A stretch of 60,694 nt of DNA, the filler included, from Nemertoderma westbladi (lineage: Eukaryota; Animalia; Xenacoelomorpha): assembly GCA_032718475.1 (NCBI GenBank). It is 2 parts of 2 records of this genome, joined end to end, with 100 filler letters (N's around TTAATTAATTAA, not from the genome) between each part and the next. Parts side by side here need not be neighbours in the genome. Positions count along the whole stretch, not along the records: positions 1 to 29,298 come from JAUCBJ010003324.1; 1 more part is not named here. One strand, 5' to 3'. The translations under genes and the position numbers were made by a program. Under the pieces are notes generated by a model. It was not told the DNA's origin and ran no database searches. It was given only the letters and a program-made list of their open reading frames with translations. This document shows, piece after piece, positions 1 to 60,694 of this stretch; within the stretch, counting starts at the first letter, position 1; every line of letters begins with the position of its first letter.

Positions 1-400
1 CATAGAATAACTAGAGTAACTAAACTAAACATAAATTAGGATGAACAGGTGGTCACGGGTTCGATCCCTACTCGCGACCATTATAAATCCAACACAAAAT
101 AAGTTAAACCAGGGTTCGAATCCTAATCATGAAAATATAAAAAGTAAACATAGAATAACTAGAGTAACTAAACTAAACATAAAATAGGAAAAACAGAAGG
201 TCATGGGCTCAATCCCTATTCGTATCCAGTTTTATGGAAAATAAACAGGAGGTCATAGGTTCAATCCCTACTCGCGACCATTATAAATCCAACACAAAAT
301 AAGTTAAACCAGGGTTCGAGTCCTACTAATGCAATTATAAAAAGTAGGTAACACGGATGCTCACGGATTCAAACCCTACTCAGGGAAAAATAAAAACCAA
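1..400 (+). repeat. Degenerate repeat array with six B-box-like / tRNA T-arm motifs
   Basis: GGTTCGATCCC (58-68), GGTTCGAATCC (113-123), GGCTCAATCCC (206-216), GGTTCAATCCC (258-268), GGTTCGAGTCC (313-323), GATTCAAACCC (366-376). Block 1-34 recurs at 149-182 and block ~44-124 recurs at ~244-324. Confidence 0.8.
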
Positions 401-448
401 CACAAAATAAATAATATAGTAAACTTTCATGTATACCATAGTAAATAG

Positions 449-964
449 CTAATTTAATAATAAAGTTTGTAAAATAGATAATGATTCAGGGAATTCACCG
501 GCTGGACACATGGAAACGATTTTATTACTATGAAATACACTGAAATATGCACGTCCTATATATATTCTAATCGCGCAAAATAATTCGGGGGTATAGCTAA
601 TAAATATTGCTTTATTATTAATTGTATGATGTCCACATTTTTTCATTAATAATTTAAAATTAACACTTGGAAAAATAATAGTTCGTGTTTCGGTATTAAG
701 TTTCAAATTTTGTAATTGCATCCCGATAGTTTGTTTTAAATAAAGCAATTCACTAGCTAAATTATTGCACAGGCCTACAATTGTTACTGCGCCGCTGGGA
801 AATAGCATTATAGTTGAATCGTCACCTTTGTAGATAAACATGTTTGGTTTTAAGCAACTTTGACCTGTAATTTGCTGTGAAATTTTATCTAGTTCAAATT
901 TGGCAATGTTTTTTCCGGTAAACTGTTTATTGGTTATTTCTATTTTGTTGTCCAATTTCTTATT
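449..964 (-). CDS. TBP: Divergent TATA-box-binding-protein (TBP)-like protein; probably the 3' exon of a spliced gene
   Basis: Two TBP-fold repeats. EITN...MLFPSGAVTIVG resembles LQN...LIFSSGKMVCTG. LKLN...SYTPELFCAIRIY...FSVFHSNKIV resembles FKIQN...SYEPELFPGLIYR...LIFVSGKVV. The ORF track starts at a TTG; the frame is open up to a splice acceptor TTATTTTTCTAG (AG at 966-965). Confidence 0.75.
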   Translation of the reverse strand, partial: NKKLDNKIEITNKQFTGKNIAKFELDKISQQITGQSCLKPNMFIYKGDDSTIMLFPSGAVTIVGLCNNLASELLYLKQTIGMQLQNLKLNTETRTIIFPSVNFKLLMKKCGHHTINNKAIFISYTPELFCAIRIYIGRAYFSVFHSNKIVSMCPAGEFPESLSILQTLLLN

Positions 965-978
965 CTAGAAAAATAAAA

Positions 979-3900
979 TTAAATCCTAGTAGGGGGGATT
1001 ACTATTCGTTTCGCCGGTCTAACAAGCTTAGTGCTATAGTGTCCGTATGGTTTGCTGCTATATTTACTACTCCAATATGATTTCGTATCCCAGAGCGTTA
1101 GTGCCTTCTTATAGACATGACCAGTAAAAATTTGATGCTTTCTAGAAGTGAAGGTAGAGTTATAGCGGAAGAGCATTGCCTCGTTTTCAAAACAGTCTGC
1201 ATAATCCTCGTGTGTTAGTTGCTTAGCGACAACCGATCTAGATACTCCTTTGGCGGTTTTCTTGATTGGGGCATCATAGGATTGAAAACTGTAGACCTTT
1301 GGTTTAAGGAAAACCCACTGTTTATACTGCAAACCGCAGCTCTCATCTTTTATGAAGCCGAGAGCCGCTTTGTGTTTAATGGTATAGAGTGGATGTGTTG
1401 TACTGTAGTTGGAAGTATCTAGGAAACCACCCTCAAACATTGCCCGTAGAAAGGTTAGCTGTGGTGTATTAGTTACGCTTAGCATTAGAGAATCCGTGTC
1501 ACCGGCTAGACAACGAATCTGGCAATCCAGTTTTTGTTCTAGAGGCTTCAGTTTGTTGTAAAATAGGTCGTACATCTGTAGCTTAGATAGATCTAGTATA
1601 GTGCAACCGATGAACACGCCCTGATTTAGGCAAACAGCCTCTTTAGTGAAAGTATGACCACTCAAGTTGGGGGTAAATACAACAAACGATTCGTGATTGG
1701 GCTTGGCTAAGAGCAAATCGCATTGTTCGTCGCTATTGCATAACCTGAAAGAAACGCGGTCTCTAACCTTTTGGAGGCATTTCCCATACAAGGCATTGTT
1801 CATCAACTTATAAAATAGGACCTCGAATGGGTTATTTGCCGACTGTCTTTTATTTGTATTAAAACTAATGTAGTCCTTGAAAATATATTTTTGCGAGAAA
1901 GAGTAGACCCTATGTACTTGTGTAAGTTTAAGACCGAGCTTCAAATAGAGTTGAAGTAGCTTAATATGGATACCGTATTCAACCTTATTAAACTGATGTA
2001 GTAGTAGCTTAGTACAGGTATCGTTGTATGGTCTACAGGTAGCCGTATCGGTGAGATTGTAATGCTCCCAAAGATCTTCCATGTATTCGCTAAGAAAGGA
2101 TTTAGGGACTGACATCTTCTCCGCTCCTAGAGGCAGATCGGCGGTCAAATCATGAATTTCTTTCGGATAATGTAGATCAACTATGCAATAATAACCAGTA
2201 TCCCCACTCGCGTCTACTGTAGCTAGGTCTATGGGGGTAGTTACGAGTTTAATATTAGCGTATGGAAGTTTCTGGCTCAGGGCGCAGCCGTAAAGGTTAT
2301 TCGCATCGATGGGAATTAGATATTTCTCGGGGAGACTGGAGTCATAGTCGGGTTTATCGGGGATATTTGCGTCTACGGAATGTGTATTCAAGAAAACTAG
2401 ACCTCCCCTAATATTTGCTTCAAAGTCCGAGTAGATGGAAGCGTCTGATAGTAATTGAATTTCTGATTGCGTGAATTTCAGCGCTGCGTCGTAAGTTAAT
2501 CCAGGGGCAGTGAAGTACATTACGGGCTCGAGTCCATAATTAGTAAGACAGAGGGATCGGAACTGCTCGAAAGTATCAGCCAATAGGGTAACATCTAGAA
2601 CCAAATAGCCAATCATATAGTCAAAGATTGTTAGACAGTTTAATTCATCCCAAGTAGTAAGCGCGCGCTGATAGTTTTCTGCGCTACATTGTTCCAATTT
2701 GAGATCATTATAGAAGCTTTCTAATGGGGGGAGTGTAGTTTCGTATAGGTTTGAAATATTTTGAATGTAGGAATATGGGAATACGCCCTTGTTTTTTATT
2801 GTGTTATCGCTAATGTTGGGGTAGAGTTGGGTCATTTGAGCTAGTGTATGGGGTATGGCTGTTGCTAGGTTACTGTTATTTTTAGTGAGATAGCTACTAA
2901 GATTATCTAGGCTGGCAGTCATAAACTGATAGGAATCTAGAAAATTAATGGAGATACTTTCTTTAGCGTTGGCTGTTGGTGTACTCGGATCGATTGGGAA
3001 GCTAACTTTAAGGTGAATATAAGTTTCGGTGTTTTTTGGTATTACGGTCATTTTCCAGTGTGTTCTAGAACTATCGGTCATTCCTTCTTTTAGTAGTAAA
3101 TGCATATCGAATTTCCTCAGGTTATGAAATATAATATAAAAATTATTCCGTTTTAGGGAAAGTTTCCTGTTGCAGCTGACGCAAGCAGCCCCCCGATACT
3201 CCCCGCTATAATGATCGTGATCGCGGACTTTGGTGCTGAGATTGTCATTGAGGTTTAAATTATGAGAATCGGGGGTTAAATTACAGTTGCAGACGTAGCA
3301 TTGTGTAGCGTTATTAAAGTCAGTTTGTTGGCTAGTAGTGAGTTGCATGGGGGCGTGCGTGTTTGTACTAGAAATGGACCAATCGTATAACTCCCTACAA
3401 TGACTTTCCATAGCGGTTAGAAAGTCGCGCATTACGTGGTTACTGCCATCGTCGCGGAAAATTTGAACATCTGTTTTAGGAGGGTTAATTAATTTTTGAT
3501 TTGGTACTGTATAAAAGGCTGCCGCGCTAGCTATATGTTTCTGTGGGAGTTTAATATTGTTTGTAGGTTCTAGAATAGTTTCAATGTCGGCGTATATACA
3601 GAAAGGCGGGGATAGAGTCTTATCGTACCTATCAAATTTAACCAAGAGATTTTCGGGCATATACTCGAGTTGGCGTTTACCCGTATAGCAACGCTCTCGA
3701 TGTTCTTCCAATGATTTGTCAGTGTAAAAGCCTCTGAGACAGCGTTCGCAGTGCGTCTTGTTACCGTTAGAATCTTTTGAATTTATTAATCTATCTATGT
3801 TAGTAATAGCTACGTAGTGGGCAGGGTTTTTGGTTGTGGCTTCGATAAATAATAAGTTTAGTACAGTTTTACCGGAACAGTGCGCGCTATCTGGTTGACT

Positions 3901-5031
3901 TAGAATGGAGAGTTCTTCCGTATTACTCCAATAAAGAAGGTTTATGCAGTATATAGGGTTGGCTTTCAGAAACTGGGGAATACCAGTTACTCTGTCCACC
4001 GGAAAACTTAAATTCGAAAAATCAAACATGTTTAGGAAAGGAGTAAACGTTGAAATTCTACTAATATTATTTTGTTTTCTATCAATTTTCTTATAATTTG
4101 CGGCGGCCAATACTGCATATTTAAAGCATTCCCCCAGCGGGCAGTCTACGCTTACGGTACATTGTTTATTTAATAATAATTTAGATTTATTGAAGCCTTG
4201 ACCCTTTAAATAGGGGTTGCGTTGGGAACGCGCAATCTCAATAGTTATTCGCTCGATGGCTATTATGCGCCAACCCGAGCCGAGACAGAGAAACACGCTT
4301 AACAGTTGATCGATACGATTGACGGCGCTAGAAAACCAGTTATTAAAGTCGCTATTATTCAGAATTTGATTATTGTTACCGCTAGATTTAAAACAGAAGG
4401 ATTCAATTTGAAAACCCTCGCTGGTTTCACGCTCCATTACGATGTTGATTGTAAGCCAGACTCTTAAAAAAGTTCCCATGGCACTACGTAAATGGCTACT
4501 AACGTGTTCTTGAATGTGTGGAAAATTTTCGTTTAAAGTTAATTCTGCGTCGAGTCTTGTTTCTGCGAGGTCGTTGTTATAGGTAAACAGTCGTCCGTGT
4601 GCGCTTCCGTTGGAGGGTGGTTGAAATGGATTGTTTGGGGAAATAGAATCTCGCGAAGTTGAAGGTTCGTTATTGGAGCCGCCGCCGCCGACTTGTTCTG
4701 GAGTAGAGTTGATGGGGGATGAGTGGGAGGTAGTCGGAGTTTTGCGTTTCCGCGAAAAAAGTCGAGTGTAGCATTCATGCCCAGAAAAGGATGATAGGGT
4801 GAGCGAATCCCCGCAGCGGCAATCGGCTGGCTCGTTTACGTAACTAAATCCTGTTCCCCCCTGAGGACACGAAGCAAGATGGCCAACCAGCGTCTTCTTT
4901 TCCGAAGACCAAGTCGGACAGCAGTCGCATCGATATTGCACGAAATGAGTTTTAATATGGCGAGATAAATTATCACTCCGCGTCTCTTTGTTGCAGATGG
5001 GGCAGCTGACTTTATTGGTAGACATAGGCAT
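979..5031 (-). CDS. pPolB: Protein-primed family B DNA polymerase (Polinton/adintovirus type), 1350 aa, with N-terminal zinc fingers and an inserted EndoVII/HNH-like domain
   Basis: ExoI YADIET, ExoII FHNLRKFD, KGVFPY, ExoIII YLVLDV, motif A DANNLYG, motif B KLMNNALYGK, motif C GDTDS. Also a GSGW motif, C2H2 finger CPIC..HIKTH, CERC..HRERC finger, and CYVC..RDHDHYSGEYRGAACVSCN (EndoVII-like, ~3165-3302). Uninterrupted ORF. Confidence 0.95.
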   Translation of the reverse strand: MPMSTNKVSCPICNKETRSDNLSRHIKTHFVQYRCDCCPTWSSEKKTLVGHLASCPQGGTGFSYVNEPADCRCGDSLTLSSFSGHECYTRLFSRKRKTPTTSHSSPINSTPEQVGGGGSNNEPSTSRDSISPNNPFQPPSNGSAHGRLFTYNNDLAETRLDAELTLNENFPHIQEHVSSHLRSAMGTFLRVWLTINIVMERETSEGFQIESFCFKSSGNNNQILNNSDFNNWFSSAVNRIDQLLSVFLCLGSGWRIIAIERITIEIARSQRNPYLKGQGFNKSKLLLNKQCTVSVDCPLGECFKYAVLAAANYKKIDRKQNNISRISTFTPFLNMFDFSNLSFPVDRVTGIPQFLKANPIYCINLLYWSNTEELSILSQPDSAHCSGKTVLNLLFIEATTKNPAHYVAITNIDRLINSKDSNGNKTHCERCLRGFYTDKSLEEHRERCYTGKRQLEYMPENLLVKFDRYDKTLSPPFCIYADIETILEPTNNIKLPQKHIASAAAFYTVPNQKLINPPKTDVQIFRDDGSNHVMRDFLTAMESHCRELYDWSISSTNTHAPMQLTTSQQTDFNNATQCYVCNCNLTPDSHNLNLNDNLSTKVRDHDHYSGEYRGAACVSCNRKLSLKRNNFYIIFHNLRKFDMHLLLKEGMTDSSRTHWKMTVIPKNTETYIHLKVSFPIDPSTPTANAKESISINFLDSYQFMTASLDNLSSYLTKNNSNLATAIPHTLAQMTQLYPNISDNTIKNKGVFPYSYIQNISNLYETTLPPLESFYNDLKLEQCSAENYQRALTTWDELNCLTIFDYMIGYLVLDVTLLADTFEQFRSLCLTNYGLEPVMYFTAPGLTYDAALKFTQSEIQLLSDASIYSDFEANIRGGLVFLNTHSVDANIPDKPDYDSSLPEKYLIPIDANNLYGCALSQKLPYANIKLVTTPIDLATVDASGDTGYYCIVDLHYPKEIHDLTADLPLGAEKMSVPKSFLSEYMEDLWEHYNLTDTATCRPYNDTCTKLLLHQFNKVEYGIHIKLLQLYLKLGLKLTQVHRVYSFSQKYIFKDYISFNTNKRQSANNPFEVLFYKLMNNALYGKCLQKVRDRVSFRLCNSDEQCDLLLAKPNHESFVVFTPNLSGHTFTKEAVCLNQGVFIGCTILDLSKLQMYDLFYNKLKPLEQKLDCQIRCLAGDTDSLMLSVTNTPQLTFLRAMFEGGFLDTSNYSTTHPLYTIKHKAALGFIKDESCGLQYKQWVFLKPKVYSFQSYDAPIKKTAKGVSRSVVAKQLTHEDYADCFENEAMLFRYNSTFTSRKHQIFTGHVYKKALTLWDTKSYWSSKYSSKPYGHYSTKLVRPAKRIVIPPTRI

Positions 5032-6065
5032 CTTGAATCTAGAAAAATAAGTTGATTATTCGTAAAAAAAAAATAAAAAATACTGTATACTTGCTAAAAA
5101 TAAAGTAAAACAGTAGGTATTAATCGGTTACTAGGCAACAATACTGTGTTTATATAGTTAGGCCTATTGCTATATTGTAGCAATCAGTCAGTGAAACATA
5201 AAGCAGGCAGTCGGCAGTATCTAGTGTGGAAGTGTTAGTGTACCAGCGGTCAGATAGTGGCGATAGCCAAGACACAAAAGCGATGCCAGTTATTATTCGT
5301 GGAAAGAGGGTCTATAAACAGCAGTCAGTCAGTGCAGTAGTGCTAGTGATATAGTCTGCTACAAGTCAGACGTACCGGTAGCGTTAACCAATAGAAATCA
5401 ACGATAGGCTTAGCTAATCGCTGTGTGAGATCTCAGTTAGTCAGTAGGATATATAGTGAAAACTGCAGTATTCATTGTTGTTCAGTAGGGTCTATATCGT
5501 TACTACAGTGGCACTAGGCTAACTCGAATGATGCGGTACCGATAGTCAGGTAGACAGGCAGATAGACAGATGTAGGCCTATTGATCGAATGCTTCGATCA
5601 CGGTTTAGGCTATCGGTATCACCGCAGTCTGATAGTAATTAATAATGAGCCTACTGCAATACTGTTGTACCGGTAGACATTAAATGTAAATTGTTTGCTA
5701 CCGGCATCGAAAGTATAGCTAGATAGTGGAAGGCAGATTTTACTTACGGTGTTAGTAAATATTCACGGAAAGATGAAGTTCGCGAAGAAGTTGGTTGACG
5801 TGGACGACGAGAGAGTTTATTAATCGATAGAGCGGAATGGTAGGTATCGGAAGAATATTACGCGGCGGATACGCGGAAAGTTTGTTGTCGACGATGAGCG
5901 TTAACGCGGCGAAATGACAATAATACAACTCTACAAGTGGGTTGTTGACTGATGATAACAAATAAATATTCTTAATAAATAATATTAAATTCGAAAACAA
6001 AATAATGGTAAATGATGTTAATTGTAAATTGCAATTGAATTAATGACCTAATATATTGATGGGGA

Positions 6066-6190
6066 CTTATTAAATAGCAATTCGGTTAGTAGGGGAGGCC
6101 CTTGTCTCTTAAATGAGCCAATCAGAGCGCAGCAGCAGAAATGAAGCCCGCTGATTGGCTGTTCGCGCAAAAGCGGTTACCAAGGCAACT
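6066..6190 (-). promoter_or_regulatory. Putative promoter for the PolB transcription unit (CCAAT x2, E2F-like, RFX X-box, TATA-like)
   Basis: GCCAATCAG (CCAAT at 6118-6122) and inverted CTGATTGGC (6151-6159), TTCGCGC (6162-6168), GTTACCAAGGCAAC (6176-6189) and minus-strand TATTTAA (~6075-6069). A minus-strand GTAAGT donor at 5747 and an acceptor just upstream of the PolB ATG suggest a noncoding leader exon. Confidence 0.45.
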
Positions 6191-6764
6191 TCTCCTGTTG
6201 ATTCTATATTAGAAACCCCTGTAGGCATCTTGACTAATTATGTTGAGTTGGCTGTATAACAGAAGCAGGTCTGGTGCAAAGGAAAGGGATTACTAGAGAG
6301 GAATGCGTGATTAAAGGCGCTTCATTGTTATGATACGGGCTGCCTGGATATAGGAAAGGGGCAAAGCGACGCCGGCTATGCCGAGAACAATGGAGGGCCG
6401 CTTGAGCATTAGCCTTGGGCGATATACGGATTTGCTGTAGTCAAGGCCGCCTGGCGCCATTGAATAATGAAGACAAAGGGGCTGCTAACAGACGGGACCG
6501 CTCATTTATATTTGCCTTGGGGGTATACGTATAGAAGATTCACTGCATGTTGTATCTAGTTAATGAATAATGAGGACAGAGGAGGGGCCCCCCCCGCCGA
6601 TGAACGCAGTTGATAGTTGCCAGTAGGGAGCCGTATACCATAGCCATTATAAAGTTAAAAATAGATATTATGTCATAGTGATCTCGTTGGTAATATAAAA
6701 ACTAATTAATCTAAAAATAGAAATCAATGTATAAAGTAAAAGTAATATATACAATTAATTAATT

Positions 6765-7550
6765 TAAAATAAAGTACAAATGAATAAATACGAATAAAAT
6801 AAAATGCAAATAATTAATTAAAATTAGGTACAAATAAATAGTTAAATTGAAAATAACAAAGTTAGAGAAGATGTTAATTTTCAGATAATACGCCCTCTAG
6901 CGGCAGACTATGGAACTGCAGGCGGTTGGATATATGTAAGAGTAATTAGTAATCAGAGCTGTCACGGGGTGGGGGGGGGGCAGGGGCGCTTGGATACAAC
7001 TATCATTAATATGCTCTTGCTTGGTTAAAGCTAATTGAGGGGTCAAAGGTCAACGAAAAAGCTGTCTGGATATAGATAAGAGTAATTAGTTACCAGTAAG
7101 GGAGCTGTATACCCATAAAGTACAAATGAATAATTAATATAAAATAAAGTACAAATGAATAAATAAAGTAAAATAAAATACAAATAATTAATTAAAATTA
7201 GGTACAAATAAATAGTTAAATTGAAAATAACAAAGTTAGAGAAGATGTTAATTTTCAGATAATACGCCCTCTAGCGGCAGACTATGGAACTGCAGGCGGT
7301 TGGATATATGTAAGAGTAATTAGTAATCAGAGCTGTCACGGGGTGGGGGGCAGGGGCGCTTGGATACAACTATCATTAATATGCTGTTGCTTGGTTAAAG
7401 CTAATTGAGGGGTCAAAGGTCAACGAAAAAGCTGTCTGGATATAGATAAGAGTAATTAGTTACCAGTAAGGGAGCTGTATACCCATAAAGTACAAATGAA
7501 TAATTAATATAAAATAAAGTACAAATGAATAAATAAAGTAAAATAAAGTA
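6765..7550. repeat. Tandem duplication (~370-374 bp unit, 2 copies) in the Polinton subterminal region
   Basis: CGCCCTCTAGCGGCAG at 6891 and 7265, GGTCAAAGGTCA at 7041 and 7411. The copies are near-identical apart from poly-G length. Confidence 0.95.
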
Positions 7551-7623
7551 CAATTAATTAAAATTAAATATAAATAAATAAGTATTAATGAATAAAAGAG
7601 CTGCGGTGTCACTTATGACACCC

Positions 7624-7929
7624 TCTTGCTCCTCTCGGCGACAGTTAGACATCACTGATGACCCATTGTGTGTCAGGGCGCTAATCAGTCTGATTAATTA
7701 GGATAATCAATTAAACCCTAATTAGGAGTCATATGACACCTGTTAGGGTTTAATTGTACTAATTAATTGATGACACCTGTCAATTAGGGTCTAATTAGCC
7801 TAATTGGGAGGTGTCAGCCAGACAGTCTGGCGCCAATGACACCCAATGACACCCATAGGGTGATAATTGGGTGTCATATGACACCCAATGGGTGTCAGTG
7901 AGGTCTAACTGTCGCCGAGAGGACCAAGA
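7624..7929. repeat. Terminal fold-back (inverted arms ~7624-7675 / ~7879-7929) with multiple TGACACC motifs
   Basis: TCTTGCTCCTCTCGGCGACAGTTAGACATCACTGA pairs with TCAGTGAGGTCTAACTGTCGCCGAGAGGACCAAGA (2 mismatches). Perfect palindrome ATTGGGTGTCATATGACACCCAAT at 7866-7889. Confidence 0.9.
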
Positions 7930-9299
7930 CCCTACTACTAACAGATGCACTTTGAGACCCCGACTGAACCCTGTACTTTGGCACTGACATACCTACCGGT
8001 AAGGTTTATACTTAACGTGCTTGATAAATAAATAAAATACAATTAACTCTTTATCTTTATTATTGGATTTTCAAGCTTCTACAGTACTTCAACTATTAAT
8101 ATGTTTTGATATTTCTGTAACTTTCCTGCTTCTCTTGAATCGAACAACGAATTAACTAAAATTATCAATTGATAACAATTTAATTTTCTCTTAATCAATA
8201 TCAACAGAAGTATCAATTGATAAAATATCAATTGATATCAATATCAATGGACAAGCCTGTAAATTGGATCAGCTGTTATTTGCTTCTACTTTCCACGGCT
8301 TTAACTATGATCTATCAAAAATCCCCCTATCTGAAAAATTGATGCGTAATTAATATAAGCGCAGTTATTAACTAATTATACTGTACACCATGTTCAGGAA
8401 TATAATGTCGTTATTCAGGTACCTCCCCCCACCCCCCTCCCCCCAAAATTTTTCTACAAATCGTAATGAGATTGCATGAAATTTGATACAGAGATAGTTT
8501 CACCACCCTCATCCTTCCTGGGTGAGCCAGAATTTTTATTTTCGCTTTCATTCTTTAGCTACAAGCGTTTGAAAAAGGTGTCTCTGATGATATTGAACTT
8601 TTTTCACCGCAGTTATTCTTCAACTTTTAGCGATTTGTTGATATTGACGGAAAACTGGCCATGCAAGGTGTGTTTTACAGTAATAGTGTGAAACATATCC
8701 TTATCTTGTAGCCCATATTTCGAAACCTATGAAAACAATTTCTTTTCCTAAAATAATTGCTAATATTTTTTCTGAAGTGAAATATAAAAAATTAAATTTT
8801 TCGCCCATAATTTAAGTTTTTCAGAAAAATTTCCAGAAAAAACTTAATATTTTAAAAATTTAAATTTATTTTTAATGTTCTCCGTGGCGAACTAATTCCA
8901 AATATTTGGTTTTTAGAGGTCTACAGCATCGTAACTAATTGAATTTATAAAAGGAAAATTTAGGAGAAAAGAAGGAAAAAAATGAGAAAAGCACGTAGGA
9001 TTAAATCTCGTTTCGAAAATAATAATGCCAAGTTTCTTGACAAATCTTTTGTGAGATACTAACACTGTAACATCACCAATAACCCCACAATTATTTATCC
9101 CTTCCTTCAACAACCAAGCAAAGTATAAGTTATGTAGCTATTATTATAGGCCAACGATCATTCGATTTTGAGGAGTCATCAGACCGTACAAAGAGAAGAC
9201 AAGTTCAAGAATAATGTACCAATGTGGCACGTGCCAGTCCAACAAATCAGTTGGACATTTGAAACCTATTTGAATTTAATCAGCATCATCATAAAATCC

Positions 9300-9765
9300 T
9301 ATTGTTGAATTGGGGACCAGTCTATCATGACAACCTTTATGTGGCAAGTATTGTAGAACCATGGTTTGTTTCAAATGTGCTATTGAAATGTGCTATTGTG
9401 ACAAATACCACAATATCAATGGCACAATGGTCAAAATTGAAAATTGGGGACCAGTTTCATTGAAATCAGTAACATAGTAAACCTTCATGTGGCAATGTTC
9501 ATGTGCCACAAGCTCTTGTTTCAATGGTGCCATTTATGTGCTAAATACTGTAGCATAATGCGAAAATTGGCACAATAAACAAAATTTAGAGTTGGGGACA
9601 AGTTTCATTGAAATCAACATCATAGTAAACCTTTGTGTAGTAATTTTTGTGGCACCACAAGTCTTGTTTCAATTGTGCCATTTGTGTGCCAAAGGGCACT
9701 GCACTAAAATGGGACAATAATCAAAATTGATAATGGGGGACCAGTTTCATTGAAATCAGCGTAGT
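9300..9765. repeat. Degenerate ~135-150 bp tandem repeat (4 copies), possibly internal to a non-autonomous element
   Basis: GGGGAC(C/A)AGT(T/C)T(C/A)..(TGAAATCA) core recurs at ~9312, 9446, 9594 and 9736. Confidence 0.7.
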
Positions 9766-11675
9766 CAAATTCACTTGTACAGGTATACAAAATTTTGAAG
9801 CTTTGCATGCGATATTTTTGATCTTATTGAATTTTGGCTATATTCCTATAGTTCTGGCCCATACTACGCTATCAAGCAGTCCCCAATCTGCGTTCACAGA
9901 GGGTCGTTGATATAGGTGGTATTTATAGTACAATAACGATCTGCGTTTGCCATGTGTTGTCGTCTCCAGCTGCCATTTTTCGCGCCATTTCAAAGCTCTA
10001 TTCCACATGACGTAATAAGTTATGTTGAAGTAAACCGTGATAAGCACGATGAACTGGAACTCTGACAATTAACCCCCTAGAGGCAGACAGGAGCTGTAAA
10101 AGTCTGTCTGTGTGTAGAATTTCTAAACTTGTGATAGACTACATGTGTACCAAGTTTGGATCCATTTCATCCATGATTGACTGACTTTAGCATTCAAACA
10201 TTCCTGCCAGCCGCAAACAAACAATGACTAATCGTTTCATCGAGCAGAACTCCAGTGATAAAAGTTTGAAGAGGCGCTGATTTGGGCCTACCTGCTGCTT
10301 ATGTGAAGATTAATATAATCATATACTCCCAACACTCATATTTCCCTTCTCAATTTACCTCCAAAATCAGACTACATTGGTCTCGGGAGCATAATTAAAA
10401 AAGCAGCCCAAACCTACTCCCTGCCATCACTTTCAGTCCTACTCAACTCTCGCTACTGCTCAAAGCAGCTGAGGGGACGCATCTGTCCTGGAAGCTTGAC
10501 AGCAGCCGACAAGTCGGCAGTATCGTTTATTTCGAACAGTTACCTAACCCTAACTGGCTCGTTTACTGCAAAACACCGTCGTATCCTAGACTACTTCCAC
10601 ATAGTCTGAAGTTTAGCGTGCAGATAATTAGTTATAGAGAAACTATCCTAAACTATGGTGACGTCATAATATAATTCTATGCTGAAAATACAAAATACTT
10701 TTGGTGCCTTTGCTTAGCTGTACGTTGTGCAATTTTACTCATCGGATTAGCCGATTTTTACCTGGATATAACATACTAACGTACTGCCAACATTGTGTTA
10801 TTGTGCATTTTAAAAATATCAAATTTATTTTATTAAATCAATGATATATTATATAATACCTAATTTACTCGTTACCTTATATATATCCAACATGTGCGAA
10901 GGATACCGAACGCGATACCGAATCGATACCGAACGCATTTCCCCTTTTAGTTTTCTATCGCCTTGCTATGGATTCTGTTTTAAAGTCAGTGCAAGATATT
11001 CCAATAGAAATTCGACAAATCCGAAAAGGAAAGTTTTAATTTACCCCGAATTGTATATTTAGCTATTACGAACAAAACAAATTCTACATTAAATTAAATT
11101 AAACACACAAAGTATTAATTCCCATAGTTGATGATTGTAACGAGATGTGGCAAATGTTTTGAAAAATAATGGGTAAAGGGGGAAAATGGTCACAAAGGCA
11201 ACTTGAAAAAAACGCGTTTTACTGTATTTTTTAACTTTTATAATGGGAAATGAACAGGTTTCCCCTCTTGAGCCCTTGTTTTCTCTTCATGACCACTTTC
11301 CCCCTTACTTGAAACAATAGCAATTGTTAAATAACAATTTAATGTCAAAAAAAGAAAATAAATATAATTTACATAATAATCCAATGTGATCAGGTTCTTA
11401 GTGTAACGACTAAGTCATTTATGGGGGAAGGGGGAATGCTCACAAAGTAAGCAATAATACGGGTTTTAGTACGAGTTAATACGAGTTATGATCATCGCCA
11501 TGAAACCCAAATAACATATACTTTGTGTTTTGATAGAAAACTAAAGAAAAAATTGCCAATCATTAAAAATATAGACCATGATATAACGCAACTAAAAGAC
11601 CAAAGTACTTAGGGCAATCACTACGCAATTTATGAATTCAAAGCAAATATTGCGAGTTTTATAAGACTGGCTTTA

Positions 11676-14435
11676 TTAAACTGCCTGAGTATCCTTCCAA
11701 TATCTCGAATTCAGTCTGACCGCTGAACGAATATCTGATTGGGTTATTGGAGTCTGAACCTGAGTACTGGCCTCCCTCATCTCATTACAAATACCAGTTT
11801 CTGTATCCAAACAGCTATTGGATATTTCTGCATCGAAAGCACCATCTAATAATTCACTATCTAACGCTCTATCAGTTATCTCCCTCACTGGTCCCAGAAT
11901 TTCAGCACAATTTGGAGGTTCTTGAACTTCATGGGATGTATTCCCAGCATTATTAGCGTTAGAACTCGAGAACTTAGGGACAATAGAAGCTGCCCATTTA
12001 TTAGAAGGCGATGTATATTTACTACTGGCGCGTTTCGGACTGTTCTGCATTTGCGAAATCGGGAGTTTAATCAAATAAGAAGGTTTGTTTGGACTTTTTA
12101 TCGGTTTAATTTTAGGAGCCTGAGGAGACATTTTGCGATGGGCGTTAGGAAACCCCGGTATTTGCTCCTGTATCCATTTAATAATGGGTGTATCTTCCTG
12201 TATCTGTTTCAGTATATTTTGTCTGGGAGGCGCCATCAAATCGTCGACCCCCAGTGGTTCCGTCTCCCTACCCTCATCCTCTGCGCGCAGCCCACCCACC
12301 ATGGCAGACTCCATCTGCTGCAGACTGGCGGCCAGACGCTGAGACACGGGATTGGGCCAATCCTGTTTCCGTTTCCGCTGGCCGCCTATCATTGGCGGAG
12401 AGCTGAAGTCCCCTTTCCCAGGGGAATCAGCCATGCCTCTTTGCCAGAGTGAGTTCTGGCATCTATTTATTGCATCATTGAGAAAGGTGCCCGATGCTTC
12501 TCCCATGGTTCCGGGCGATTCTCCCATGGTTCTCGGCGTTTCTCCCATGATTCCGGGCGCTTCTCCCCTGGTTCCGGACGTTTCGTCCACGGTCCCGGGC
12601 GCTTCTCCCCTGGTTCCGGGCGTTTCGCCCAAGGTCCCGGGCGATTCAGGCGTCAGCCGTGTGGAGGAGTTACCCTTGGGACGGAATGCAACTATCCTGA
12701 AATTTCCGCGGCCCAATTGGCGACCGGGGATTAGTCGGTTGCTAAGCAACCGTGTAGTGACTCCCGCAGGAGCTTCGGTAGATGACGTCACGCCCGACAC
12801 ATCGGACTGTATCGTTACGAAGTCGCCCTGGGGTAGCGGCGGCCCGGTGTCGCATGCGAGATAATTCGATGGATTAAATTCCCGCATTAATTGATTCCCT
12901 TCTGAGCCGATAGGAGGCGGTTCGGGGTAATTATCCCCCTCCATTCGGGGGGAATGACACTCCCCCATATATGGGTAAGGGGGGCAATTACCCCCCTCAT
13001 ACAGGGGGCCCTGCCTACAAGGGACTCTGTGCATCGGCCCCCTTGTACGAACAGCCCCCCGGCCCCTGATAGAAGCGAAACGCTGGTAAACATTACGGGA
13101 GGGGGGCGAGATCAGGGGGGAATCGTGGGACGCGGGGCTGCTGAAGGGGGGTTCATCGGATTGGGGGGTCCGCGGGTTGATTTCCCCCTCCTCTATGACG
13201 CACTCGGTGAGGCTCCCGATGGACTGGAGTCCGGCGCCGAGACGCATAGAGGGGGAAGGGATCCCCCCTACCGATGGTGCGTGGGGGCCGTAGATAGGGG
13301 AGCCATCGGGGGTTGAGGGCGCATCGCCTACACTCCCCCCATCTGGTCCCACAGATAAACTCATACACTGTCTGTCCCACCCTCTGCCTGCCTTCCCTAC
13401 CTTCACCATCCCCTGCTCGCCCTTCCCACCCCTCCACCCTCCCCTCTTCCCGCCTCCACCCCCTCCCTTAGCCCCCGGTATGTACCGAACCGATATCTTC
13501 CTATCCAACTTGGTCTGCCTCCGATGTTGAGGGTAGACCTCCACCATCTGGTAGATCTTATGGGCGTTCCTCCCCTTCTTAATGCCGTCGCTCGCGAGAC
13601 AAATCATATCGGGAAGCGAGTTCAACGCGCACCGGAAGTTCGCCTTCCAACTGCCCGGGTTCTCCGCGTCCTTCCCGGGGATATACTTCCCGGTGTGCAA
13701 CGCCCACTCCCGGTAAAGTTTCCCGTCACCCAGACGCCATTGGGTACCCGAGCGGTGTTTCCAAGGCAGCGTAAATATCCGTTTGTCCCGATCGATCCAG
13801 TATAAATCCTCTATTTCGCCGGAATCAATCCACATCTCGAGCCACGGTCGCAGTCGCAGTCGACGCGAGTACGAGACTTCGTCATCTCCGCTCGCCTCGC
13901 CACTAACACTCCCCCCTTCGGGTACAACGCATCCCTCTGTATCCTCCGGACATCGTCGTTCGGTGTAACGATGGTCTGACTGGTAATATTCCCGAGGAGT
14001 CATCTCCTCGATTCGTGGGTCCACCGCATCCCCGCGTACCGATAACTCGTGGCAACCCGCCATCGGTAAATTCACTCCTTCGAAATTAGTTTCACTTTCC
14101 ATTCCTATCATGTTAACCGCGGTAGGCGGAGCTGTTGTGTTGATATCGTCAAAGTCGGAGGTGTCAAAGACGTTGACGTTCAGCTGAAACGGATCAAAAT
14201 CTTCTTGGAAGGGGGCCAAATGAGATGCGGATGAGAACATATTGGTAGGCCTACCCGGCGGACCAAAACCCACATTCGCTGACGACGGAATTTGAGAGTG
14301 ATCCACAGATCCATAATCATCTAAAGGTTCAGTTTTTATTTCGCGAGTGTGGCGAACAATTCTGCAATTAACAACCGGTCCGTAAGGACCAACGTTGACG
14401 TGCGATTCTGGAGCAATGTTGTCGGTGTAATCCAT
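11676..14435 (-). CDS. IRF: Interferon regulatory factor (IRF1/IRF2-group) transcription factor, 919 aa, single coding exon
   Basis: Tryptophan-pentad DNA-binding domain at ~13866-13540: RLRPWLE..W..IFTLPWKH..W..WALHTGKY..PGSWKANFRCALNSLPD..KIYQM. It closely matches the IRF1/2 pattern (RMRPWLE, PWKH, WAIHTG, WKANFRCAMNSLPD). ATG-to-TAA ORF with no interruption. Confidence 0.92.
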   Translation of the reverse strand: MDYTDNIAPESHVNVGPYGPVVNCRIVRHTREIKTEPLDDYGSVDHSQIPSSANVGFGPPGRPTNMFSSASHLAPFQEDFDPFQLNVNVFDTSDFDDINTTAPPTAVNMIGMESETNFEGVNLPMAGCHELSVRGDAVDPRIEEMTPREYYQSDHRYTERRCPEDTEGCVVPEGGSVSGEASGDDEVSYSRRLRLRPWLEMWIDSGEIEDLYWIDRDKRIFTLPWKHRSGTQWRLGDGKLYREWALHTGKYIPGKDAENPGSWKANFRCALNSLPDMICLASDGIKKGRNAHKIYQMVEVYPQHRRQTKLDRKISVRYIPGAKGGGGGGKRGGWRGGKGEQGMVKVGKAGRGWDRQCMSLSVGPDGGSVGDAPSTPDGSPIYGPHAPSVGGIPSPSMRLGAGLQSIGSLTECVIEEGEINPRTPQSDEPPFSSPASHDSPLISPPSRNVYQRFASIRGRGAVRTRGPMHRVPCRQGPLYEGGNCPPYPYMGECHSPRMEGDNYPEPPPIGSEGNQLMREFNPSNYLACDTGPPLPQGDFVTIQSDVSGVTSSTEAPAGVTTRLLSNRLIPGRQLGRGNFRIVAFRPKGNSSTRLTPESPGTLGETPGTRGEAPGTVDETSGTRGEAPGIMGETPRTMGESPGTMGEASGTFLNDAINRCQNSLWQRGMADSPGKGDFSSPPMIGGQRKRKQDWPNPVSQRLAASLQQMESAMVGGLRAEDEGRETEPLGVDDLMAPPRQNILKQIQEDTPIIKWIQEQIPGFPNAHRKMSPQAPKIKPIKSPNKPSYLIKLPISQMQNSPKRASSKYTSPSNKWAASIVPKFSSSNANNAGNTSHEVQEPPNCAEILGPVREITDRALDSELLDGAFDAEISNSCLDTETGICNEMREASTQVQTPITQSDIRSAVRLNSRYWKDTQAV
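12490..12650 (-). repeat. 21-bp coding tandem repeat inside the IRF ORF (heptad G-E-x-P-G-T-x)
   Basis: ESPGTLGETPGTRGEAPGTVDETSGTRGEAPGIMGETPRTMGESPGTMGEASGT in the translation. Confidence 0.85.
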
Positions 14436-15874
14436 ATTAATCTATCCACATTGCTATCGTCATAGGATATCGCCTGCGTTCTGGCGTTAGATCGTTAGGC
14501 CTAGGACATTTAGAATTACAATGTTTTTATCAATTACGAATATTAATTACTGAATTAACATATCGATAATCATGACAGCATGACCGAAATCGCTACCGTG
14601 ACCGTACCGCCCGCGTTGCCGTACGCTACATAAATGCAACATACCGATACTGGTACCGGTACTGCAGTACTGTGCTAGAAGTGGAAGTTATTGAGTAACT
14701 TCAGAACTATCAGTTTACCGTACCTACCGGTTTTGTATTCCTGATAATAAAATTAGGCCTAGCCTACCTACCTCAGTACCTGTATTGTATTACTTTTGTG
14801 GTAGATTAAAACATAGCACAGACAACTACTAAGTACAGTGTTGTAGTTAGCTAATAACGTAACGAAACGATGTAATTGTGGGGCGAGCCACGAAATTAGC
14901 AAAGCCTTAGCATAGGGATAGGGGTACCATTAACGATTTTTTTTGCTGTCGTCGGCGTAGTTATCGCGCTGCAGTTATTCTTTAAGCTTTATGGTTGGTT
15001 GATAACACTACCTAAGATGTATGCATTCGAAAGTGACATATTGTATTGACATTAGCACAGTGGCGTCGCGTAGGTGTGGCGTGGGGGGGGGGGGGGGGGG
15101 GGTGATTGAAAAATAGACGTAAATGAAGACAAGGTGATTAATTAATTACAAGATTATTTAAAATCACTTTATATTTATATTTATTTTTTATTAGCCAAAA
15201 ATAATTGTTAATATAAGAAGTATTCAACGGATAGTGCAAAGCGCATAGGTCTACTAACAAGAGGTAAACAACCTACAGCCATAGTATGATATCTTTGCTT
15301 ATGATTTGGTATAAACCGTAATGGGCGTCCAAAATATGATAACGGGGAAGTTTTATAAAAACACGGATCACTCGAATTTTGGTAATTGCTGGATGCAACA
15401 GTGCTAAATAAGTATATGCAAAGTAGGAATCCTAATCTATAGTAGTAGGACCTAACTCTCTCAATAGCTAATGTAGCTCACCAGTAAATAAAGTAGTAGG
15501 CCTATATTATAAACAATGACGGACATTGCAGTGAACTATATATCACTCAGGTGGGATTCTCATAACTCTGTAAAGTAAAGTCTACATTAGAAACAATAAA
15601 ACTTCTTGAGAACTAGGCTAGCTCGGATGATATCAATTGTACTGTATGCTCTAAGTGTAAGATTATATACCCTACAGCTGTTGTACTGTACACAATATCT
15701 GCAATTAGTTACATAAAGGGATATGTATGTCATCAATATTCCTAATGATATGATTAATTAAGAGTTGAGAACGTCGATAAGATGACGTACTGTAGGCCTA
15801 ATATAACAAAATTGCGTACATTATTGTATCAAGGTAGATTATTCAGTGTTAAAAACCATTTATATAATGTGTTC

Positions 15875-17406
15875 GTGAGTTCGGGATTGAGCCAAGGCGT
15901 GAGTTCGGAACCGAGCCAAGGCGAGAGTTCGGGATCGAGCCAAGGTGTGAGTTCGGGATCGAGCTAAAGCTTGATTTCGAAACCGATCCATGGTGTGAGT
16001 TAGGGATCGAGCCAAGACGTGAGTTCGGGACCAAGCCAAGGCGAGAGTTCGGGATCGAGTCAAGGTGTGAATTCGGAACCGAGCCAAGGCGTGAGTTCGG
16101 GATCGAGCAAAGGCGTGAATTCGGGACCGAGCCAAGGCGAGAGTTCGGGATTGAGCCAAGGCGTGAGTTCGGAACCGAGCCAAGGCGTGAGTTCGGGATC
16201 GAGCCAAGGCGTGAGTTCGGGACCGAGTCAAGGCGAGAGTTAAGGATTGAGCCAAGGTGTGAGTTCGGGGTCGAGCCAAAGCTTGAATACGAAACCGAGC
16301 CAAAGTGTGAGTTCGGGATCAAGCCCAGGTGTAAAGTCGGGATCGAGCCAAGGCTTGAGTTCGAAACCGAGCCAAGGTGGGAGTTCTGGATCGAGCCAAG
16401 GTGTGAGTAAGGGACCCACCCAAGGCTTGAGTTCGGGACTGAGCCAAGGCGTGAGTTCGAAACCGAACCAAAGTGTGAGTTCGGGACAGAGCCAAGGTGT
16501 GAGTTCGGGATCGAGCCAAGGCTTGAGTTCGAAACCGAGCCAAGGTATGAGTTCGGGATCGAGCCAAAGGTGTGAGTTCGGGACCGATCCAAGGCTTGAG
16601 TTCGAAACCGAGCCAAAGTGTGAGTTCGGGACCGAGGCGAGGCGTAAGTTCGGGACCGAGCCGAAGCGTGAGTTCGAAACCGATCCATGGTGTGAGTTCG
16701 GGGTCGAGCCAAGGCGTAAGTTCGAAACAGATCCAAGGTGTGAGTTCGGGACCAAGCCAAGGCTTGAGTTCGGGACCGAGCCAAGGCTTGAGTTCGAAAC
16801 AGAGCCCTTGAGTTCGGGACCGAGCCAAGGTGTGAGTTCGGGATCGAACCAAGGCGTGAGTTCGAAACCGAGCCAAGGTGTGAGAACGGGACCCATCCAA
16901 GGTAGGAGTTCGGGACCGAGCCAAGGCGTAAGTTCGAAACCGGGCCAAAGTGTGAGTTCGGAACCGAGCCAAGTCTTGAGTTCGGGACCGATCCAAGGTG
17001 TGAGTTCGGGATCGAGCCAATGCGTGAGTTCGAAATCGAGCCAAGGCGTGGGTTCGAAATCGAGCCAAGGTGTGAGTTCGGGATCGAGTCAAGGCATGAG
17101 TTCAAAACCGAGCTAAGGTGTGAGTTCGAAATCGAGCCAAGGCGTGGGTTCGAAATCGAGCCAAGGTGTGAGTTCGGGATCGAGTCAAGGCATGAGTTCA
17201 AAACCGAGCTAAGGTGTGAGTTCGGGATCGAGCCAAGAAGGCGTGAGTTCGAAACCGATCCAAGGTGTGAGTCGGGGCCGAGCCAAGGCTTGAGTTCGAA
17301 ACCGAGCCAAGGTGTGAGTTCGGGACCGAGCCAAGGCTTGAGTTTGGAATCGAGCCAAGGCGTAAGTTCGGAATCGAGCAAAGGCTTGAGGTCGAAACCG
17401 AGCCAA
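15875..17406. repeat. 24-bp minisatellite (consensus ~GAGTTCGGGATCGAGCCAAGGCGT), ~63 copies
   Basis: Direct tandem periodicity; it generates the 8-aa-repeat ORFs seen in several frames. Confidence 0.97.
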
Positions 17407-18209
17407 TGAATACCCCGACGACCGTCGCACAGATATAAACCATATACTGTATATACCGCAGACCGGCCTCACTGCGTTCGTTCGCGTTCGGGAGGCAGGC
17501 TCGGGGTTAACGCAGAAAAGTGCTACACTGAAGGTCTGAACTGAACACTGAACTTTCACACAGTGAAGTAAATACCGTAGTTTTAACTTTAGAGGGACAT
17601 GAGTTTCCCCTTTGAATTACATACATTTCAGTACAGTACTTCAGCTTGAACTTGATACATACCGTCAAATTGTAGAGTTTTAATAAGAAAAATTGACCTA
17701 CTGTTAGTAACTATAGTAATGATTCAGCCCCGCCCGCCTCACCACATAAATATAATAATATGTTACAATATACTGTACACGTAGGCCTAAAATAAATAAA
17801 AAGTAAATAAAATTACATCAAAAGCGAACGCAGCCAACGAAAATTTTGCTAGCGCCCGGTTATAAACCACCTCCCTCCCGGAATCAGGCCTACATTGAAA
17901 TGGCACATGTTTTCCACCAATACCGTTATTACACGACACTGGCAAAAAATCACTAAAACTGTAAAAATATTAGGGTAAAGAATAATAATTCTTATAATAA
18001 TAATAGGAATATAATAATTCCTGAAAGTTGAATCTATTTGTTAAGCGATAGTCGTAATACCAAAGAACGTCAGAAAAGGCTGTTTGGGATGACAATTAAA
18101 TTAAATTACTGTAGAGATGCGCGAACTGCGCGATTGTTTGACGGCTACTGTACAAGTGAATTAATTATATTTTACTCAGCAAACTATTAAAGAGGTGCAC
18201 TGCAGGAAC

Positions 18210-20086
18210 TTGTTACAGTATAACTACCATAACATCATAATATGACCTAACAACAAACAACCAACAATCCTCTCTCTCTGTTGATCAATAAAGTTCAACC
18301 TACATAGGTCATGGAAAGAGTTACTGCAGTTCTTACACTGCCACTCATTAGTTTCATTCGAGGAAAACATCATGTGTAACAGATACGTGGCATAAACTGA
18401 ATATAGCAGGCGGCAAACAACATACTGTACATTGTTTCTCGAAGATTAGTCACTAAACTCCACTCCAAGGTTTATGTATAGTGAACGGTTATGCATTATT
18501 GCATTTTGTGATATACTGTATATTAAATAATGCAAGATACTGTACTATGAAATTATTATAAATTTATAAAAACCATCTACAAATCTCATCATCTCTTACT
18601 GTACTTTGATGCAAATTCATTCACAAACACATTAAAACAAAAACCAAATATAGATAGATGTATTGCTTCTGATTTTACTGTCCTTAAATTCTTCGATACC
18701 CGCCTTTTCCCCTGTTCAGAGTTGACCAACTGAGCACAGAAATATCGCAAAGAGGAGGTGGTAAAGGAGCTCCCCAATCCCGAATGCCACGCACGCCTCA
18801 ATGTTTGTCCACGGCTTTGGGCCAACAGGCTCCTTAACGCTCGGATCTTGCTCCAAAGGAGTCGGATTTGGTGTTTGGGTCAAGGATCTCACCGCTTCTT
18901 CCCACCGTAGCCAAAACGGAGTTGCATGTTCCTTTGCAATAATCATTTACAAGAATCTTGCGATTAAATAACCGCCCGTACCTATGATGTCCCCTAGCAG
19001 AGAGCTTACACAACCGTGGGGAATTTCTCCGAGCACCGCTTCGACACCGCGGGAGTTTATCTCGCCCAGTTCACACATCCCAATCCGTCGTAGGATGCTC
19101 CTCCGGATATCAGGACTCTTCGTAACATCTACAGTATATCGAGCTAAAGGATACTTGTAAGTACAACACCTTGTGTTAAAGCTCCTTTACTGATGGCATC
19201 AACCATTTTTCCTTCTGCATTTCCTTCTCTGAGCTGAGAGCAAGGTACCGTGTACTGGACAGTATGGCAATTCGGTTTCTGTTCAGACAATCCGAAAGCC
19301 TGGCAACTGGGAGAATGAAAACCCAGAACCGGGATTGCTGGCTGGGGACTTTCGGGACGAAACCGGCACTCATGAAAGGCTCTACATTAAGATATTTATG
19401 TGATTTATTTCATATGTCATAAATTATGGAAATTGTAATATAATGTTGATGTAATATACTGTAGGCTACCGTTTATAATGTTAATGTAATATATTGCACA
19501 TCTACTTAAATTAATGTTTAATGATAGGAGATAAATTAATGCTCCCGAATTTTTTTGCGTATTTATTAAATAGAATATAGCCTCGCGGAGCTGCAAAACC
19601 ATGTATTTTTAGCAGATAGGGGGGGGGTACTTTATAGGGGAAATTCGACGCAAATATTAGCTGATTACTCTCAAAAATAAAAATAAAACTGTAACCTGCA
19701 TTTAGTTTATGGTTTTGTTTAAAATAATGTGCCATTATAACCTGCTCCTTTCCCTAAATTGAGAATTGAACATTGACGCGGGATATTAATTCGCCAAGTT
19801 GGGATTTGCGTCCAGTCCCAGGGAGATATTGTACAACACTACAGTACCATATCATAATATTATTATGACCTAGCAACAATCCTCTCTCTCTGTTAATCGA
19901 TAAAGTTCAACCTACAGTAGGTCACGGAAAGAGTTACTGCAGTTCTTACACTGTCACTCATTAGTTTCATTCGAGGAAAACATCTTGTGTAACAGATACG
20001 TGGCATAAACTGAATGTAGCATACGGCACGCGGCATAACAATATTTATTGTACCTCGAAGAGTAGTTACTAAACTCCAAGGTGTAT
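18210..20086 (+). repeat. Pair of ~260-bp diverged direct repeats (~18210-18476 and ~19829-20086)
   Basis: Shared TATGACCTA..CAATCCTCTCTCTCTGTT..AAAGTTCAACCTACA..GGAAAGAGTTACTGCAGTTCTTACACTG..GTGTAACAGATACGTGGCATAAACTGAAT. Confidence 0.9.
19613..19825. mobile_element. MITE, diverged copy of the element at 35372-35614
   Basis: Shares TAGCTGATTACTCTCAAAAATAAAA..TAACCTGCTCCTTTCCCTAAATTGAGAATT..GCGGGATATTAATTCGCCAAG..TTTGCGTCCAGT with the 35.4-kb copy. Confidence 0.75.
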
Positions 20087-20339
20087 GCCGGTAGATATTG
20101 AAGGGCTGTGTTATATGTTAAACTTAAATGTATCACAATGTAGCGAGTGGATAAGATGGCCAAGTGCATTTGGTCATCTGCAGATGATTTTATTGTCAGG
20201 TGAGAGGCCATGAGGTCGTAAATTGCCGAGTTACAAGGTATCCGGTAGTGTTTCCAGGTCTTCCTTTTATCTGACTTAAAGGTAAACACAAGATTCCTTT
20301 TATCTGAATCGCTATCGGAATTATTACAGCGGCGGCATA

Positions 20340-22010
20340 ATAAGGTCCGAGATGCGGGAACCAGTGGTAAGGGAGCCGAATTTTGAAAATGGGGACCCAG
20401 GGTTAGGGGAAGATTTGCGGATCCGCGGAGTGTGGCAGCCTCAGACCGAGGCGTTGAGTGATTTTAAGGTAATGAACCTTGACGCCCGATCATACATTGG
20501 TGCAGCCAATTGGTACAGCTGTGAGTTCTTGCCGAATCAGAAGAAATGGATCTAGGACACTTCCCCCCCGGACACTTCCCCCCCGGACACTTCCCCCCCG
20601 CCCAAGTAGGACACTTCCCCCCCGGACACTTCCCCCCCGGACACTTGCCCCCCGGACACTTCCCCCCCAGTTAAAGTGTTAAAATTAATATGGGTGCATC
20701 AAAGCAATAAACAAAAGTTAAAGATGGTTACAGGACAAGTTGTATCTTAGACAAGTTTTTTCAAAATTATAAAAGAAACATTTTTATAGTCAAATTTTGT
20801 TTGTTTTTCTTTTAATTCCTTTAATTCTTTTAATTTCTTTTAATTGGGGGCTGCCGCCCCCAAACCCCCGCTTCTTTTCTTGGGGGCTACCGCCCCCAAA
20901 CCCCCGCTTCTTTTCTTGGGGCTGCCGCCCCCAAACCCCCGCTTCTTTTCTTGGGGGTTATCGCCCCCAGACCCCGGCATTTCCCTGAGTGCCCGTGGTG
21001 AAAGACTTAAGACCACTTTGAAATAATTAATTCATGTTTGTATCATCAGATAATAAATTGACTAAGCCTAAAGTAGGAGCTGTATTGAATGTTAACCAAT
21101 TTAATATATAAATTACTACAATATTATATAATTCAACAAAATCCTATTAAAAATATTGCAAGTAACCAGGAAATTTAATATGTAGTGTGTATAATATCTA
21201 TATAGTATGTATAGTAGTAATATGTATATCAATATGTAATGCTGAACACATGTCTTGAAGAAGACTATTACGTAATAATACCTATATTTAAAACAATTAA
21301 TTATTATAATTCTATAGTTAATAAAAGCAGTATATCATCATTCCGGGGATGGAATTTATAGGTCATCTAATATAATTAATTGTTTAAAGATTAGCAAACA
21401 ATACGATGTAATTGCATTGATAAAACCCATAAATAAAACTTGGATATAAAATGTAAAATCGGGATGCAAAAGATCACTTTCTGAGCTACGAAAGGAAAAT
21501 TGGATACAACTTATCTGGATACAAACGGTCCATTTACCTTACAAAATGAAAAATACGAATGTGCGAAGTTAAGATCGTCGGGGGGGAAGTGTCCGCGGGG
21601 GGGAAGTGTCTGGGGGGGAAGTGTCCGGGGGGGAAGTGTCCTACTTGAGCGGGGGGGAACTGTCCGGGGGGGAAGTGTCCGGGGGGGAAGTGTCCGAACA
21701 CCAGAAGAAATCAAATCACGTAAATATAGAAACGCCTGTGAAGAAAGGAGGGCTTCCTTTACTCCCACGGTTTACTCGATAGGTGGTGTTGCTGGAAGAG
21801 AGGCACAAAGATTTCTAGGTGGTCGACTGGTTACAAAATGGGGCAAAGGGTATGGGGAGGTTATGGGATGGGTAAGGGCTCATCTTCAATTCGCTATTAT
21901 TCGGACTACAGGTCCACTGTCTTAGGGGGTCGAGATCCAAATGGCGAAATGATCTGGGAATAGAGGATGCTGCAGGGACGATGAGACTGTCAATGAAGTA
22001 ATTTGGGGGT
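20340..22010 (+). mobile_element. Degenerate 3' fragment of a CRE-like non-LTR retrotransposon (restriction-like endonuclease domain), split by a foldback insertion
   Basis: VVREP..DLRIRGVWQPQTEALSDFKV..DARSY, then EEIKSRKYRNACEERRASFTPTVYSIGG..KWGKGYGEVMGWVRAHLQFAIIR..LRGSRSKWR. Frameshifted. Confidence 0.75.
20548..21702. mobile_element. Mutator/foldback-like non-autonomous DNA transposon with 9-bp TSD
   Basis: TSD AGAAGAAAT at 20539-20547 and 21703-21711. GG...CC termini. The TIRs are built from GGACACTTCCCCCCC tandem units (left) and their complement (right). Internal ~36-bp GC repeats at 20845-20980. Confidence 0.85.
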
Positions 22011-22029
22011 GGCGACTCATTTAAAACGG

Positions 22030-25000
22030 TCACTTAACGTAATGGCATACTGCACTGTAGCAGTCACTAACTTAATGGCTTACTGCATGTAGCAGTGACT
22101 AACTTAATGGCTTACTGCACTGTAGCAGTCACTAACTTAATGGCTTACTGCACTGTAGCAGTCACTAACTTAATGGCTTACTGCATGTAGCAGTCACTAA
22201 CTTAATGGCTTACCGCACTGTAGCAGTCACTAACTTTATGGCTTACTGCACAGTAACAGTCACTAACTTAATGGCTTACTGCACTGTAGCAGTCACTAAC
22301 TTAATGGCTTACTGCACTGTAGCAATCACTAACTTAATGGCTTACTGCACTGTAGCAGTCACTAACATAATGGCATACTGCACTGTAGCAGTCACTAACT
22401 TAATAGCTTACTGCACTGTAGCAATCACTAACTTAATGGCATACTGCACTGTAGCAGTCACTAACTTAATGGCTTACTGCACTGTAGCAGTCACTAACTC
22501 AATGGCTTACTGCACTGTAGCAGTTACTAACTTAATGACTTACTGCATTGTAGCAGTCACTAACTTAATGGCTTACTGCATGTAGCAGTCACTAACTTAA
22601 TGGCTTACTGCACTGTAGCAGTCACTAACTTTATGGCTTACTGCACAGTAACAGTCACTAACTTAATGGCTTACTGCACTGTAGCAGTCACTAACTTAAT
22701 GGTATACTGCACTGTAGCAGTCACTAACTTAATGGCTTACTGCATGTAGCAGTGACTAACTTAATGGCTTACTGCACTGTAGCAGTTACTAACTTAATGG
22801 CTTACTGCATGTAGCAGTGACTAACTTAATGGCTTACTGCACTGTAGCAGTCACTAACTTAATGGCTTACTGCACTGTAGCAGTCACTAACTTAATGGCA
22901 TACTGCACTGTAGCAGTCACTAACTTAATGGCTTACTGCATGTAGCAGTCACTAACTTAATGGCTTACTGCACTGTAGCAATCACTAACTTAATGGCATA
23001 CTGCACTGTAGCAGTCACTAACTTAATGGCTTACTGCACTGTAGCAGTCACTAACTCAATGGCTTACTGCACTGTAGCAGTCACTAACTTTATGGCATAC
23101 TGCACTGTAGCAGTCACTAACTTAATGGCTTACTGCACTGTAGCAATCACTAACTTAATGGCATACTGCACTGTAGTAGTTACTAACTTAATGGCTTACT
23201 GCACTGTAGCAATCACTAACTTAATGGCTTACAGCACTGTAGCAGTTACTAACTTAATGGCTTACTGCACTGTAGCAGTCACTAACTTAATGGCTTACTG
23301 CACTGTAGCAGTCACTAACTTAATGGCTTACTGCACTGTAGCAGTCACTAACTCAATGGCTTACTGCACTGTAGCAGTCATTAACTCAATGGCTTACTGC
23401 ACTGTAGCAGTCACTAACTTAATGGCTTACCGCACTGTAGCAGTCACTAACTTTATGGCTTACTGCACAGTAACAGTCACTAACTTAATGGCTTACTGCA
23501 CTGTAGCAGTCACTAACTTAATGGCTTACTGCACTGTAGCAATCACTAACTTAATGGCTTACTGCACTGTAGCAGTCACTAACATAATGGCATACTGCAC
23601 TGTAGCAGTCACTAACTTAATAGCTTACTGCACTGTAGCAATCACTAACTTAATGGCATACTGCACTGTAGCAGTCACTAACTTAATGGCTTACTGCACT
23701 GTAGCAGTCACTAACTCAATGGCTTACTGCACTGTAGCAGTTACTAACTTAATGACTTACTGCATTGTAGCAGTCACTAACTTAATGGCTTACTGCATGT
23801 AGCAGTCACTAACTTAATGGCTTACTGCACTGTAGCAGTCACTAACTTTATGGCTTACTGCACAGTAACAGTCACTAACTTAATGGCTTAACTGCACTGT
23901 AGCAGTCACTAACTTAATGGTATACTGCACTGTAGCAGTCACTAACTTAATGGCTTACTGCATGTAGCAGTGACTAACTTAATGGCTTACTGCACTGTAG
24001 CAGTTACTAACTTAATGGCTTACTGCATGTAGCAGTGACTAACTTAATGGCTTACTGCACTGTAGCAGTCACTAACTTAATGGCTTACTGCACTGTAGCA
24101 GTCACTAACTTAATGGCATACTGCACTGTAGCAGTCACTAACTTAATGGCTTACTGCACTGTAGCAGTCACTAACTTAATGGCTTACTGCACTGTAGCAA
24201 TCACTAACTTAATGGCATACTGCACTGTAGCAGTCACTAACTTAATGGCTTACTGCACTGTAGCAGTCACTAACTCAATGGCTTACTGCACTGTAGCAGT
24301 CACTAACTTTATGGCATACTGCACTGTAGCAGTCACTAACTTAATGGCTTACTGCACTGTAGCAATCACTAACTTAATGGCATACTGCACTGTAGTAGTT
24401 ACTAACTTAATGGCTTACTGCACTGTAGCAATCACTAACTTAATGGCTTACAGCACTGTAGCAGTTACTAACTTAATGGCTTACTGCACTGTAGCAGTCA
24501 CTAACTTAATGGCTTACTGCACTGTAGCAGTCACTAACTTAATGGCTTACTGCACTGTAGCAGTCACTAACTCAATGGCTTACTGCACTGTAGCAGTCAT
24601 TAACTCAATGGCTTACTGCACTGTAGCAGTCACTAACTTAATGGCTTACTGCACTGTAGCAGTCACTAACTTAATGGCTTACTGCACTGTAGCAGTCACT
24701 AACTTAATGGCTTACTGCACTGTAGCAGTCACTAACTTAATGGCTTACTGCACTGTAGCAGTCACTAATTTAATGGCTTACTGCACTGTAGCAGTCACCA
24801 ACTCAATGGCTTACTGCACTGTAGCAGTCACTAACTTAATGGCTTACTGCACTGTAGCAGTCACTAATTTAATGGCTTACTGCACTGTAGCAGTCACTAA
24901 CTCAATGGCTTACTGCACTGTAGCAGTCACTAACTTAAATGGCTTACTGCACTGTAGCAGTCACTAACTTAATGGCATACTGCACTGTATCAGTCACTAA

Positions 25001-25203
25001 CTTAATAGCTTACTACATTGTAGCAGTCACTAACTTAATGGCATACTGCACTGTAGCAGTCACTAACTTAATGGCTTACTGGTACTGCACTGTAGCAGTC
25101 ACTAACTTAATGGCTTACTGCACTGTGACTGTAGCAGTCACTAACTTAATGGCTTACTGCACTGTAGCAGTCACTAACTTAATGGCTTACTGAACTGTAG
25201 CAG
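22030..25203. repeat. 33-bp minisatellite (GCAGTCACTAACTTAATGGCTTACTGCACTGTA), ~96 copies, with ~1.2-kb higher-order duplication
   Basis: Direct periodicity. The variant-unit pattern starting at 22205 recurs at 23422, and the one starting at 22960 recurs at ~24179. Confidence 0.97.
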
Positions 25204-25817
25204 TATTCTCTACGGTATATTTCTACGGTACTGCCAATCGATTCCCTATAAAAAATAACGCAAATTGTTTTTTTGTTGAACTTTTTTGAAAATAATTTTT
25301 TTTTTCAAAATTATAAAATTTGCCTAATTTTCTTCGCGACTGGGGGGTGGGGTAAATTTTTTTCGATCCGCTATAACTCCGGAACGCTTGGTCAAAATTT
25401 GACGCCTTACGGAATTCGATGGGGTTTTGATTTTTATATTAAACGCAATATCCTGAATCTCACTAGCCTAGTGTCGAGTCACCAATGCCAAGACTTCATA
25501 CAGTTTGAGGAAATTTTTCTACAATAATTTGTATTCAAATACATTCCTAAGGATTTCTTATTACTGGGTGCATATAAACAGTAAATCGAATAAATTATCA
25601 ATTTATTACCTAAACGCGATATCGCGCATCGGACCAGCTTGGTTTCGACATTCCTAAACGAGGTCTTCACTTTCGCAGGTTGATTTTGTTCTAGAATTAA
25701 GCAACTAATAATAGATCGAATTTCTTAGTAATTATTGTGTGAAATATGATTGTATTTTTACATAGTTAGTTCTATACATCGAAGTATAATATATAAAACT
25801 GTAATATTAATGTTTAA

Positions 25818-25916
25818 GGGCGGGGTACACCATTTTCGGACAACTCTTCGATTTATCACTCTCAGCGTTTCAAAATTTCTTTCCAAAATTCCAAAATGGT
25901 GTACCCCCCCCCCCCC
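25818..25916. mobile_element. Very small TTAA-flanked MITE (Kolobok/piggyBac-like target site)
   Basis: TTAA|GGGCGGGGTACACCATTTT ... AAAATGGTGTACCCCC..CCC|TTAA. Confidence 0.65.
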
Positions 25917-25984
25917 TTAACGCAAATTCGTAACCTTTAAATGGGAAAGAAGTCGAAATGATGCCGTTCGTGGCGTATCCATAG

Positions 25985-26342
25985 TTATAACTTCAGGGAT
26001 AATGACTGTAGAAAGGGTCTAATGCCACGGTTAACAAAAACAGTTTCTATTTATATGGCCATTTCATCCTCATGGACGTCTTCAGTAAATAAATTAAAAT
26101 AACATTAAAACACAATTTATAAACCTAAGAATATTTAAAAAAACTTTAAACTTTAATTATTTTAACTTTTAACTTTAATTAAACTTTTTTAAAAATTTTT
26201 AGGTTTCTAAATTGTGTTTTAATGTTATTTTAATTTATTTACTGAAGACGTCCATGAGGATGAAATGGCCATATAAATAGAATCTGTTTTTGTTAACCGT
26301 GGCATTAGACCCTTTCTACAGTCATTATCCCTGAAGTTATAA
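25985..26342. repeat. Long near-perfect inverted repeat (~155-bp arms, ~45-bp AT spacer); foldback MITE
   Basis: TTATAACTTCAGGGATAATGACTGTAGAAAGGGTCTAATGCCACGG... pairs with ...CCGTGGCATTAGACCCTTTCTACAGTCATTATCCCTGAAGTTATAA. Confidence 0.92.
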
Positions 26343-27344
26343 TTCGTAACCTGCTCTGATTTGTAACCGGGAACTCAAATTTGTTATTAAGACAGATTTG
26401 TAACTATAAACTCAGATTTGTTACCAGGAACTCAAATTCGTAACCGCTACCAGTTGATTGTTTTTTATGAAACATAAAAGGTCGGTTCCTTATCGGGCCA
26501 CCAGGCCCTTCACTAGTAAATATTCGGTAATCTTATATCTTGTAAACGTGCTTGATAAGGAAATTATTTGCTTCATATTATATTTTTGTTAGTGGTAGCA
26601 AAGTTTAATTTTTTATTATGTGGGACGAGCCATAAAGTCAGTTAGCCTCACGCCTTACAGTTTAGACAATTGGTTAGTTTCCTTACTGCTGCTGACTGAC
26701 GTAGTTCATTTGTAAATAGTCTTGGCTAGGATTCCTCCCCCGGGCTCCTTCCAGCCAGCTTGATGGCTTTCTAGTTTTCTATATATTCCAAAAAATAACC
26801 GGCTCATTGAATGAAATGAATTATATTAAAATGAATAATATTGAATGAAATTTAAATAAATTCGTGTTTGAAAATTCCGAGTAAGGTATCTAAATTTTTA
26901 CATGAGTTCCAAATTTCTTGGACTTTGGGTGGATAAAATACTATCTTGGAAACCCCACATCCTAAACATACTCAAAAGTATCTTGAACTTCCGGGCTATT
27001 TTACAAATTACGATACATTTCTCCCTTTCGGCCTTCATATCTTACGTCAGCTCTACTGTACTTTAGTCTCATCCACACATACATAACCTGTGTACCTCTA
27101 CTTTGGGAATTACTCACGCAATAACACTTAGACCTATTAGGATAAAAGTTAAAAAGATTCTAAGGTGCATTACCCGAATTAAAAATACTGACTAATCTGA
27201 TAAGTCTTATAATTAATTATTTGCCATCCGCATGGCTTTACAAACTAGACCAGTTTCACAGTAACCCAAAAAAGAGCTCATAACCACTGCTGTCATGTGA
27301 GTTACATTTGCATATTTTCTGCAGATGGCATCGTTTTGTTACTA

Positions 27345-28887
27345 CAGTCCCACTCTCAAAAAGCATTCCTTTGATCAAACATTGATCAAACTTTGATCAA
27401 ACATTCATCAAAGTTTGATCAAAATGTGTCCATAGAGTAGCATTGAAAGTAGCATTGGCATTGAAATGACCTTGATGGCATATTGAAATGACCTTGAAAT
27501 CGACGGACCGAAATTCCAGACTTTCTGTCTCATATTGAAATGACATTGAAATGATTTCAAGGTAACAGTTTACATCTCTCTTCTGCGGCAAACCTTTGTA
27601 CTCAGATTCCCGCCAAGAACTGGCTTTTGTTCTTGGCCAAGCCGCGTTGTGATTGACAGGGCGGCGGATGGAGCTTGCTTGATTTTGTGGATGGACTGGA
27701 CAGTACATTTACAACGCAGTGTTGTGGTAGTGTCAGACTGCGTCTTCTAGGGACTATTATTACACTAACAACTAGTTAAGATAAACCCATGGTAGCATGG
27801 AATATTTTTAAATTATTATTTATTAGAAATTTGTTTTATGTTCCTTAAATCAGAATCAAGGCCAAAGACCTCCATTGGCGTAGCAGTGCGATGGCTGCAT
27901 TGTATTTTCTGATACAGTAATTGTTTAAATTCGGCAAGCTTTCCTCCTGCCCCTGTCTCTAATTTTCATAATAAATGTAAATAAAGAAATGTACGTAATT
28001 TGATTTTAATACTCTGATGAGGTATTTTTATTGAAAACTTAATTTCCTTGAAGTAAACTATGTACATCTTTAGTTACTTAGTTTTTAAATCAGAAAAACA
28101 TATTATTGTGATCATAATTTTTTAAATATTAAAAATCAAATTGGGTTATTAGTACTTATTAAATTCTGCTCATTCATTTTCAATTAATGGATGGTTTTAA
28201 CCATCCGACAAACCACACTTTTGCTCACAGGTCGTTGTACAGTAAGACAAGTTACAAGACCCTCTCTTAATTGTTGTGGACTATTACTATATCATTGTAC
28301 AGTACAAGCTGAGGACCTGCACGCCCCCCCCCCCCCCCCCCCCCCCCATTATAATGTGTTGTAGATAGCCATCCACCCAACCCATTGCGTAACTCAGAAT
28401 AAACTCCACACATCCCTTACCCCTTGCTTTCATTACCGCCAAGTGGTGATTCAATTGTGGCTGTTTATTTTCTGATAATCGCGGTGAATTATTATAACCT
28501 AGGCGGTCCGGTTTAAATAACGGTTACAGCTTATAAACGTATGGTATTATATGGACGTGGTCGTGTGCTCTGGAGACACCCTGTACAGAGTATGTGTAGC
28601 ATTACACACACAGAGAGAGGGATAGAGTGAGAGAGAGAGTGCTGCTTGATTGACACACGGCTCAGTGGGAATCGAGACTTTGAAGTGCAGCGCCTTGGGT
28701 AGAACCATTACCTACTATAACTGTTAACTGTTATAACATATGTTAACTGTTATAAAACTGTTATAGTAGGTCATGGTAGAACTCAATGACAGGATTTATA
28801 AGCCTGGTACTTTTCAATATTTGATCAAATTTTGATCAAAGTTTGATCAATGTTTGATCAAAGGAATGCTTTTTGAGAGCGGGACTG
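27345..28887. mobile_element. Non-autonomous Tc1/mariner-like element (~55-bp TIRs, TA TSD)
   Basis: TA|CAGTCCCACTCTCAAAAAGCATTCCTTTGATCAAACATTGATCAAAC ... GTTTGATCAATGTTTGATCAAAGGAATGCTTTTTGAGAGCGGGACTG|TA. No transposase ORF inside. Confidence 0.85.
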
Positions 28888-29298
28888 TAATTAATAATAT
28901 TATTGCGCGGTTACACATCCAATTTGGCCAAATTATAATGGCAGCTGGCAGGTACTGCCTGACAGTCTGAGCAGAGTGTACCTTGAATGGTGTTGTGTAC
29001 GGTATATGAATCATGGTGTGGGCAGCCCGGGCACTTCTTTATTGGTTGTGATTCAATTAGGCCTACACTCCATTCTTTGTATGAAGTGTTGCAGCTCAAT
29101 ATAATTATATTAACAAGCCCCCCCCCCCCCCCCCCCCCCCCAGATATTATGATCAACATACGGGCGTGATTCTATTCTACCACCGGTAGATAAATATTAG
29201 TTTTAATTTTTAAATAATGTAGTTACATGGAGTTGTTCTTACAAATTATATGGGCAAGAGGCTGACGGAATTGATGTATTACTGTGGGGTTGGTGAGG

Positions 29299-29398
29299 NN
29301 NNNNNNNNNNNNNNNNNNNNNNNNNNNNNNNNNNNNNNNNNNTTAATTAATTAANNNNNNNNNNNNNNNNNNNNNNNNNNNNNNNNNNNNNNNNNNNN
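29299..29398. other. Artificial assembly gap/linker (44 N + TTAATTAATTAA + 44 N)
   Basis: Exactly 100 bp and symmetric, with a 12-mer that has stop codons in all six frames. Confidence 0.97.
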
Positions 29399-29433
29399 GG
29401 TTAAACTGCTAAAGGTCTTCAAAAGCGCGAACA

Positions 29434-31130
29434 CTATGAGTTGAGTAGTCCCAATCGGCAATATACAGGCCTATGAGTTGTGTAGTCCCAATCGGCAATA
29501 TACATGCCTATGAGTTGTGTAGTCCCAATCGGCAATATACAGGCCTATGAGTTGAGTAGTCCCAATCGGCAATATACAGGCCAATGAGTTGAGTAGTCCC
29601 AATCGGCAATATACAGGCCTATGAGTTGAGTAGTCCCAATCGGCAATATACAGGCCTATGAGTTGAGTAGTCCCAATCGGCAATATACAGGCCAATGAGT
29701 TGAGTAGTCCCAATCGGCAATATACAGGCCTATGAGTTGAGTAGTCCCAATCGGCAATATACAGGCCTATGAGTTGATATGAGTAGTCCCAATCGGCAAT
29801 ATACAGGCCTATGAGTTGAGTAGTCCAAATCGGCAATATACAGGCCTATGAGTTGAGTAGTCCCAATCAGCAATATACAGGCCTATGAGTTGAGTAGTCC
29901 AAATCGGCAATATACAGGCCTATGAGTTGAGTAGTCCCAATCAGCAATATACAGGCCTATGAGTTGAGTAGTCCAAATCGGCAATATACAGGCCTATGAG
30001 TTGTGTAGTCCCAATCGGCAATATACAGGCCAATGAGTTGAGTAGTCCCAATCAGCAATATACAGGCCTATGAGTTGAGTAGTCCAAATCGGCAATATAC
30101 AGGCCTATGAGTTGTGTAGTCCCAATCGGCAATATACAGGCCAATGAGTTGAGTAGTCCCAATCGGCAATATACAGGCCTATGAGTTGAGTAGTCCAAAT
30201 CGGCAATATACAGGCCTATGAGTTGAGTAGTCCCAATCAGCAATATACAGGCCTATGAGTTGAGTAGTCCAAATCGGCAATATACAGGCCTATGAGTTGT
30301 GTAGTCCCAATCGGCAATATACAGGCCAATGAGTTGAGTAGTCCCAATCGGCAATATACAGGCCAATGAGTTGAGTAGTCCCAATCGGCAATATACAGGC
30401 CTATGAGTTGAGTAGTCCCAATCGGCAATATACAGGCCAATGAGTTGAGTAGTCCCAATCGGCAATATACAGGCCTATGAGTTGAGTAGTCCCAATCGGC
30501 AATATACAGGCCTATGAGTTGAGTAGTCCCAATCGGCAATATACAGGCCAATGAGTTGAGTAGTCCCAATCGGCAATATACAGGCCTATGAGTTGAGTAG
30601 TCCCAATCGGCAATATACAGGCCTATGAGTTGAGTAGTCCCAATCGGCAATATACAGGCCTATGAGTTGAGTAGTCCAAATCGGCAATATGCAGGCCTAT
30701 GAGTTGAGTAGTCCCAATCGGCAATATACAGGCCTATGAGTTGAGTAGTCCAAATCGGCAATATACAGGCCTATGAGTTGTGTAGTCCCAATCGGCAATA
30801 TACAGGCCTATGAGTTGAGTAGTCCCAATCGGCAATATACAGGCCTATGAGTTGAGTAGTCCAAATCGGCAATATACAGGCCTATGAGTTGAGTAGTCCC
30901 AATCGGCAATATACAGGCCTATGAGTTGAGTAGTCCCAATCGGCAATATACAGGCCTATGAGTTGAGTAGTCCCAATCGGCAATATACAGGCCTATGAGT
31001 TGAGTAGTCCCAATCGGCAATATACAGGCCTATGAGTTGAGTAGTCCAAATCGGCAATATACAGGCCTATGAGTTGAGTAGTCCCAATCGGCAATATACA
31101 GGCCTATGAGTTGAGTAGTCCCAACTCATA
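29434..31130. repeat. 37-bp minisatellite (CTATGAGTTGAGTAGTCCCAATCGGCAATATACAGGC), ~46 copies
   Basis: Direct tandem periodicity (e.g. 29471 to 29508). Confidence 0.97.
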
Positions 31131-31284
31131 GTTAAATATCCCTTCCTTGCATTGCTGGAGAAGCAATTACGCTGAGATGCTGATTTGAGATTAGGGGATA
31201 CAATTGGCGATTGGCACTGCCAACCTGTCCACCCAATTGATTAAAGCATCGCCCCAGTCCCAGACACTGCAACTGGAGGGTCTT

Positions 31285-31831
31285 GGGACGTTAGTGCCCG
31301 CGAGAGGTTAGTGCCCAGCCTAGCGACTTAGTTAGTATATGTAATAAATACAACAGGCCAGGAAAACATTTCCCTGCTGATGCAAACGAGTCGTTACTTT
31401 CTTGAAACTTCTAAGGCAATTTCCAGTCTTTAGTTCCCGCATCTCGTTATTTAACATTTTAAATTCAACTTGGATCTTTTAAGGTCAAAAATATATTAAC
31501 CTCGGTTAGACATGATAGCATTTATATTATTTTGTTTTGCGGTAAAATTTTAAAGGAATGAGCAACAGCGTTTGATTGTTTATAAGTAACCTACTTTTGA
31601 TTGAGTATACTTATTAATTTGTTGACCTTTACTGGAGACAGTAAAAAAACAAGGTGCAGTACTACAGTATAATCGTCGGAGGACGCACTAACCAATATAT
31701 TTTAGTAATTAATTAATGATTTCAAGAAAAATACTCCGTCGACTGTCTGACAATTTGTCGACGATTTAAAAGTAAAGTAGTACTTTTAGTTAATAACACT
31801 AGCACTAACGTCTCGCGGGCACTAACGTCCC
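31285..31831. mobile_element. MITE-like element with ~30-bp TIRs
   Basis: GGGACGTTAGTGCCCGCGAGAGGTTAGTGC ... GCACTAACGTCTCGCGGGCACTAACGTCCC. TSD not resolved. Confidence 0.6.
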
Positions 31832-32528
31832 CCAATCAACTGGTGACGGAATTAAATCCTTCAAAAACATTTCAAATTGTTTTTTAAACGGTGTCATAGA
31901 TCCATGAACAGAGTTCCACCAGTTTCGTAAAATTCTGGTTGTTCGAAAAATAGTATAAATAAAATATTATTATTACTGTATTAGCTGCTATAGAGGTAAA
32001 TGAGTTGGGCATTAACAATATGAGATATCAATTAAAAGAAATGAAGACGTTACAGTGGCACGTTATTCTAACCAAAACAATAAACTAAAGTTTATAGGAC
32101 AGATTACAGTTTAATTTTGGGGAGCATTCAGTTGTTATTTCTGTCGATTTTCCACTGGAGAGGGATCCTTTCTAACTGAGTCAACAGTCAGTCCCTCTTA
32201 TCTGATGGTATAATAGCAGTGGGGTTGCTTATCGTTTGATAATTAATAATTTCATGCATCAATATTAATAGAAACCACAAAATTAAATTTGAGCAACAAA
32301 GAATAAATATATGAAAAAAGATAATATAGGGAAAGTTGTGAATGTGCTGCTGCTTAGCTTAAATTAAAATTGCTATTTGGCCTTATTTTACCTTTTGGAT
32401 TAACTCATAATGTTATGAATGACTTTGGCTATATAGATGCGGTGGAGTGTGTGTGTGGTGGTGGGGTGGGGTTGGGGTGGCGTGACATGTTACTCATTAC
32501 TACGTAATACCGAGCTTCCATCACTCAC

Positions 32529-32771
32529 CTTGAGTGAAGAATCTCTTGGGTAATTCCGGTTGCGTAGATTCGAGGATGACGTTTTATTCTTCCGAACTGA
32601 ACTAACAAATAGGCATCTATCGAATACAATCCTTTTAACGGCTCTCAATACATAGAATATGCTCTTAGGAGTTACGACGATGTTGAATGGCGCAGGTAAA
32701 GTAGAACCTTCATCGAAATATCCCATCCATAATTTCGTTCTCGCAAACTTCCATTCCATATCTGCGTGATC
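32529..32771 (-). CDS. TRPC: TRPC-family cation channel exon (TRP box and TRP domain)
   Basis: [37 protein letters not shown] (EWKFAR box plus LPxPFN). Acceptor atgcag| at 32772 and donor |gtgagt at 32528. Confidence 0.93.
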
Positions 32772-32980
32772 CTGCATATTATTATAAATAATTCATAAAC
32801 TTTCGTCGATCTATATTGCTTGCACAATAAGAATGTCTTCTTTTTAATTATACGAATTTCCAATATGGTGTATTTGAATTCGGATGCCATTAATATAATT
32901 TAACTCAAACTTGAAGTCAGACATGACAAGTTATAAACAACTTTGTAATGTTTAGGAACAAATATAATAAAAGTACTCGC

Positions 32981-33182
32981 CTCAATTCTCTGGTAGCTCA
33001 TACTCATCATTGCAATGAGCATATTGATAAGAACTATCATGGATGCGGCATTATAAACGGCAAACAGAGCTTTTCCTGTCATCGTAATTGTATCGTGCGG
33101 TTCAACCAGATCAAATTCTTTGATCCCGTTAGGAGCCAAGGAAAAAAGCGCCAAGTACAAATTCGCTAAAGAGGTAGGCAGA
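32981..33182 (-). CDS. TRPC: TRPC-family channel exon (pore helix and S6)
   Basis: LPTSLANLYLALFSL..TGKALFAVYNAASMIVLINMLIAMMSMSYQRIE. Acceptor ttgcag| at 33183. The in-frame donor is GC (GAG|gcgagt, 32980). Confidence 0.9.
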
Positions 33183-33627
33183 CTGCAACAAACAAATTAA
33201 AATAAATTATTATTTTTACAGTGTAATATGAATGTGAATATGAATGTTAATGATATAGTATAACTGGATGAATTGGTGTTCGGATTGGCATCTTTATCAA
33301 TAAATATGTATGTATGATAATATGGTGGCACGGCGCCACCATGGAAAAGGCATGTTTGCACTTGGCTTGTATTGCGATGAGATGTCAAAGAGGATAGAAC
33401 TATGATTATTATATTATAAATAGTAAAACAGGCCCAAATAAAGTAAAAGTATATTTTCTTCGGCCGTTAGCCCAGGGATATCGCACAAAGTCTGATACCG
33501 GTATGCAAATACCGGTATATATAAACGTATATATACATATTAGTGGTTAACACATGCTGGGCTTGTGCTCAGTATGCAGTGCATCCTTGTTACTTACTCG
33601 GTGTATGTGCCTGGGTTAGGTACTTAC

Positions 33628-34120
33628 TCGGTGTATGTGCCTGGGTTAGTTGCACAAGTAATTTCTCCTTTATCATCCGTAATGATAATCTCTGGACTGG
33701 CGTATTTCTCGTACAATTGCGATATTCCGCACGAAAATGACAACAATACCAGCATAAATATAAGCAGAAACTTTCCAATATCGATGAGCATACATCCGAG
33801 AGATATCTGCAATGGACCTAAGGAGGGACTCATCTGGAATAAGTATATGATACGAAAGAAGGAAAATACATTGGCAACTGCGAAAACGCATTCCGAACAA
33901 AGAAGAGGGTCATTGTTGGGCCATTCAAATCTAGGAGCACAAACTGGACCGTATCTTCCATCAGAGTTCATATGTTTGATAAGAATAATTGCCATAAATC
34001 GAGTTACAAAAGCCAGCAAGTACATAGATAGCATTATAAAGTCCAACCAGTTCCACCATTGTCGACAGTAGGCTTTGAGGCCACTATCCCATACCTGCTT
34101 GCATTCTCCCCATATCATAC
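33628..34120 (-). CDS. TRPC: TRPC-family channel exon (S2-S5)
   Basis: GMIWGECKQVWDSGLKAY..WWNWLDFIM..DPLLCSECVFAVANVFSFFR..LGPLQISLGCMLIDIGKF. Acceptor ttcag| at 34121 and donor |gtaagt at 33627. Confidence 0.93.
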
Positions 34121-35371
34121 CTGAATAAAGAAATGAAATCACATCACTTACATCTCATATGTAGATCGTATGTCTTATGCGCAGGTCGTGTATGAATGTT
34201 TAGCATTATGTACAAAGGAATTATATAGGCAGTAAATATAGACAGTGTAGACATACATAGTGCAGGCGATCAAGCCCCCCCCCCCCCCACAGAGCAATCA
34301 CCCTGGAAAGTTTACTCAATATATTTTTGTACAGGATATTTTCATTTCTCAATATTTTTCAATAAAATAAGTCCAAATAAATGCAGTTGTTGATAAAGCC
34401 CCATATTTTACCCTACTGACCGGGTGATATTAAATATTTGACTGCGTATTACATTTTTACAGAGAAAATCTGGTAGAAAATCTCTGGATTTCCGTGGCAT
34501 CAGTGAACCAAAACTATAACTATTGCTAATCATGCTAGAACCATAATATAATACTGCCATAATCAGTATAATGAAATAAATATTTCCAATATATATTTTG
34601 TTACATTATGTAAACTTAACAGCGTTCTGGTCAATTACTCGTAACGCTGCAAAGTACTACTTTGCAGCGTTGCGGCCTATAGGACGGAACGCTGCAAAGT
34701 AATCAATGACATGGAAACAACTTCAATTACCGTATTCCAGAATGTATTATTTCCATTTATGTTAATGAGTGCTACTTTATTATCCAGTTTGCAGTGACGG
34801 GACTAGCTACTGTATGTAAATAATTTTTTAACGTGTAGGCTACTGTATTCTTTATATAGAAACGTCTAATAGAAGACACTTTAGAGAAATTGACCAAAGA
34901 AAATGGCGACAGTGTTCACTAAAACTTAACGGACACAGACGGTGACTCAGTTTGCTTCAGTCGACAATAGTCAAGATGGATTAATGATTTATCACATCCA
35001 TGCAGGAGATAACTTCCAATAAACTTTAATTTGATTTAAATGTATAATTAATACTGTGAAATAAATTTCACTTATATTCGATATAGTACATGATTAAAAT
35101 ATATAAATGAGTATCCATAAAATCCTTTCTTCATATACCGAACGCTGATATGTTGAGATAATGTAACAAAATTACATACATCATTGCTTTTAAAGGTCAC
35201 TTTTCAGCGTTAAAGAGCCTTGTTTACTTATGTAAACCTCCCTAGCTGCGCTCACTCGGTACATAAATAAACTCGGGTCATAACGCTGCAAAGTGCTACA
35301 CAATGATGTAAATAGTTATTTTTCATCATTTTTTAAAATTCCAATTAAACCCAGTTGGGGTCTGGGGATGG

Positions 35372-35614
35372 CAGATAGGAAACTGGACGCAATAAAAATT
35401 CATCCCTCTCCAGGGGAAATTGGACGCAAATACAGTAATAGCTGATTACTCTCAAAAATAAAATTGTAACCTGTTCTATTGTGTTTAGTTTATTGTTTTG
35501 GTTTAAATAACGTACCACTGTAACCTGCTCCTTTCCCTAAATTGAGAATTTAACATTGAGGCGGGATATTAATTCGCCAAGGCGGGTTTTGCGTCCAGTT
35601 TCCCCCCCTGTCTC
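35372..35614. mobile_element. MITE with 8-bp TSD (hAT/P-like) inside a TRPC intron
   Basis: TSD GGGGATGG at 35364-35371 and 35615-35622. TIRs CAGATAGGAAACTGGACGCAA / TTGCGTCCAGTTTCC..CCTGTCTC. A second copy lies at ~19613-19825. Confidence 0.75.
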
Positions 35615-35631
35615 GGGGATGGTTAACCTAC

Positions 35632-35771
35632 CTGTGGCCCATAAGAATATGAGGTATTCAACCCAGTTGGGGTCTGGGGCCCTTAAATACTGAAACTCTT
35701 CAGAACTGACGTCACGAAATGTATTCTTATTGGCCAGCAACAGAAGCATTAGAAAGTAAATAAACGAACTA
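35632..35771 (-). CDS. TRPC: TRPC-family channel exon (S1-S2); upstream ankyrin-repeat exons not identified in the window
   Basis: SSFIYFLMLLLLA..RAPDPNWVEYLIFLWATG. Acceptor tttgcag| at 35772 and donor |gtaggt at 35631. The phase-1 join to the 34120 exon restores a Gly codon. Confidence 0.88.
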
Positions 35772-36817
35772 CTGCAAAGTAAAAATAGGGATTAATATGT
35801 ATTATTACTACTCTATAATAACTATTTACATAATAGTGTGTGAAATAGCACTCGTGTCTTTATTATTTGCCTTTATTCACATGTTTGTTAGTGAAAAAAA
35901 CAACTCAGATAATGACACTGTAAATAATTGAATGTATAATATACGTTACATAATTGATTGAGGAAAGCAAAATAAAAGTTATATTCTTTGTCAAGAAAAT
36001 AGTATCGGAAAGAATAACTTTTTCACTAATTTTCATTGACTAAAATTCAATTATATTATGTCCGAGAGTTTTGCACGAGTCACAAGTTGGCAGGTTTTTA
36101 ACATGGGCGAACCAAGTGCTAAAATGCCATATCGAGTGCAAAATGAAATACACGAGGCAGAAAATTGCTGCGGCTGGTGGGACTTGTGTCATGCCCGTGG
36201 TGTCGTGGTGCGGGGTCTTTACAATTAGTTAACTTTCGGAGAACATTCAATAGCAAGAATTTCATTATTATTTTGTAAAATATAAGGCAAAGTAACACCA
36301 TTTTTCATGCCGAGTGAACCAATCGGCATATATCGGGCACTACCAATAAACAGATTCTATAGGTTGGTCTAGACAGATAAAATTCACTGGTTAGAAACTG
36401 CAGAGAAGCGAAGGTATCTCTTTAATCAAGAACTAACAAGTGATTCCACCGGGAACTCTTGAACCCGTAACAAAAGAAGTTATCAAGTCACACAAGGCCT
36501 ACGGGAAACAGATTCTTTATAAAACTCTGTAAAAACAACACATGACAAGAGGTGATAATTAACTCTAGAATTCACCAATCTCGACACAGATTAATTATTG
36601 AGCTGAACAACCAAAGTCAAAATGTATTTTCAGCGCTCAAGTTTATCTTCTTTTTTTTTTTTTTTTTTACAAAAGACCAATAGCAGTCTTTTACATTTTA
36701 AAAGATTTACAGGCTTCTCAGGCCAAAGTCTATCCAGTATTTCTATAGATTAAAGTGTTTGTCTTACAGTTTTTTTTTGTTATTTTCAATGTACAAAGTT
36801 CTTTCAAGAGTTAAGTG

Positions 36818-37765
36818 GCGCAGCGGCCTGGGAGTCGAACATGGGGCAGCGGCCCGGGAGTCGAAGTTGGGGCAGGCCAGGGAGTCGAAGATGGGGCAGC
36901 GGCCTGGGAGTCGTAGATGGGACAGCGGCCTGGCAGTCGAAGATGGGGCAGTGGCCTGGGAGTCGAAGATGGGGGAGCGGCCTGGGAGTCGAAGATGGGG
37001 CAGAGGCCTGGGAGTCGAAGATGTGGCAGAAGCCTGGGAGTCCAAGATGGGGCAGCGGCCTGGGAGTCGAAGATGGGGCAGAGGCCTGGGAGTCGAAGAT
37101 GGGGCAGAGGCCTGGGAGTCGAAGATGGGGCAGCGGCCTGGGTGTCGAAGATGGGGCAGCGGCCTGGGAGTCGAAGATGGGGCAGCGGCGTGGGAGTCGA
37201 AGATGGGACAGCGGCCTGTGATTCGAAGATGGGGCAGCGGCCTGGGAGTCGAAGATGGGGCAACAGCCTGCGAGTCAAAGATGGGGCAGTGGCCTGGGAG
37301 TCGAAGATGGGGCAGCGGCCTGGGAGTCGAAGATGAGGCAGCGGTATGGTAGTCGAAGATGGGGCAGCGAGCTGGGAGTCGAAGATGGGGCAGCGGCCTG
37401 GGAGTCGAAGATGGGGCATCAGCCTGTGAGTCAAAGATGGGGCAGTGGCCTGGGAGTCGAAGATGGGGCAGCGGCCTGTGAGTCGAAGATGGGGCAGCAG
37501 CCTGGGAGTCGAAGATGGGGCAGCGGCCTGTGAGTCGAAGATGGGGCAGCGGCCTGGGAGTCGAAGATGGGGCAGCAGCCTGCGAGTCAAAGATGGGGCA
37601 GCGGCATGGGAGTCGAAGATGGGGCAGCGGCATGGGAGTCGAAGAATGGGCAGCGTCTTGGGAGTCGAAGATGGGGCAGCGGCCTGGGAGTCGAAGATGG
37701 GGCGGTGGCATGGGAGTCTAAGATGGGGCAGCGGCCTGGGAGTCGAAGATGGGGCAGCGGCCTGC
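36818..37765. repeat. 26-bp G-rich minisatellite (CAGCGGCCTGGGAGTCGAAGATGGGG), ~36 copies
   Basis: Direct periodicity (37131 to 37157). Confidence 0.97.
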
Positions 37766-39481
37766 CAGCAGTTCCTGCTGTTTGATTGTTGTGTTCTAAA
37801 TAGAAATCCTTCCAAACATCCCTAAATTTCCATTTAGTTTAATACAGTTTGATAAATTTAGTTTAATAAATTTAATACAGTTTGTTTATCCACAACGCAC
37901 ACATCACTAACATGAACCTATACACAGATTCGTAACTCAAACCGACAGTATTAACTTTAAGTTTTTACATTTACTACATATTAGCTACCGCATCCCTTTC
38001 TATAATTAAGTAAATATTTTACATTTTTTTAGGCGATTTATACACGTTCGTGGGGCCTTCGCGCAGCACGAGAGCCTAAATTAGAAAGTACATTATACTA
38101 ATCTCTATTAGATATACGAAAACTGTCTTTCAAAAAATTTGTATGAGTGAAGGCGATGCTATCAGTTTGTGATAAACTAGTTGTAAAAATAGAGATCCAT
38201 TTCAGTTTGCCCTTACACACATTAACTGTCATTTGTAAACCTTCTAACTAGGGCTACTTAAGTTAAGTATGACATTTTAAGTTTTACAGTACCTTTCTCC
38301 TTCATTAGCCTCGTTGCGCTCGTCCTGTTTTGTCTTAAGATAATTTCCCTAAACGGAGACTAACGACCTTTATAACTGTGTAAAGTCTCGAAACTGTGAG
38401 AGTAACTACTGATTTATGGCAGAAGGATACTCGTATCCACTGTAGACTCGTTGCGTTCGTTCGTTTTTGACCAAACTTGAGATTCTTTCTAAACTTTTGC
38501 CGGACTACATACGTACCAAGTTTCGTTTAATTTCATCAAGGAAGAACCGAGTTATTAGCGATCAAAAATTTACGATGACAACGACGACGACAGACAACTC
38601 GTTAATGGTATCCATATGCTAAGGCTTCGCTGACTTCGTGGCTCGCCCCACAGTACATGAATTTCACGACATAGGGGCTCATAAAAAACATTCGCAGATA
38701 ATCGTTTTAATGATTGGATCTCATGCCAAACATCCTAAAGTATCTGAAATTAGAAGCAAATTCCGCTTTGTGTGGGCTCCTACTTGCAAGTTGAAATTGA
38801 CTACATTTTTTTACATCTTCCAAAATCTCTGTGCGAATTTTTCCTACAATTAAGGCGAAAATACAGTCATTATAAATATCATTAATCCTAGTCTGTCTAA
38901 TTGCCTGTGTGAGTGATGGTTCAACCTCGGTTGTAGTTGAGAAATAAATTTATATTGGTTTTCTAGAAAGCAATCAACTTCGCTTGAAAAAATAACAAAA
39001 AGCTATTGCGAATTTCGGAATTCCGTAACGAAAACATGACATTTTTAAAATAGCTTTTAAACTACGCAACATGTGACATTCAAATTCTAAATTATTATCT
39101 TCCTCTAACCGCTGGGAATACAGCGGTTACATTATATATATTAAAATCCGGGATGTCCCCGGCGCTATAATATTGCCATAAATAAAATCATTAAAATCGA
39201 CGCACATAACGCTTAAAATAATAGAGTAAGGGCACATAACATCAGAAAGTGGTTAAATTGGTCCTAATAAATAATACTATTTCTATTAGGTTGCCACAAG
39301 TAGACAATATGTGGCGGTTGCGCCACATACGTTGAATATTATTAGCAAGTAGGCAGTATTGTAGGCAGTATGTTCAAAGATATACCATGACACGGGGCCA
39401 ACGCCAACATGAATATACATTTCAAGCCAATGTTATCCAACATGAATATACATTTCAAGCCAATGATAGCACACTAAGTAG

Positions 39482-39815
39482 CTGGTACACAACGAGACGT
39501 TAGTGTTGGTGTAGACTGGTACACTGCACGACGTTAGTGTTGGTGTAGACTGGTACATTGCGCGACGTGTAGACTGGTACACAGCGAGACGTTAGTGTTG
39601 GTGTAGACTGGTACATTGCGCGACGTGTAGACTGGTACACAGCGAGACGTTAGTGTTGGTGTAGACTGGTACACTGCACGACGTTAGTGTTGGTGTAGAC
39701 TGGTACATTGCGCGACGTGTAGACTGGTACACAGCGAGACGTTAGTGTTGGTGTAGATTGGTACACAGCGAGACGTTAGTGTTGGTGGAGACTGGTACAC
39801 TGCGAGACGTTAGTT
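39482..39815. repeat. Mixed 34/23-bp tandem repeat (CTGGTACACAGCGAGACGTTAGTGTTGGTGTAGA)
   Basis: Direct repeats visible in the sequence. Confidence 0.9.
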
Positions 39816-39970
39816 TTGTATTCAATATACAATGCATAGAAACCTTATGATTATCATTGATATACAGTACCACCACCCCCCCCCCCCTTTACCCAGAAAA
39901 CTAACTGTTATTTTCTATAGTTACCTCTAACATTGGCATTCAAAGTATTGTATTATATTGCCATTTTTAT

Positions 39971-40078
39971 ACACCATGTCCGGAATATAGTGCGTAATTC
40001 AATGACACGACCCCCCCCCCCCCCCCCCAACACTTGTCGTGTCATTGAATTGCGACACTATATTCCGGGGCATGGTGT
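39971..40078. repeat. Short inverted repeat around a poly-C spacer (mini foldback)
   Basis: ACACCATGTCCGGAATATAGTGCGTAATTCAATGACACGAC / GTCGTGTCATTGAATTGCGACACTATATTCCGGGGCATGGTGT. A related arm occurs at ~8385-8420. Confidence 0.8.
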
Positions 40079-40745
40079 TGTATGTATATCACGATGACAA
40101 TTATCCCAGTTCAATAACTTCCCACATTCGCACGAAATTCCGTAACGATCTGGTTTGTAATCCCGTAACGACACCAATAAAGGTGTAACACCAAATTGAT
40201 TGCTAAATCTGGTTAATCTTTACCATGGCGGGCATTTTGAACATCTCTACTTCTGCGCAATATGTTTAGTTACAATTCAAAACTCAATAATTCGCAGAAC
40301 TTTCACTTTAATAAAATTATAAAAAAGCCTTGTCTATTTTGTGTAATTCCGTAACGTAATGTTTGCAATTGTTGTGAAAAATAATAAATCCGAGGCAAAT
40401 GGATTAAAACTAACGAAACCAATATGTTCTCTGATAATTTGTCTTACTATGCTCCACAAATTAAAGTTCATTTAAGTTATCTTCGAAACACCAGGTAACA
40501 CTTTATCTGGGAAAACTCGTGCGAAATGTAATTCTGTAACGATGAAATTCATGAGTGGCTCAGAACCGTCTTTTTATTATGTATTTTTTGGCGCCTACCT
40601 TATAAATTCAAATTTTGCAGCATGCAACATTTAGGCTAATTTTGTACATTATTCCTTTTGATGATTTTGTTTAAAAATCGATATGTTTAGAACTTATGCA
40701 TATTATTTCATTGTTTTTAGGTACTTGAATATATTAATATGAAGT

Positions 40746-41251
40746 TAAAGATTATCCCGCTTGCTGTTACTTTTATACTAAAGATTATCCCGCTTGCTGT
40801 TTACTTTTATACTAAAGATTATCCCGCTTGCTGTTTACTTTTATACTAAAGATTATCCCGCTTGCTGTTTACTTTTATACTAAAGATTATCCCGCTTGCT
40901 GTTACTTTTATACTAAAGATTATCCCGCTTGCTGTTTACTTTTATACTAAAGATTATCCCGCTTGCTGTTTACTTTTATACTAAAGATTATCCCGCTTGC
41001 TGTTACTTTTATACTAAAGATTATCCCGCTTGCTGTTTACTTTTATACTAAAGATTATCCCGCTTGCTGTTTACTTTTATACTAAAGATTATCCCGCTTG
41101 CTGTTACTTTTATACTAAAGATTATCCCGCTTGCTGTTTACTTTTATACTAAAGATTATCCCGCTTGCTGTTACTTTTATACTAAAGATTATCCCGCTTG
41201 CTGTTTACTTTTATACTAAAGATTATCCCGCTTGCTGTTTACTTTTATACT
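40746..41251. repeat. 33/34-bp minisatellite (AAAGATTATCCCGCTTGCTGTT(T)ACTTTTATACT), ~15 copies
   Basis: Direct periodicity. Confidence 0.97.
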
Positions 41252-41317
41252 CTCATTGCATTTCCCTAAATCAATTCCACTTAAAACAATAAATTTGTTG
41301 GTTTATTATAGACTTGA

Positions 41318-41820
41318 ATATTATAGGTTTGTATATTATAGGTTTGTATATTATAGGTTTGTATATTATAGGTTTGTATAGTATAGGTTTGTATATTATA
41401 GGTTTGTATATTATAGGTTTGTATATTATAGGTTTGTATATTATAGGTTTGTATATTATAGGTTTGTATATTATAGGTTTGTATATTATAGGTTTGTATA
41501 TTATAGGTTTGTATATTATAGGTTTGTATATTATAGGTTTGTATATTATAGGTTTGTATATTATAGGTTTGTATATTATAGGTTTGTATATTATAGGTTT
41601 GTATATTATAGGTTTGTATATTATAGGTTTGTATATTATAGGTTTGTATATTATAGGTTTGTATATTATAGGTTTGTATATTATAGGTTTGTATATTATA
41701 GGTTTGTATATTATAGGTTTGTATATTATAGGTTTGTATATTATAGGTTTGTATATTATAGGTTTGTATATTATAGGTTTGTATATTATAGGTTTGTATA
41801 TTATAGGTTTGTATATTATA
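41318..41820. repeat. 15-bp minisatellite (TATTATAGGTTTGTA), ~33 copies
   Basis: Near-perfect periodicity. Confidence 0.98.
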
Positions 41821-44800
41821 TGGATTATATTACTAACAAAATGATACTTTTCCTATGTAAAAAATAGCCTAATTATTATTTTTAATAAAAACGGATGTAT
41901 TTAAAATATTTACCATACAAGGCCAAATTAATGATAATCGTCAAACCATTGTATTGCTGTATTGATTGGTTAAGAAATAAATGATTTAGAATGTCACTTT
42001 AATAGTAGGAAGTGAAGTCAGAGGGGTTTCTAAATATCCATAGTGCTTAAATTATAGCAAGCTGCCATGTAAGAGGGGTGCAATGCCTAAGTAAGACATA
42101 ACGCCATTCCCCTACCCTAATTTATTTTGCCAGCTTAGTTTACATTCGCTGAATTCCTCCAGCAGTTTATTGATTAAAATTCAGTACGCCGAAGGGGTTG
42201 AATAAAGAGGGGGGTTTAGTGACTGGGGGAAACTCGATTAATGAGTACATTCAATAAACTGGATGCTGGAGGGGTGGGGTGGGGGTGGGGGGGTTGGTTC
42301 GCGGATAATCAGTGACAATCTCTACATCCATTAACCTATTCAATATATCTCCCGGGCATACACTTCCCTTTGCTTAATGGTGAACTAATTACTTTAAACT
42401 ATCTTTTTACTCTGATGACTTTCAATGGGTTAGATACGCCACTTGACATCCCTGGATTCACTTCATTAGTCGACTCAGGAACAACATAATCAAAGAGCTC
42501 GTTTATTATTGAAAGTTGTTCTTTTTTTCTTGCAGTTTGATTTTTCATGTAAGTTAATAATAAACAAATCTATGTGGAAATTTATACTTCTAGAAAAAGA
42601 AATAAAGAAAATATACCAATTAAATTGTAGATGATTGCGGTATGTTGAAGTTGATGTTCCTTACAGTATAGTTCCCCAAGCCAAGAGGGAATTGTCTTGG
42701 AGCAGCCAAGTCCTCACGATGTTAGTGGCCCAAGATTACGTGTTACCTATAGTATTCATCAGACATTGCCACTAATAATATTTGCAGAATTCTAGTTTGT
42801 GTGAATGTAATCTCTATTTGGCATCTTTAATGGCCTCCCATGTGGGAATTATATTATTATCTTCTCTATCAATGATAGAAATATTCCGACTGGCCTTGAG
42901 GCAGTCTGGTGTTTATGACATTGATGATATATGATATGGTTGAATGTGTCTGTGCCTCGGTGTGGCAGGAAGATTCTAGCGATCTTCCGGGAATATATGA
43001 CATTAATCTGAACTGAAATACTACACTACTGTACTCGAGGTACATTGAGTGAGTGGATTGAAATAAACCTGGGGCTATGGAATGTATATGGGGTCCCAAC
43101 TGCCTTGACTGCCCAACTGCCCAGACTGCCTGAGTTTCGCTGTACAACTTTACTTATTTTATATGTTTTTTGTTTAGGGTACGGACTATAAGTTTGCGTA
43201 CAGATCTGTATCACGTACAGTACTTAGTTCCAAAATAGACTTTTGCGAACTTTGTTCCAAAAGTTGCACACTTTTCTACCAAAATACCCCCCCCCCCCAT
43301 CCCTTATAATAATTGGATGCCACAATAAAACAAAACTAAATTAGTCAGGAAAATTTCAAAGTAGTATAAAATTTACTGGTTTTTTAAATACCGGCATAAT
43401 AACAACTTTTATTGTACGATTACGATATTACGAATCGAATATATACCAACTACTTCCTTTGTCGACTCTTGTACCTCTGTTGTAGTCCGACCATTAGATA
43501 GTGCGTGGCGAGACACATGGTGTCGACACTACGGTCTGGGATGGACAAGTTTCGTCCTGATCACCTCAAATTGCATTATCACACAGGTGAAGTGTAGTAG
43601 TTTATTACTGCCCCGCCCCAGGTTGATTTCTGGCCAATTTCTGGCCTGGATTTAACGGGCCAATTTAGCACAGATGAGTTCCTTCTAAAAAGTTTCCACT
43701 GCTTCCTAGTTGTCATAACAACCCACCACATTAAATACTCAATAGTATACATTTAAATACAGTATGTACCTGTACCGCATTATGTAGTTGAAATATCAAA
43801 GTTAATTGGAACATTTTAGTTAATTGGAACAAAGTTTGCATCCTATTTGAACAAAGTTCGTGTCTATAACTAATTGTAACAGATTTCGCATCTATTGGAA
43901 CAAGGTTCTCGTTTATTGGAACAAAGTTCGCAGTTGAACTAATGTCATGGGACACAGTACTGCACTGTATGTTGCCAAAAAACATTGATAAAACATTGAC
44001 TACAAGGTTGCTTTCAAATCGCCACCTAGCGGCTGATAGGAATTATAGAAAACTGTCTGTGTAGGAATTGAAAATCATTTTATCCTTTCGCTTTTTAATG
44101 ACAAGATCTAACTAGATATACTAATTGGTTTTGTTGAATAGCCCCTAACTATTCTTGTAAACTGGTTTAATGCTTATGCAGTATTATTTATGCTTATGCC
44201 TTATGCAGTGTGCAGATATGATTTCTGGCAACATCCCAAATTTCGTACCAGTGATAAAATCCGTTCCCCTCCCCTGTTACCATTTTTTAACGGAACGATA
44301 CTAAAATTGTAATAGTGCAATAGTATTAATAATATAGGGTCTAACTTAGATAAACATATTTTCAATATATTGTTATTTACGCTTCGCGCAGCCAACACAA
44401 ACTGGAGAGTTTTTCGCGATTTTGCCAAAATGTCATATTTCAAATGTATTTTTAAATTTGTTTCTCAATTTGCCGGAAAGTCCTGCGTGGGGAATGTTAA
44501 TAATGTTAAAAAAATTCATCAGGAGAGGTCAATTTGCCCTTCCTCCAGCGCGTGAGAAAAACTAGTCTTTTTATTTTGTTAGGAATTTATACTGACTTAT
44601 ATGTAATACACAGCCGTACATATACCGTACTGTAATACACAGCAGCCCAGCGCATATCGTACTGTAATACACAGCAGCACAGCGCATACCGTACTGTAAT
44701 ACACAGCAGCACAATGCATACCGTACTGTAATACACAGCAGCACAGCGCATATCATACTGTAATACACAGCAGTACAACGCATACCGTACTGTAATACAC

Positions 44801-44849
44801 AGCAGCACAGCGCATACCGTACTGTAATACACAACAGTACAGCGCATAC

Positions 44850-46351
44850 TACTACTACTACTACTAGGATCGGCATGCTGCATTGCAGCTGCATTTTTAA
44901 GAATGCTGTGCCGGCTTATCGACAAAATTGCACCGCCACAACTCCCTATCACCCATGACATTTGCTAGATCATCCGCATCTTCAAGGCCAGTGTCCTTTA
45001 AGATGCGTCTCAAGAAAGTCATGGGCTGTCCACCATGCTTATTCACTCCATGAGGCTGCCAAAGTACAAGATTATGCACTGGCTGGTCCTCACGGCGAAA
45101 GCAATGTCCTGCAAAGCGGAGGCGATTTTGTTCTAGTGTCAAGCTTGGGGGAACCAATGAGACACCTCCAATGTTATATAGTGTCTGGTTGGAGATGTGT
45201 GCATTGAACTTGACACAATGAACCCGGCGTAGCATTCTTGTGAATGTGCCGTCCAGAGATTTGGTGTCCTCAGCAGTTAGAGCCCAGCATGGACTCCCAT
45301 AGAGGAGTACTGGAACTACTGCTGCTCTAAATAACCGGACCGTAAGTTTCCGATTAATTCTCGGTGACTTCCAAATCCTGGAAAGCCTATTCAAGGCTGC
45401 CCATGCCTTTCCCTTACGTATTCGAAGGTCCTCACCTGACTTCCGGATCCATGATCCCAGGTAACAGAAGTCATCCACATGCTCAAGCATACCATCTTTT
45501 GAGCTTATGCTCATCCGATCAGAGACTTGCTGAGGACTTTCAAAGTTAACTGTCAAAATTTTGGTCTTTCTGGAGTTAATAAAAAGATCAACACTAGAAG
45601 CAGCATGTTCTAATGAGCTGAGGAGCCGTTGGGCTCCCTCTAGTGATTCTGAGAGTACTTCTAAGTCATCAGCAAAGTCTAGATAAAGTTAGGTAATTGG
45701 CAGGATTTCCTCGACTTCTGGAGCCAGTAGGTGGAGTTATCATCACCCCATCATCATTATGATAATCTAAGGACATGCGTAGAACATAGTCAACAACAAT
45801 TATGAACAAGAATGGTGCAAGTGTGTCTCCCTGGAGGACGCCCCATAACACTTCAAATGGTTCTGTGTCACCGGCAACAGTAGACACAAATGTTGTCGAA
45901 CCATCGTATACTGATCTGATTGCTGCAATAATTTCATCAGGAATATAATGAAAGTATGCTGAACATACGTGAGCGAGAGACTGAATCAAAGGCCTTGAAG
46001 AAGTCAACAAATATAACAGCCAGATGCCTGTCTTTCTTTTTTGATAACTCTTCAATTATCCTTCTAAGTGCCAAAATGGGCTCCATGGTCCCACGACCTT
46101 TACGGAACCCATTCTGATTTCCACGTAGCAGTCTCTCAATGGGATCCCTGATGCGATTTAATATAATTCTATTGTATAGCTTTGCAGCAATCGAGATGAA
46201 TGAAATTCCCCGAAAAGAACCATAGAGTGTTAGGTTGCCCTTCTTGGGAACTGGCACCAACTTATTTGTTTTCATTTCTTGTGGGACTCTTGTCGTATGG
46301 TACATGTCTACTATGATGGGATAGATGAGCTTTAAACACTCAGGTATTTTA
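44850..46351 (-). mobile_element. 5'-truncated, frameshifted RTE-like non-LTR retrotransposon (RT domain)
   Basis: PVPKKG, QNGFRKGR, FVDFFKAFDSV, GVLQGDTLAPFLF, FADD, FCYLGS, RLRFAGHC. (TAG)n 3' tail. TSD ACAGCGCATAC at 44839-44849 and 46352-46362. Confidence 0.9.
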
Positions 46352-46405
46352 ACAGCGCATACCATACTGTAATACACAGCAGTACAGCGCATACCATACT
46401 GTAAT

Positions 46406-48671
46406 TTTTTTTTAATTATTAATTATTAAAATTCATTAATTCAACTTGAACACTATAAACTTAGAACTAGTATGAACTTAGAGATTAAATACAATTTATA
46501 AAGTTTATATCAGTCTCAGCATCAGCCACACCATTACTCAAAGGACCTAACCAACAGTCTACTCCGCTAATCCACATGAGCTGTCTCAGCAAGAGCGTGC
46601 TCCAACGTTTCTACGTGGCCCTGCATCCTCAAACTATCCCGTCCTCGCCTCAGCTACCTCGCAGATTACACTGGTTTCTCTAATTGGCGTTGGGTTAAAT
46701 CGTCGTTTATTTGGTCCGCGTGCTCCTCTGAGACACATTATGGCTGATCTTACGAGCGAAAAGCTCAACGTGTGCTCCAACGTTTCTACGCGGCCCTTCA
46801 TCCTCAAACTATCCCGTCCTCACCTCAGCTACCTCGCAGAATACCCTGGTTTCTCTAATTGGCGTTGGGTTAAATCGTCGTTTATTTGGTCTGCGTGCTC
46901 CTATGAGACACATTATGGCTGATCTTACGAGCAAAAAGCTCAACCTGGTTCACACCATTGTTATGGTTGTTGAGTATGGTGAATCTCGTTTCTCCGAAAG
47001 AAGATGTGCCAGGTGGCTTATTAATGCATTCGCACTTCGTGCACATCCTGCTGTGGCTGCAATGACAAATGGGCAGAAAGAGGAATGTTCGACTTCTGTA
47101 AGTCTCTGTTCATACATCGTCGTTTCCCCTGTTCGTGATGGCGATAGGCAGAGTTAATATTTCGCGGATTTGATGGGCAAACTGGGTTAAATACCTATAA
47201 AAAATATAGACTAAAACTAAAGTCTATAAAAACCCTCTCAAAGCAGCCCCCCCCCAAACACCATTAGCAGCAACGTCTAACCTTGCTTCATTTGCCATTG
47301 AGGTGCTTCTACGATTGAAGACCTCTCCATCAACTGGTTGCAGTGACGGCTTGACCTCAATGTCCCAAGCAACTTCATTTAGCAACTCATCCAATAAGTT
47401 TCGAATTTCATTATGACGTAGTGTTGGATAGCCCCCTGTCGGGCAATGTAGACTGTGTGATAAAGATAATATTGAGCCGCACGAACAGAAAGGAGGTAAT
47501 TTTGGTGGTGTCCAGCCAAACCGCACACATATGGCATCCCGAAAAGCTTGTTTGTGTAGGGAATATCCATACTTGCGGATTGGTAAGCCTACCAACCAGG
47601 AAGATGCGCCTCTCTCCCTAGCCAAGGCTCAATAATATCTAGAACTCTCATCCATTCTCCTGTCCAAATCCTGGCACCTTTCTTGTACCTTCACTTCTTT
47701 CTCTTTTTTCAGATCCCTCATAATGAGGTGCTGTTCTACATACCCATTTGAGTGGTTCGCACATTCTCACTGAACTTTCTAGACAATCAATGAAATCTCT
47801 TGGCTGCAGTAGTGCCAGCCCTCCCTCTCTTACGGGCAATGACAGTAATTCGCGTTCCTCAACCCCAGGTGATGCTCGACCTGTTAGAGTTGGGGTTAGA
47901 TTATTATTTATCCGGTCCTCTGTTCTATCCATTAATTGGGTGAAGCCAGGAGTGGTCCAGGCAAGAAATGTAAACTTAGATTGTAAACCAACTACACTGT
48001 AAACCTACTACAGCTATAAGCTAAATGAGGTGCTGTGACTGCAAAGTTGAGGAGTGTGTTAATCTCCCCATCCAGTTGTTTGATCTTGCTATCTAGATAT
48101 TCTGCACATGCCTGTCTAGAACCAATCACAGATCCTAGTACTCTATGTCCATCCGTTAGTCTAATGCCAGTCCCAGCAAAGTCTTCCTCCGCACGCACCA
48201 TTAGACCATCTTTGACAATGTGGTAGGTTTTGGTGGCATTGGGATAGTAGCCATAGCTGGGGCCAATACTGTTGACTTTGTTCCAGTATTCCCTTAGTGC
48301 CTTTAGCTGCCCTGCTGCATTGCCATCATCGGCAAACCATTTTTGGACAACTGGCTTGAAGGTGGGAGCCTCGGGAACTTCATAGGACTCACACAATCTA
48401 GAGACGGAGCTCCCAGTGATAGGACTGGTATGGGTTGCAGAGTGGATGGGCACAGTGGATGGTGGACCCAATTGGTTACCAAATACTGGATTGTCACTGG
48501 AACCTGTCGGGTTTACCCGAATAACCGCTGTATGACAGGAGTCAGTGGTAACCAATTCCGTTGATACAGGGAAGCCTCCTAACTTTTCGGATCATTGGCA
48601 AAATGTACATTGCCATGGCTAGGGGATCCCCTTGTGTAGTCCCTTCACGGGACCATATATTTTGACAATTT
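46406..48671 (-). mobile_element. 5'-truncated, degenerate CRE-like non-LTR retrotransposon (RT, zinc knuckle and restriction-like endonuclease)
   Basis: EGTTQGDPLAMAMY, WFADD, GPSYGYYPNATKT, LPVREGGL, GASSWL, CSCG..HSLHC..RHNEIR, RLDVAANGVWG, LSFSLVRSAIMCLRGAR. A-rich tail at ~46406. Contains a 175-bp tandem duplication (46597-46945) and a ~220-bp insert in the RT (~48350-48565). Confidence 0.85.
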
Positions 48672-50479
48672 AGTACAATGCATACCATACTGTAATACAC
48701 AGCAGTACAACGCATACAGTACTGTAATACACAGCAGTACAGCGCATACCGTACTGTAATACACAGCAGTACAGCGCATACCGTACTGTAATACACAGCA
48801 GTACAACGCATACCGTACTGTAATACACAGCAGCACAGCGCATACCGTACTGTAATACACAGCAGCACAGCGAATATCGTACTGTAATACACAGCAGCAC
48901 AGCGCATACCGTACTGTAATACACAGCAGTACAGCGCATACAATACTGTAATACACAGCAGCTCAGTGCATACCATACTGAATAGCATAGGATACAATGC
49001 TCGATTAACAAACGAAGCTTGGCATCGTGCATTACAACTTCGGTTGGCACATCCCAATAAAATACAGCTGTGGCTTGGATGGTTCGGATTTATTGTTTTT
49101 TATATTGAAATATCAATAATAATAATATCATATTATAATGATGATAATGGGAACTCGACCGCAGCAGAGCAAACTGAAGGCGGCGTCGCACGCCCCTCAA
49201 AACACAGGAAAAACCTCGCTCCCTCAACGACTGGAGTTTGGCCACGAGGGCCCCGCGATGGGGTTGATGAGGATGCGGGACGCAGGACACCAAACACCGT
49301 CTGTGGTACCCGCGAACGGAGTATAAGACATCCACCGGTACAGTATATAGTTTGAAATGTAATTCAACTACAATTGTTATTGTACGGTCGGTGTACAATT
49401 TATTGTAATTGAGTAACTATTATCTTACATTAATGCAATTAAATAAATATAGGCCTATGGTTTACACATAGATAGATAGATTTATTTTTTCATTATGTAA
49501 AAACAATAACAAATACACCAAACAATGTACCGATATAAAGGTATTGTCCAACATAACATATAGGATTACCCCTAAAGCTTTGCAGCTTATTTCCAAGGGC
49601 GTCCTTTATGTTACTTGGTTACAAATACAATATTACACTACGCTAACCTAAAACCAATATAAAACGTAATTACACTATGTACATGTACAACTTTACCGAG
49701 AGCGTGACAATATCCGACTCAACGATAAAGATGTAATGTGCAGAACAATTTATTATAAAACGTAATTACAGTATAAATAGTAAATAATTAATAAACTAAT
49801 AACTTACTGTAGGACTATAGTACCTATTTTTACATTGCTCACGGAGGTGAGATTTAACTGCAGATTTAAAAGAATGTTGATTATTTAGGTTTTTAATTTC
49901 ATTAGGCAGAGCGTTCCAATTTTTAATACAGTTAAAAAAGAAAGTATCAGATTCGAAGGATTTACAATTCGGGAAGTAAAAGTTTGAAGCACTTGCTCTG
50001 GTACTGTAAGAGTGTGTATCGCGTACTCTGTTGAATTTTTGTTTTAGGTAATTGGGACACTTACCATTATACACTTTATGCACATGGTTAAGGCCTATAG
50101 CTGCTTAACTCTACCATCTTATTTAAGTAGTCCAGATTCAGAAAAGTCATCTGGAGTTAGGTGGTGCCTAGGTTTGTAGTCTTTAATAAATCGTACTACT
50201 TTATTCTGAGCTACTCGTAATTTACATTTAAAGCTGTTTAGTTAACTAAACAGCTTTAACTGTTTTAAAAACAAAACAAACAAAACGAAAGCTTTAAAGC
50301 CTTCATACCAAGAAGAGCAGGCATAATCCATGTGACACTGTATTAAAGAAGAGCAAAGTAACTTGCGGGAGTCGGTATTTAAACTATATTTATTTCTGTA
50401 TAGAAACCTAAGCCTATTGTTAACTTTCGAGAAAATATTTTTCACTGTGCTTTCTCCTGATAAGCAGTTATCCAATGTG

Positions 50480-51972
50480 ACTCCAAAGAAGCATTAAAAG
50501 CATGTCCAATAATAAAGCGAGTGGATTAGATGAAATCCCAGCGGAGGTATGGAAAACCGGAGTGCTAAATAGACCATTATTGAATGTTTGCAACCGGATG
50601 TTAAAAGGGGAAAAGCCACCACCAATTTGGACTAAAGGTCAACTAAAGCCTCTCCCCAAGAAAGGAGACCTCGGCATACCAACAAACTATCGTGGGATCT
50701 GTCTGCTTGTGGTAGCTGCCAAAATATACAATAAAATGATTCTATATAGGATTAGGCCTCACATAGAGAAACTACTGCGTAAGAGCCAAAACGGATTTCG
50801 ACCAAGTAGATCAACAATAGCTCAGATACTTGCACTACGGAGACTGATTGAAGGAATTAAGTCAAAGAATCTCCCCGCAGTCATGACTTTTGTGGACTTC
50901 AAGAAGGCATTCGACTCCATCCATAGAGGTAAAATGCTTGAAATCCTAAGAGCTTATGGAATACCAGAAGTAATTGTTGCTGGCATTGGATTGTTATATT
51001 GTGACACAGAAGCGCAGGTACTCTCACCAGATGGTGAAACTGAGTTTTTCTCAATCCTGGCTGGCGTACTGCAAGGTGACACATTAGCACCATTACTATT
51101 TGTAATTGTGCTGGATTACGCAATGAGGACGGCCACAAAGGGTGAAGATCTGGGATTCACACTTCAAGAACGCAGAAGTAGTAGATATCCGGCAACTACA
51201 GTCACAGACACCGACTTTGCGGATGACATCGCCCTGCTCTCTAATACGCTAGCAGATGCACAGCTTCTACTAAATAAAGTGGAGAGGGCTGCTAAGGAGG
51301 TTGGATTGCATATAAATGCTACCAAGACCGAATTCATGACCTTTAATGTTGATGGAAACTTGACAACCATTGATAATAATCAACTAAGGAAGGTCGATGA
51401 CTTCCAGTACCTTGGATCATGGATAGAGAGTAGCAAAAAGGACATAGAAGTTAGGAAAGCAAAGGCTTGGGTAGCTCTATCAAAAATGGATACCATCTGG
51501 AAATCAGATCTCTCCAGGCACCTGAAGACTAAGTTCTTTCGAGCCACAGTGGAAAGTGTATTTTTATACGGGGGTGAGACCTGGACACTGACTAAATCAC
51601 TTGAACAACGAATTGATGGTTGCTACACAAGACTACTAAGGGCAGCCCTAAACATCAGCTGGAGACAACACATGACAAACGCCGAGCTTTATGGTACAAT
51701 ACCACCTGTATCAACCACCCTCCGTGAACGCAGATTAAGATTCAGTGGGCACTGCTGGCGAAGTAAAGACGAGGTCATACCATATCTACTTCTCTGGCAA
51801 CCAACTCATGGAAAGTGTAGTCGTGGACGACCTGCCATAACATATATAGATCAACTTGAAAGGGATACTGAACTTGGAAGAAACGAAATTGCGACAACTA
51901 TGGAGAATCGGGAAGCCTGGAAGGATCTCATTTCCACTGTCCGAGTTCGCTCGACCAAGTAGTAGTAGTAGT
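50480..51972 (+). mobile_element. 5'-truncated RTE-like non-LTR retrotransposon, apparently recent
   Basis: TSD AATGTG at 50474-50479 and 51973-51978. (AGT)n 3' tail directly after the stop. Inserted antisense within the CR1/L2-like element. Confidence 0.92.
50502..51962 (+). CDS. Reverse transcriptase domain and C-terminus of an RTE-like ORF2 (endonuclease lost by 5' truncation)
   Basis: KASGLDEIP, PLPKKGDL, NYRGICL, QNGFRPSR, FVDFKKAFDSI, GVLQGDTLAP, FADDIAL, FQYLGS, RRLRFSGHC, GRP. 486 codons with no stop. Confidence 0.93.
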   Translation: MSNNKASGLDEIPAEVWKTGVLNRPLLNVCNRMLKGEKPPPIWTKGQLKPLPKKGDLGIPTNYRGICLLVVAAKIYNKMILYRIRPHIEKLLRKSQNGFRPSRSTIAQILALRRLIEGIKSKNLPAVMTFVDFKKAFDSIHRGKMLEILRAYGIPEVIVAGIGLLYCDTEAQVLSPDGETEFFSILAGVLQGDTLAPLLFVIVLDYAMRTATKGEDLGFTLQERRSSRYPATTVTDTDFADDIALLSNTLADAQLLLNKVERAAKEVGLHINATKTEFMTFNVDGNLTTIDNNQLRKVDDFQYLGSWIESSKKDIEVRKAKAWVALSKMDTIWKSDLSRHLKTKFFRATVESVFLYGGETWTLTKSLEQRIDGCYTRLLRAALNISWRQHMTNAELYGTIPPVSTTLRERRLRFSGHCWRSKDEVIPYLLLWQPTHGKCSRGRPAITYIDQLERDTELGRNEIATTMENREAWKDLISTVRVRSTK

Positions 51973-53194
51973 AATGTGGCGCCTAAATATTTAACTTCCT
52001 TTTTATTTTCAATCTTATGTCCATTACTAGTGACTTCAAACTTAGTTACTTTCTTTAACTTTCTTTTGGAACCAAACAAAATACTTTCAGTCTTACCGTA
52101 GTGAATGGATAGCTTATTATCAACCAACCACTCATTACAGGATTCTAGAACTGCACTTAACTTTTGGGAAATATGGATAGGATCTTTATGAGAGAAAATA
52201 AGAGCACTGTCGTCGGCATATAAAATGAGTTTAAAATCGGGATCTATACTACTTATCATATCATTTACATAGCATACAAAAAGCAGTTTACAACTAAATT
52301 AAATATTTTTTTTTTAAATTTACAAAATTAAAAAAATGTTTTTTATCTGTTTTATAGTTTGAAGAAGGGCTTTAATATGGTGACATCGGTTTTCACCATA
52401 GAATTATTTTCTGACCACAAAACAGCACTTTTGAACTACAGTATTTATGGGAGATATTCACGACTCTGTATAAAACAACCTTTTTCTCAGTTTGTCGATT
52501 TTGAATATCTTCATCACTAAATTCGCTTCTACTTTTTTATTTTTTACTCAGTTGTCATCAAACATATAATAAAATGTTGAGCAGCTTTAGGGTTTTTAGG
52601 GGTTATAGCTAGAATAATTGTGAGTATTGGTTTGGTAAAACACGGCCATTTGGACACTCTAGAACCGATTTTGTAACTATTACCCTTTGTCTATCACAAA
52701 TATTTAATTCCCAAAATATAGCCCGATAATATTAAAACGCCCCCCATATATTTTTCCAAAAAATAATTTCATGCTGGAATTTTCCTAGAATATAGCCTAC
52801 ATATCTAAGCTTATTGTGCCAATCTCTTGAACCGAGAACTTCAATCCAGTAGTTGGTTGGAATTACTGATCCTTAAACATGATATATTTTACATTGCCTC
52901 AAACTTGATACAATTATTGAAAAAAATCGACCTGCACATAAAGTGCCAAATTTTTCGAACAAATGGATTATGAAGCGATCCACACTCAAGATTCAATGTA
53001 TTCAATGTAAAAGATCACAGATCCACAGATTACGAAGCTCTGTTGACAAGCGGATTTATGCAGCCTGTTGATAATTATTGATAATATTTGGAAACTAAAT
53101 AAACTAAATACGAATATTTTAGAATGGGACGAACCAACTCTTTTATGGAAGTGGCACTTTGCTTTCTTGACAATGCTGGTTACTAACGCCTACC

Positions 53195-53268
53195 TACTAC
53201 TACTAGGATCGGCATGCTGCATTGCAGCTGCATTTTTAAGAATGCTGTGCCGGCTTGTCAACAAAACT
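53195..53268 (-). mobile_element. Ultra-short (~75 bp) 3'-end copy of the RTE-like family at 44850-46351
   Basis: TACTACTAGGATCGGCATGCTGCATTGCAGCTGCATTTTTAAGAATGCTGTGCCGGCTT is identical to ~44860-44918. TSD ACGCCTACC at 53186-53194 and 53269-53277. Confidence 0.85.
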
Positions 53269-53711
53269 ACGCCTACCAGTTTGTAAGTACATGTATTTGT
53301 GCTTTGTTCCTTCCTATGTGCATAATTTTGCACTTGTCATTTTTAAATACCACCACAATACGATTCATTTGTAAAGGTTAAAAGGAGGTTGTTTTAGAGG
53401 GACCCGTAAGTTAGGTATGGGGTGTGGAAATTGTAAATCATATAACATCATTTAGATAGAAAATCATAAATCACACAAAAAATATCGATTTGAAAATGAT
53501 CCAAAATCATAAACAAAAGCAAAACGCAAAGCGGTCGATATATAAACTAGCCTAATGGTCCTTAGATTCACACCACTAACATAATTTTATCTTTAATGCT
53601 ACTTGCAGTACTCTAATTGGTTAATAAATGAATGCATCTGATAATGTTACAAGAATAGCATTATGCACTGTGTATTTGAATGTTGTTTAAATCCTTGTCA
53701 TTGTTCGAATA

Positions 53712-56700
53712 TGTTACGGTATATGGCGCTGTATCCATAATATTAGTCATCATGCAGTATGCAATATTAGTCCGTTATGCAGTATGCAATATTAGTCCGT
53801 TATACTGTACGTAATATTAGTCCGTTGTGCAGCATGATATTTTAGATAAGGCATAATGACGCAATGATATTTAGATAGGGAAATCGGAACACCCATATAG
53901 TTGAATCCATTCATTTTGTATAGTATGTAGCCCTACCTACGTAATTTTGTATTAGGTTATATGTAGATAGTTCCAGGGTAAGTTTATTCGGACCCTGGAT
54001 TCCGTGCTTGCTGATATTAGCTTTAGTAGGGCTAGCATATAGGGACGCTGTCCTGGCCATTCAGCAGCCAGAGACGTGAACCATTACCATATATGGTAAT
54101 AATTCGAGGAAGGGAAGCAAATAGGGCTACAATCCGGCCTCCTTATTGGACTAGCTGCTTCCAGGTTGGTCTAGTGCTAGCACGGACTGGAGAGCCAATA
54201 AGAAAGCGATTGAGTCACCCTATTGCATCACCCCATCCGGATCACCTATAAATTGGCGGTGTGCCGGTAGAGCAACAACAATTCTACTCATCACATGACA
54301 CCTAGCCCTAGCACCTGTCTTGCTGTTGTTTTTTCTTGATATTTTCTGCAATTTGCTAATTTGATTAATTTTCGTGAAATGATTTGCTAGTGCGATTACT
54401 TGCTTGTGTTTCTCAATAATTCCTTTGATTGCTGCTAATTACAATTGAACTATGATTTCTACCTTTGATTAATGGTTCTATGTGATTCTTTCTGCGCAAT
54501 AATCCTAAGGGATTCTGAGACTGTCAGACTTTGTGATTTGCATGCGCCGCTACGGTAGCTATTAGCGTCATGGAGAGCTAAGGTGCCAGTGGGCGGTGGG
54601 CGCATCGGGGGGTTGAGCGACTAGGAGAGAGCGGAGGATTCAAAGCGAGCAACGCTGGCCAGGGTCACCGTTGCGGGCGGGTAACTTGCACTGCGGCACG
54701 CAGACCGATCGCCGGTACAGTAATTAGGGGGCTGATGATCCAGATTTTGTCTCTATTTGGTATTAGGGGGGCAGGAATTGGGTTAGTTAGGAATCCTAGA
54801 TGTACCTGGGAGAGGCCTGCGCGTATTATAACGTTGAGTGTGGAGTACGAGTAGTGAATTGCACAATTGTAAACTGTGATTTCTAACGCTGATTGGTGTG
54901 TTATTGAAGTGTGCCTAAGATTACGAATGCTTAGATAGGCGCTCTTTGCCTTTGATTGATTTCTATTTCTTAGTTACGATAATTAGTTATTGATTAGGTC
55001 AAAGTAATACGGCAAATTAGGCTATTACTAGCGAAACCTGTTGCGTGATAAATTAGAATTACGTATTCTGGAACTCTTAGTAATTAGTACGCTGTTAAAT
55101 ATTTGTGACTGTAATTAATTAGTAAAAATTAAGAATTAGTACGCAGCATAGCGGAGAGTAGCTAAGGTAATAATTAGTATACTGTAAACTATTCACGCTG
55201 AGCGGTTATTTGCATTAGCGGGCAATCAGCTAGAACGCACTATTCGGTACGCACGATACGCTAGTAATTTTGCTGGCCTAAAGCCAGTCGCGGGCAGTTT
55301 TAGACCCGGGGTGGTATTATCCACGTAGAAACAGATACTGTACCGTTTTGATATTTTAAATATTCTCGCATTCACACATTACGTTAGGGAACCTCCAGTA
55401 TTCGCGATTAGAAAGACGTAGGTAATAGCGTGCTTTAATAAGTGATAGAATTAGGCGTAAGAATACTCTGAGTGCAAGGCCTCTCGCACTCGTCTTAAGT
55501 AAGCTTAGGGAGCCGACTCGGGTTTATTGTTTTGGTTATTCCCGCGTGGCTCATAGATTCGAACAGTTAGCTCTCTATCGAGCGATCGGTAGAGAAAGGA
55601 ACAAGCGATTTTGCAGGAGTTGTGTAAAATTAGTAAAATATATTAGTGGACGGCAGATTAGCGCCATCTAACGGTAAGTAGCGGTTTTGTATTTAGCAAC
55701 CCTTACAATTTAGTAATAGCACGCTCCTGATCCCCTTTACTTAACAGTAGAGCAGTCTTCGTGTCTTATTGGTTAGGCGGGAACTTATTAGGTTGGCAGA
55801 GAAGTATACCAGTATTTGTCTGTTCAACAGTTCTGCTGTTAGTATAGAGGTCGCGGTTGTTTATCAGTAATACGCGTGGCTATTGCTTTGCTGTACTGCG
55901 TACAGTAAGGCAGATAGAGTATTCTTAGGCTGTTAGCTTAGATTATTGTTACTTTAGATTACTGATACTTCGTATCAGTAATACGCGTGTTATTGGCTGT
56001 TGCTTGCGGCAGTCAATAGTGTATTCTTAGGCTGATAGTAGTATCACAGTATTAAGTAATAAGTTGGAGCACGTGATCGTCTGCTGTAGGCTATAGGCTA
56101 GCGTACAGTAAGACATTGAGTTTATTCTATTAGGTTGTTAGTTTAGATTACTGTATTCACTGGCTGCGTACGATAGTACAGTAGTACATTAGGCTGATTG
56201 CTGTTACTGCGTACGGTAGAAGGGACATTTGTTTTGCCGTACCATACACAGTATCATTAGGCTGTTAGGTTGGTGTACTGTTTTACTTACTGTACTGCAT
56301 ACAGTGGATGTACGGTAGTGCGTTTTGCTAATTGCGAATACAGCAGTTCCTTAGGCCTTAGGGCAAACAGTAATTAGTAAGTTTTTTGAAATTATTAGCT
56401 AGGTTTGCGAGAATTCAGTTTTCGGTCAAAATTATTTTGTAAAATTCTAGAGTTTTGTACCGGTATGTTAGGTAACCGCTTAGTTATTTTATACCATCTG
56501 GAGATACATGGCAAGACGGAACTTCTGAGTTTGGGGTTCGTGTGGGTCTGCGGGTTCGGTTTGCAATCAGCGAAGGGACTGAATCTTTGGACGCGGACGT
56601 GGAATCTCACAGCAAACAAGGTTAGTTGTTCTGTTGGCACCAGTGTGTTTGTGGAAGCAGTAAAAAATTATCGGTTGTTTAACTGCGAAGCTGAACTCAA

Positions 56701-59700
56701 TTTATTAGTTAGGATATTTAGGTTTAGCCGGCCATGGTTTTGAATCGCTCAAGTTAGAGAGAGAGTTAGAGAGAGTCGCAACCCGAAGATGTAGCCACGC
56801 GCTAGTGGATACATAATAATATTTGAAATTAAAATTACGTTGATTAGAGCTATATATATATAAAATTAGAAATATTCGGGCGGCAAATATTTTGAATATT
56901 TTGTATTAGATTCAAAGTTATTTTGTGCTATACCGGTATTTAATGCTATATAATAGCTATATAATAATATTTTTGTTTAAATATTGTGCTAGTATTTGCT
57001 ATAACTATATACCCCATTAAATTCACAATATTGCATTGCGAATTTATTCTGACATTTGGACCAACTGATTATTTGACAAATAATTTGACCGTATTTCGGT
57101 TAAATTATAATTATATCTCGAACTTTTGCGAGATATTTTTGCCGGAAGGCAAAACATTATTTAGACTATGAGTGTCTCAGACAAGGAGGCACTAGAGGAC
57201 AGCTATGAGACGGCGGCTGGACCGCCGACTGACGATAGCGTCAATATTACTGTTGACGACAATGCCGACTATGACGACGCAGCGAGCGACGCTGACGTAA
57301 GTGAACAGGAGGACGAGACAGTGACTAGTGAGGAAGAACAACAACCTCAGGTAATAGTATTAGGATCCCCTACCGCTACTGTAAGGAAGGATTGTACAGC
57401 AACCCGACCAGAGGTGAGTGATAAGGAGGGTAGTGTAGCAGAAGCGAGAGCCCGGAGCCCGGTTTCCAGACCTGTGGGTATGGTAAGTGCCGTGGTCCCA
57501 GCGGCTGTAAGGAGTACCCGTAGTTCCCGAAATAATCCTTCAAGTCCACCGAGTGTAAGTCAGGTAAGTGATAGAGAGTTCGACATCGCGATAAAGAAGA
57601 AACTTCGCGCGCATGCCGGACATATAACTCGGACGGCGGACAAGGTAAGGAAGATGTTAGCTGACTCAGCCAACATCGGGAGGGTAGAGTTAGTAGAGAT
57701 TAGAAGAGGATATAACTCAGCGTTATTCAAGCAGACGGAGGAGCTTGCAGTCCTAGCGAAGAAGGCAGTAGAGTCTCAGTCGAGCGACGTAGCAACGAGG
57801 ATTTACGACAGGGTTTTAGCAGCCTTGTTAGAGCACCGCGAGTTATCGGAGCGATTCCGACGAGTTAGGACGGAGAACTGGCTGCTATGGACATCACAAG
57901 CGCAGGCGACTCAAGTGAGTGACGCAGAGCTGAGAGAGTTAGTGGAGCGAGAAGAGATCCAAGACAAGGAGGAGCGCAGGTATCAAAGGGAAGTTACTAG
58001 CTGGCTGATGCAGAATGGAGTGGTGGTACCAGGTCAGGTGCTACCGACGACGGAGAACATTCAACAGAGGACGTTGACTCCACCCGATGATGCATCTAGA
58101 GACAGCGGCGATTCCCAGGTTAGTCACGCGCGAGGTAAGGTAATATGTGCTAGATCCCTTGTTTCGCACAACTCGGCGGAGGAGAGAAGACGCCGACTGG
58201 ACGAACAGCAGGCGGAAGTTTTGCGTGCATCGGAAGCACGGAAGGAAGCCGAGCGGGAACGGGAGCGAACACGTAAGTTAGACGCAAAGTTGCGAGAGTT
58301 GGAAGAGAAAGGTAAGCGCGAGCAAGCGGAACGCGAACGCAAGGAACGCGAACTCCAGCTCGAACGCGAACAGAAGGAACGCGAACTCCAGCTCGAACGC
58401 GAACAGAAGGAACGCGAACTCCAGCTCGAACGCGAACAGAAGGAACGCGAACTCCAGCTCGAACGCGAGCGCAAGGAGCGCGAACTTGAGCGCGAGAGGG
58501 AGCGACGGGCGTTGTATGAAGAGAAGGCGCGTGTGGAAGAAGAGGGCGCAGCGAGACGAGCAAGGGAGGAAGAAGAACGTAAACTGGCGCAGTTGGAAAG
58601 TGCGAGATTAAGTTTAGAGAGCGAAGAACGGACTAGGAAGGCGAACGAAATCGCCGAGAAGGGGATGCGAATGATCGAAGAATGTGGGGCGAGTGTAGGG
58701 ACAGAGTTACGAGAACTGTTCGCACTGCAGAAGGCCGAACAGGAAGCGAGAACTCCGACCATACGCGAGTCGACGACGACCAGAATTCCTATACCCGGTC
58801 CAGCTATTACGAGTACACGGATCGCTAAACCGTTCTCTACATATCGCACGCCAGTTGGTATTAGTGCTTCACCCATCGCGCAGAATCCACGTCATCAGAA
58901 CATCGCACCACTACACACCGAACACGACGACGAAGAGTTTAGAGAAACTCCGACAGGACGAGTACTTGGCGAACCGAACCCGCGGGTTTGGAATACGCGG
59001 ACGGAGCGCCGACCCAGTTCGACGGAGAACTTCCGGGTTAAACCGGAAGAGGGATCATATGAGAGACAGCGGATTACTCAGATAGAGCCGACTATACAAC
59101 AGAACCCTAGCCAGGAATTTATTACGAGGGATGAGTTAAGTGCTAGTTTAGCGCAAGCTATATCGCCGCACATCCAACCTATAACGGACATGCTTAGCAA
59201 CCTACGGTTAAAGGAAGCAGCCCAGGTAAGAAGTAATTCTAATCCTAGCAGGCCTGAGTTAGATAAAGTCCAGCCTAGTCAACGAGTACGCATATCGGAG
59301 GAGACTATACCACATAGACCTCAGGTAAGGACGCCTGTCCCGAATATCCATAACCCCAATTTCGAAAACTCAGCCGAGAAATTTATTGAGGATGCTTGGG
59401 TCAGGGCCTCGGCGCGCAAATCATCGCGAGCGCTAAGGACTGACACCGAGTCAAGCGATGAAGAGGAAGAAATGAGACGTCAGAAGTCCCGAAACTATAA
59501 GGAAAGAAGGACCGACGCGGAGCAGGTAAGTTGGAACCACCGGGAAAGGACCAGACTTAACAACCCTGCGGAACTAAACCATTTGTTAACCCGGAACGAC
59601 GCAACCCTTAGGGACATAGGTAAGTTTGCTGCTAGGCAAGGACTGCCGACGCAACAACCCCAGAAGTTTATGGGCAACCATAAACATTGGAGGACTTTCA

Positions 59701-60694
59701 AAACCTATGTCGACGAGCAGCTAACCAACAGCACCTTTACTCCCAACGAGAAGTTCAACTATTTGCTTCAGATGCTCCATCGAGAACCTAGAGCCATTGC
59801 GGATAACTTCGTCGGCAACGAAAGAGCATTCGAGTTAGCGATGAAGACGCTTAGCGACATCTACGGGAATAAAACCAAGATGGCGCAGTCGATAGTAGAA
59901 GACTTGGGTAAGGGCGGAAGGATTACAACTCCGTTAGAGCTGTTGAACTTAGCGAACGCTATTTCGAACGCATTGGACATCTTGAGGACGGTGAATCTAC
60001 CTCATCATGGTGATCACGCCGAAGTTTTGAAGAGCGTAATAAGACGTCTAAACATGCGTTACCGACAGAAATGGCGCAAATTAGAGAATAAGTTGGAGGG
60101 CCAAGGTAAAGTATTGACACTTCAGCATATTCATGACATGATAGCCACAGACGCAGTAGCAGAGATGAAATCAAACTTCTCAGAAGAGAATATGAGGGAG
60201 TCTAAACCTGTTACCGGTAAGTCTATGGTAAGTTTTGACGATGACAGGACCACTGTGACATTTAACTCAGTAGACAGATATAATTCGAGTACCCCAGCCT
60301 TTAGATCAGACTCGCGAGTATGGTCAGGTGAGCGGTTAGATAGACCTAGGTTAAAGCAACAGGAGTTGCCGGATGGATTTGTAGGTTGCCAATACTGTTT
60401 ACTAAAGGAGGTAAGATCTGACGACCATAAGTTAGATAGTTGCAGACGGTTCAAAGAATTAAATTCGGAACAGAGAAGAGTTCAAGTTCGGACGTTGGAC
60501 ACCTGTTGGGCATGTCTTGCGCCAGGCCATGTACGGCGGCAGTGCCCGAACAGCAAGGACGGATGCATGGAATGCGGCAGACTACATCACAAGTTGCTAC
60601 ATGCGGATTTCCACACCCCAACGGACCGTTACTTACAGCGAAATCCTCACAGGAAGGGGAGCAAAGAACCCATATCGATAAGGAGGAATACGTA
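53712..60694 (+). mobile_element. Bel/Pao LTR retrotransposon, 5' part (5' boundary tentative)
   Basis: Bel/Pao-type gag from 57168. Candidate LTR start TGTTACGG at 53712, followed by 25-bp repeats, CCAAT (54196) and TATAAA (54247). LTR end and PBS not identified. Confidence 0.7.
57168..60694 (+). CDS. gag: Bel/Pao Gag(-Pol) polyprotein, N-terminal >1175 aa; runs off the window and is therefore absent from the ORF track
   Basis: MSVSDKEALED... stays open to the window end. Acidic N-terminus, coiled coil with ERELQLEREQK repeats (~58330-58490), DUF1759-like PQKFMGNHKHWRTF..EKFNYLLQML..AMKTLSDIYGN, and three knuckles CQYC..H..C, CWAC..GH..C, CMEC..HHKLLH. Confidence 0.92.
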   Translation, partial: MSVSDKEALEDSYETAAGPPTDDSVNITVDDNADYDDAASDADVSEQEDETVTSEEEQQPQVIVLGSPTATVRKDCTATRPEVSDKEGSVAEARARSPVSRPVGMVSAVVPAAVRSTRSSRNNPSSPPSVSQVSDREFDIAIKKKLRAHAGHITRTADKVRKMLADSANIGRVELVEIRRGYNSALFKQTEELAVLAKKAVESQSSDVATRIYDRVLAALLEHRELSERFRRVRTENWLLWTSQAQATQVSDAELRELVEREEIQDKEERRYQREVTSWLMQNGVVVPGQVLPTTENIQQRTLTPPDDASRDSGDSQVSHARGKVICARSLVSHNSAEERRRRLDEQQAEVLRASEARKEAERERERTRKLDAKLRELEEKGKREQAERERKERELQLEREQKERELQLEREQKERELQLEREQKERELQLERERKERELERERERRALYEEKARVEEEGAARRAREEEERKLAQLESARLSLESEERTRKANEIAEKGMRMIEECGASVGTELRELFALQKAEQEARTPTIRESTTTRIPIPGPAITSTRIAKPFSTYRTPVGISASPIAQNPRHQNIAPLHTEHDDEEFRETPTGRVLGEPNPRVWNTRTERRPSSTENFRVKPEEGSYERQRITQIEPTIQQNPSQEFITRDELSASLAQAISPHIQPITDMLSNLRLKEAAQVRSNSNPSRPELDKVQPSQRVRISEETIPHRPQVRTPVPNIHNPNFENSAEKFIEDAWVRASARKSSRALRTDTESSDEEEEMRRQKSRNYKERRTDAEQVSWNHRERTRLNNPAELNHLLTRNDATLRDIGKFAARQGLPTQQPQKFMGNHKHWRTFKTYVDEQLTNSTFTPNEKFNYLLQMLHREPRAIADNFVGNERAFELAMKTLSDIYGNKTKMAQSIVEDLGKGGRITTPLELLNLANAISNALDILRTVNLPHHGDHAEVLKSVIRRLNMRYRQKWRKLENKLEGQGKVLTLQHIHDMIATDAVAEMKSNFSEENMRESKPVTGKSMVSFDDDRTTVTFNSVDRYNSSTPAFRSDSRVWSGERLDRPRLKQQELPDGFVGCQYCLLKEVRSDDHKLDSCRRFKELNSEQRRVQVRTLDTCWACLAPGHVRRQCPNSKDGCMECGRLHHKLLHADFHTPTDRYLQRNPHRKGSKEPISIRRNT

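Follow-up and report, generated by a model that had tools for sequence, protein, structure and literature searches.

The left end of the window (the whole stretch of 60,694 nucleotides of Nemertoderma westbladi DNA analysed here) carries a degenerate tandem array of B-box-like words, which is a fixed part of what appears, from its polymerase and the gene neighborhoods of its relatives, to be an integrated, multi-copy Polinton-type element in an animal genome. Our leading, though tentative, reading of this array is that it forms a B-box cluster lacking A-boxes, which would dock the host TFIIIC and would likely serve as a chromatin barrier rather than as a source of transcripts. Under such a mechanism, a tRNA or SINE-head fragment would have given rise to a tandem repeat inside the element, units keeping the B-box word would offer DNA docking sites for the host TFIIIC, and the docked TFIIIC cluster may then act, and be favored by selection, as a barrier against silencing of the integrated element. 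The TBP-like protein encoded next to the array probably lies outside this docking mechanism. The array and its words are as follows:

1..413, plus strand: degenerate higher-order tandem array, recovered by repeat search, by self-BLAST and in contigs of the runs X1, X3 and X4; the window edge cuts the array
58..68, plus strand: B-box-like word of unit 1, long type, 19.4 bits
113..123, plus strand: B-box-like word of unit 2, short type, 21.7 bits
206..216, plus strand: degenerate B-box-like word of unit 3, departing at tRNA position 54, 5.8 bits
258..268, plus strand: B-box-like word of unit 4, long type, 15.6 bits
313..323, plus strand: B-box-like word of unit 5, short type, 22.4 bits
366..376, plus strand: degenerate B-box-like word of unit 6, departing at tRNA position 53, 3.6 bits

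A preliminary description of this DNA had noted six GGTTCRANNCC-like words here. All six are present with at most one mismatch to GGTTCRANNCC and all lie on the plus strand, starting at 58, 113, 206, 258, 313 and 366, with word-to-word spacings of 55, 93, 52, 55 and 53 bp; GTTCRANNC is matched exactly by four of them. Dinucleotide shuffles of 1-420 (n=5000, both strands) gave a mean of 0.097 words and a maximum of 2, and three or more were never seen. The array shows registers of 200, 148 and 52 bp, with a basic unit of 52–55 bp, and contains two types of unit, long and short, the flanks of which differ widely while the B-box is kept in both. The six words are copies of this one repeat unit, and therefore count as a single origin rather than six. 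The scores listed above derive from a weight matrix built from 536 ARAGORN-called phage tRNAs (training-set median 21.0 bits, 5th percentile 12.7), which is a prokaryotic matrix, the T-loop consensus of which agrees with the eukaryotic B-box as given in the available text of PMC12498455. By this measure the words of four of the six units lie in the tRNA score range, and units 3 and 6 fall outside it since their 5.8 and 3.6 bits are below the 5th percentile of 12.7; the earlier count thus stands in number and strand, but not in quality for these two. Many B-box-like words, on both strands, were also encountered in a 24-bp satellite at 15874-17406, which served as a chance control.

The array is integral to the element. 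Positions 1-5100 are present whole or in part in five runs, and three of these contain at least half of the sequence words of this region. Contigs of the DNA runs X1, X3 and X4, which come from three studies under the same organism label, cover parts of 1-1300, including the array, and those of X3 and X4 (two studies) pass from the array into the TBP-like ORF. One X4 contig covers 290-720 at a depth of 72, and X3 contigs over 340-422 and 393-616 have depths of ~2020-2034, similar to the depths of 1843-2122 for contigs of the TBP gene. One of the array-bearing runs may be the source of the window, with the bridging being seen in two studies. An insertion of a host SINE or satellite into this copy alone, which the preliminary description had named as a finding that would undo its proposal, is ruled out by the array-to-gene contigs of X3 and X4 and by the gene depth, because such contigs occur in the runs of two studies and the array is thus joined to the gene in other samples as well. 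The array is also rearranging, and its contigs show 40-bp skips and a 160-bp go-back. The summed depth at the first B-box is 7.6-15x the single-contig depth over the gene, a ratio that is not a copy number, and gives a rough hint of a longer array, with more units than those seen here, to the left of the window edge. Self-BLAST detected neither a recurrence of the unit elsewhere in the 60 kb window nor an inverted copy of the array in it. With such an inverted copy absent, we discarded, as far as this window goes, the possibility that the array belongs to a terminal inverted repeat. A further run, X5 (another organism label, and RNA by our guess), contributed two contigs, both over 1037-1300 and neither on the array, which have no bearing on expression.

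The two genes of the element seen in the window, and the short elements that precede them, are:

449..964, minus strand: divergent TBP-family frame, 171 codons stop to stop, recognized by profile and predicted fold
965..976, minus strand: 12-mer similar to a 3' splice site, immediately preceding the TBP-like frame
979..5031, minus strand: protein-primed DNA polymerase B (pPolB), 1350 aa, Pfam DNA_pol_B_2 E=1.2e-18
5039-5050, minus strand: identical 12-mer, before pPolB

The pPolB has an N-terminal C2H2 zinc finger and an endonuclease VII-like domain, both below the Pfam cut-off, and 428 homologues at E<=1e-30, of which the named ones are from invertebrate genomes. Its best-scoring metagenomic relatives adjoin rve integrase, packaging-ATPase-like and pX-like genes, and the earlier assignment of the element to the Polintons is supported by the pPolB match taken together with the integrase and packaging-ATPase-like neighbors in these best relatives. 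None of the 9 window ORFs scanned is an rve integrase, ATPase, protease or capsid gene; the element runs off the left edge. The splice-site-like 12-mer occurs at only these two places in the window, each time on the minus strand, and its position ahead of both genes hints at splicing or a leader exon common to them as its possible role. The pPolB genes of two relatives, L134 and L141, show a pyrimidine tract and an AG before the ATG. A late-promoter box of the TAAGA type did not stand out in these two relatives: the 70 nt preceding 27 of their ORFs contain TAAGA once, TATAAG once and TATAAA four times.

The remaining window is made up of satellites, reverse-transcriptase ORFs and an IRF-domain ORF. 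The latter (11676-14435, minus strand) is an uninterrupted ORF of 919 aa with an IRF DNA-binding domain (Pfam E=1.7e-29), is GC-rich and contains an internal 21-bp repeat; an IRF this long in one ORF may have arisen as a retrocopy or be carried by an element. At 6756-7561 there is a 370-bp tandem duplication (97% match) with a direct repeat of AGGTCA-like half-sites, which we take to be nuclear-receptor DR1-like, and at 7624-7929 a MITE-like segment of ~305 bp with 35-nt inverted repeats at its ends (94%). The reverse-transcriptase ORFs at 50502-51962 (plus strand) and 45937-46392 (minus strand) match Pfam RVT_1 and resemble LINE-like host retroelements.

The frame adjoining the array had earlier been described as TBP-like and as facing the words. 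The words are on the plus strand and the frame, with its end at 449, is on the minus strand, so that the two are indeed convergent. Its first ATG occurs only at codon 42, and the ORF alone gives E=0.0012 against Pfam TBP (PF00352), below the cut-off; single-sequence searches with it returned no matches and its single-sequence fold had a pLDDT of 30.6. Its family was reached via the neighbors of pPolB, with L134 (the best relative) first and then L135 and L141: the L134 gene lies downstream of the polymerase and matches the Pfam TBP at E=4e-12, and L135 and L141 likewise carry a TBP gene. A four-sequence TBP profile led to 306 proteins, and an HMM of 59 of them, with the window ORF left out, scores the window ORF at E=3.9e-13. 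The TBP family of the relatives matches solved TBPs at E about 1e-26. A fold model from 124 sequences (pLDDT 83.4, pTM 0.68) predicts a two-repeat saddle, and each of its listed PDB matches with E<0.001 is either a TBP chain or an entry that contains TBP, with TM about 0.5-0.64. Going by the profile and the predicted fold, the neighboring gene is a divergent TBP, in agreement with the earlier description. At 5 of the 18 columns examined, two of them in the stirrup region, the window protein differs from residues that are near-invariant in the family. In cellular TBP the stirrup region contacts TFIIB-like factors.

The TBP-bearing loci rank 1, 2 and 6 among the 108 pPolB relatives of the window. 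At least three members of this family of short TBP-like proteins (306; P0121-P0240) are Polinton-borne, namely those at L134:7815-8402, L135:5194-5739 and L141:14633-15142. TBP searches of viral and genome contigs gave at least three further loci: L214 and L216, which resemble large-virus contigs by their ORFs (judged by eye), and L215:1-3352, which is filed in a bacterial MAG, has a Polinton-type TBP along with ORFs like the packaging ATPase and pX (by eye) and is possibly a mis-binned Polinton. A TBP-labelled gene in MELD viruses with an adintovirus-like PolB has already been noted in the available text of Starrett et al. 2021 (PMC8502044).

We observed that change in the array is unevenly distributed. 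Over the six units, the match to the column majority is 96% for the eight core columns of the B-box (52-56, 58, 61 and 62), 56% for its degenerate columns (57, 59 and 60) and 68-70% for the flanks. Position 57 varies within purines only and position 60 within pyrimidines only, as allowed by the consensus GGTTCRANYCY in the available text of PMC12498455; purines are swapped at 57 in three of the six units and C56 is unchanged in the units and in the listed contig variants, small as these numbers are. Invariant columns account for 6/8 of the core and 4/12 of the others, a difference that is not significant (Fisher p=0.085) and that comes from non-independent units, and the columns 63, 64 and 66, which are not part of the B-box, are equally invariant. 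A core base is broken in two of the six units, and degenerate units are common in the family because most of the contig depth on unit 3 carries the departure at 54. Places varying between contigs make up 4/66 positions inside the B-box 11-mers and 19/354 elsewhere in 1-420, and are thus not rarer inside them. The sequence pattern is suggestive of a B-box core kept by selection.

The proposal that two of the units read as tRNA 3' halves did not hold up. The T-stems are mostly broken, with units 1-6 having 3, 3, 5, 4, 3 and 2 of 5 pairs, and the sole unit with all five pairs has a degenerate loop. The CCA of units 1 and 4 is out of register, at tRNA positions 72-74, whereas in the training tRNAs it starts at 74 (254 cases) or 71 (33 cases). 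An Rfam scan of 1-1000 that allowed E values up to 10 gave no tRNA matches; unit 4 taken alone gave, at best, a truncated tRNA-Sec match (11.5 bits, E=3.1), and ARAGORN called no tRNA over the whole window. The four long-type units contain a variable-loop-like word in the tRNA register, with scores of 3.4-6.7 bits (null 99th percentile 3.8). This is suggestive of a tRNA or SINE head as the seed of the repeat, to be counted as one event noticed post hoc. A B-box and a variable-loop-like word in this register are likewise found in tRNA-derived SINE heads and satellites. Unlike tRNA-derived SINEs, the array shows no A-box above chance and no SINE body or tail, and its unit travels with the element. 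Features in the array that bear on transcription are:

3-14, plus strand: A-box-like 12-mer with one mismatch, 55 nt upstream of unit 1; not above chance
48..82, plus strand: imperfect hairpin of unit 1, z=-3.32, pairing the 'variable-loop' word with the ...GACCA end
151..162, plus strand: A-box-like 12-mer with one mismatch, 55 nt upstream of unit 3; not above chance
230..233, plus strand: T4 run, Pol III terminator-like, directly after unit 3; the only T4 on the plus strand in the array

The earlier remark that no A-box is evident is borne out in that the best A-box scores in the array stay within the null, which is not an absolute absence: a one-mismatch A-box-like 12-mer is expected by chance at 25% per unit, and no exact match to the A-box was found 30-90 bp upstream of the B-boxes. 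In the interval 151-233 an A-box-like 12-mer is followed 55 nt on by a B-box-like word and then by the T4, the B-box there being weak (5.8 bits). There is one T4 terminator for the six units and not one after each. The hairpin of unit 1 is not kept in units 3, 4 and 6 (z = +1.21, -0.33 and -1.20), and none of eight longer folds of the array had a z-score below -1.8. Thus the units would be docking sites rather than RNA genes, because the B-box is kept, the A-box is not above chance and no RNA fold is shared.

The preliminary description had further envisaged that the TBP-like gene and the B-boxes could be one system. A survey of 28 viral and 80 metagenomic pPolB loci related to that of the window speaks against a conserved system of this kind, with a B-box cluster in none of these 108, including the three that have a TBP gene. 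The power of this comparison is limited since all 108 loci are distant (26-38% pPolB identity) and only 33 of them extend at least 3 kb downstream of pPolB. Strong B-box words number 21 in 852 kb of these relatives, with no same-strand pairs within 300 bp. Tandem arrays do occur in 23 of the 108, all of them without a B-box (best score 3.3 bits). In a relative of L141, L151:6820-7047 is a 30-bp tandem array, without a B-box, just downstream of pPolB. As to the loci with a TBP gene, neither tRNA-like matches nor B-box words of >=12.7 bits occur in L134 (16.8 kb) or in L135 (5.7 kb, with its TBP gene at the contig end); the contig names of these two begin with the same prefix, and the two are possibly not independent. 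L141 has a divergent tRNA-like pair, at 10000-10061 (minus strand) and 10156-10227 (plus strand), between pPolB and other genes. By Rfam, one of the two is complete (61.7 bits, GCA anticodon) and the other is without most of the anticodon arm (36.8 bits), and each is followed by a T4-T5 run. Beside this pair, L141:10568-10750 (plus strand) has a weak match to the drz-agam-2-2 ribozyme (24.7 bits, gathering 38; E=0.019). A TBP gene can thus do without a B-box array, because L134, L135 and L141 bear the gene but no such cluster; the tRNA-like genes of L141, as a lead only, keep alive a weak version of the idea linking TBP and Pol III.

Rfam covered 43 of the 108 pPolB loci, with L204 left out for its size; it gave no match on 32 long loci in whose examined DNA a TBP gene is absent, and no tRNA on nine further loci. 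The presence of TBP was taken from a six-frame HMM search of all loci. The 80 metagenome loci contain 263 ORFs of 110-400 aa, 143 of which were scanned against Pfam. The long unit had no exact match in viral contigs, and a scan of viral contigs for B-box triples gave 105 loci, none with a tblastn match to pPolB or to the window TBP; among the matches listed, these comprised clusters of phage tRNAs, CRISPR-like arrays, and repeats that are coding or simple. Lowered-threshold ARAGORN made 357 calls in 110 loci, which were noise and were discarded. In the phage tRNA clusters (L034, L044, L061 and others, ~5001-5130) the T-loop words lie 33-55 nt apart, too close for whole tRNAs, and may mark unannotated small RNAs.

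Several known systems provide a context for the array, and are compared here as they appear in the available portions of the sources cited. TFIIIC binds the B-box alone at nanomolar affinity and the A-box weakly (PMC12409998), the placement of TFIIIB needs the A-box (PMC11724288), and barriers are formed by B-box sites without TFIIIB or Pol III (PMC12409998; PMC3395662). On the strength of these accounts of B-box affinity, A-box role and barriers, an array of strong B-boxes lacking A-boxes would most likely be a TFIIIC docking cluster. The closest likeness in layout is to the S. pombe IR-L and IR-R elements, in which about five B-boxes in about 330 bp stand outside tRNA genes; in 327 bp of an IR element, five B-boxes are bound by TFIIIC but not by Pol III and play a part in boundary activity (PMC4502379). 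However, the IR elements are chromosomal and their function has been tested, whereas the array is a tandem repeat in a mobile virus-like element, known from sequence. ETC sites of yeast and mammals resemble it in having a B-box without a working A-box (PMC12409998; PMC3395662; PMC11724288) and, as compared by description only, in conserved bases that run on 3' of the B-box, corresponding to array columns 63, 64 and 66. They differ in being single, dispersed and, as these sources describe them, conserved between species; the array is found in runs of one organism label but in none of the 108 distant relatives, with no close relative among those compared. The adenovirus VA RNAs, the TMERs of MHV68 and the BLV miRNA cluster share with it same-strand B-boxes clustered in non-coding viral DNA (PMC12498455), but have, in the same account, A-boxes, terminators and structured transcripts, whereas the array has no A-box above chance, one T4 and no shared fold. 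MELD viruses are alike in combining a Polinton-type element with a TBP-like gene, and some are flagged with predicted tRNA genes; in the available text of that account (PMC8502044) those flags are on viruses with other replicases, and neither a B-box array nor a link to TFIIIC was found for MELD viruses. In the literature searched, which most subscription journals lie outside of, no Polinton was described as carrying a B-box array.

The most serious rival to docking, which we consider possible if rather doubtful, is a neutral internal satellite, in which slippage and unequal exchange multiplied a tRNA or SINE fragment after a single capture, so that the B-box is inherited and unselected. The derivation of all six words from one unit, the variable-loop-like sequence in register as a pointer to a tRNA-like seed, the rearrangements seen in the contigs (40-bp skips, 160-bp go-back) and the B-box-free tandem arrays in 23/108 relatives are all in keeping with such a satellite, as are the conservation excess of p=0.085 and the abundance of core-breaking units; that B-box-like words also arise in unrelated repeats, such as the 24-bp satellite and the CRISPR-like and coding repeats, weighs against docking. 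A neutral satellite sits less well with a core at 96% against flanks at ~70%, with the concentration of change in the degenerate positions, and with the swapping of purines at 57 in 3/6 units while C56 never changed, the last being a matter of small numbers. A cluster of Pol III small-RNA genes with degenerate A-boxes, comparable to VA RNAs, gammaherpesvirus TMERs and BLV miRNAs, appears unlikely. The layout of A-box-like 12-mer, B-box-like word and T4 in 151-233 and the stable hairpin of unit 1 (z=-3.3) would fit it, as would the two tRNA-like genes, each with its T run, of the TBP-bearing L141, and viral A-boxes can be highly degenerate (available text of PMC12498455). Nevertheless, the A-box scores are within the null, a one-mismatch 12-mer has a 25% chance per unit, the unit in that very layout has a B-box of 5.8 bits, the hairpin is missing from three of the four long-type units with no longer fold below z -1.8, and a single T4 and no significant Rfam match were found; with no A-box above chance, no conserved fold and one T4 run, the suggestion of VA-RNA-like genes made in the preliminary description finds no support.

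Both remaining alternatives assign the array to proteins of the element itself. It is very unlikely that the units are iterated sites for one of its own proteins, be it the pPolB zinc finger, the TBP-like protein or the product of an unseen gene, serving replication or packaging with an incidental likeness to the B-box. A conserved block from column 48 to column 67, which takes in the non-B-box columns 63, 64 and 66, and the below-cut-off N-terminal C2H2 finger of pPolB are consistent with such sites, but the variation follows the degeneracy of the B-box, and the window holds no inverted copy of the array, as a terminal repeat would give. TBP folds bind AT-rich DNA and the word in the array is GC-rich, which counts against sites for the TBP-like protein in particular. 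The least probable of all the readings considered is a joint system, in which TFIIIC on the array recruits a TFIIIB containing the TBP-like protein of the element, or the pair acts as a decoy for the Pol III machinery. The adjacency of array and gene, and their linkage in other samples, can be cited for it, along with the occurrence of Pol III-type elements in the window and in one of the two long TBP-bearing relatives (L141) as against 0/32 long loci in whose examined DNA a TBP gene is absent. It is opposed by L134 (16.8 kb) and L135 (5.7 kb), which are without a tRNA-like match or strong B-box, and by the departures of the window protein at 5/18 columns, two in the stirrup region. A broader conjecture, which we regard as quite unlikely, is that TBP-bearing Polintons in general tap the host Pol III machinery: some would do so with tRNA-like genes, as in L141, and in the lineage seen here an amplified B-box array would load TFIIIC on each copy of the element, shield integrated copies from silencing and, where copies are many, titrate TFIIIC, with the divergent TBP entering or blocking TFIIIB.

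Should the array be neutral, it would be an ordinary internal repeat, and the by-products of its analysis would be a confirmed Polinton TBP family and the tRNA-like pair of L141. If, as we tentatively favor, TFIIIC does bind the array, a heterochromatin barrier would be brought along by a mobile virus-like element itself, a type of barrier described until now at loci on chromosomes, namely the S. pombe IR elements, ETC sites, tRNA genes and SINEs. It would suggest a way, open to testing, in which integrated Polintons could evade silencing.

Follow-up and report, generated by a model that had tools for sequence, protein, structure and literature searches.

A TBP-fold coding frame behind the polymerase gene of a Polinton in Nemertoderma westbladi, with a possible role as the element's own promoter factor

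Does a Polinton of Nemertoderma westbladi carry a TBP gene, and what could such a protein do for the element? The original prediction read a ~170-aa ORF with both TBP repeats 14 bp past the stop codon of a protein-primed DNA polymerase B (pPolB) gene, on the same strand. We followed up this reading in the window, that is, the whole 60,694-nt stretch of DNA analysed. The features of the element are as follows:

41-405 (+): six repeat units of ~50 nt that contain a tRNA T-arm/B-box-like word; TATAAA comes after four of them, and sister contigs link the array to the TBP frame
449-964 (-): TBP-fold coding frame of 171 codons, with the first ATG at codon 42 (M42)
965-976 (-): splice-acceptor-like 12-mer TTATTTTTCTAG; its TAG serves as the in-frame stop that precedes the TBP frame (phase 0)
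979-5031 (-): intact protein-primed DNA polymerase B, 1350 aa, pPolB2-like
5039-5050 (-): second, identical copy of this 12-mer, 7 nt ahead of the pPolB ATG
5148-5156 (-): TATA box TATATAAAC upstream of pPolB, containing ATAAAC
5742-5747 (-): GTAAGT donor candidate in the non-coding leader, without an in-frame ATG upstream
6795-7584 (strand not assigned): ~370-bp direct repeats in the subterminal region of the element
7624-7929 (strand not assigned): branched terminal fold-back of ~300 nt with 35-nt arms, z = -20.7
7932-7939 (-): AGTAGTAG, the likely right terminus of the element, from the depth profile and the end pattern

The frame at 449-964(-) runs from stop to stop through 171 open codons, and 14 nt (965-978) separate it from the pPolB stop on the shared strand, as predicted. 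The ORF claim thus holds for the openness of the frame but not for an ordinary start, as there is no ATG before codon 42 and the frame opens straight after TTATTTTTCTAG.

The surrounding element is of the Polinton/Maverick (adintovirus) type, with an intact pPolB related to Polinton polymerases. This polymerase shows a weak N-terminal C2H2 finger and endonuclease VII/HNH matches, the HNH-type one below the cut-off. On the right, the element probably closes with AGTAGTAG at 7939, in the pattern of a Polinton-type (AGT-type) end; on the left, it runs off the window through the 41-405 repeat array, directly behind the TBP gene. Integrase, packaging ATPase, protease, and capsid genes were all absent from positions 1-8100 of the window, which cuts the element, and no other element genes were found in 5100-7900. 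Contig depth, which reflects copy number only roughly, is 1843-2122 for TBP contigs, 1542-1975 for pPolB contigs, and 10-13 for flanking contigs in X3, and 1597-2032 for element contigs versus 18-28 for the flank in X1. Across two runs of two studies, the contig with the TBP frame is ~100-fold deeper than the unique flank (beyond 8.7 kb); its depth in X3 matches that of pPolB. The high depth, the right end at 7939, and the intact pPolB together place the TBP gene inside a Polinton-type element, as originally claimed. Separately, the fold-back region 7605-7929 is rich in TGACACC words and, in X1, exceeds every other region by far in summed depth; it may be common to many short non-autonomous elements.

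The rest of the window holds several unrelated sequences. At 11676-14435(-), 3.7 kb from the element end, one ORF of 919 codons, with no intron in frame, encodes an IRF DNA-binding domain (Pfam E 1.7e-29). A 24-nt satellite with the B-box-like word GGCTCGATCCC on the minus strand occupies 15750-17400, and 33624-34118(-) holds an ion-channel exon of unusual length (Ion_trans; TRP-like by eye). Farther along are a LINE reverse transcriptase (50502-51962(+)) and a DUF1759 gag-like ORF (57168-60692(+)), presumably of Pao/BEL type.

Single-sequence searches retrieved no relative of the window protein: there were 0 matches among 36 candidates from 5.8 billion proteins and 0 matches in 1.84 billion representatives, and phmmer against the PDB returned no TBP. 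Similarly, scans of viral contigs with the window pPolB, the TBP, and two TBP alignments as queries gave no confirmed locus. Against profiles, the protein scored 19 bits with Pfam TBP (PF00352; E 0.0012), below the gathering cut-off of 22.9, and matched the archaeal TBP of NCBIfam at E 0.042. The ESM Atlas feature score to TBP clusters was 0.96, with low recognition. Moreover, a profile of 53 relatives, from which the window protein was left out, gave it 48 bits, and shuffled versions reached at most 10.9 bits (1927 of 2000 shuffles reported). Collectively, on these sequence scores, the TBP resemblance of the 449-964 frame is greater than chance.

With a 54-row alignment, AF2 predicted two TBP repeats forming a saddle (pLDDT 94, pTM 0.82); on the window protein alone, pLDDT was 31. 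The TBP model is driven by the alignment of TBP homologues. Among the matches listed by Foldseek against the PDB, ranks 1-44 were all TBP chains, with TMq 0.65-0.78 and 15-20% identity. In a wide structural search, five TBP chains reached Z 13.1-15.6, and the next fold was a rolling-circle Rep at Z 8.0; human TBP matched the model with Z 15.6 and rmsd 2.2 over 159 residues at 18% identity. Viral TBP-like proteins (BFVD) fit the predicted fold less well than cellular TBP. Both TBP repeats of the original prediction are therefore recovered by the AF2 model, by Foldseek, in which all listed top rows are TBP, and by the wide structural search. Resting on the alignment of homologues, the predicted fold is a two-repeat TBP saddle of the PF00352 superfamily.

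The alignment of the closest pPolBs fetched 85 loci, 80 metagenomic and 5 viral. A TBP-like ORF is present in seven of the 85, and all seven pass the Pfam TBP cut-off; six lie beside an integrase-chromodomain gene, and several occur with an A32-like ATPase. An alignment of these locus-linked TBPs retrieved 63 further proteins without genomic context. In the pPolB tree (FastTree, 60 rows), all seven TBP loci fall inside the clade of the window (support 1.0); this tree omitted 26 of the 85 loci, which have short polymerase matches, and none of the 26 has a TBP match. In-clade loci with at least 7.7 kb downstream carry a TBP in 6/6 cases, versus 0/4 for loci outside the clade with at least 6.6 kb, and these counts are not independent because the loci are kin. 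The linkage to pPolB thus extends across relatives, with TBP loci confined to the pPolB clade of the window, and the TBP gene of the relatives lies 1 to 9 kb from pPolB on either strand. In-clade relatives carry integrase and ATPase, and one (L009) carries a protease-like gene. No TFIIB or polymerase gene was found among the 117 neighbouring ORFs scanned in relatives.

In the TBP tree, the window protein groups with this Polinton-linked family (SH-aLRT 99), apart from 20 archaeal TBPs and one eukaryote-type TBP. It is the most derived member, and its end branch of 3.0 is the longest in the family; its position may be a long-branch effect. The family profile, the Pro at the column of the first intercalating Phe, and the tree position, on a long branch, all assign it to the family. 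Because the TBP loci are confined to one clade and this Pro is invariant in 47/47 family rows, we regard the gene as an old one of the lineage, not as a recent host capture. Collectively, the frame at 449-964(-) is, with high confidence, a real, element-borne, lineage-wide TBP-fold gene.

Other genes were observed around these loci. Four relatives have, in a different frame, an unannotated ORF of ~220-260 codons, the end of which overlaps the TBP frame, at the following positions:

L010, 7499-8399
L016, 3635-4592
L013, 4818-5739
L009, 8792-9743

This conserved upstream partner ORF is absent in the window. Furthermore, an innexin adjoins pPolB in L041 (2234-3463), a deoxynucleoside kinase and a weak dUTPase occur in L073 (4755-5546 and 12365-12994), an AP-endonuclease-like TIM barrel is present in L084 (10126-10959), and KilA-N genes are present in L036 (6783-7889).

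Residues were compared in an alignment of 20 archaeal TBPs, one eukaryote-type TBP, and 47 family rows. Identity is low: at most 25% to any relative, 16% to the sole eukaryote-type TBP aligned, and 15-20% to solved TBPs. The window protein keeps N12, F55, G58, Y124, E127, F129, F144, and K148. Three of the four intercalating Phe are among them (F55, F129, and F144), in agreement with the original prediction; the first is replaced by P40, and Pro occupies this column in the window and in all 47 family rows. The predicted replacement of the YNPKRF region and the change of YEPE to YTPE were likewise observed, with the first-repeat stirrup replaced. Of the two repeat-initial Asn residues said to be kept, N12 stands, but the second is probably lost: the Asn of 'KLN' (Asn90) lies on a Gln column, and the conserved Asn column holds T91 in the alignment with cellular TBPs, with Thr there in seven relatives as well. 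Since the family-only alignment gives a different register around N90/T91, we grade this Thr as likely, not certain. In addition, DNA-facing Val/Leu positions are polar in the window protein (Q14, T61, T93, and S142).

TFIIB contacts the C-terminal stirrup of TBP, with its two Glu, and the N-terminal stirrup and basic helix H2 serve TFIIA, TAFs, NC2, and Mot1. In the window protein, the C-terminal stirrup reads Y-T-P-E-L-F and retains one of the two Glu (T125, E127), and the E127 column is Glu in 46/47 family rows. The N-terminal stirrup is shortened, and helix H2 has a single basic residue. Moreover, E125, the PG pair, and G147, retained by nearly all relatives, are missing from the protein; with these losses in the most derived member of the family, it may therefore be weak or decaying.

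Upstream words, chosen in L010 and L018, recur before element ORFs. TTAAGC precedes 7/13 ORFs in L010 and 5/8 in L016, and ATAAAC precedes 6/10 in L018, 4/10 in L036, and 4/8 in L058. Both are enriched on the sense strand, and the two words track two TBP sub-groups. Out of sample, the words occur 18 times in sense versus 2 times in antisense orientation, including in the in-clade loci L047 and L037, where no TBP was seen. Enriched upstream words of their own are also found in TBP-less L073, L082, and L084, and TBP-bearing L009 has no enriched upstream word. In the window, we discounted GTATAAACAG at 1326 inside pPolB as a chance occurrence, since ATAAAC is present 7 times on that strand. The shared upstream words fit recognition of element promoters by TBP.

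We propose, with somewhat better than even probability, that the TBP-fold protein acts as the private core-promoter factor of the element together with host TFIIB and Pol II, probably from a spliced mRNA. Based on the model and the alignment, the three Phe, N12, K46, and K148 would still grip and kink the minor groove, and the polar floor (Q14, T61, T91, T93, and S142) together with the lost first Phe would shift the preference to a TATA variant. The C-terminal stirrup, with E127 kept, would bring in host TFIIB and Pol II at promoters of the element, probably those of the virion genes, which in this element lie, with their promoters, outside the window. Loss of the N-terminal stirrup and the basic helix would allow escape from host TBP control, because the surfaces that bind TFIIA, TAFs, NC2, and Mot1 are gone. 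Against a promoter factor stand a synonymous excess over the whole frame that is not significant (p 0.13), the TBP-less elements with words of their own, and L009 without one.

A protein that has given up half of the cofactor surface and E125, in a family whose 117 scanned neighbouring ORFs include neither a TFIIB nor a polymerase gene, could also act as a decoy or inhibitor, binding AT-rich DNA or soaking up TFIIB or TBP regulators and dampening host transcription without driving element promoters. However, the TBP sub-clades go with distinct upstream words (TTAAGC versus ATAAAC), as expected of a reader of element promoters, and the family retains the DNA-kinking Phe and the stirrup Glu. We consider a decoy improbable, though the best placed of the alternatives to a promoter factor.

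Expression of the frame would depend on the acceptor that it abuts. TTATTTTTCTAG has only two copies in the 60.7-kb window, with both strands searched, and both belong to the strongest of the element's T-rich acceptors. An acceptor near the pPolB ATG was found in only 5/37 relatives; therefore, the pPolB-type acceptor is not a family rule. These signals suggest that TBP is likely made from a spliced mRNA, in which an upstream piece joined at the 965 acceptor would supply the start. The leader donors at 5747 and 5375 are strong, but cis-splicing from either was rejected, since it yields no in-frame AUG. Within pPolB, phase-0 donors are weak at codons 7 (score 3.7) and 176 and stronger at codon 1088, the only strong phase-0 donor with an ATG. 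The ATA at TBP codon 8 has A at -3 and G at +4 and aligns with the start Met of L018 and L036. As to the source of the start, a short exon that brings an AUG, for example the first codons of pPolB, is tentatively suggested; initiation at ATA codon 8 behind a non-coding leader is doubtful; and a host spliced leader ending in AUG is unlikely, as is, to the same degree, a truncated or silent product.

In flatworms, spliced leaders carry an AUG at their end and are able to initiate translation (PMC9851317); operons whose genes have no intercistronic DNA between them are also known (PMC12582326). The geometry of pPolB and TBP, with phase 0 and a 14-nt gap, fits an SL trans-spliced operon. By analogy, the two genes could form a viral operon resolved by host SL trans-splicing, in which TBP would take its AUG from the leader and virion genes would be switched on via a variant TATA box with host TFIIB; as a complete scenario, this is quite unlikely.

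The missing start could also mean that the gene was functional once in the lineage and has since decayed here, with the start codon gone and no full protein made. The first ATG only at codon 42, the longest branch in the family, and the non-significant whole-frame excess agree with decay. Sister copies speak against it. Contigs from three studies cover the TBP frame, and no indel or stop is among the listed differences of four runs; run X5 has no cover there, which counts neither way. The 12 listed differences over the whole frame comprise five synonymous and seven non-synonymous ones (p 0.13). In codon sub-ranges picked after inspection of the data, the counts are five synonymous versus four non-synonymous for codons 8-170 (p 0.04) and five synonymous versus two conservative non-synonymous for codons 135-171, the C-terminal part (p 0.012). 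For the diverged sister, whose similarity ends at the TBP stop codon, 4/11 differences are not listed, and in X4 three of the non-synonymous differences match the depth of a pPolB-deleted derivative. Furthermore, N12 and L25, upstream of M42, are kept, and the exact acceptor abuts the frame in phase 0. From these counts, the TBP frame is probably under selection, and a decaying gene has, in our view, a low probability.

The position of the gene raises a role in replication or packaging. Co-expressed with pPolB, the saddle would act as an origin or genome-organising protein by binding element repeats (the 41-405 units or the terminal fold-back). TBP lies 14 nt behind pPolB with the identical acceptor and adjoins the repeat array with its four TATAAA. 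The GGTTCGANTCC-type word in these units resembles the tRNA T-arm/B-box consensus. As tRNA genes, the units were rejected because ARAGORN found no tRNA in the left repeats and Rfam gave nothing credible in 1-9000; a landing array for a Pol III factor or for TBP is possible. Moreover, a natural deletion derivative joins 971 to 4198 in X1 and X4 contigs (two studies), losing ~3.2 kb of pPolB; the first 278 pPolB codons remain, as do the acceptor and the TBP frame. In X4, where the cover gap over the pPolB core was counted only where a contig joins across, this derivative has a depth of 47 versus 20 for the pPolB 3' end. A second joint, 962-1140, was also seen in X4. The rolling-circle Rep as the next fold after the TBPs points in the same direction, but its Z of 8 is far under the TBP rows. 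In relatives, by contrast, TBP lies 1 to 9 kb from pPolB on either strand, and the stirrup on the TFIIB side is the best-kept motif. A replication role ranks just below decay in our estimate.

Finally, recent capture of a host TBP/TRF or a processed pseudogene beside the element, to which the fold similarity to eukaryotic TBP is the only pointer, is very improbable and largely refuted by the 16% identity to the eukaryote-type TBP aligned (15-20% to solved TBPs), the Phe-to-Pro change of the family, a depth the same as that of pPolB, and the location inside the right end at 7939, so that the gene is not a recent host pseudogene.

The reading as a private promoter factor can be set beside known systems. 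Like cellular TBP/TRF (PF00352), the window protein has a two-repeat saddle, three Phe, N12, and a YxPELF stirrup; unlike them, it has Pro for the first Phe, likely Thr for the second Asn, a polar floor, a shortened N-terminal stirrup, and one basic residue on H2, at 15-20% identity. Like the TBP-like proteins of Nucleocytoviricota (for example, Heterosigma akashiwo virus 01 and EsV-1-53), it is a divergent core, with top rows at TMq 0.65-0.70. Giant viruses mostly encode their own polymerase or TFIIB, whereas neither was seen in these Polintons, and TM-scores to the viral proteins are lower than to cellular TBP. Herpesvirus TBP-like factors read TATT late promoters (PMC4893493). As with EBV BcRF1, KSHV ORF24, and HCMV UL87, TBP identity is very low and the saddle is kept, and the proposed reading of a variant TATA by a virus using host Pol II is shared (PMC4893493). 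In contrast, the herpesvirus proteins work in a six-protein viral complex (PMC4893493), and the window shows a bare 171-aa core with no partner seen. They are also much larger (BFVD rows of 733-1005 aa, with weak E-values); the window TBP may have a spliced N-terminal extension.

Among related elements, MELD viruses with adintovirus-like PolB bear a 'TBP' gene label in the legend of Fig. 5 of Starrett et al. 2021 (PMC8502044), and, like them, the window has a TBP-like gene in a mid-size pPolB element. In the parts of that article consulted, this is a label only, in a section on non-animal datasets, without analysis of fold, residues, clade, or expression, and the one supplement of it searched for TBP gave no match. 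The literature on Polintons, adintoviruses, and PLVs that we searched contained no analysis of a Polinton TBP, with bioRxiv supplements and subscription papers outside its reach. The original statement that such a gene is not described for Polintons therefore holds for its analysis but not for the bare figure label. The window pPolB resembles the pPolB2 class of Polintons in its inserted endonuclease VII/HNH-like domain, which is below the cut-off (bioRxiv 10.1101/2023.08.22.554363), an assignment by resemblance, not by tree; the term 'TBP' does not occur in the portion of that text consulted.

Particular to this locus is a start-less gene abutting pPolB behind a duplicated acceptor. Start-less genes that abut an acceptor are missed by ATG-based annotation, and this one has no relative by single-sequence search. 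If the operon reading were true, the private promoter factor would be made only in cells that trans-splice. On the structural model, the protein may represent a natural altered-specificity TBP that tolerates the loss of one intercalating Phe. Polintons encode no RNA polymerase, and a minimal stand-alone TBP, present throughout a pPolB clade whose sub-clades have their own upstream words, would offer a one-protein test of how virion genes are timed. Acting as proposed, it would add small integrating elements to the herpesviruses and giant viruses as users of a viral-TBP late switch.
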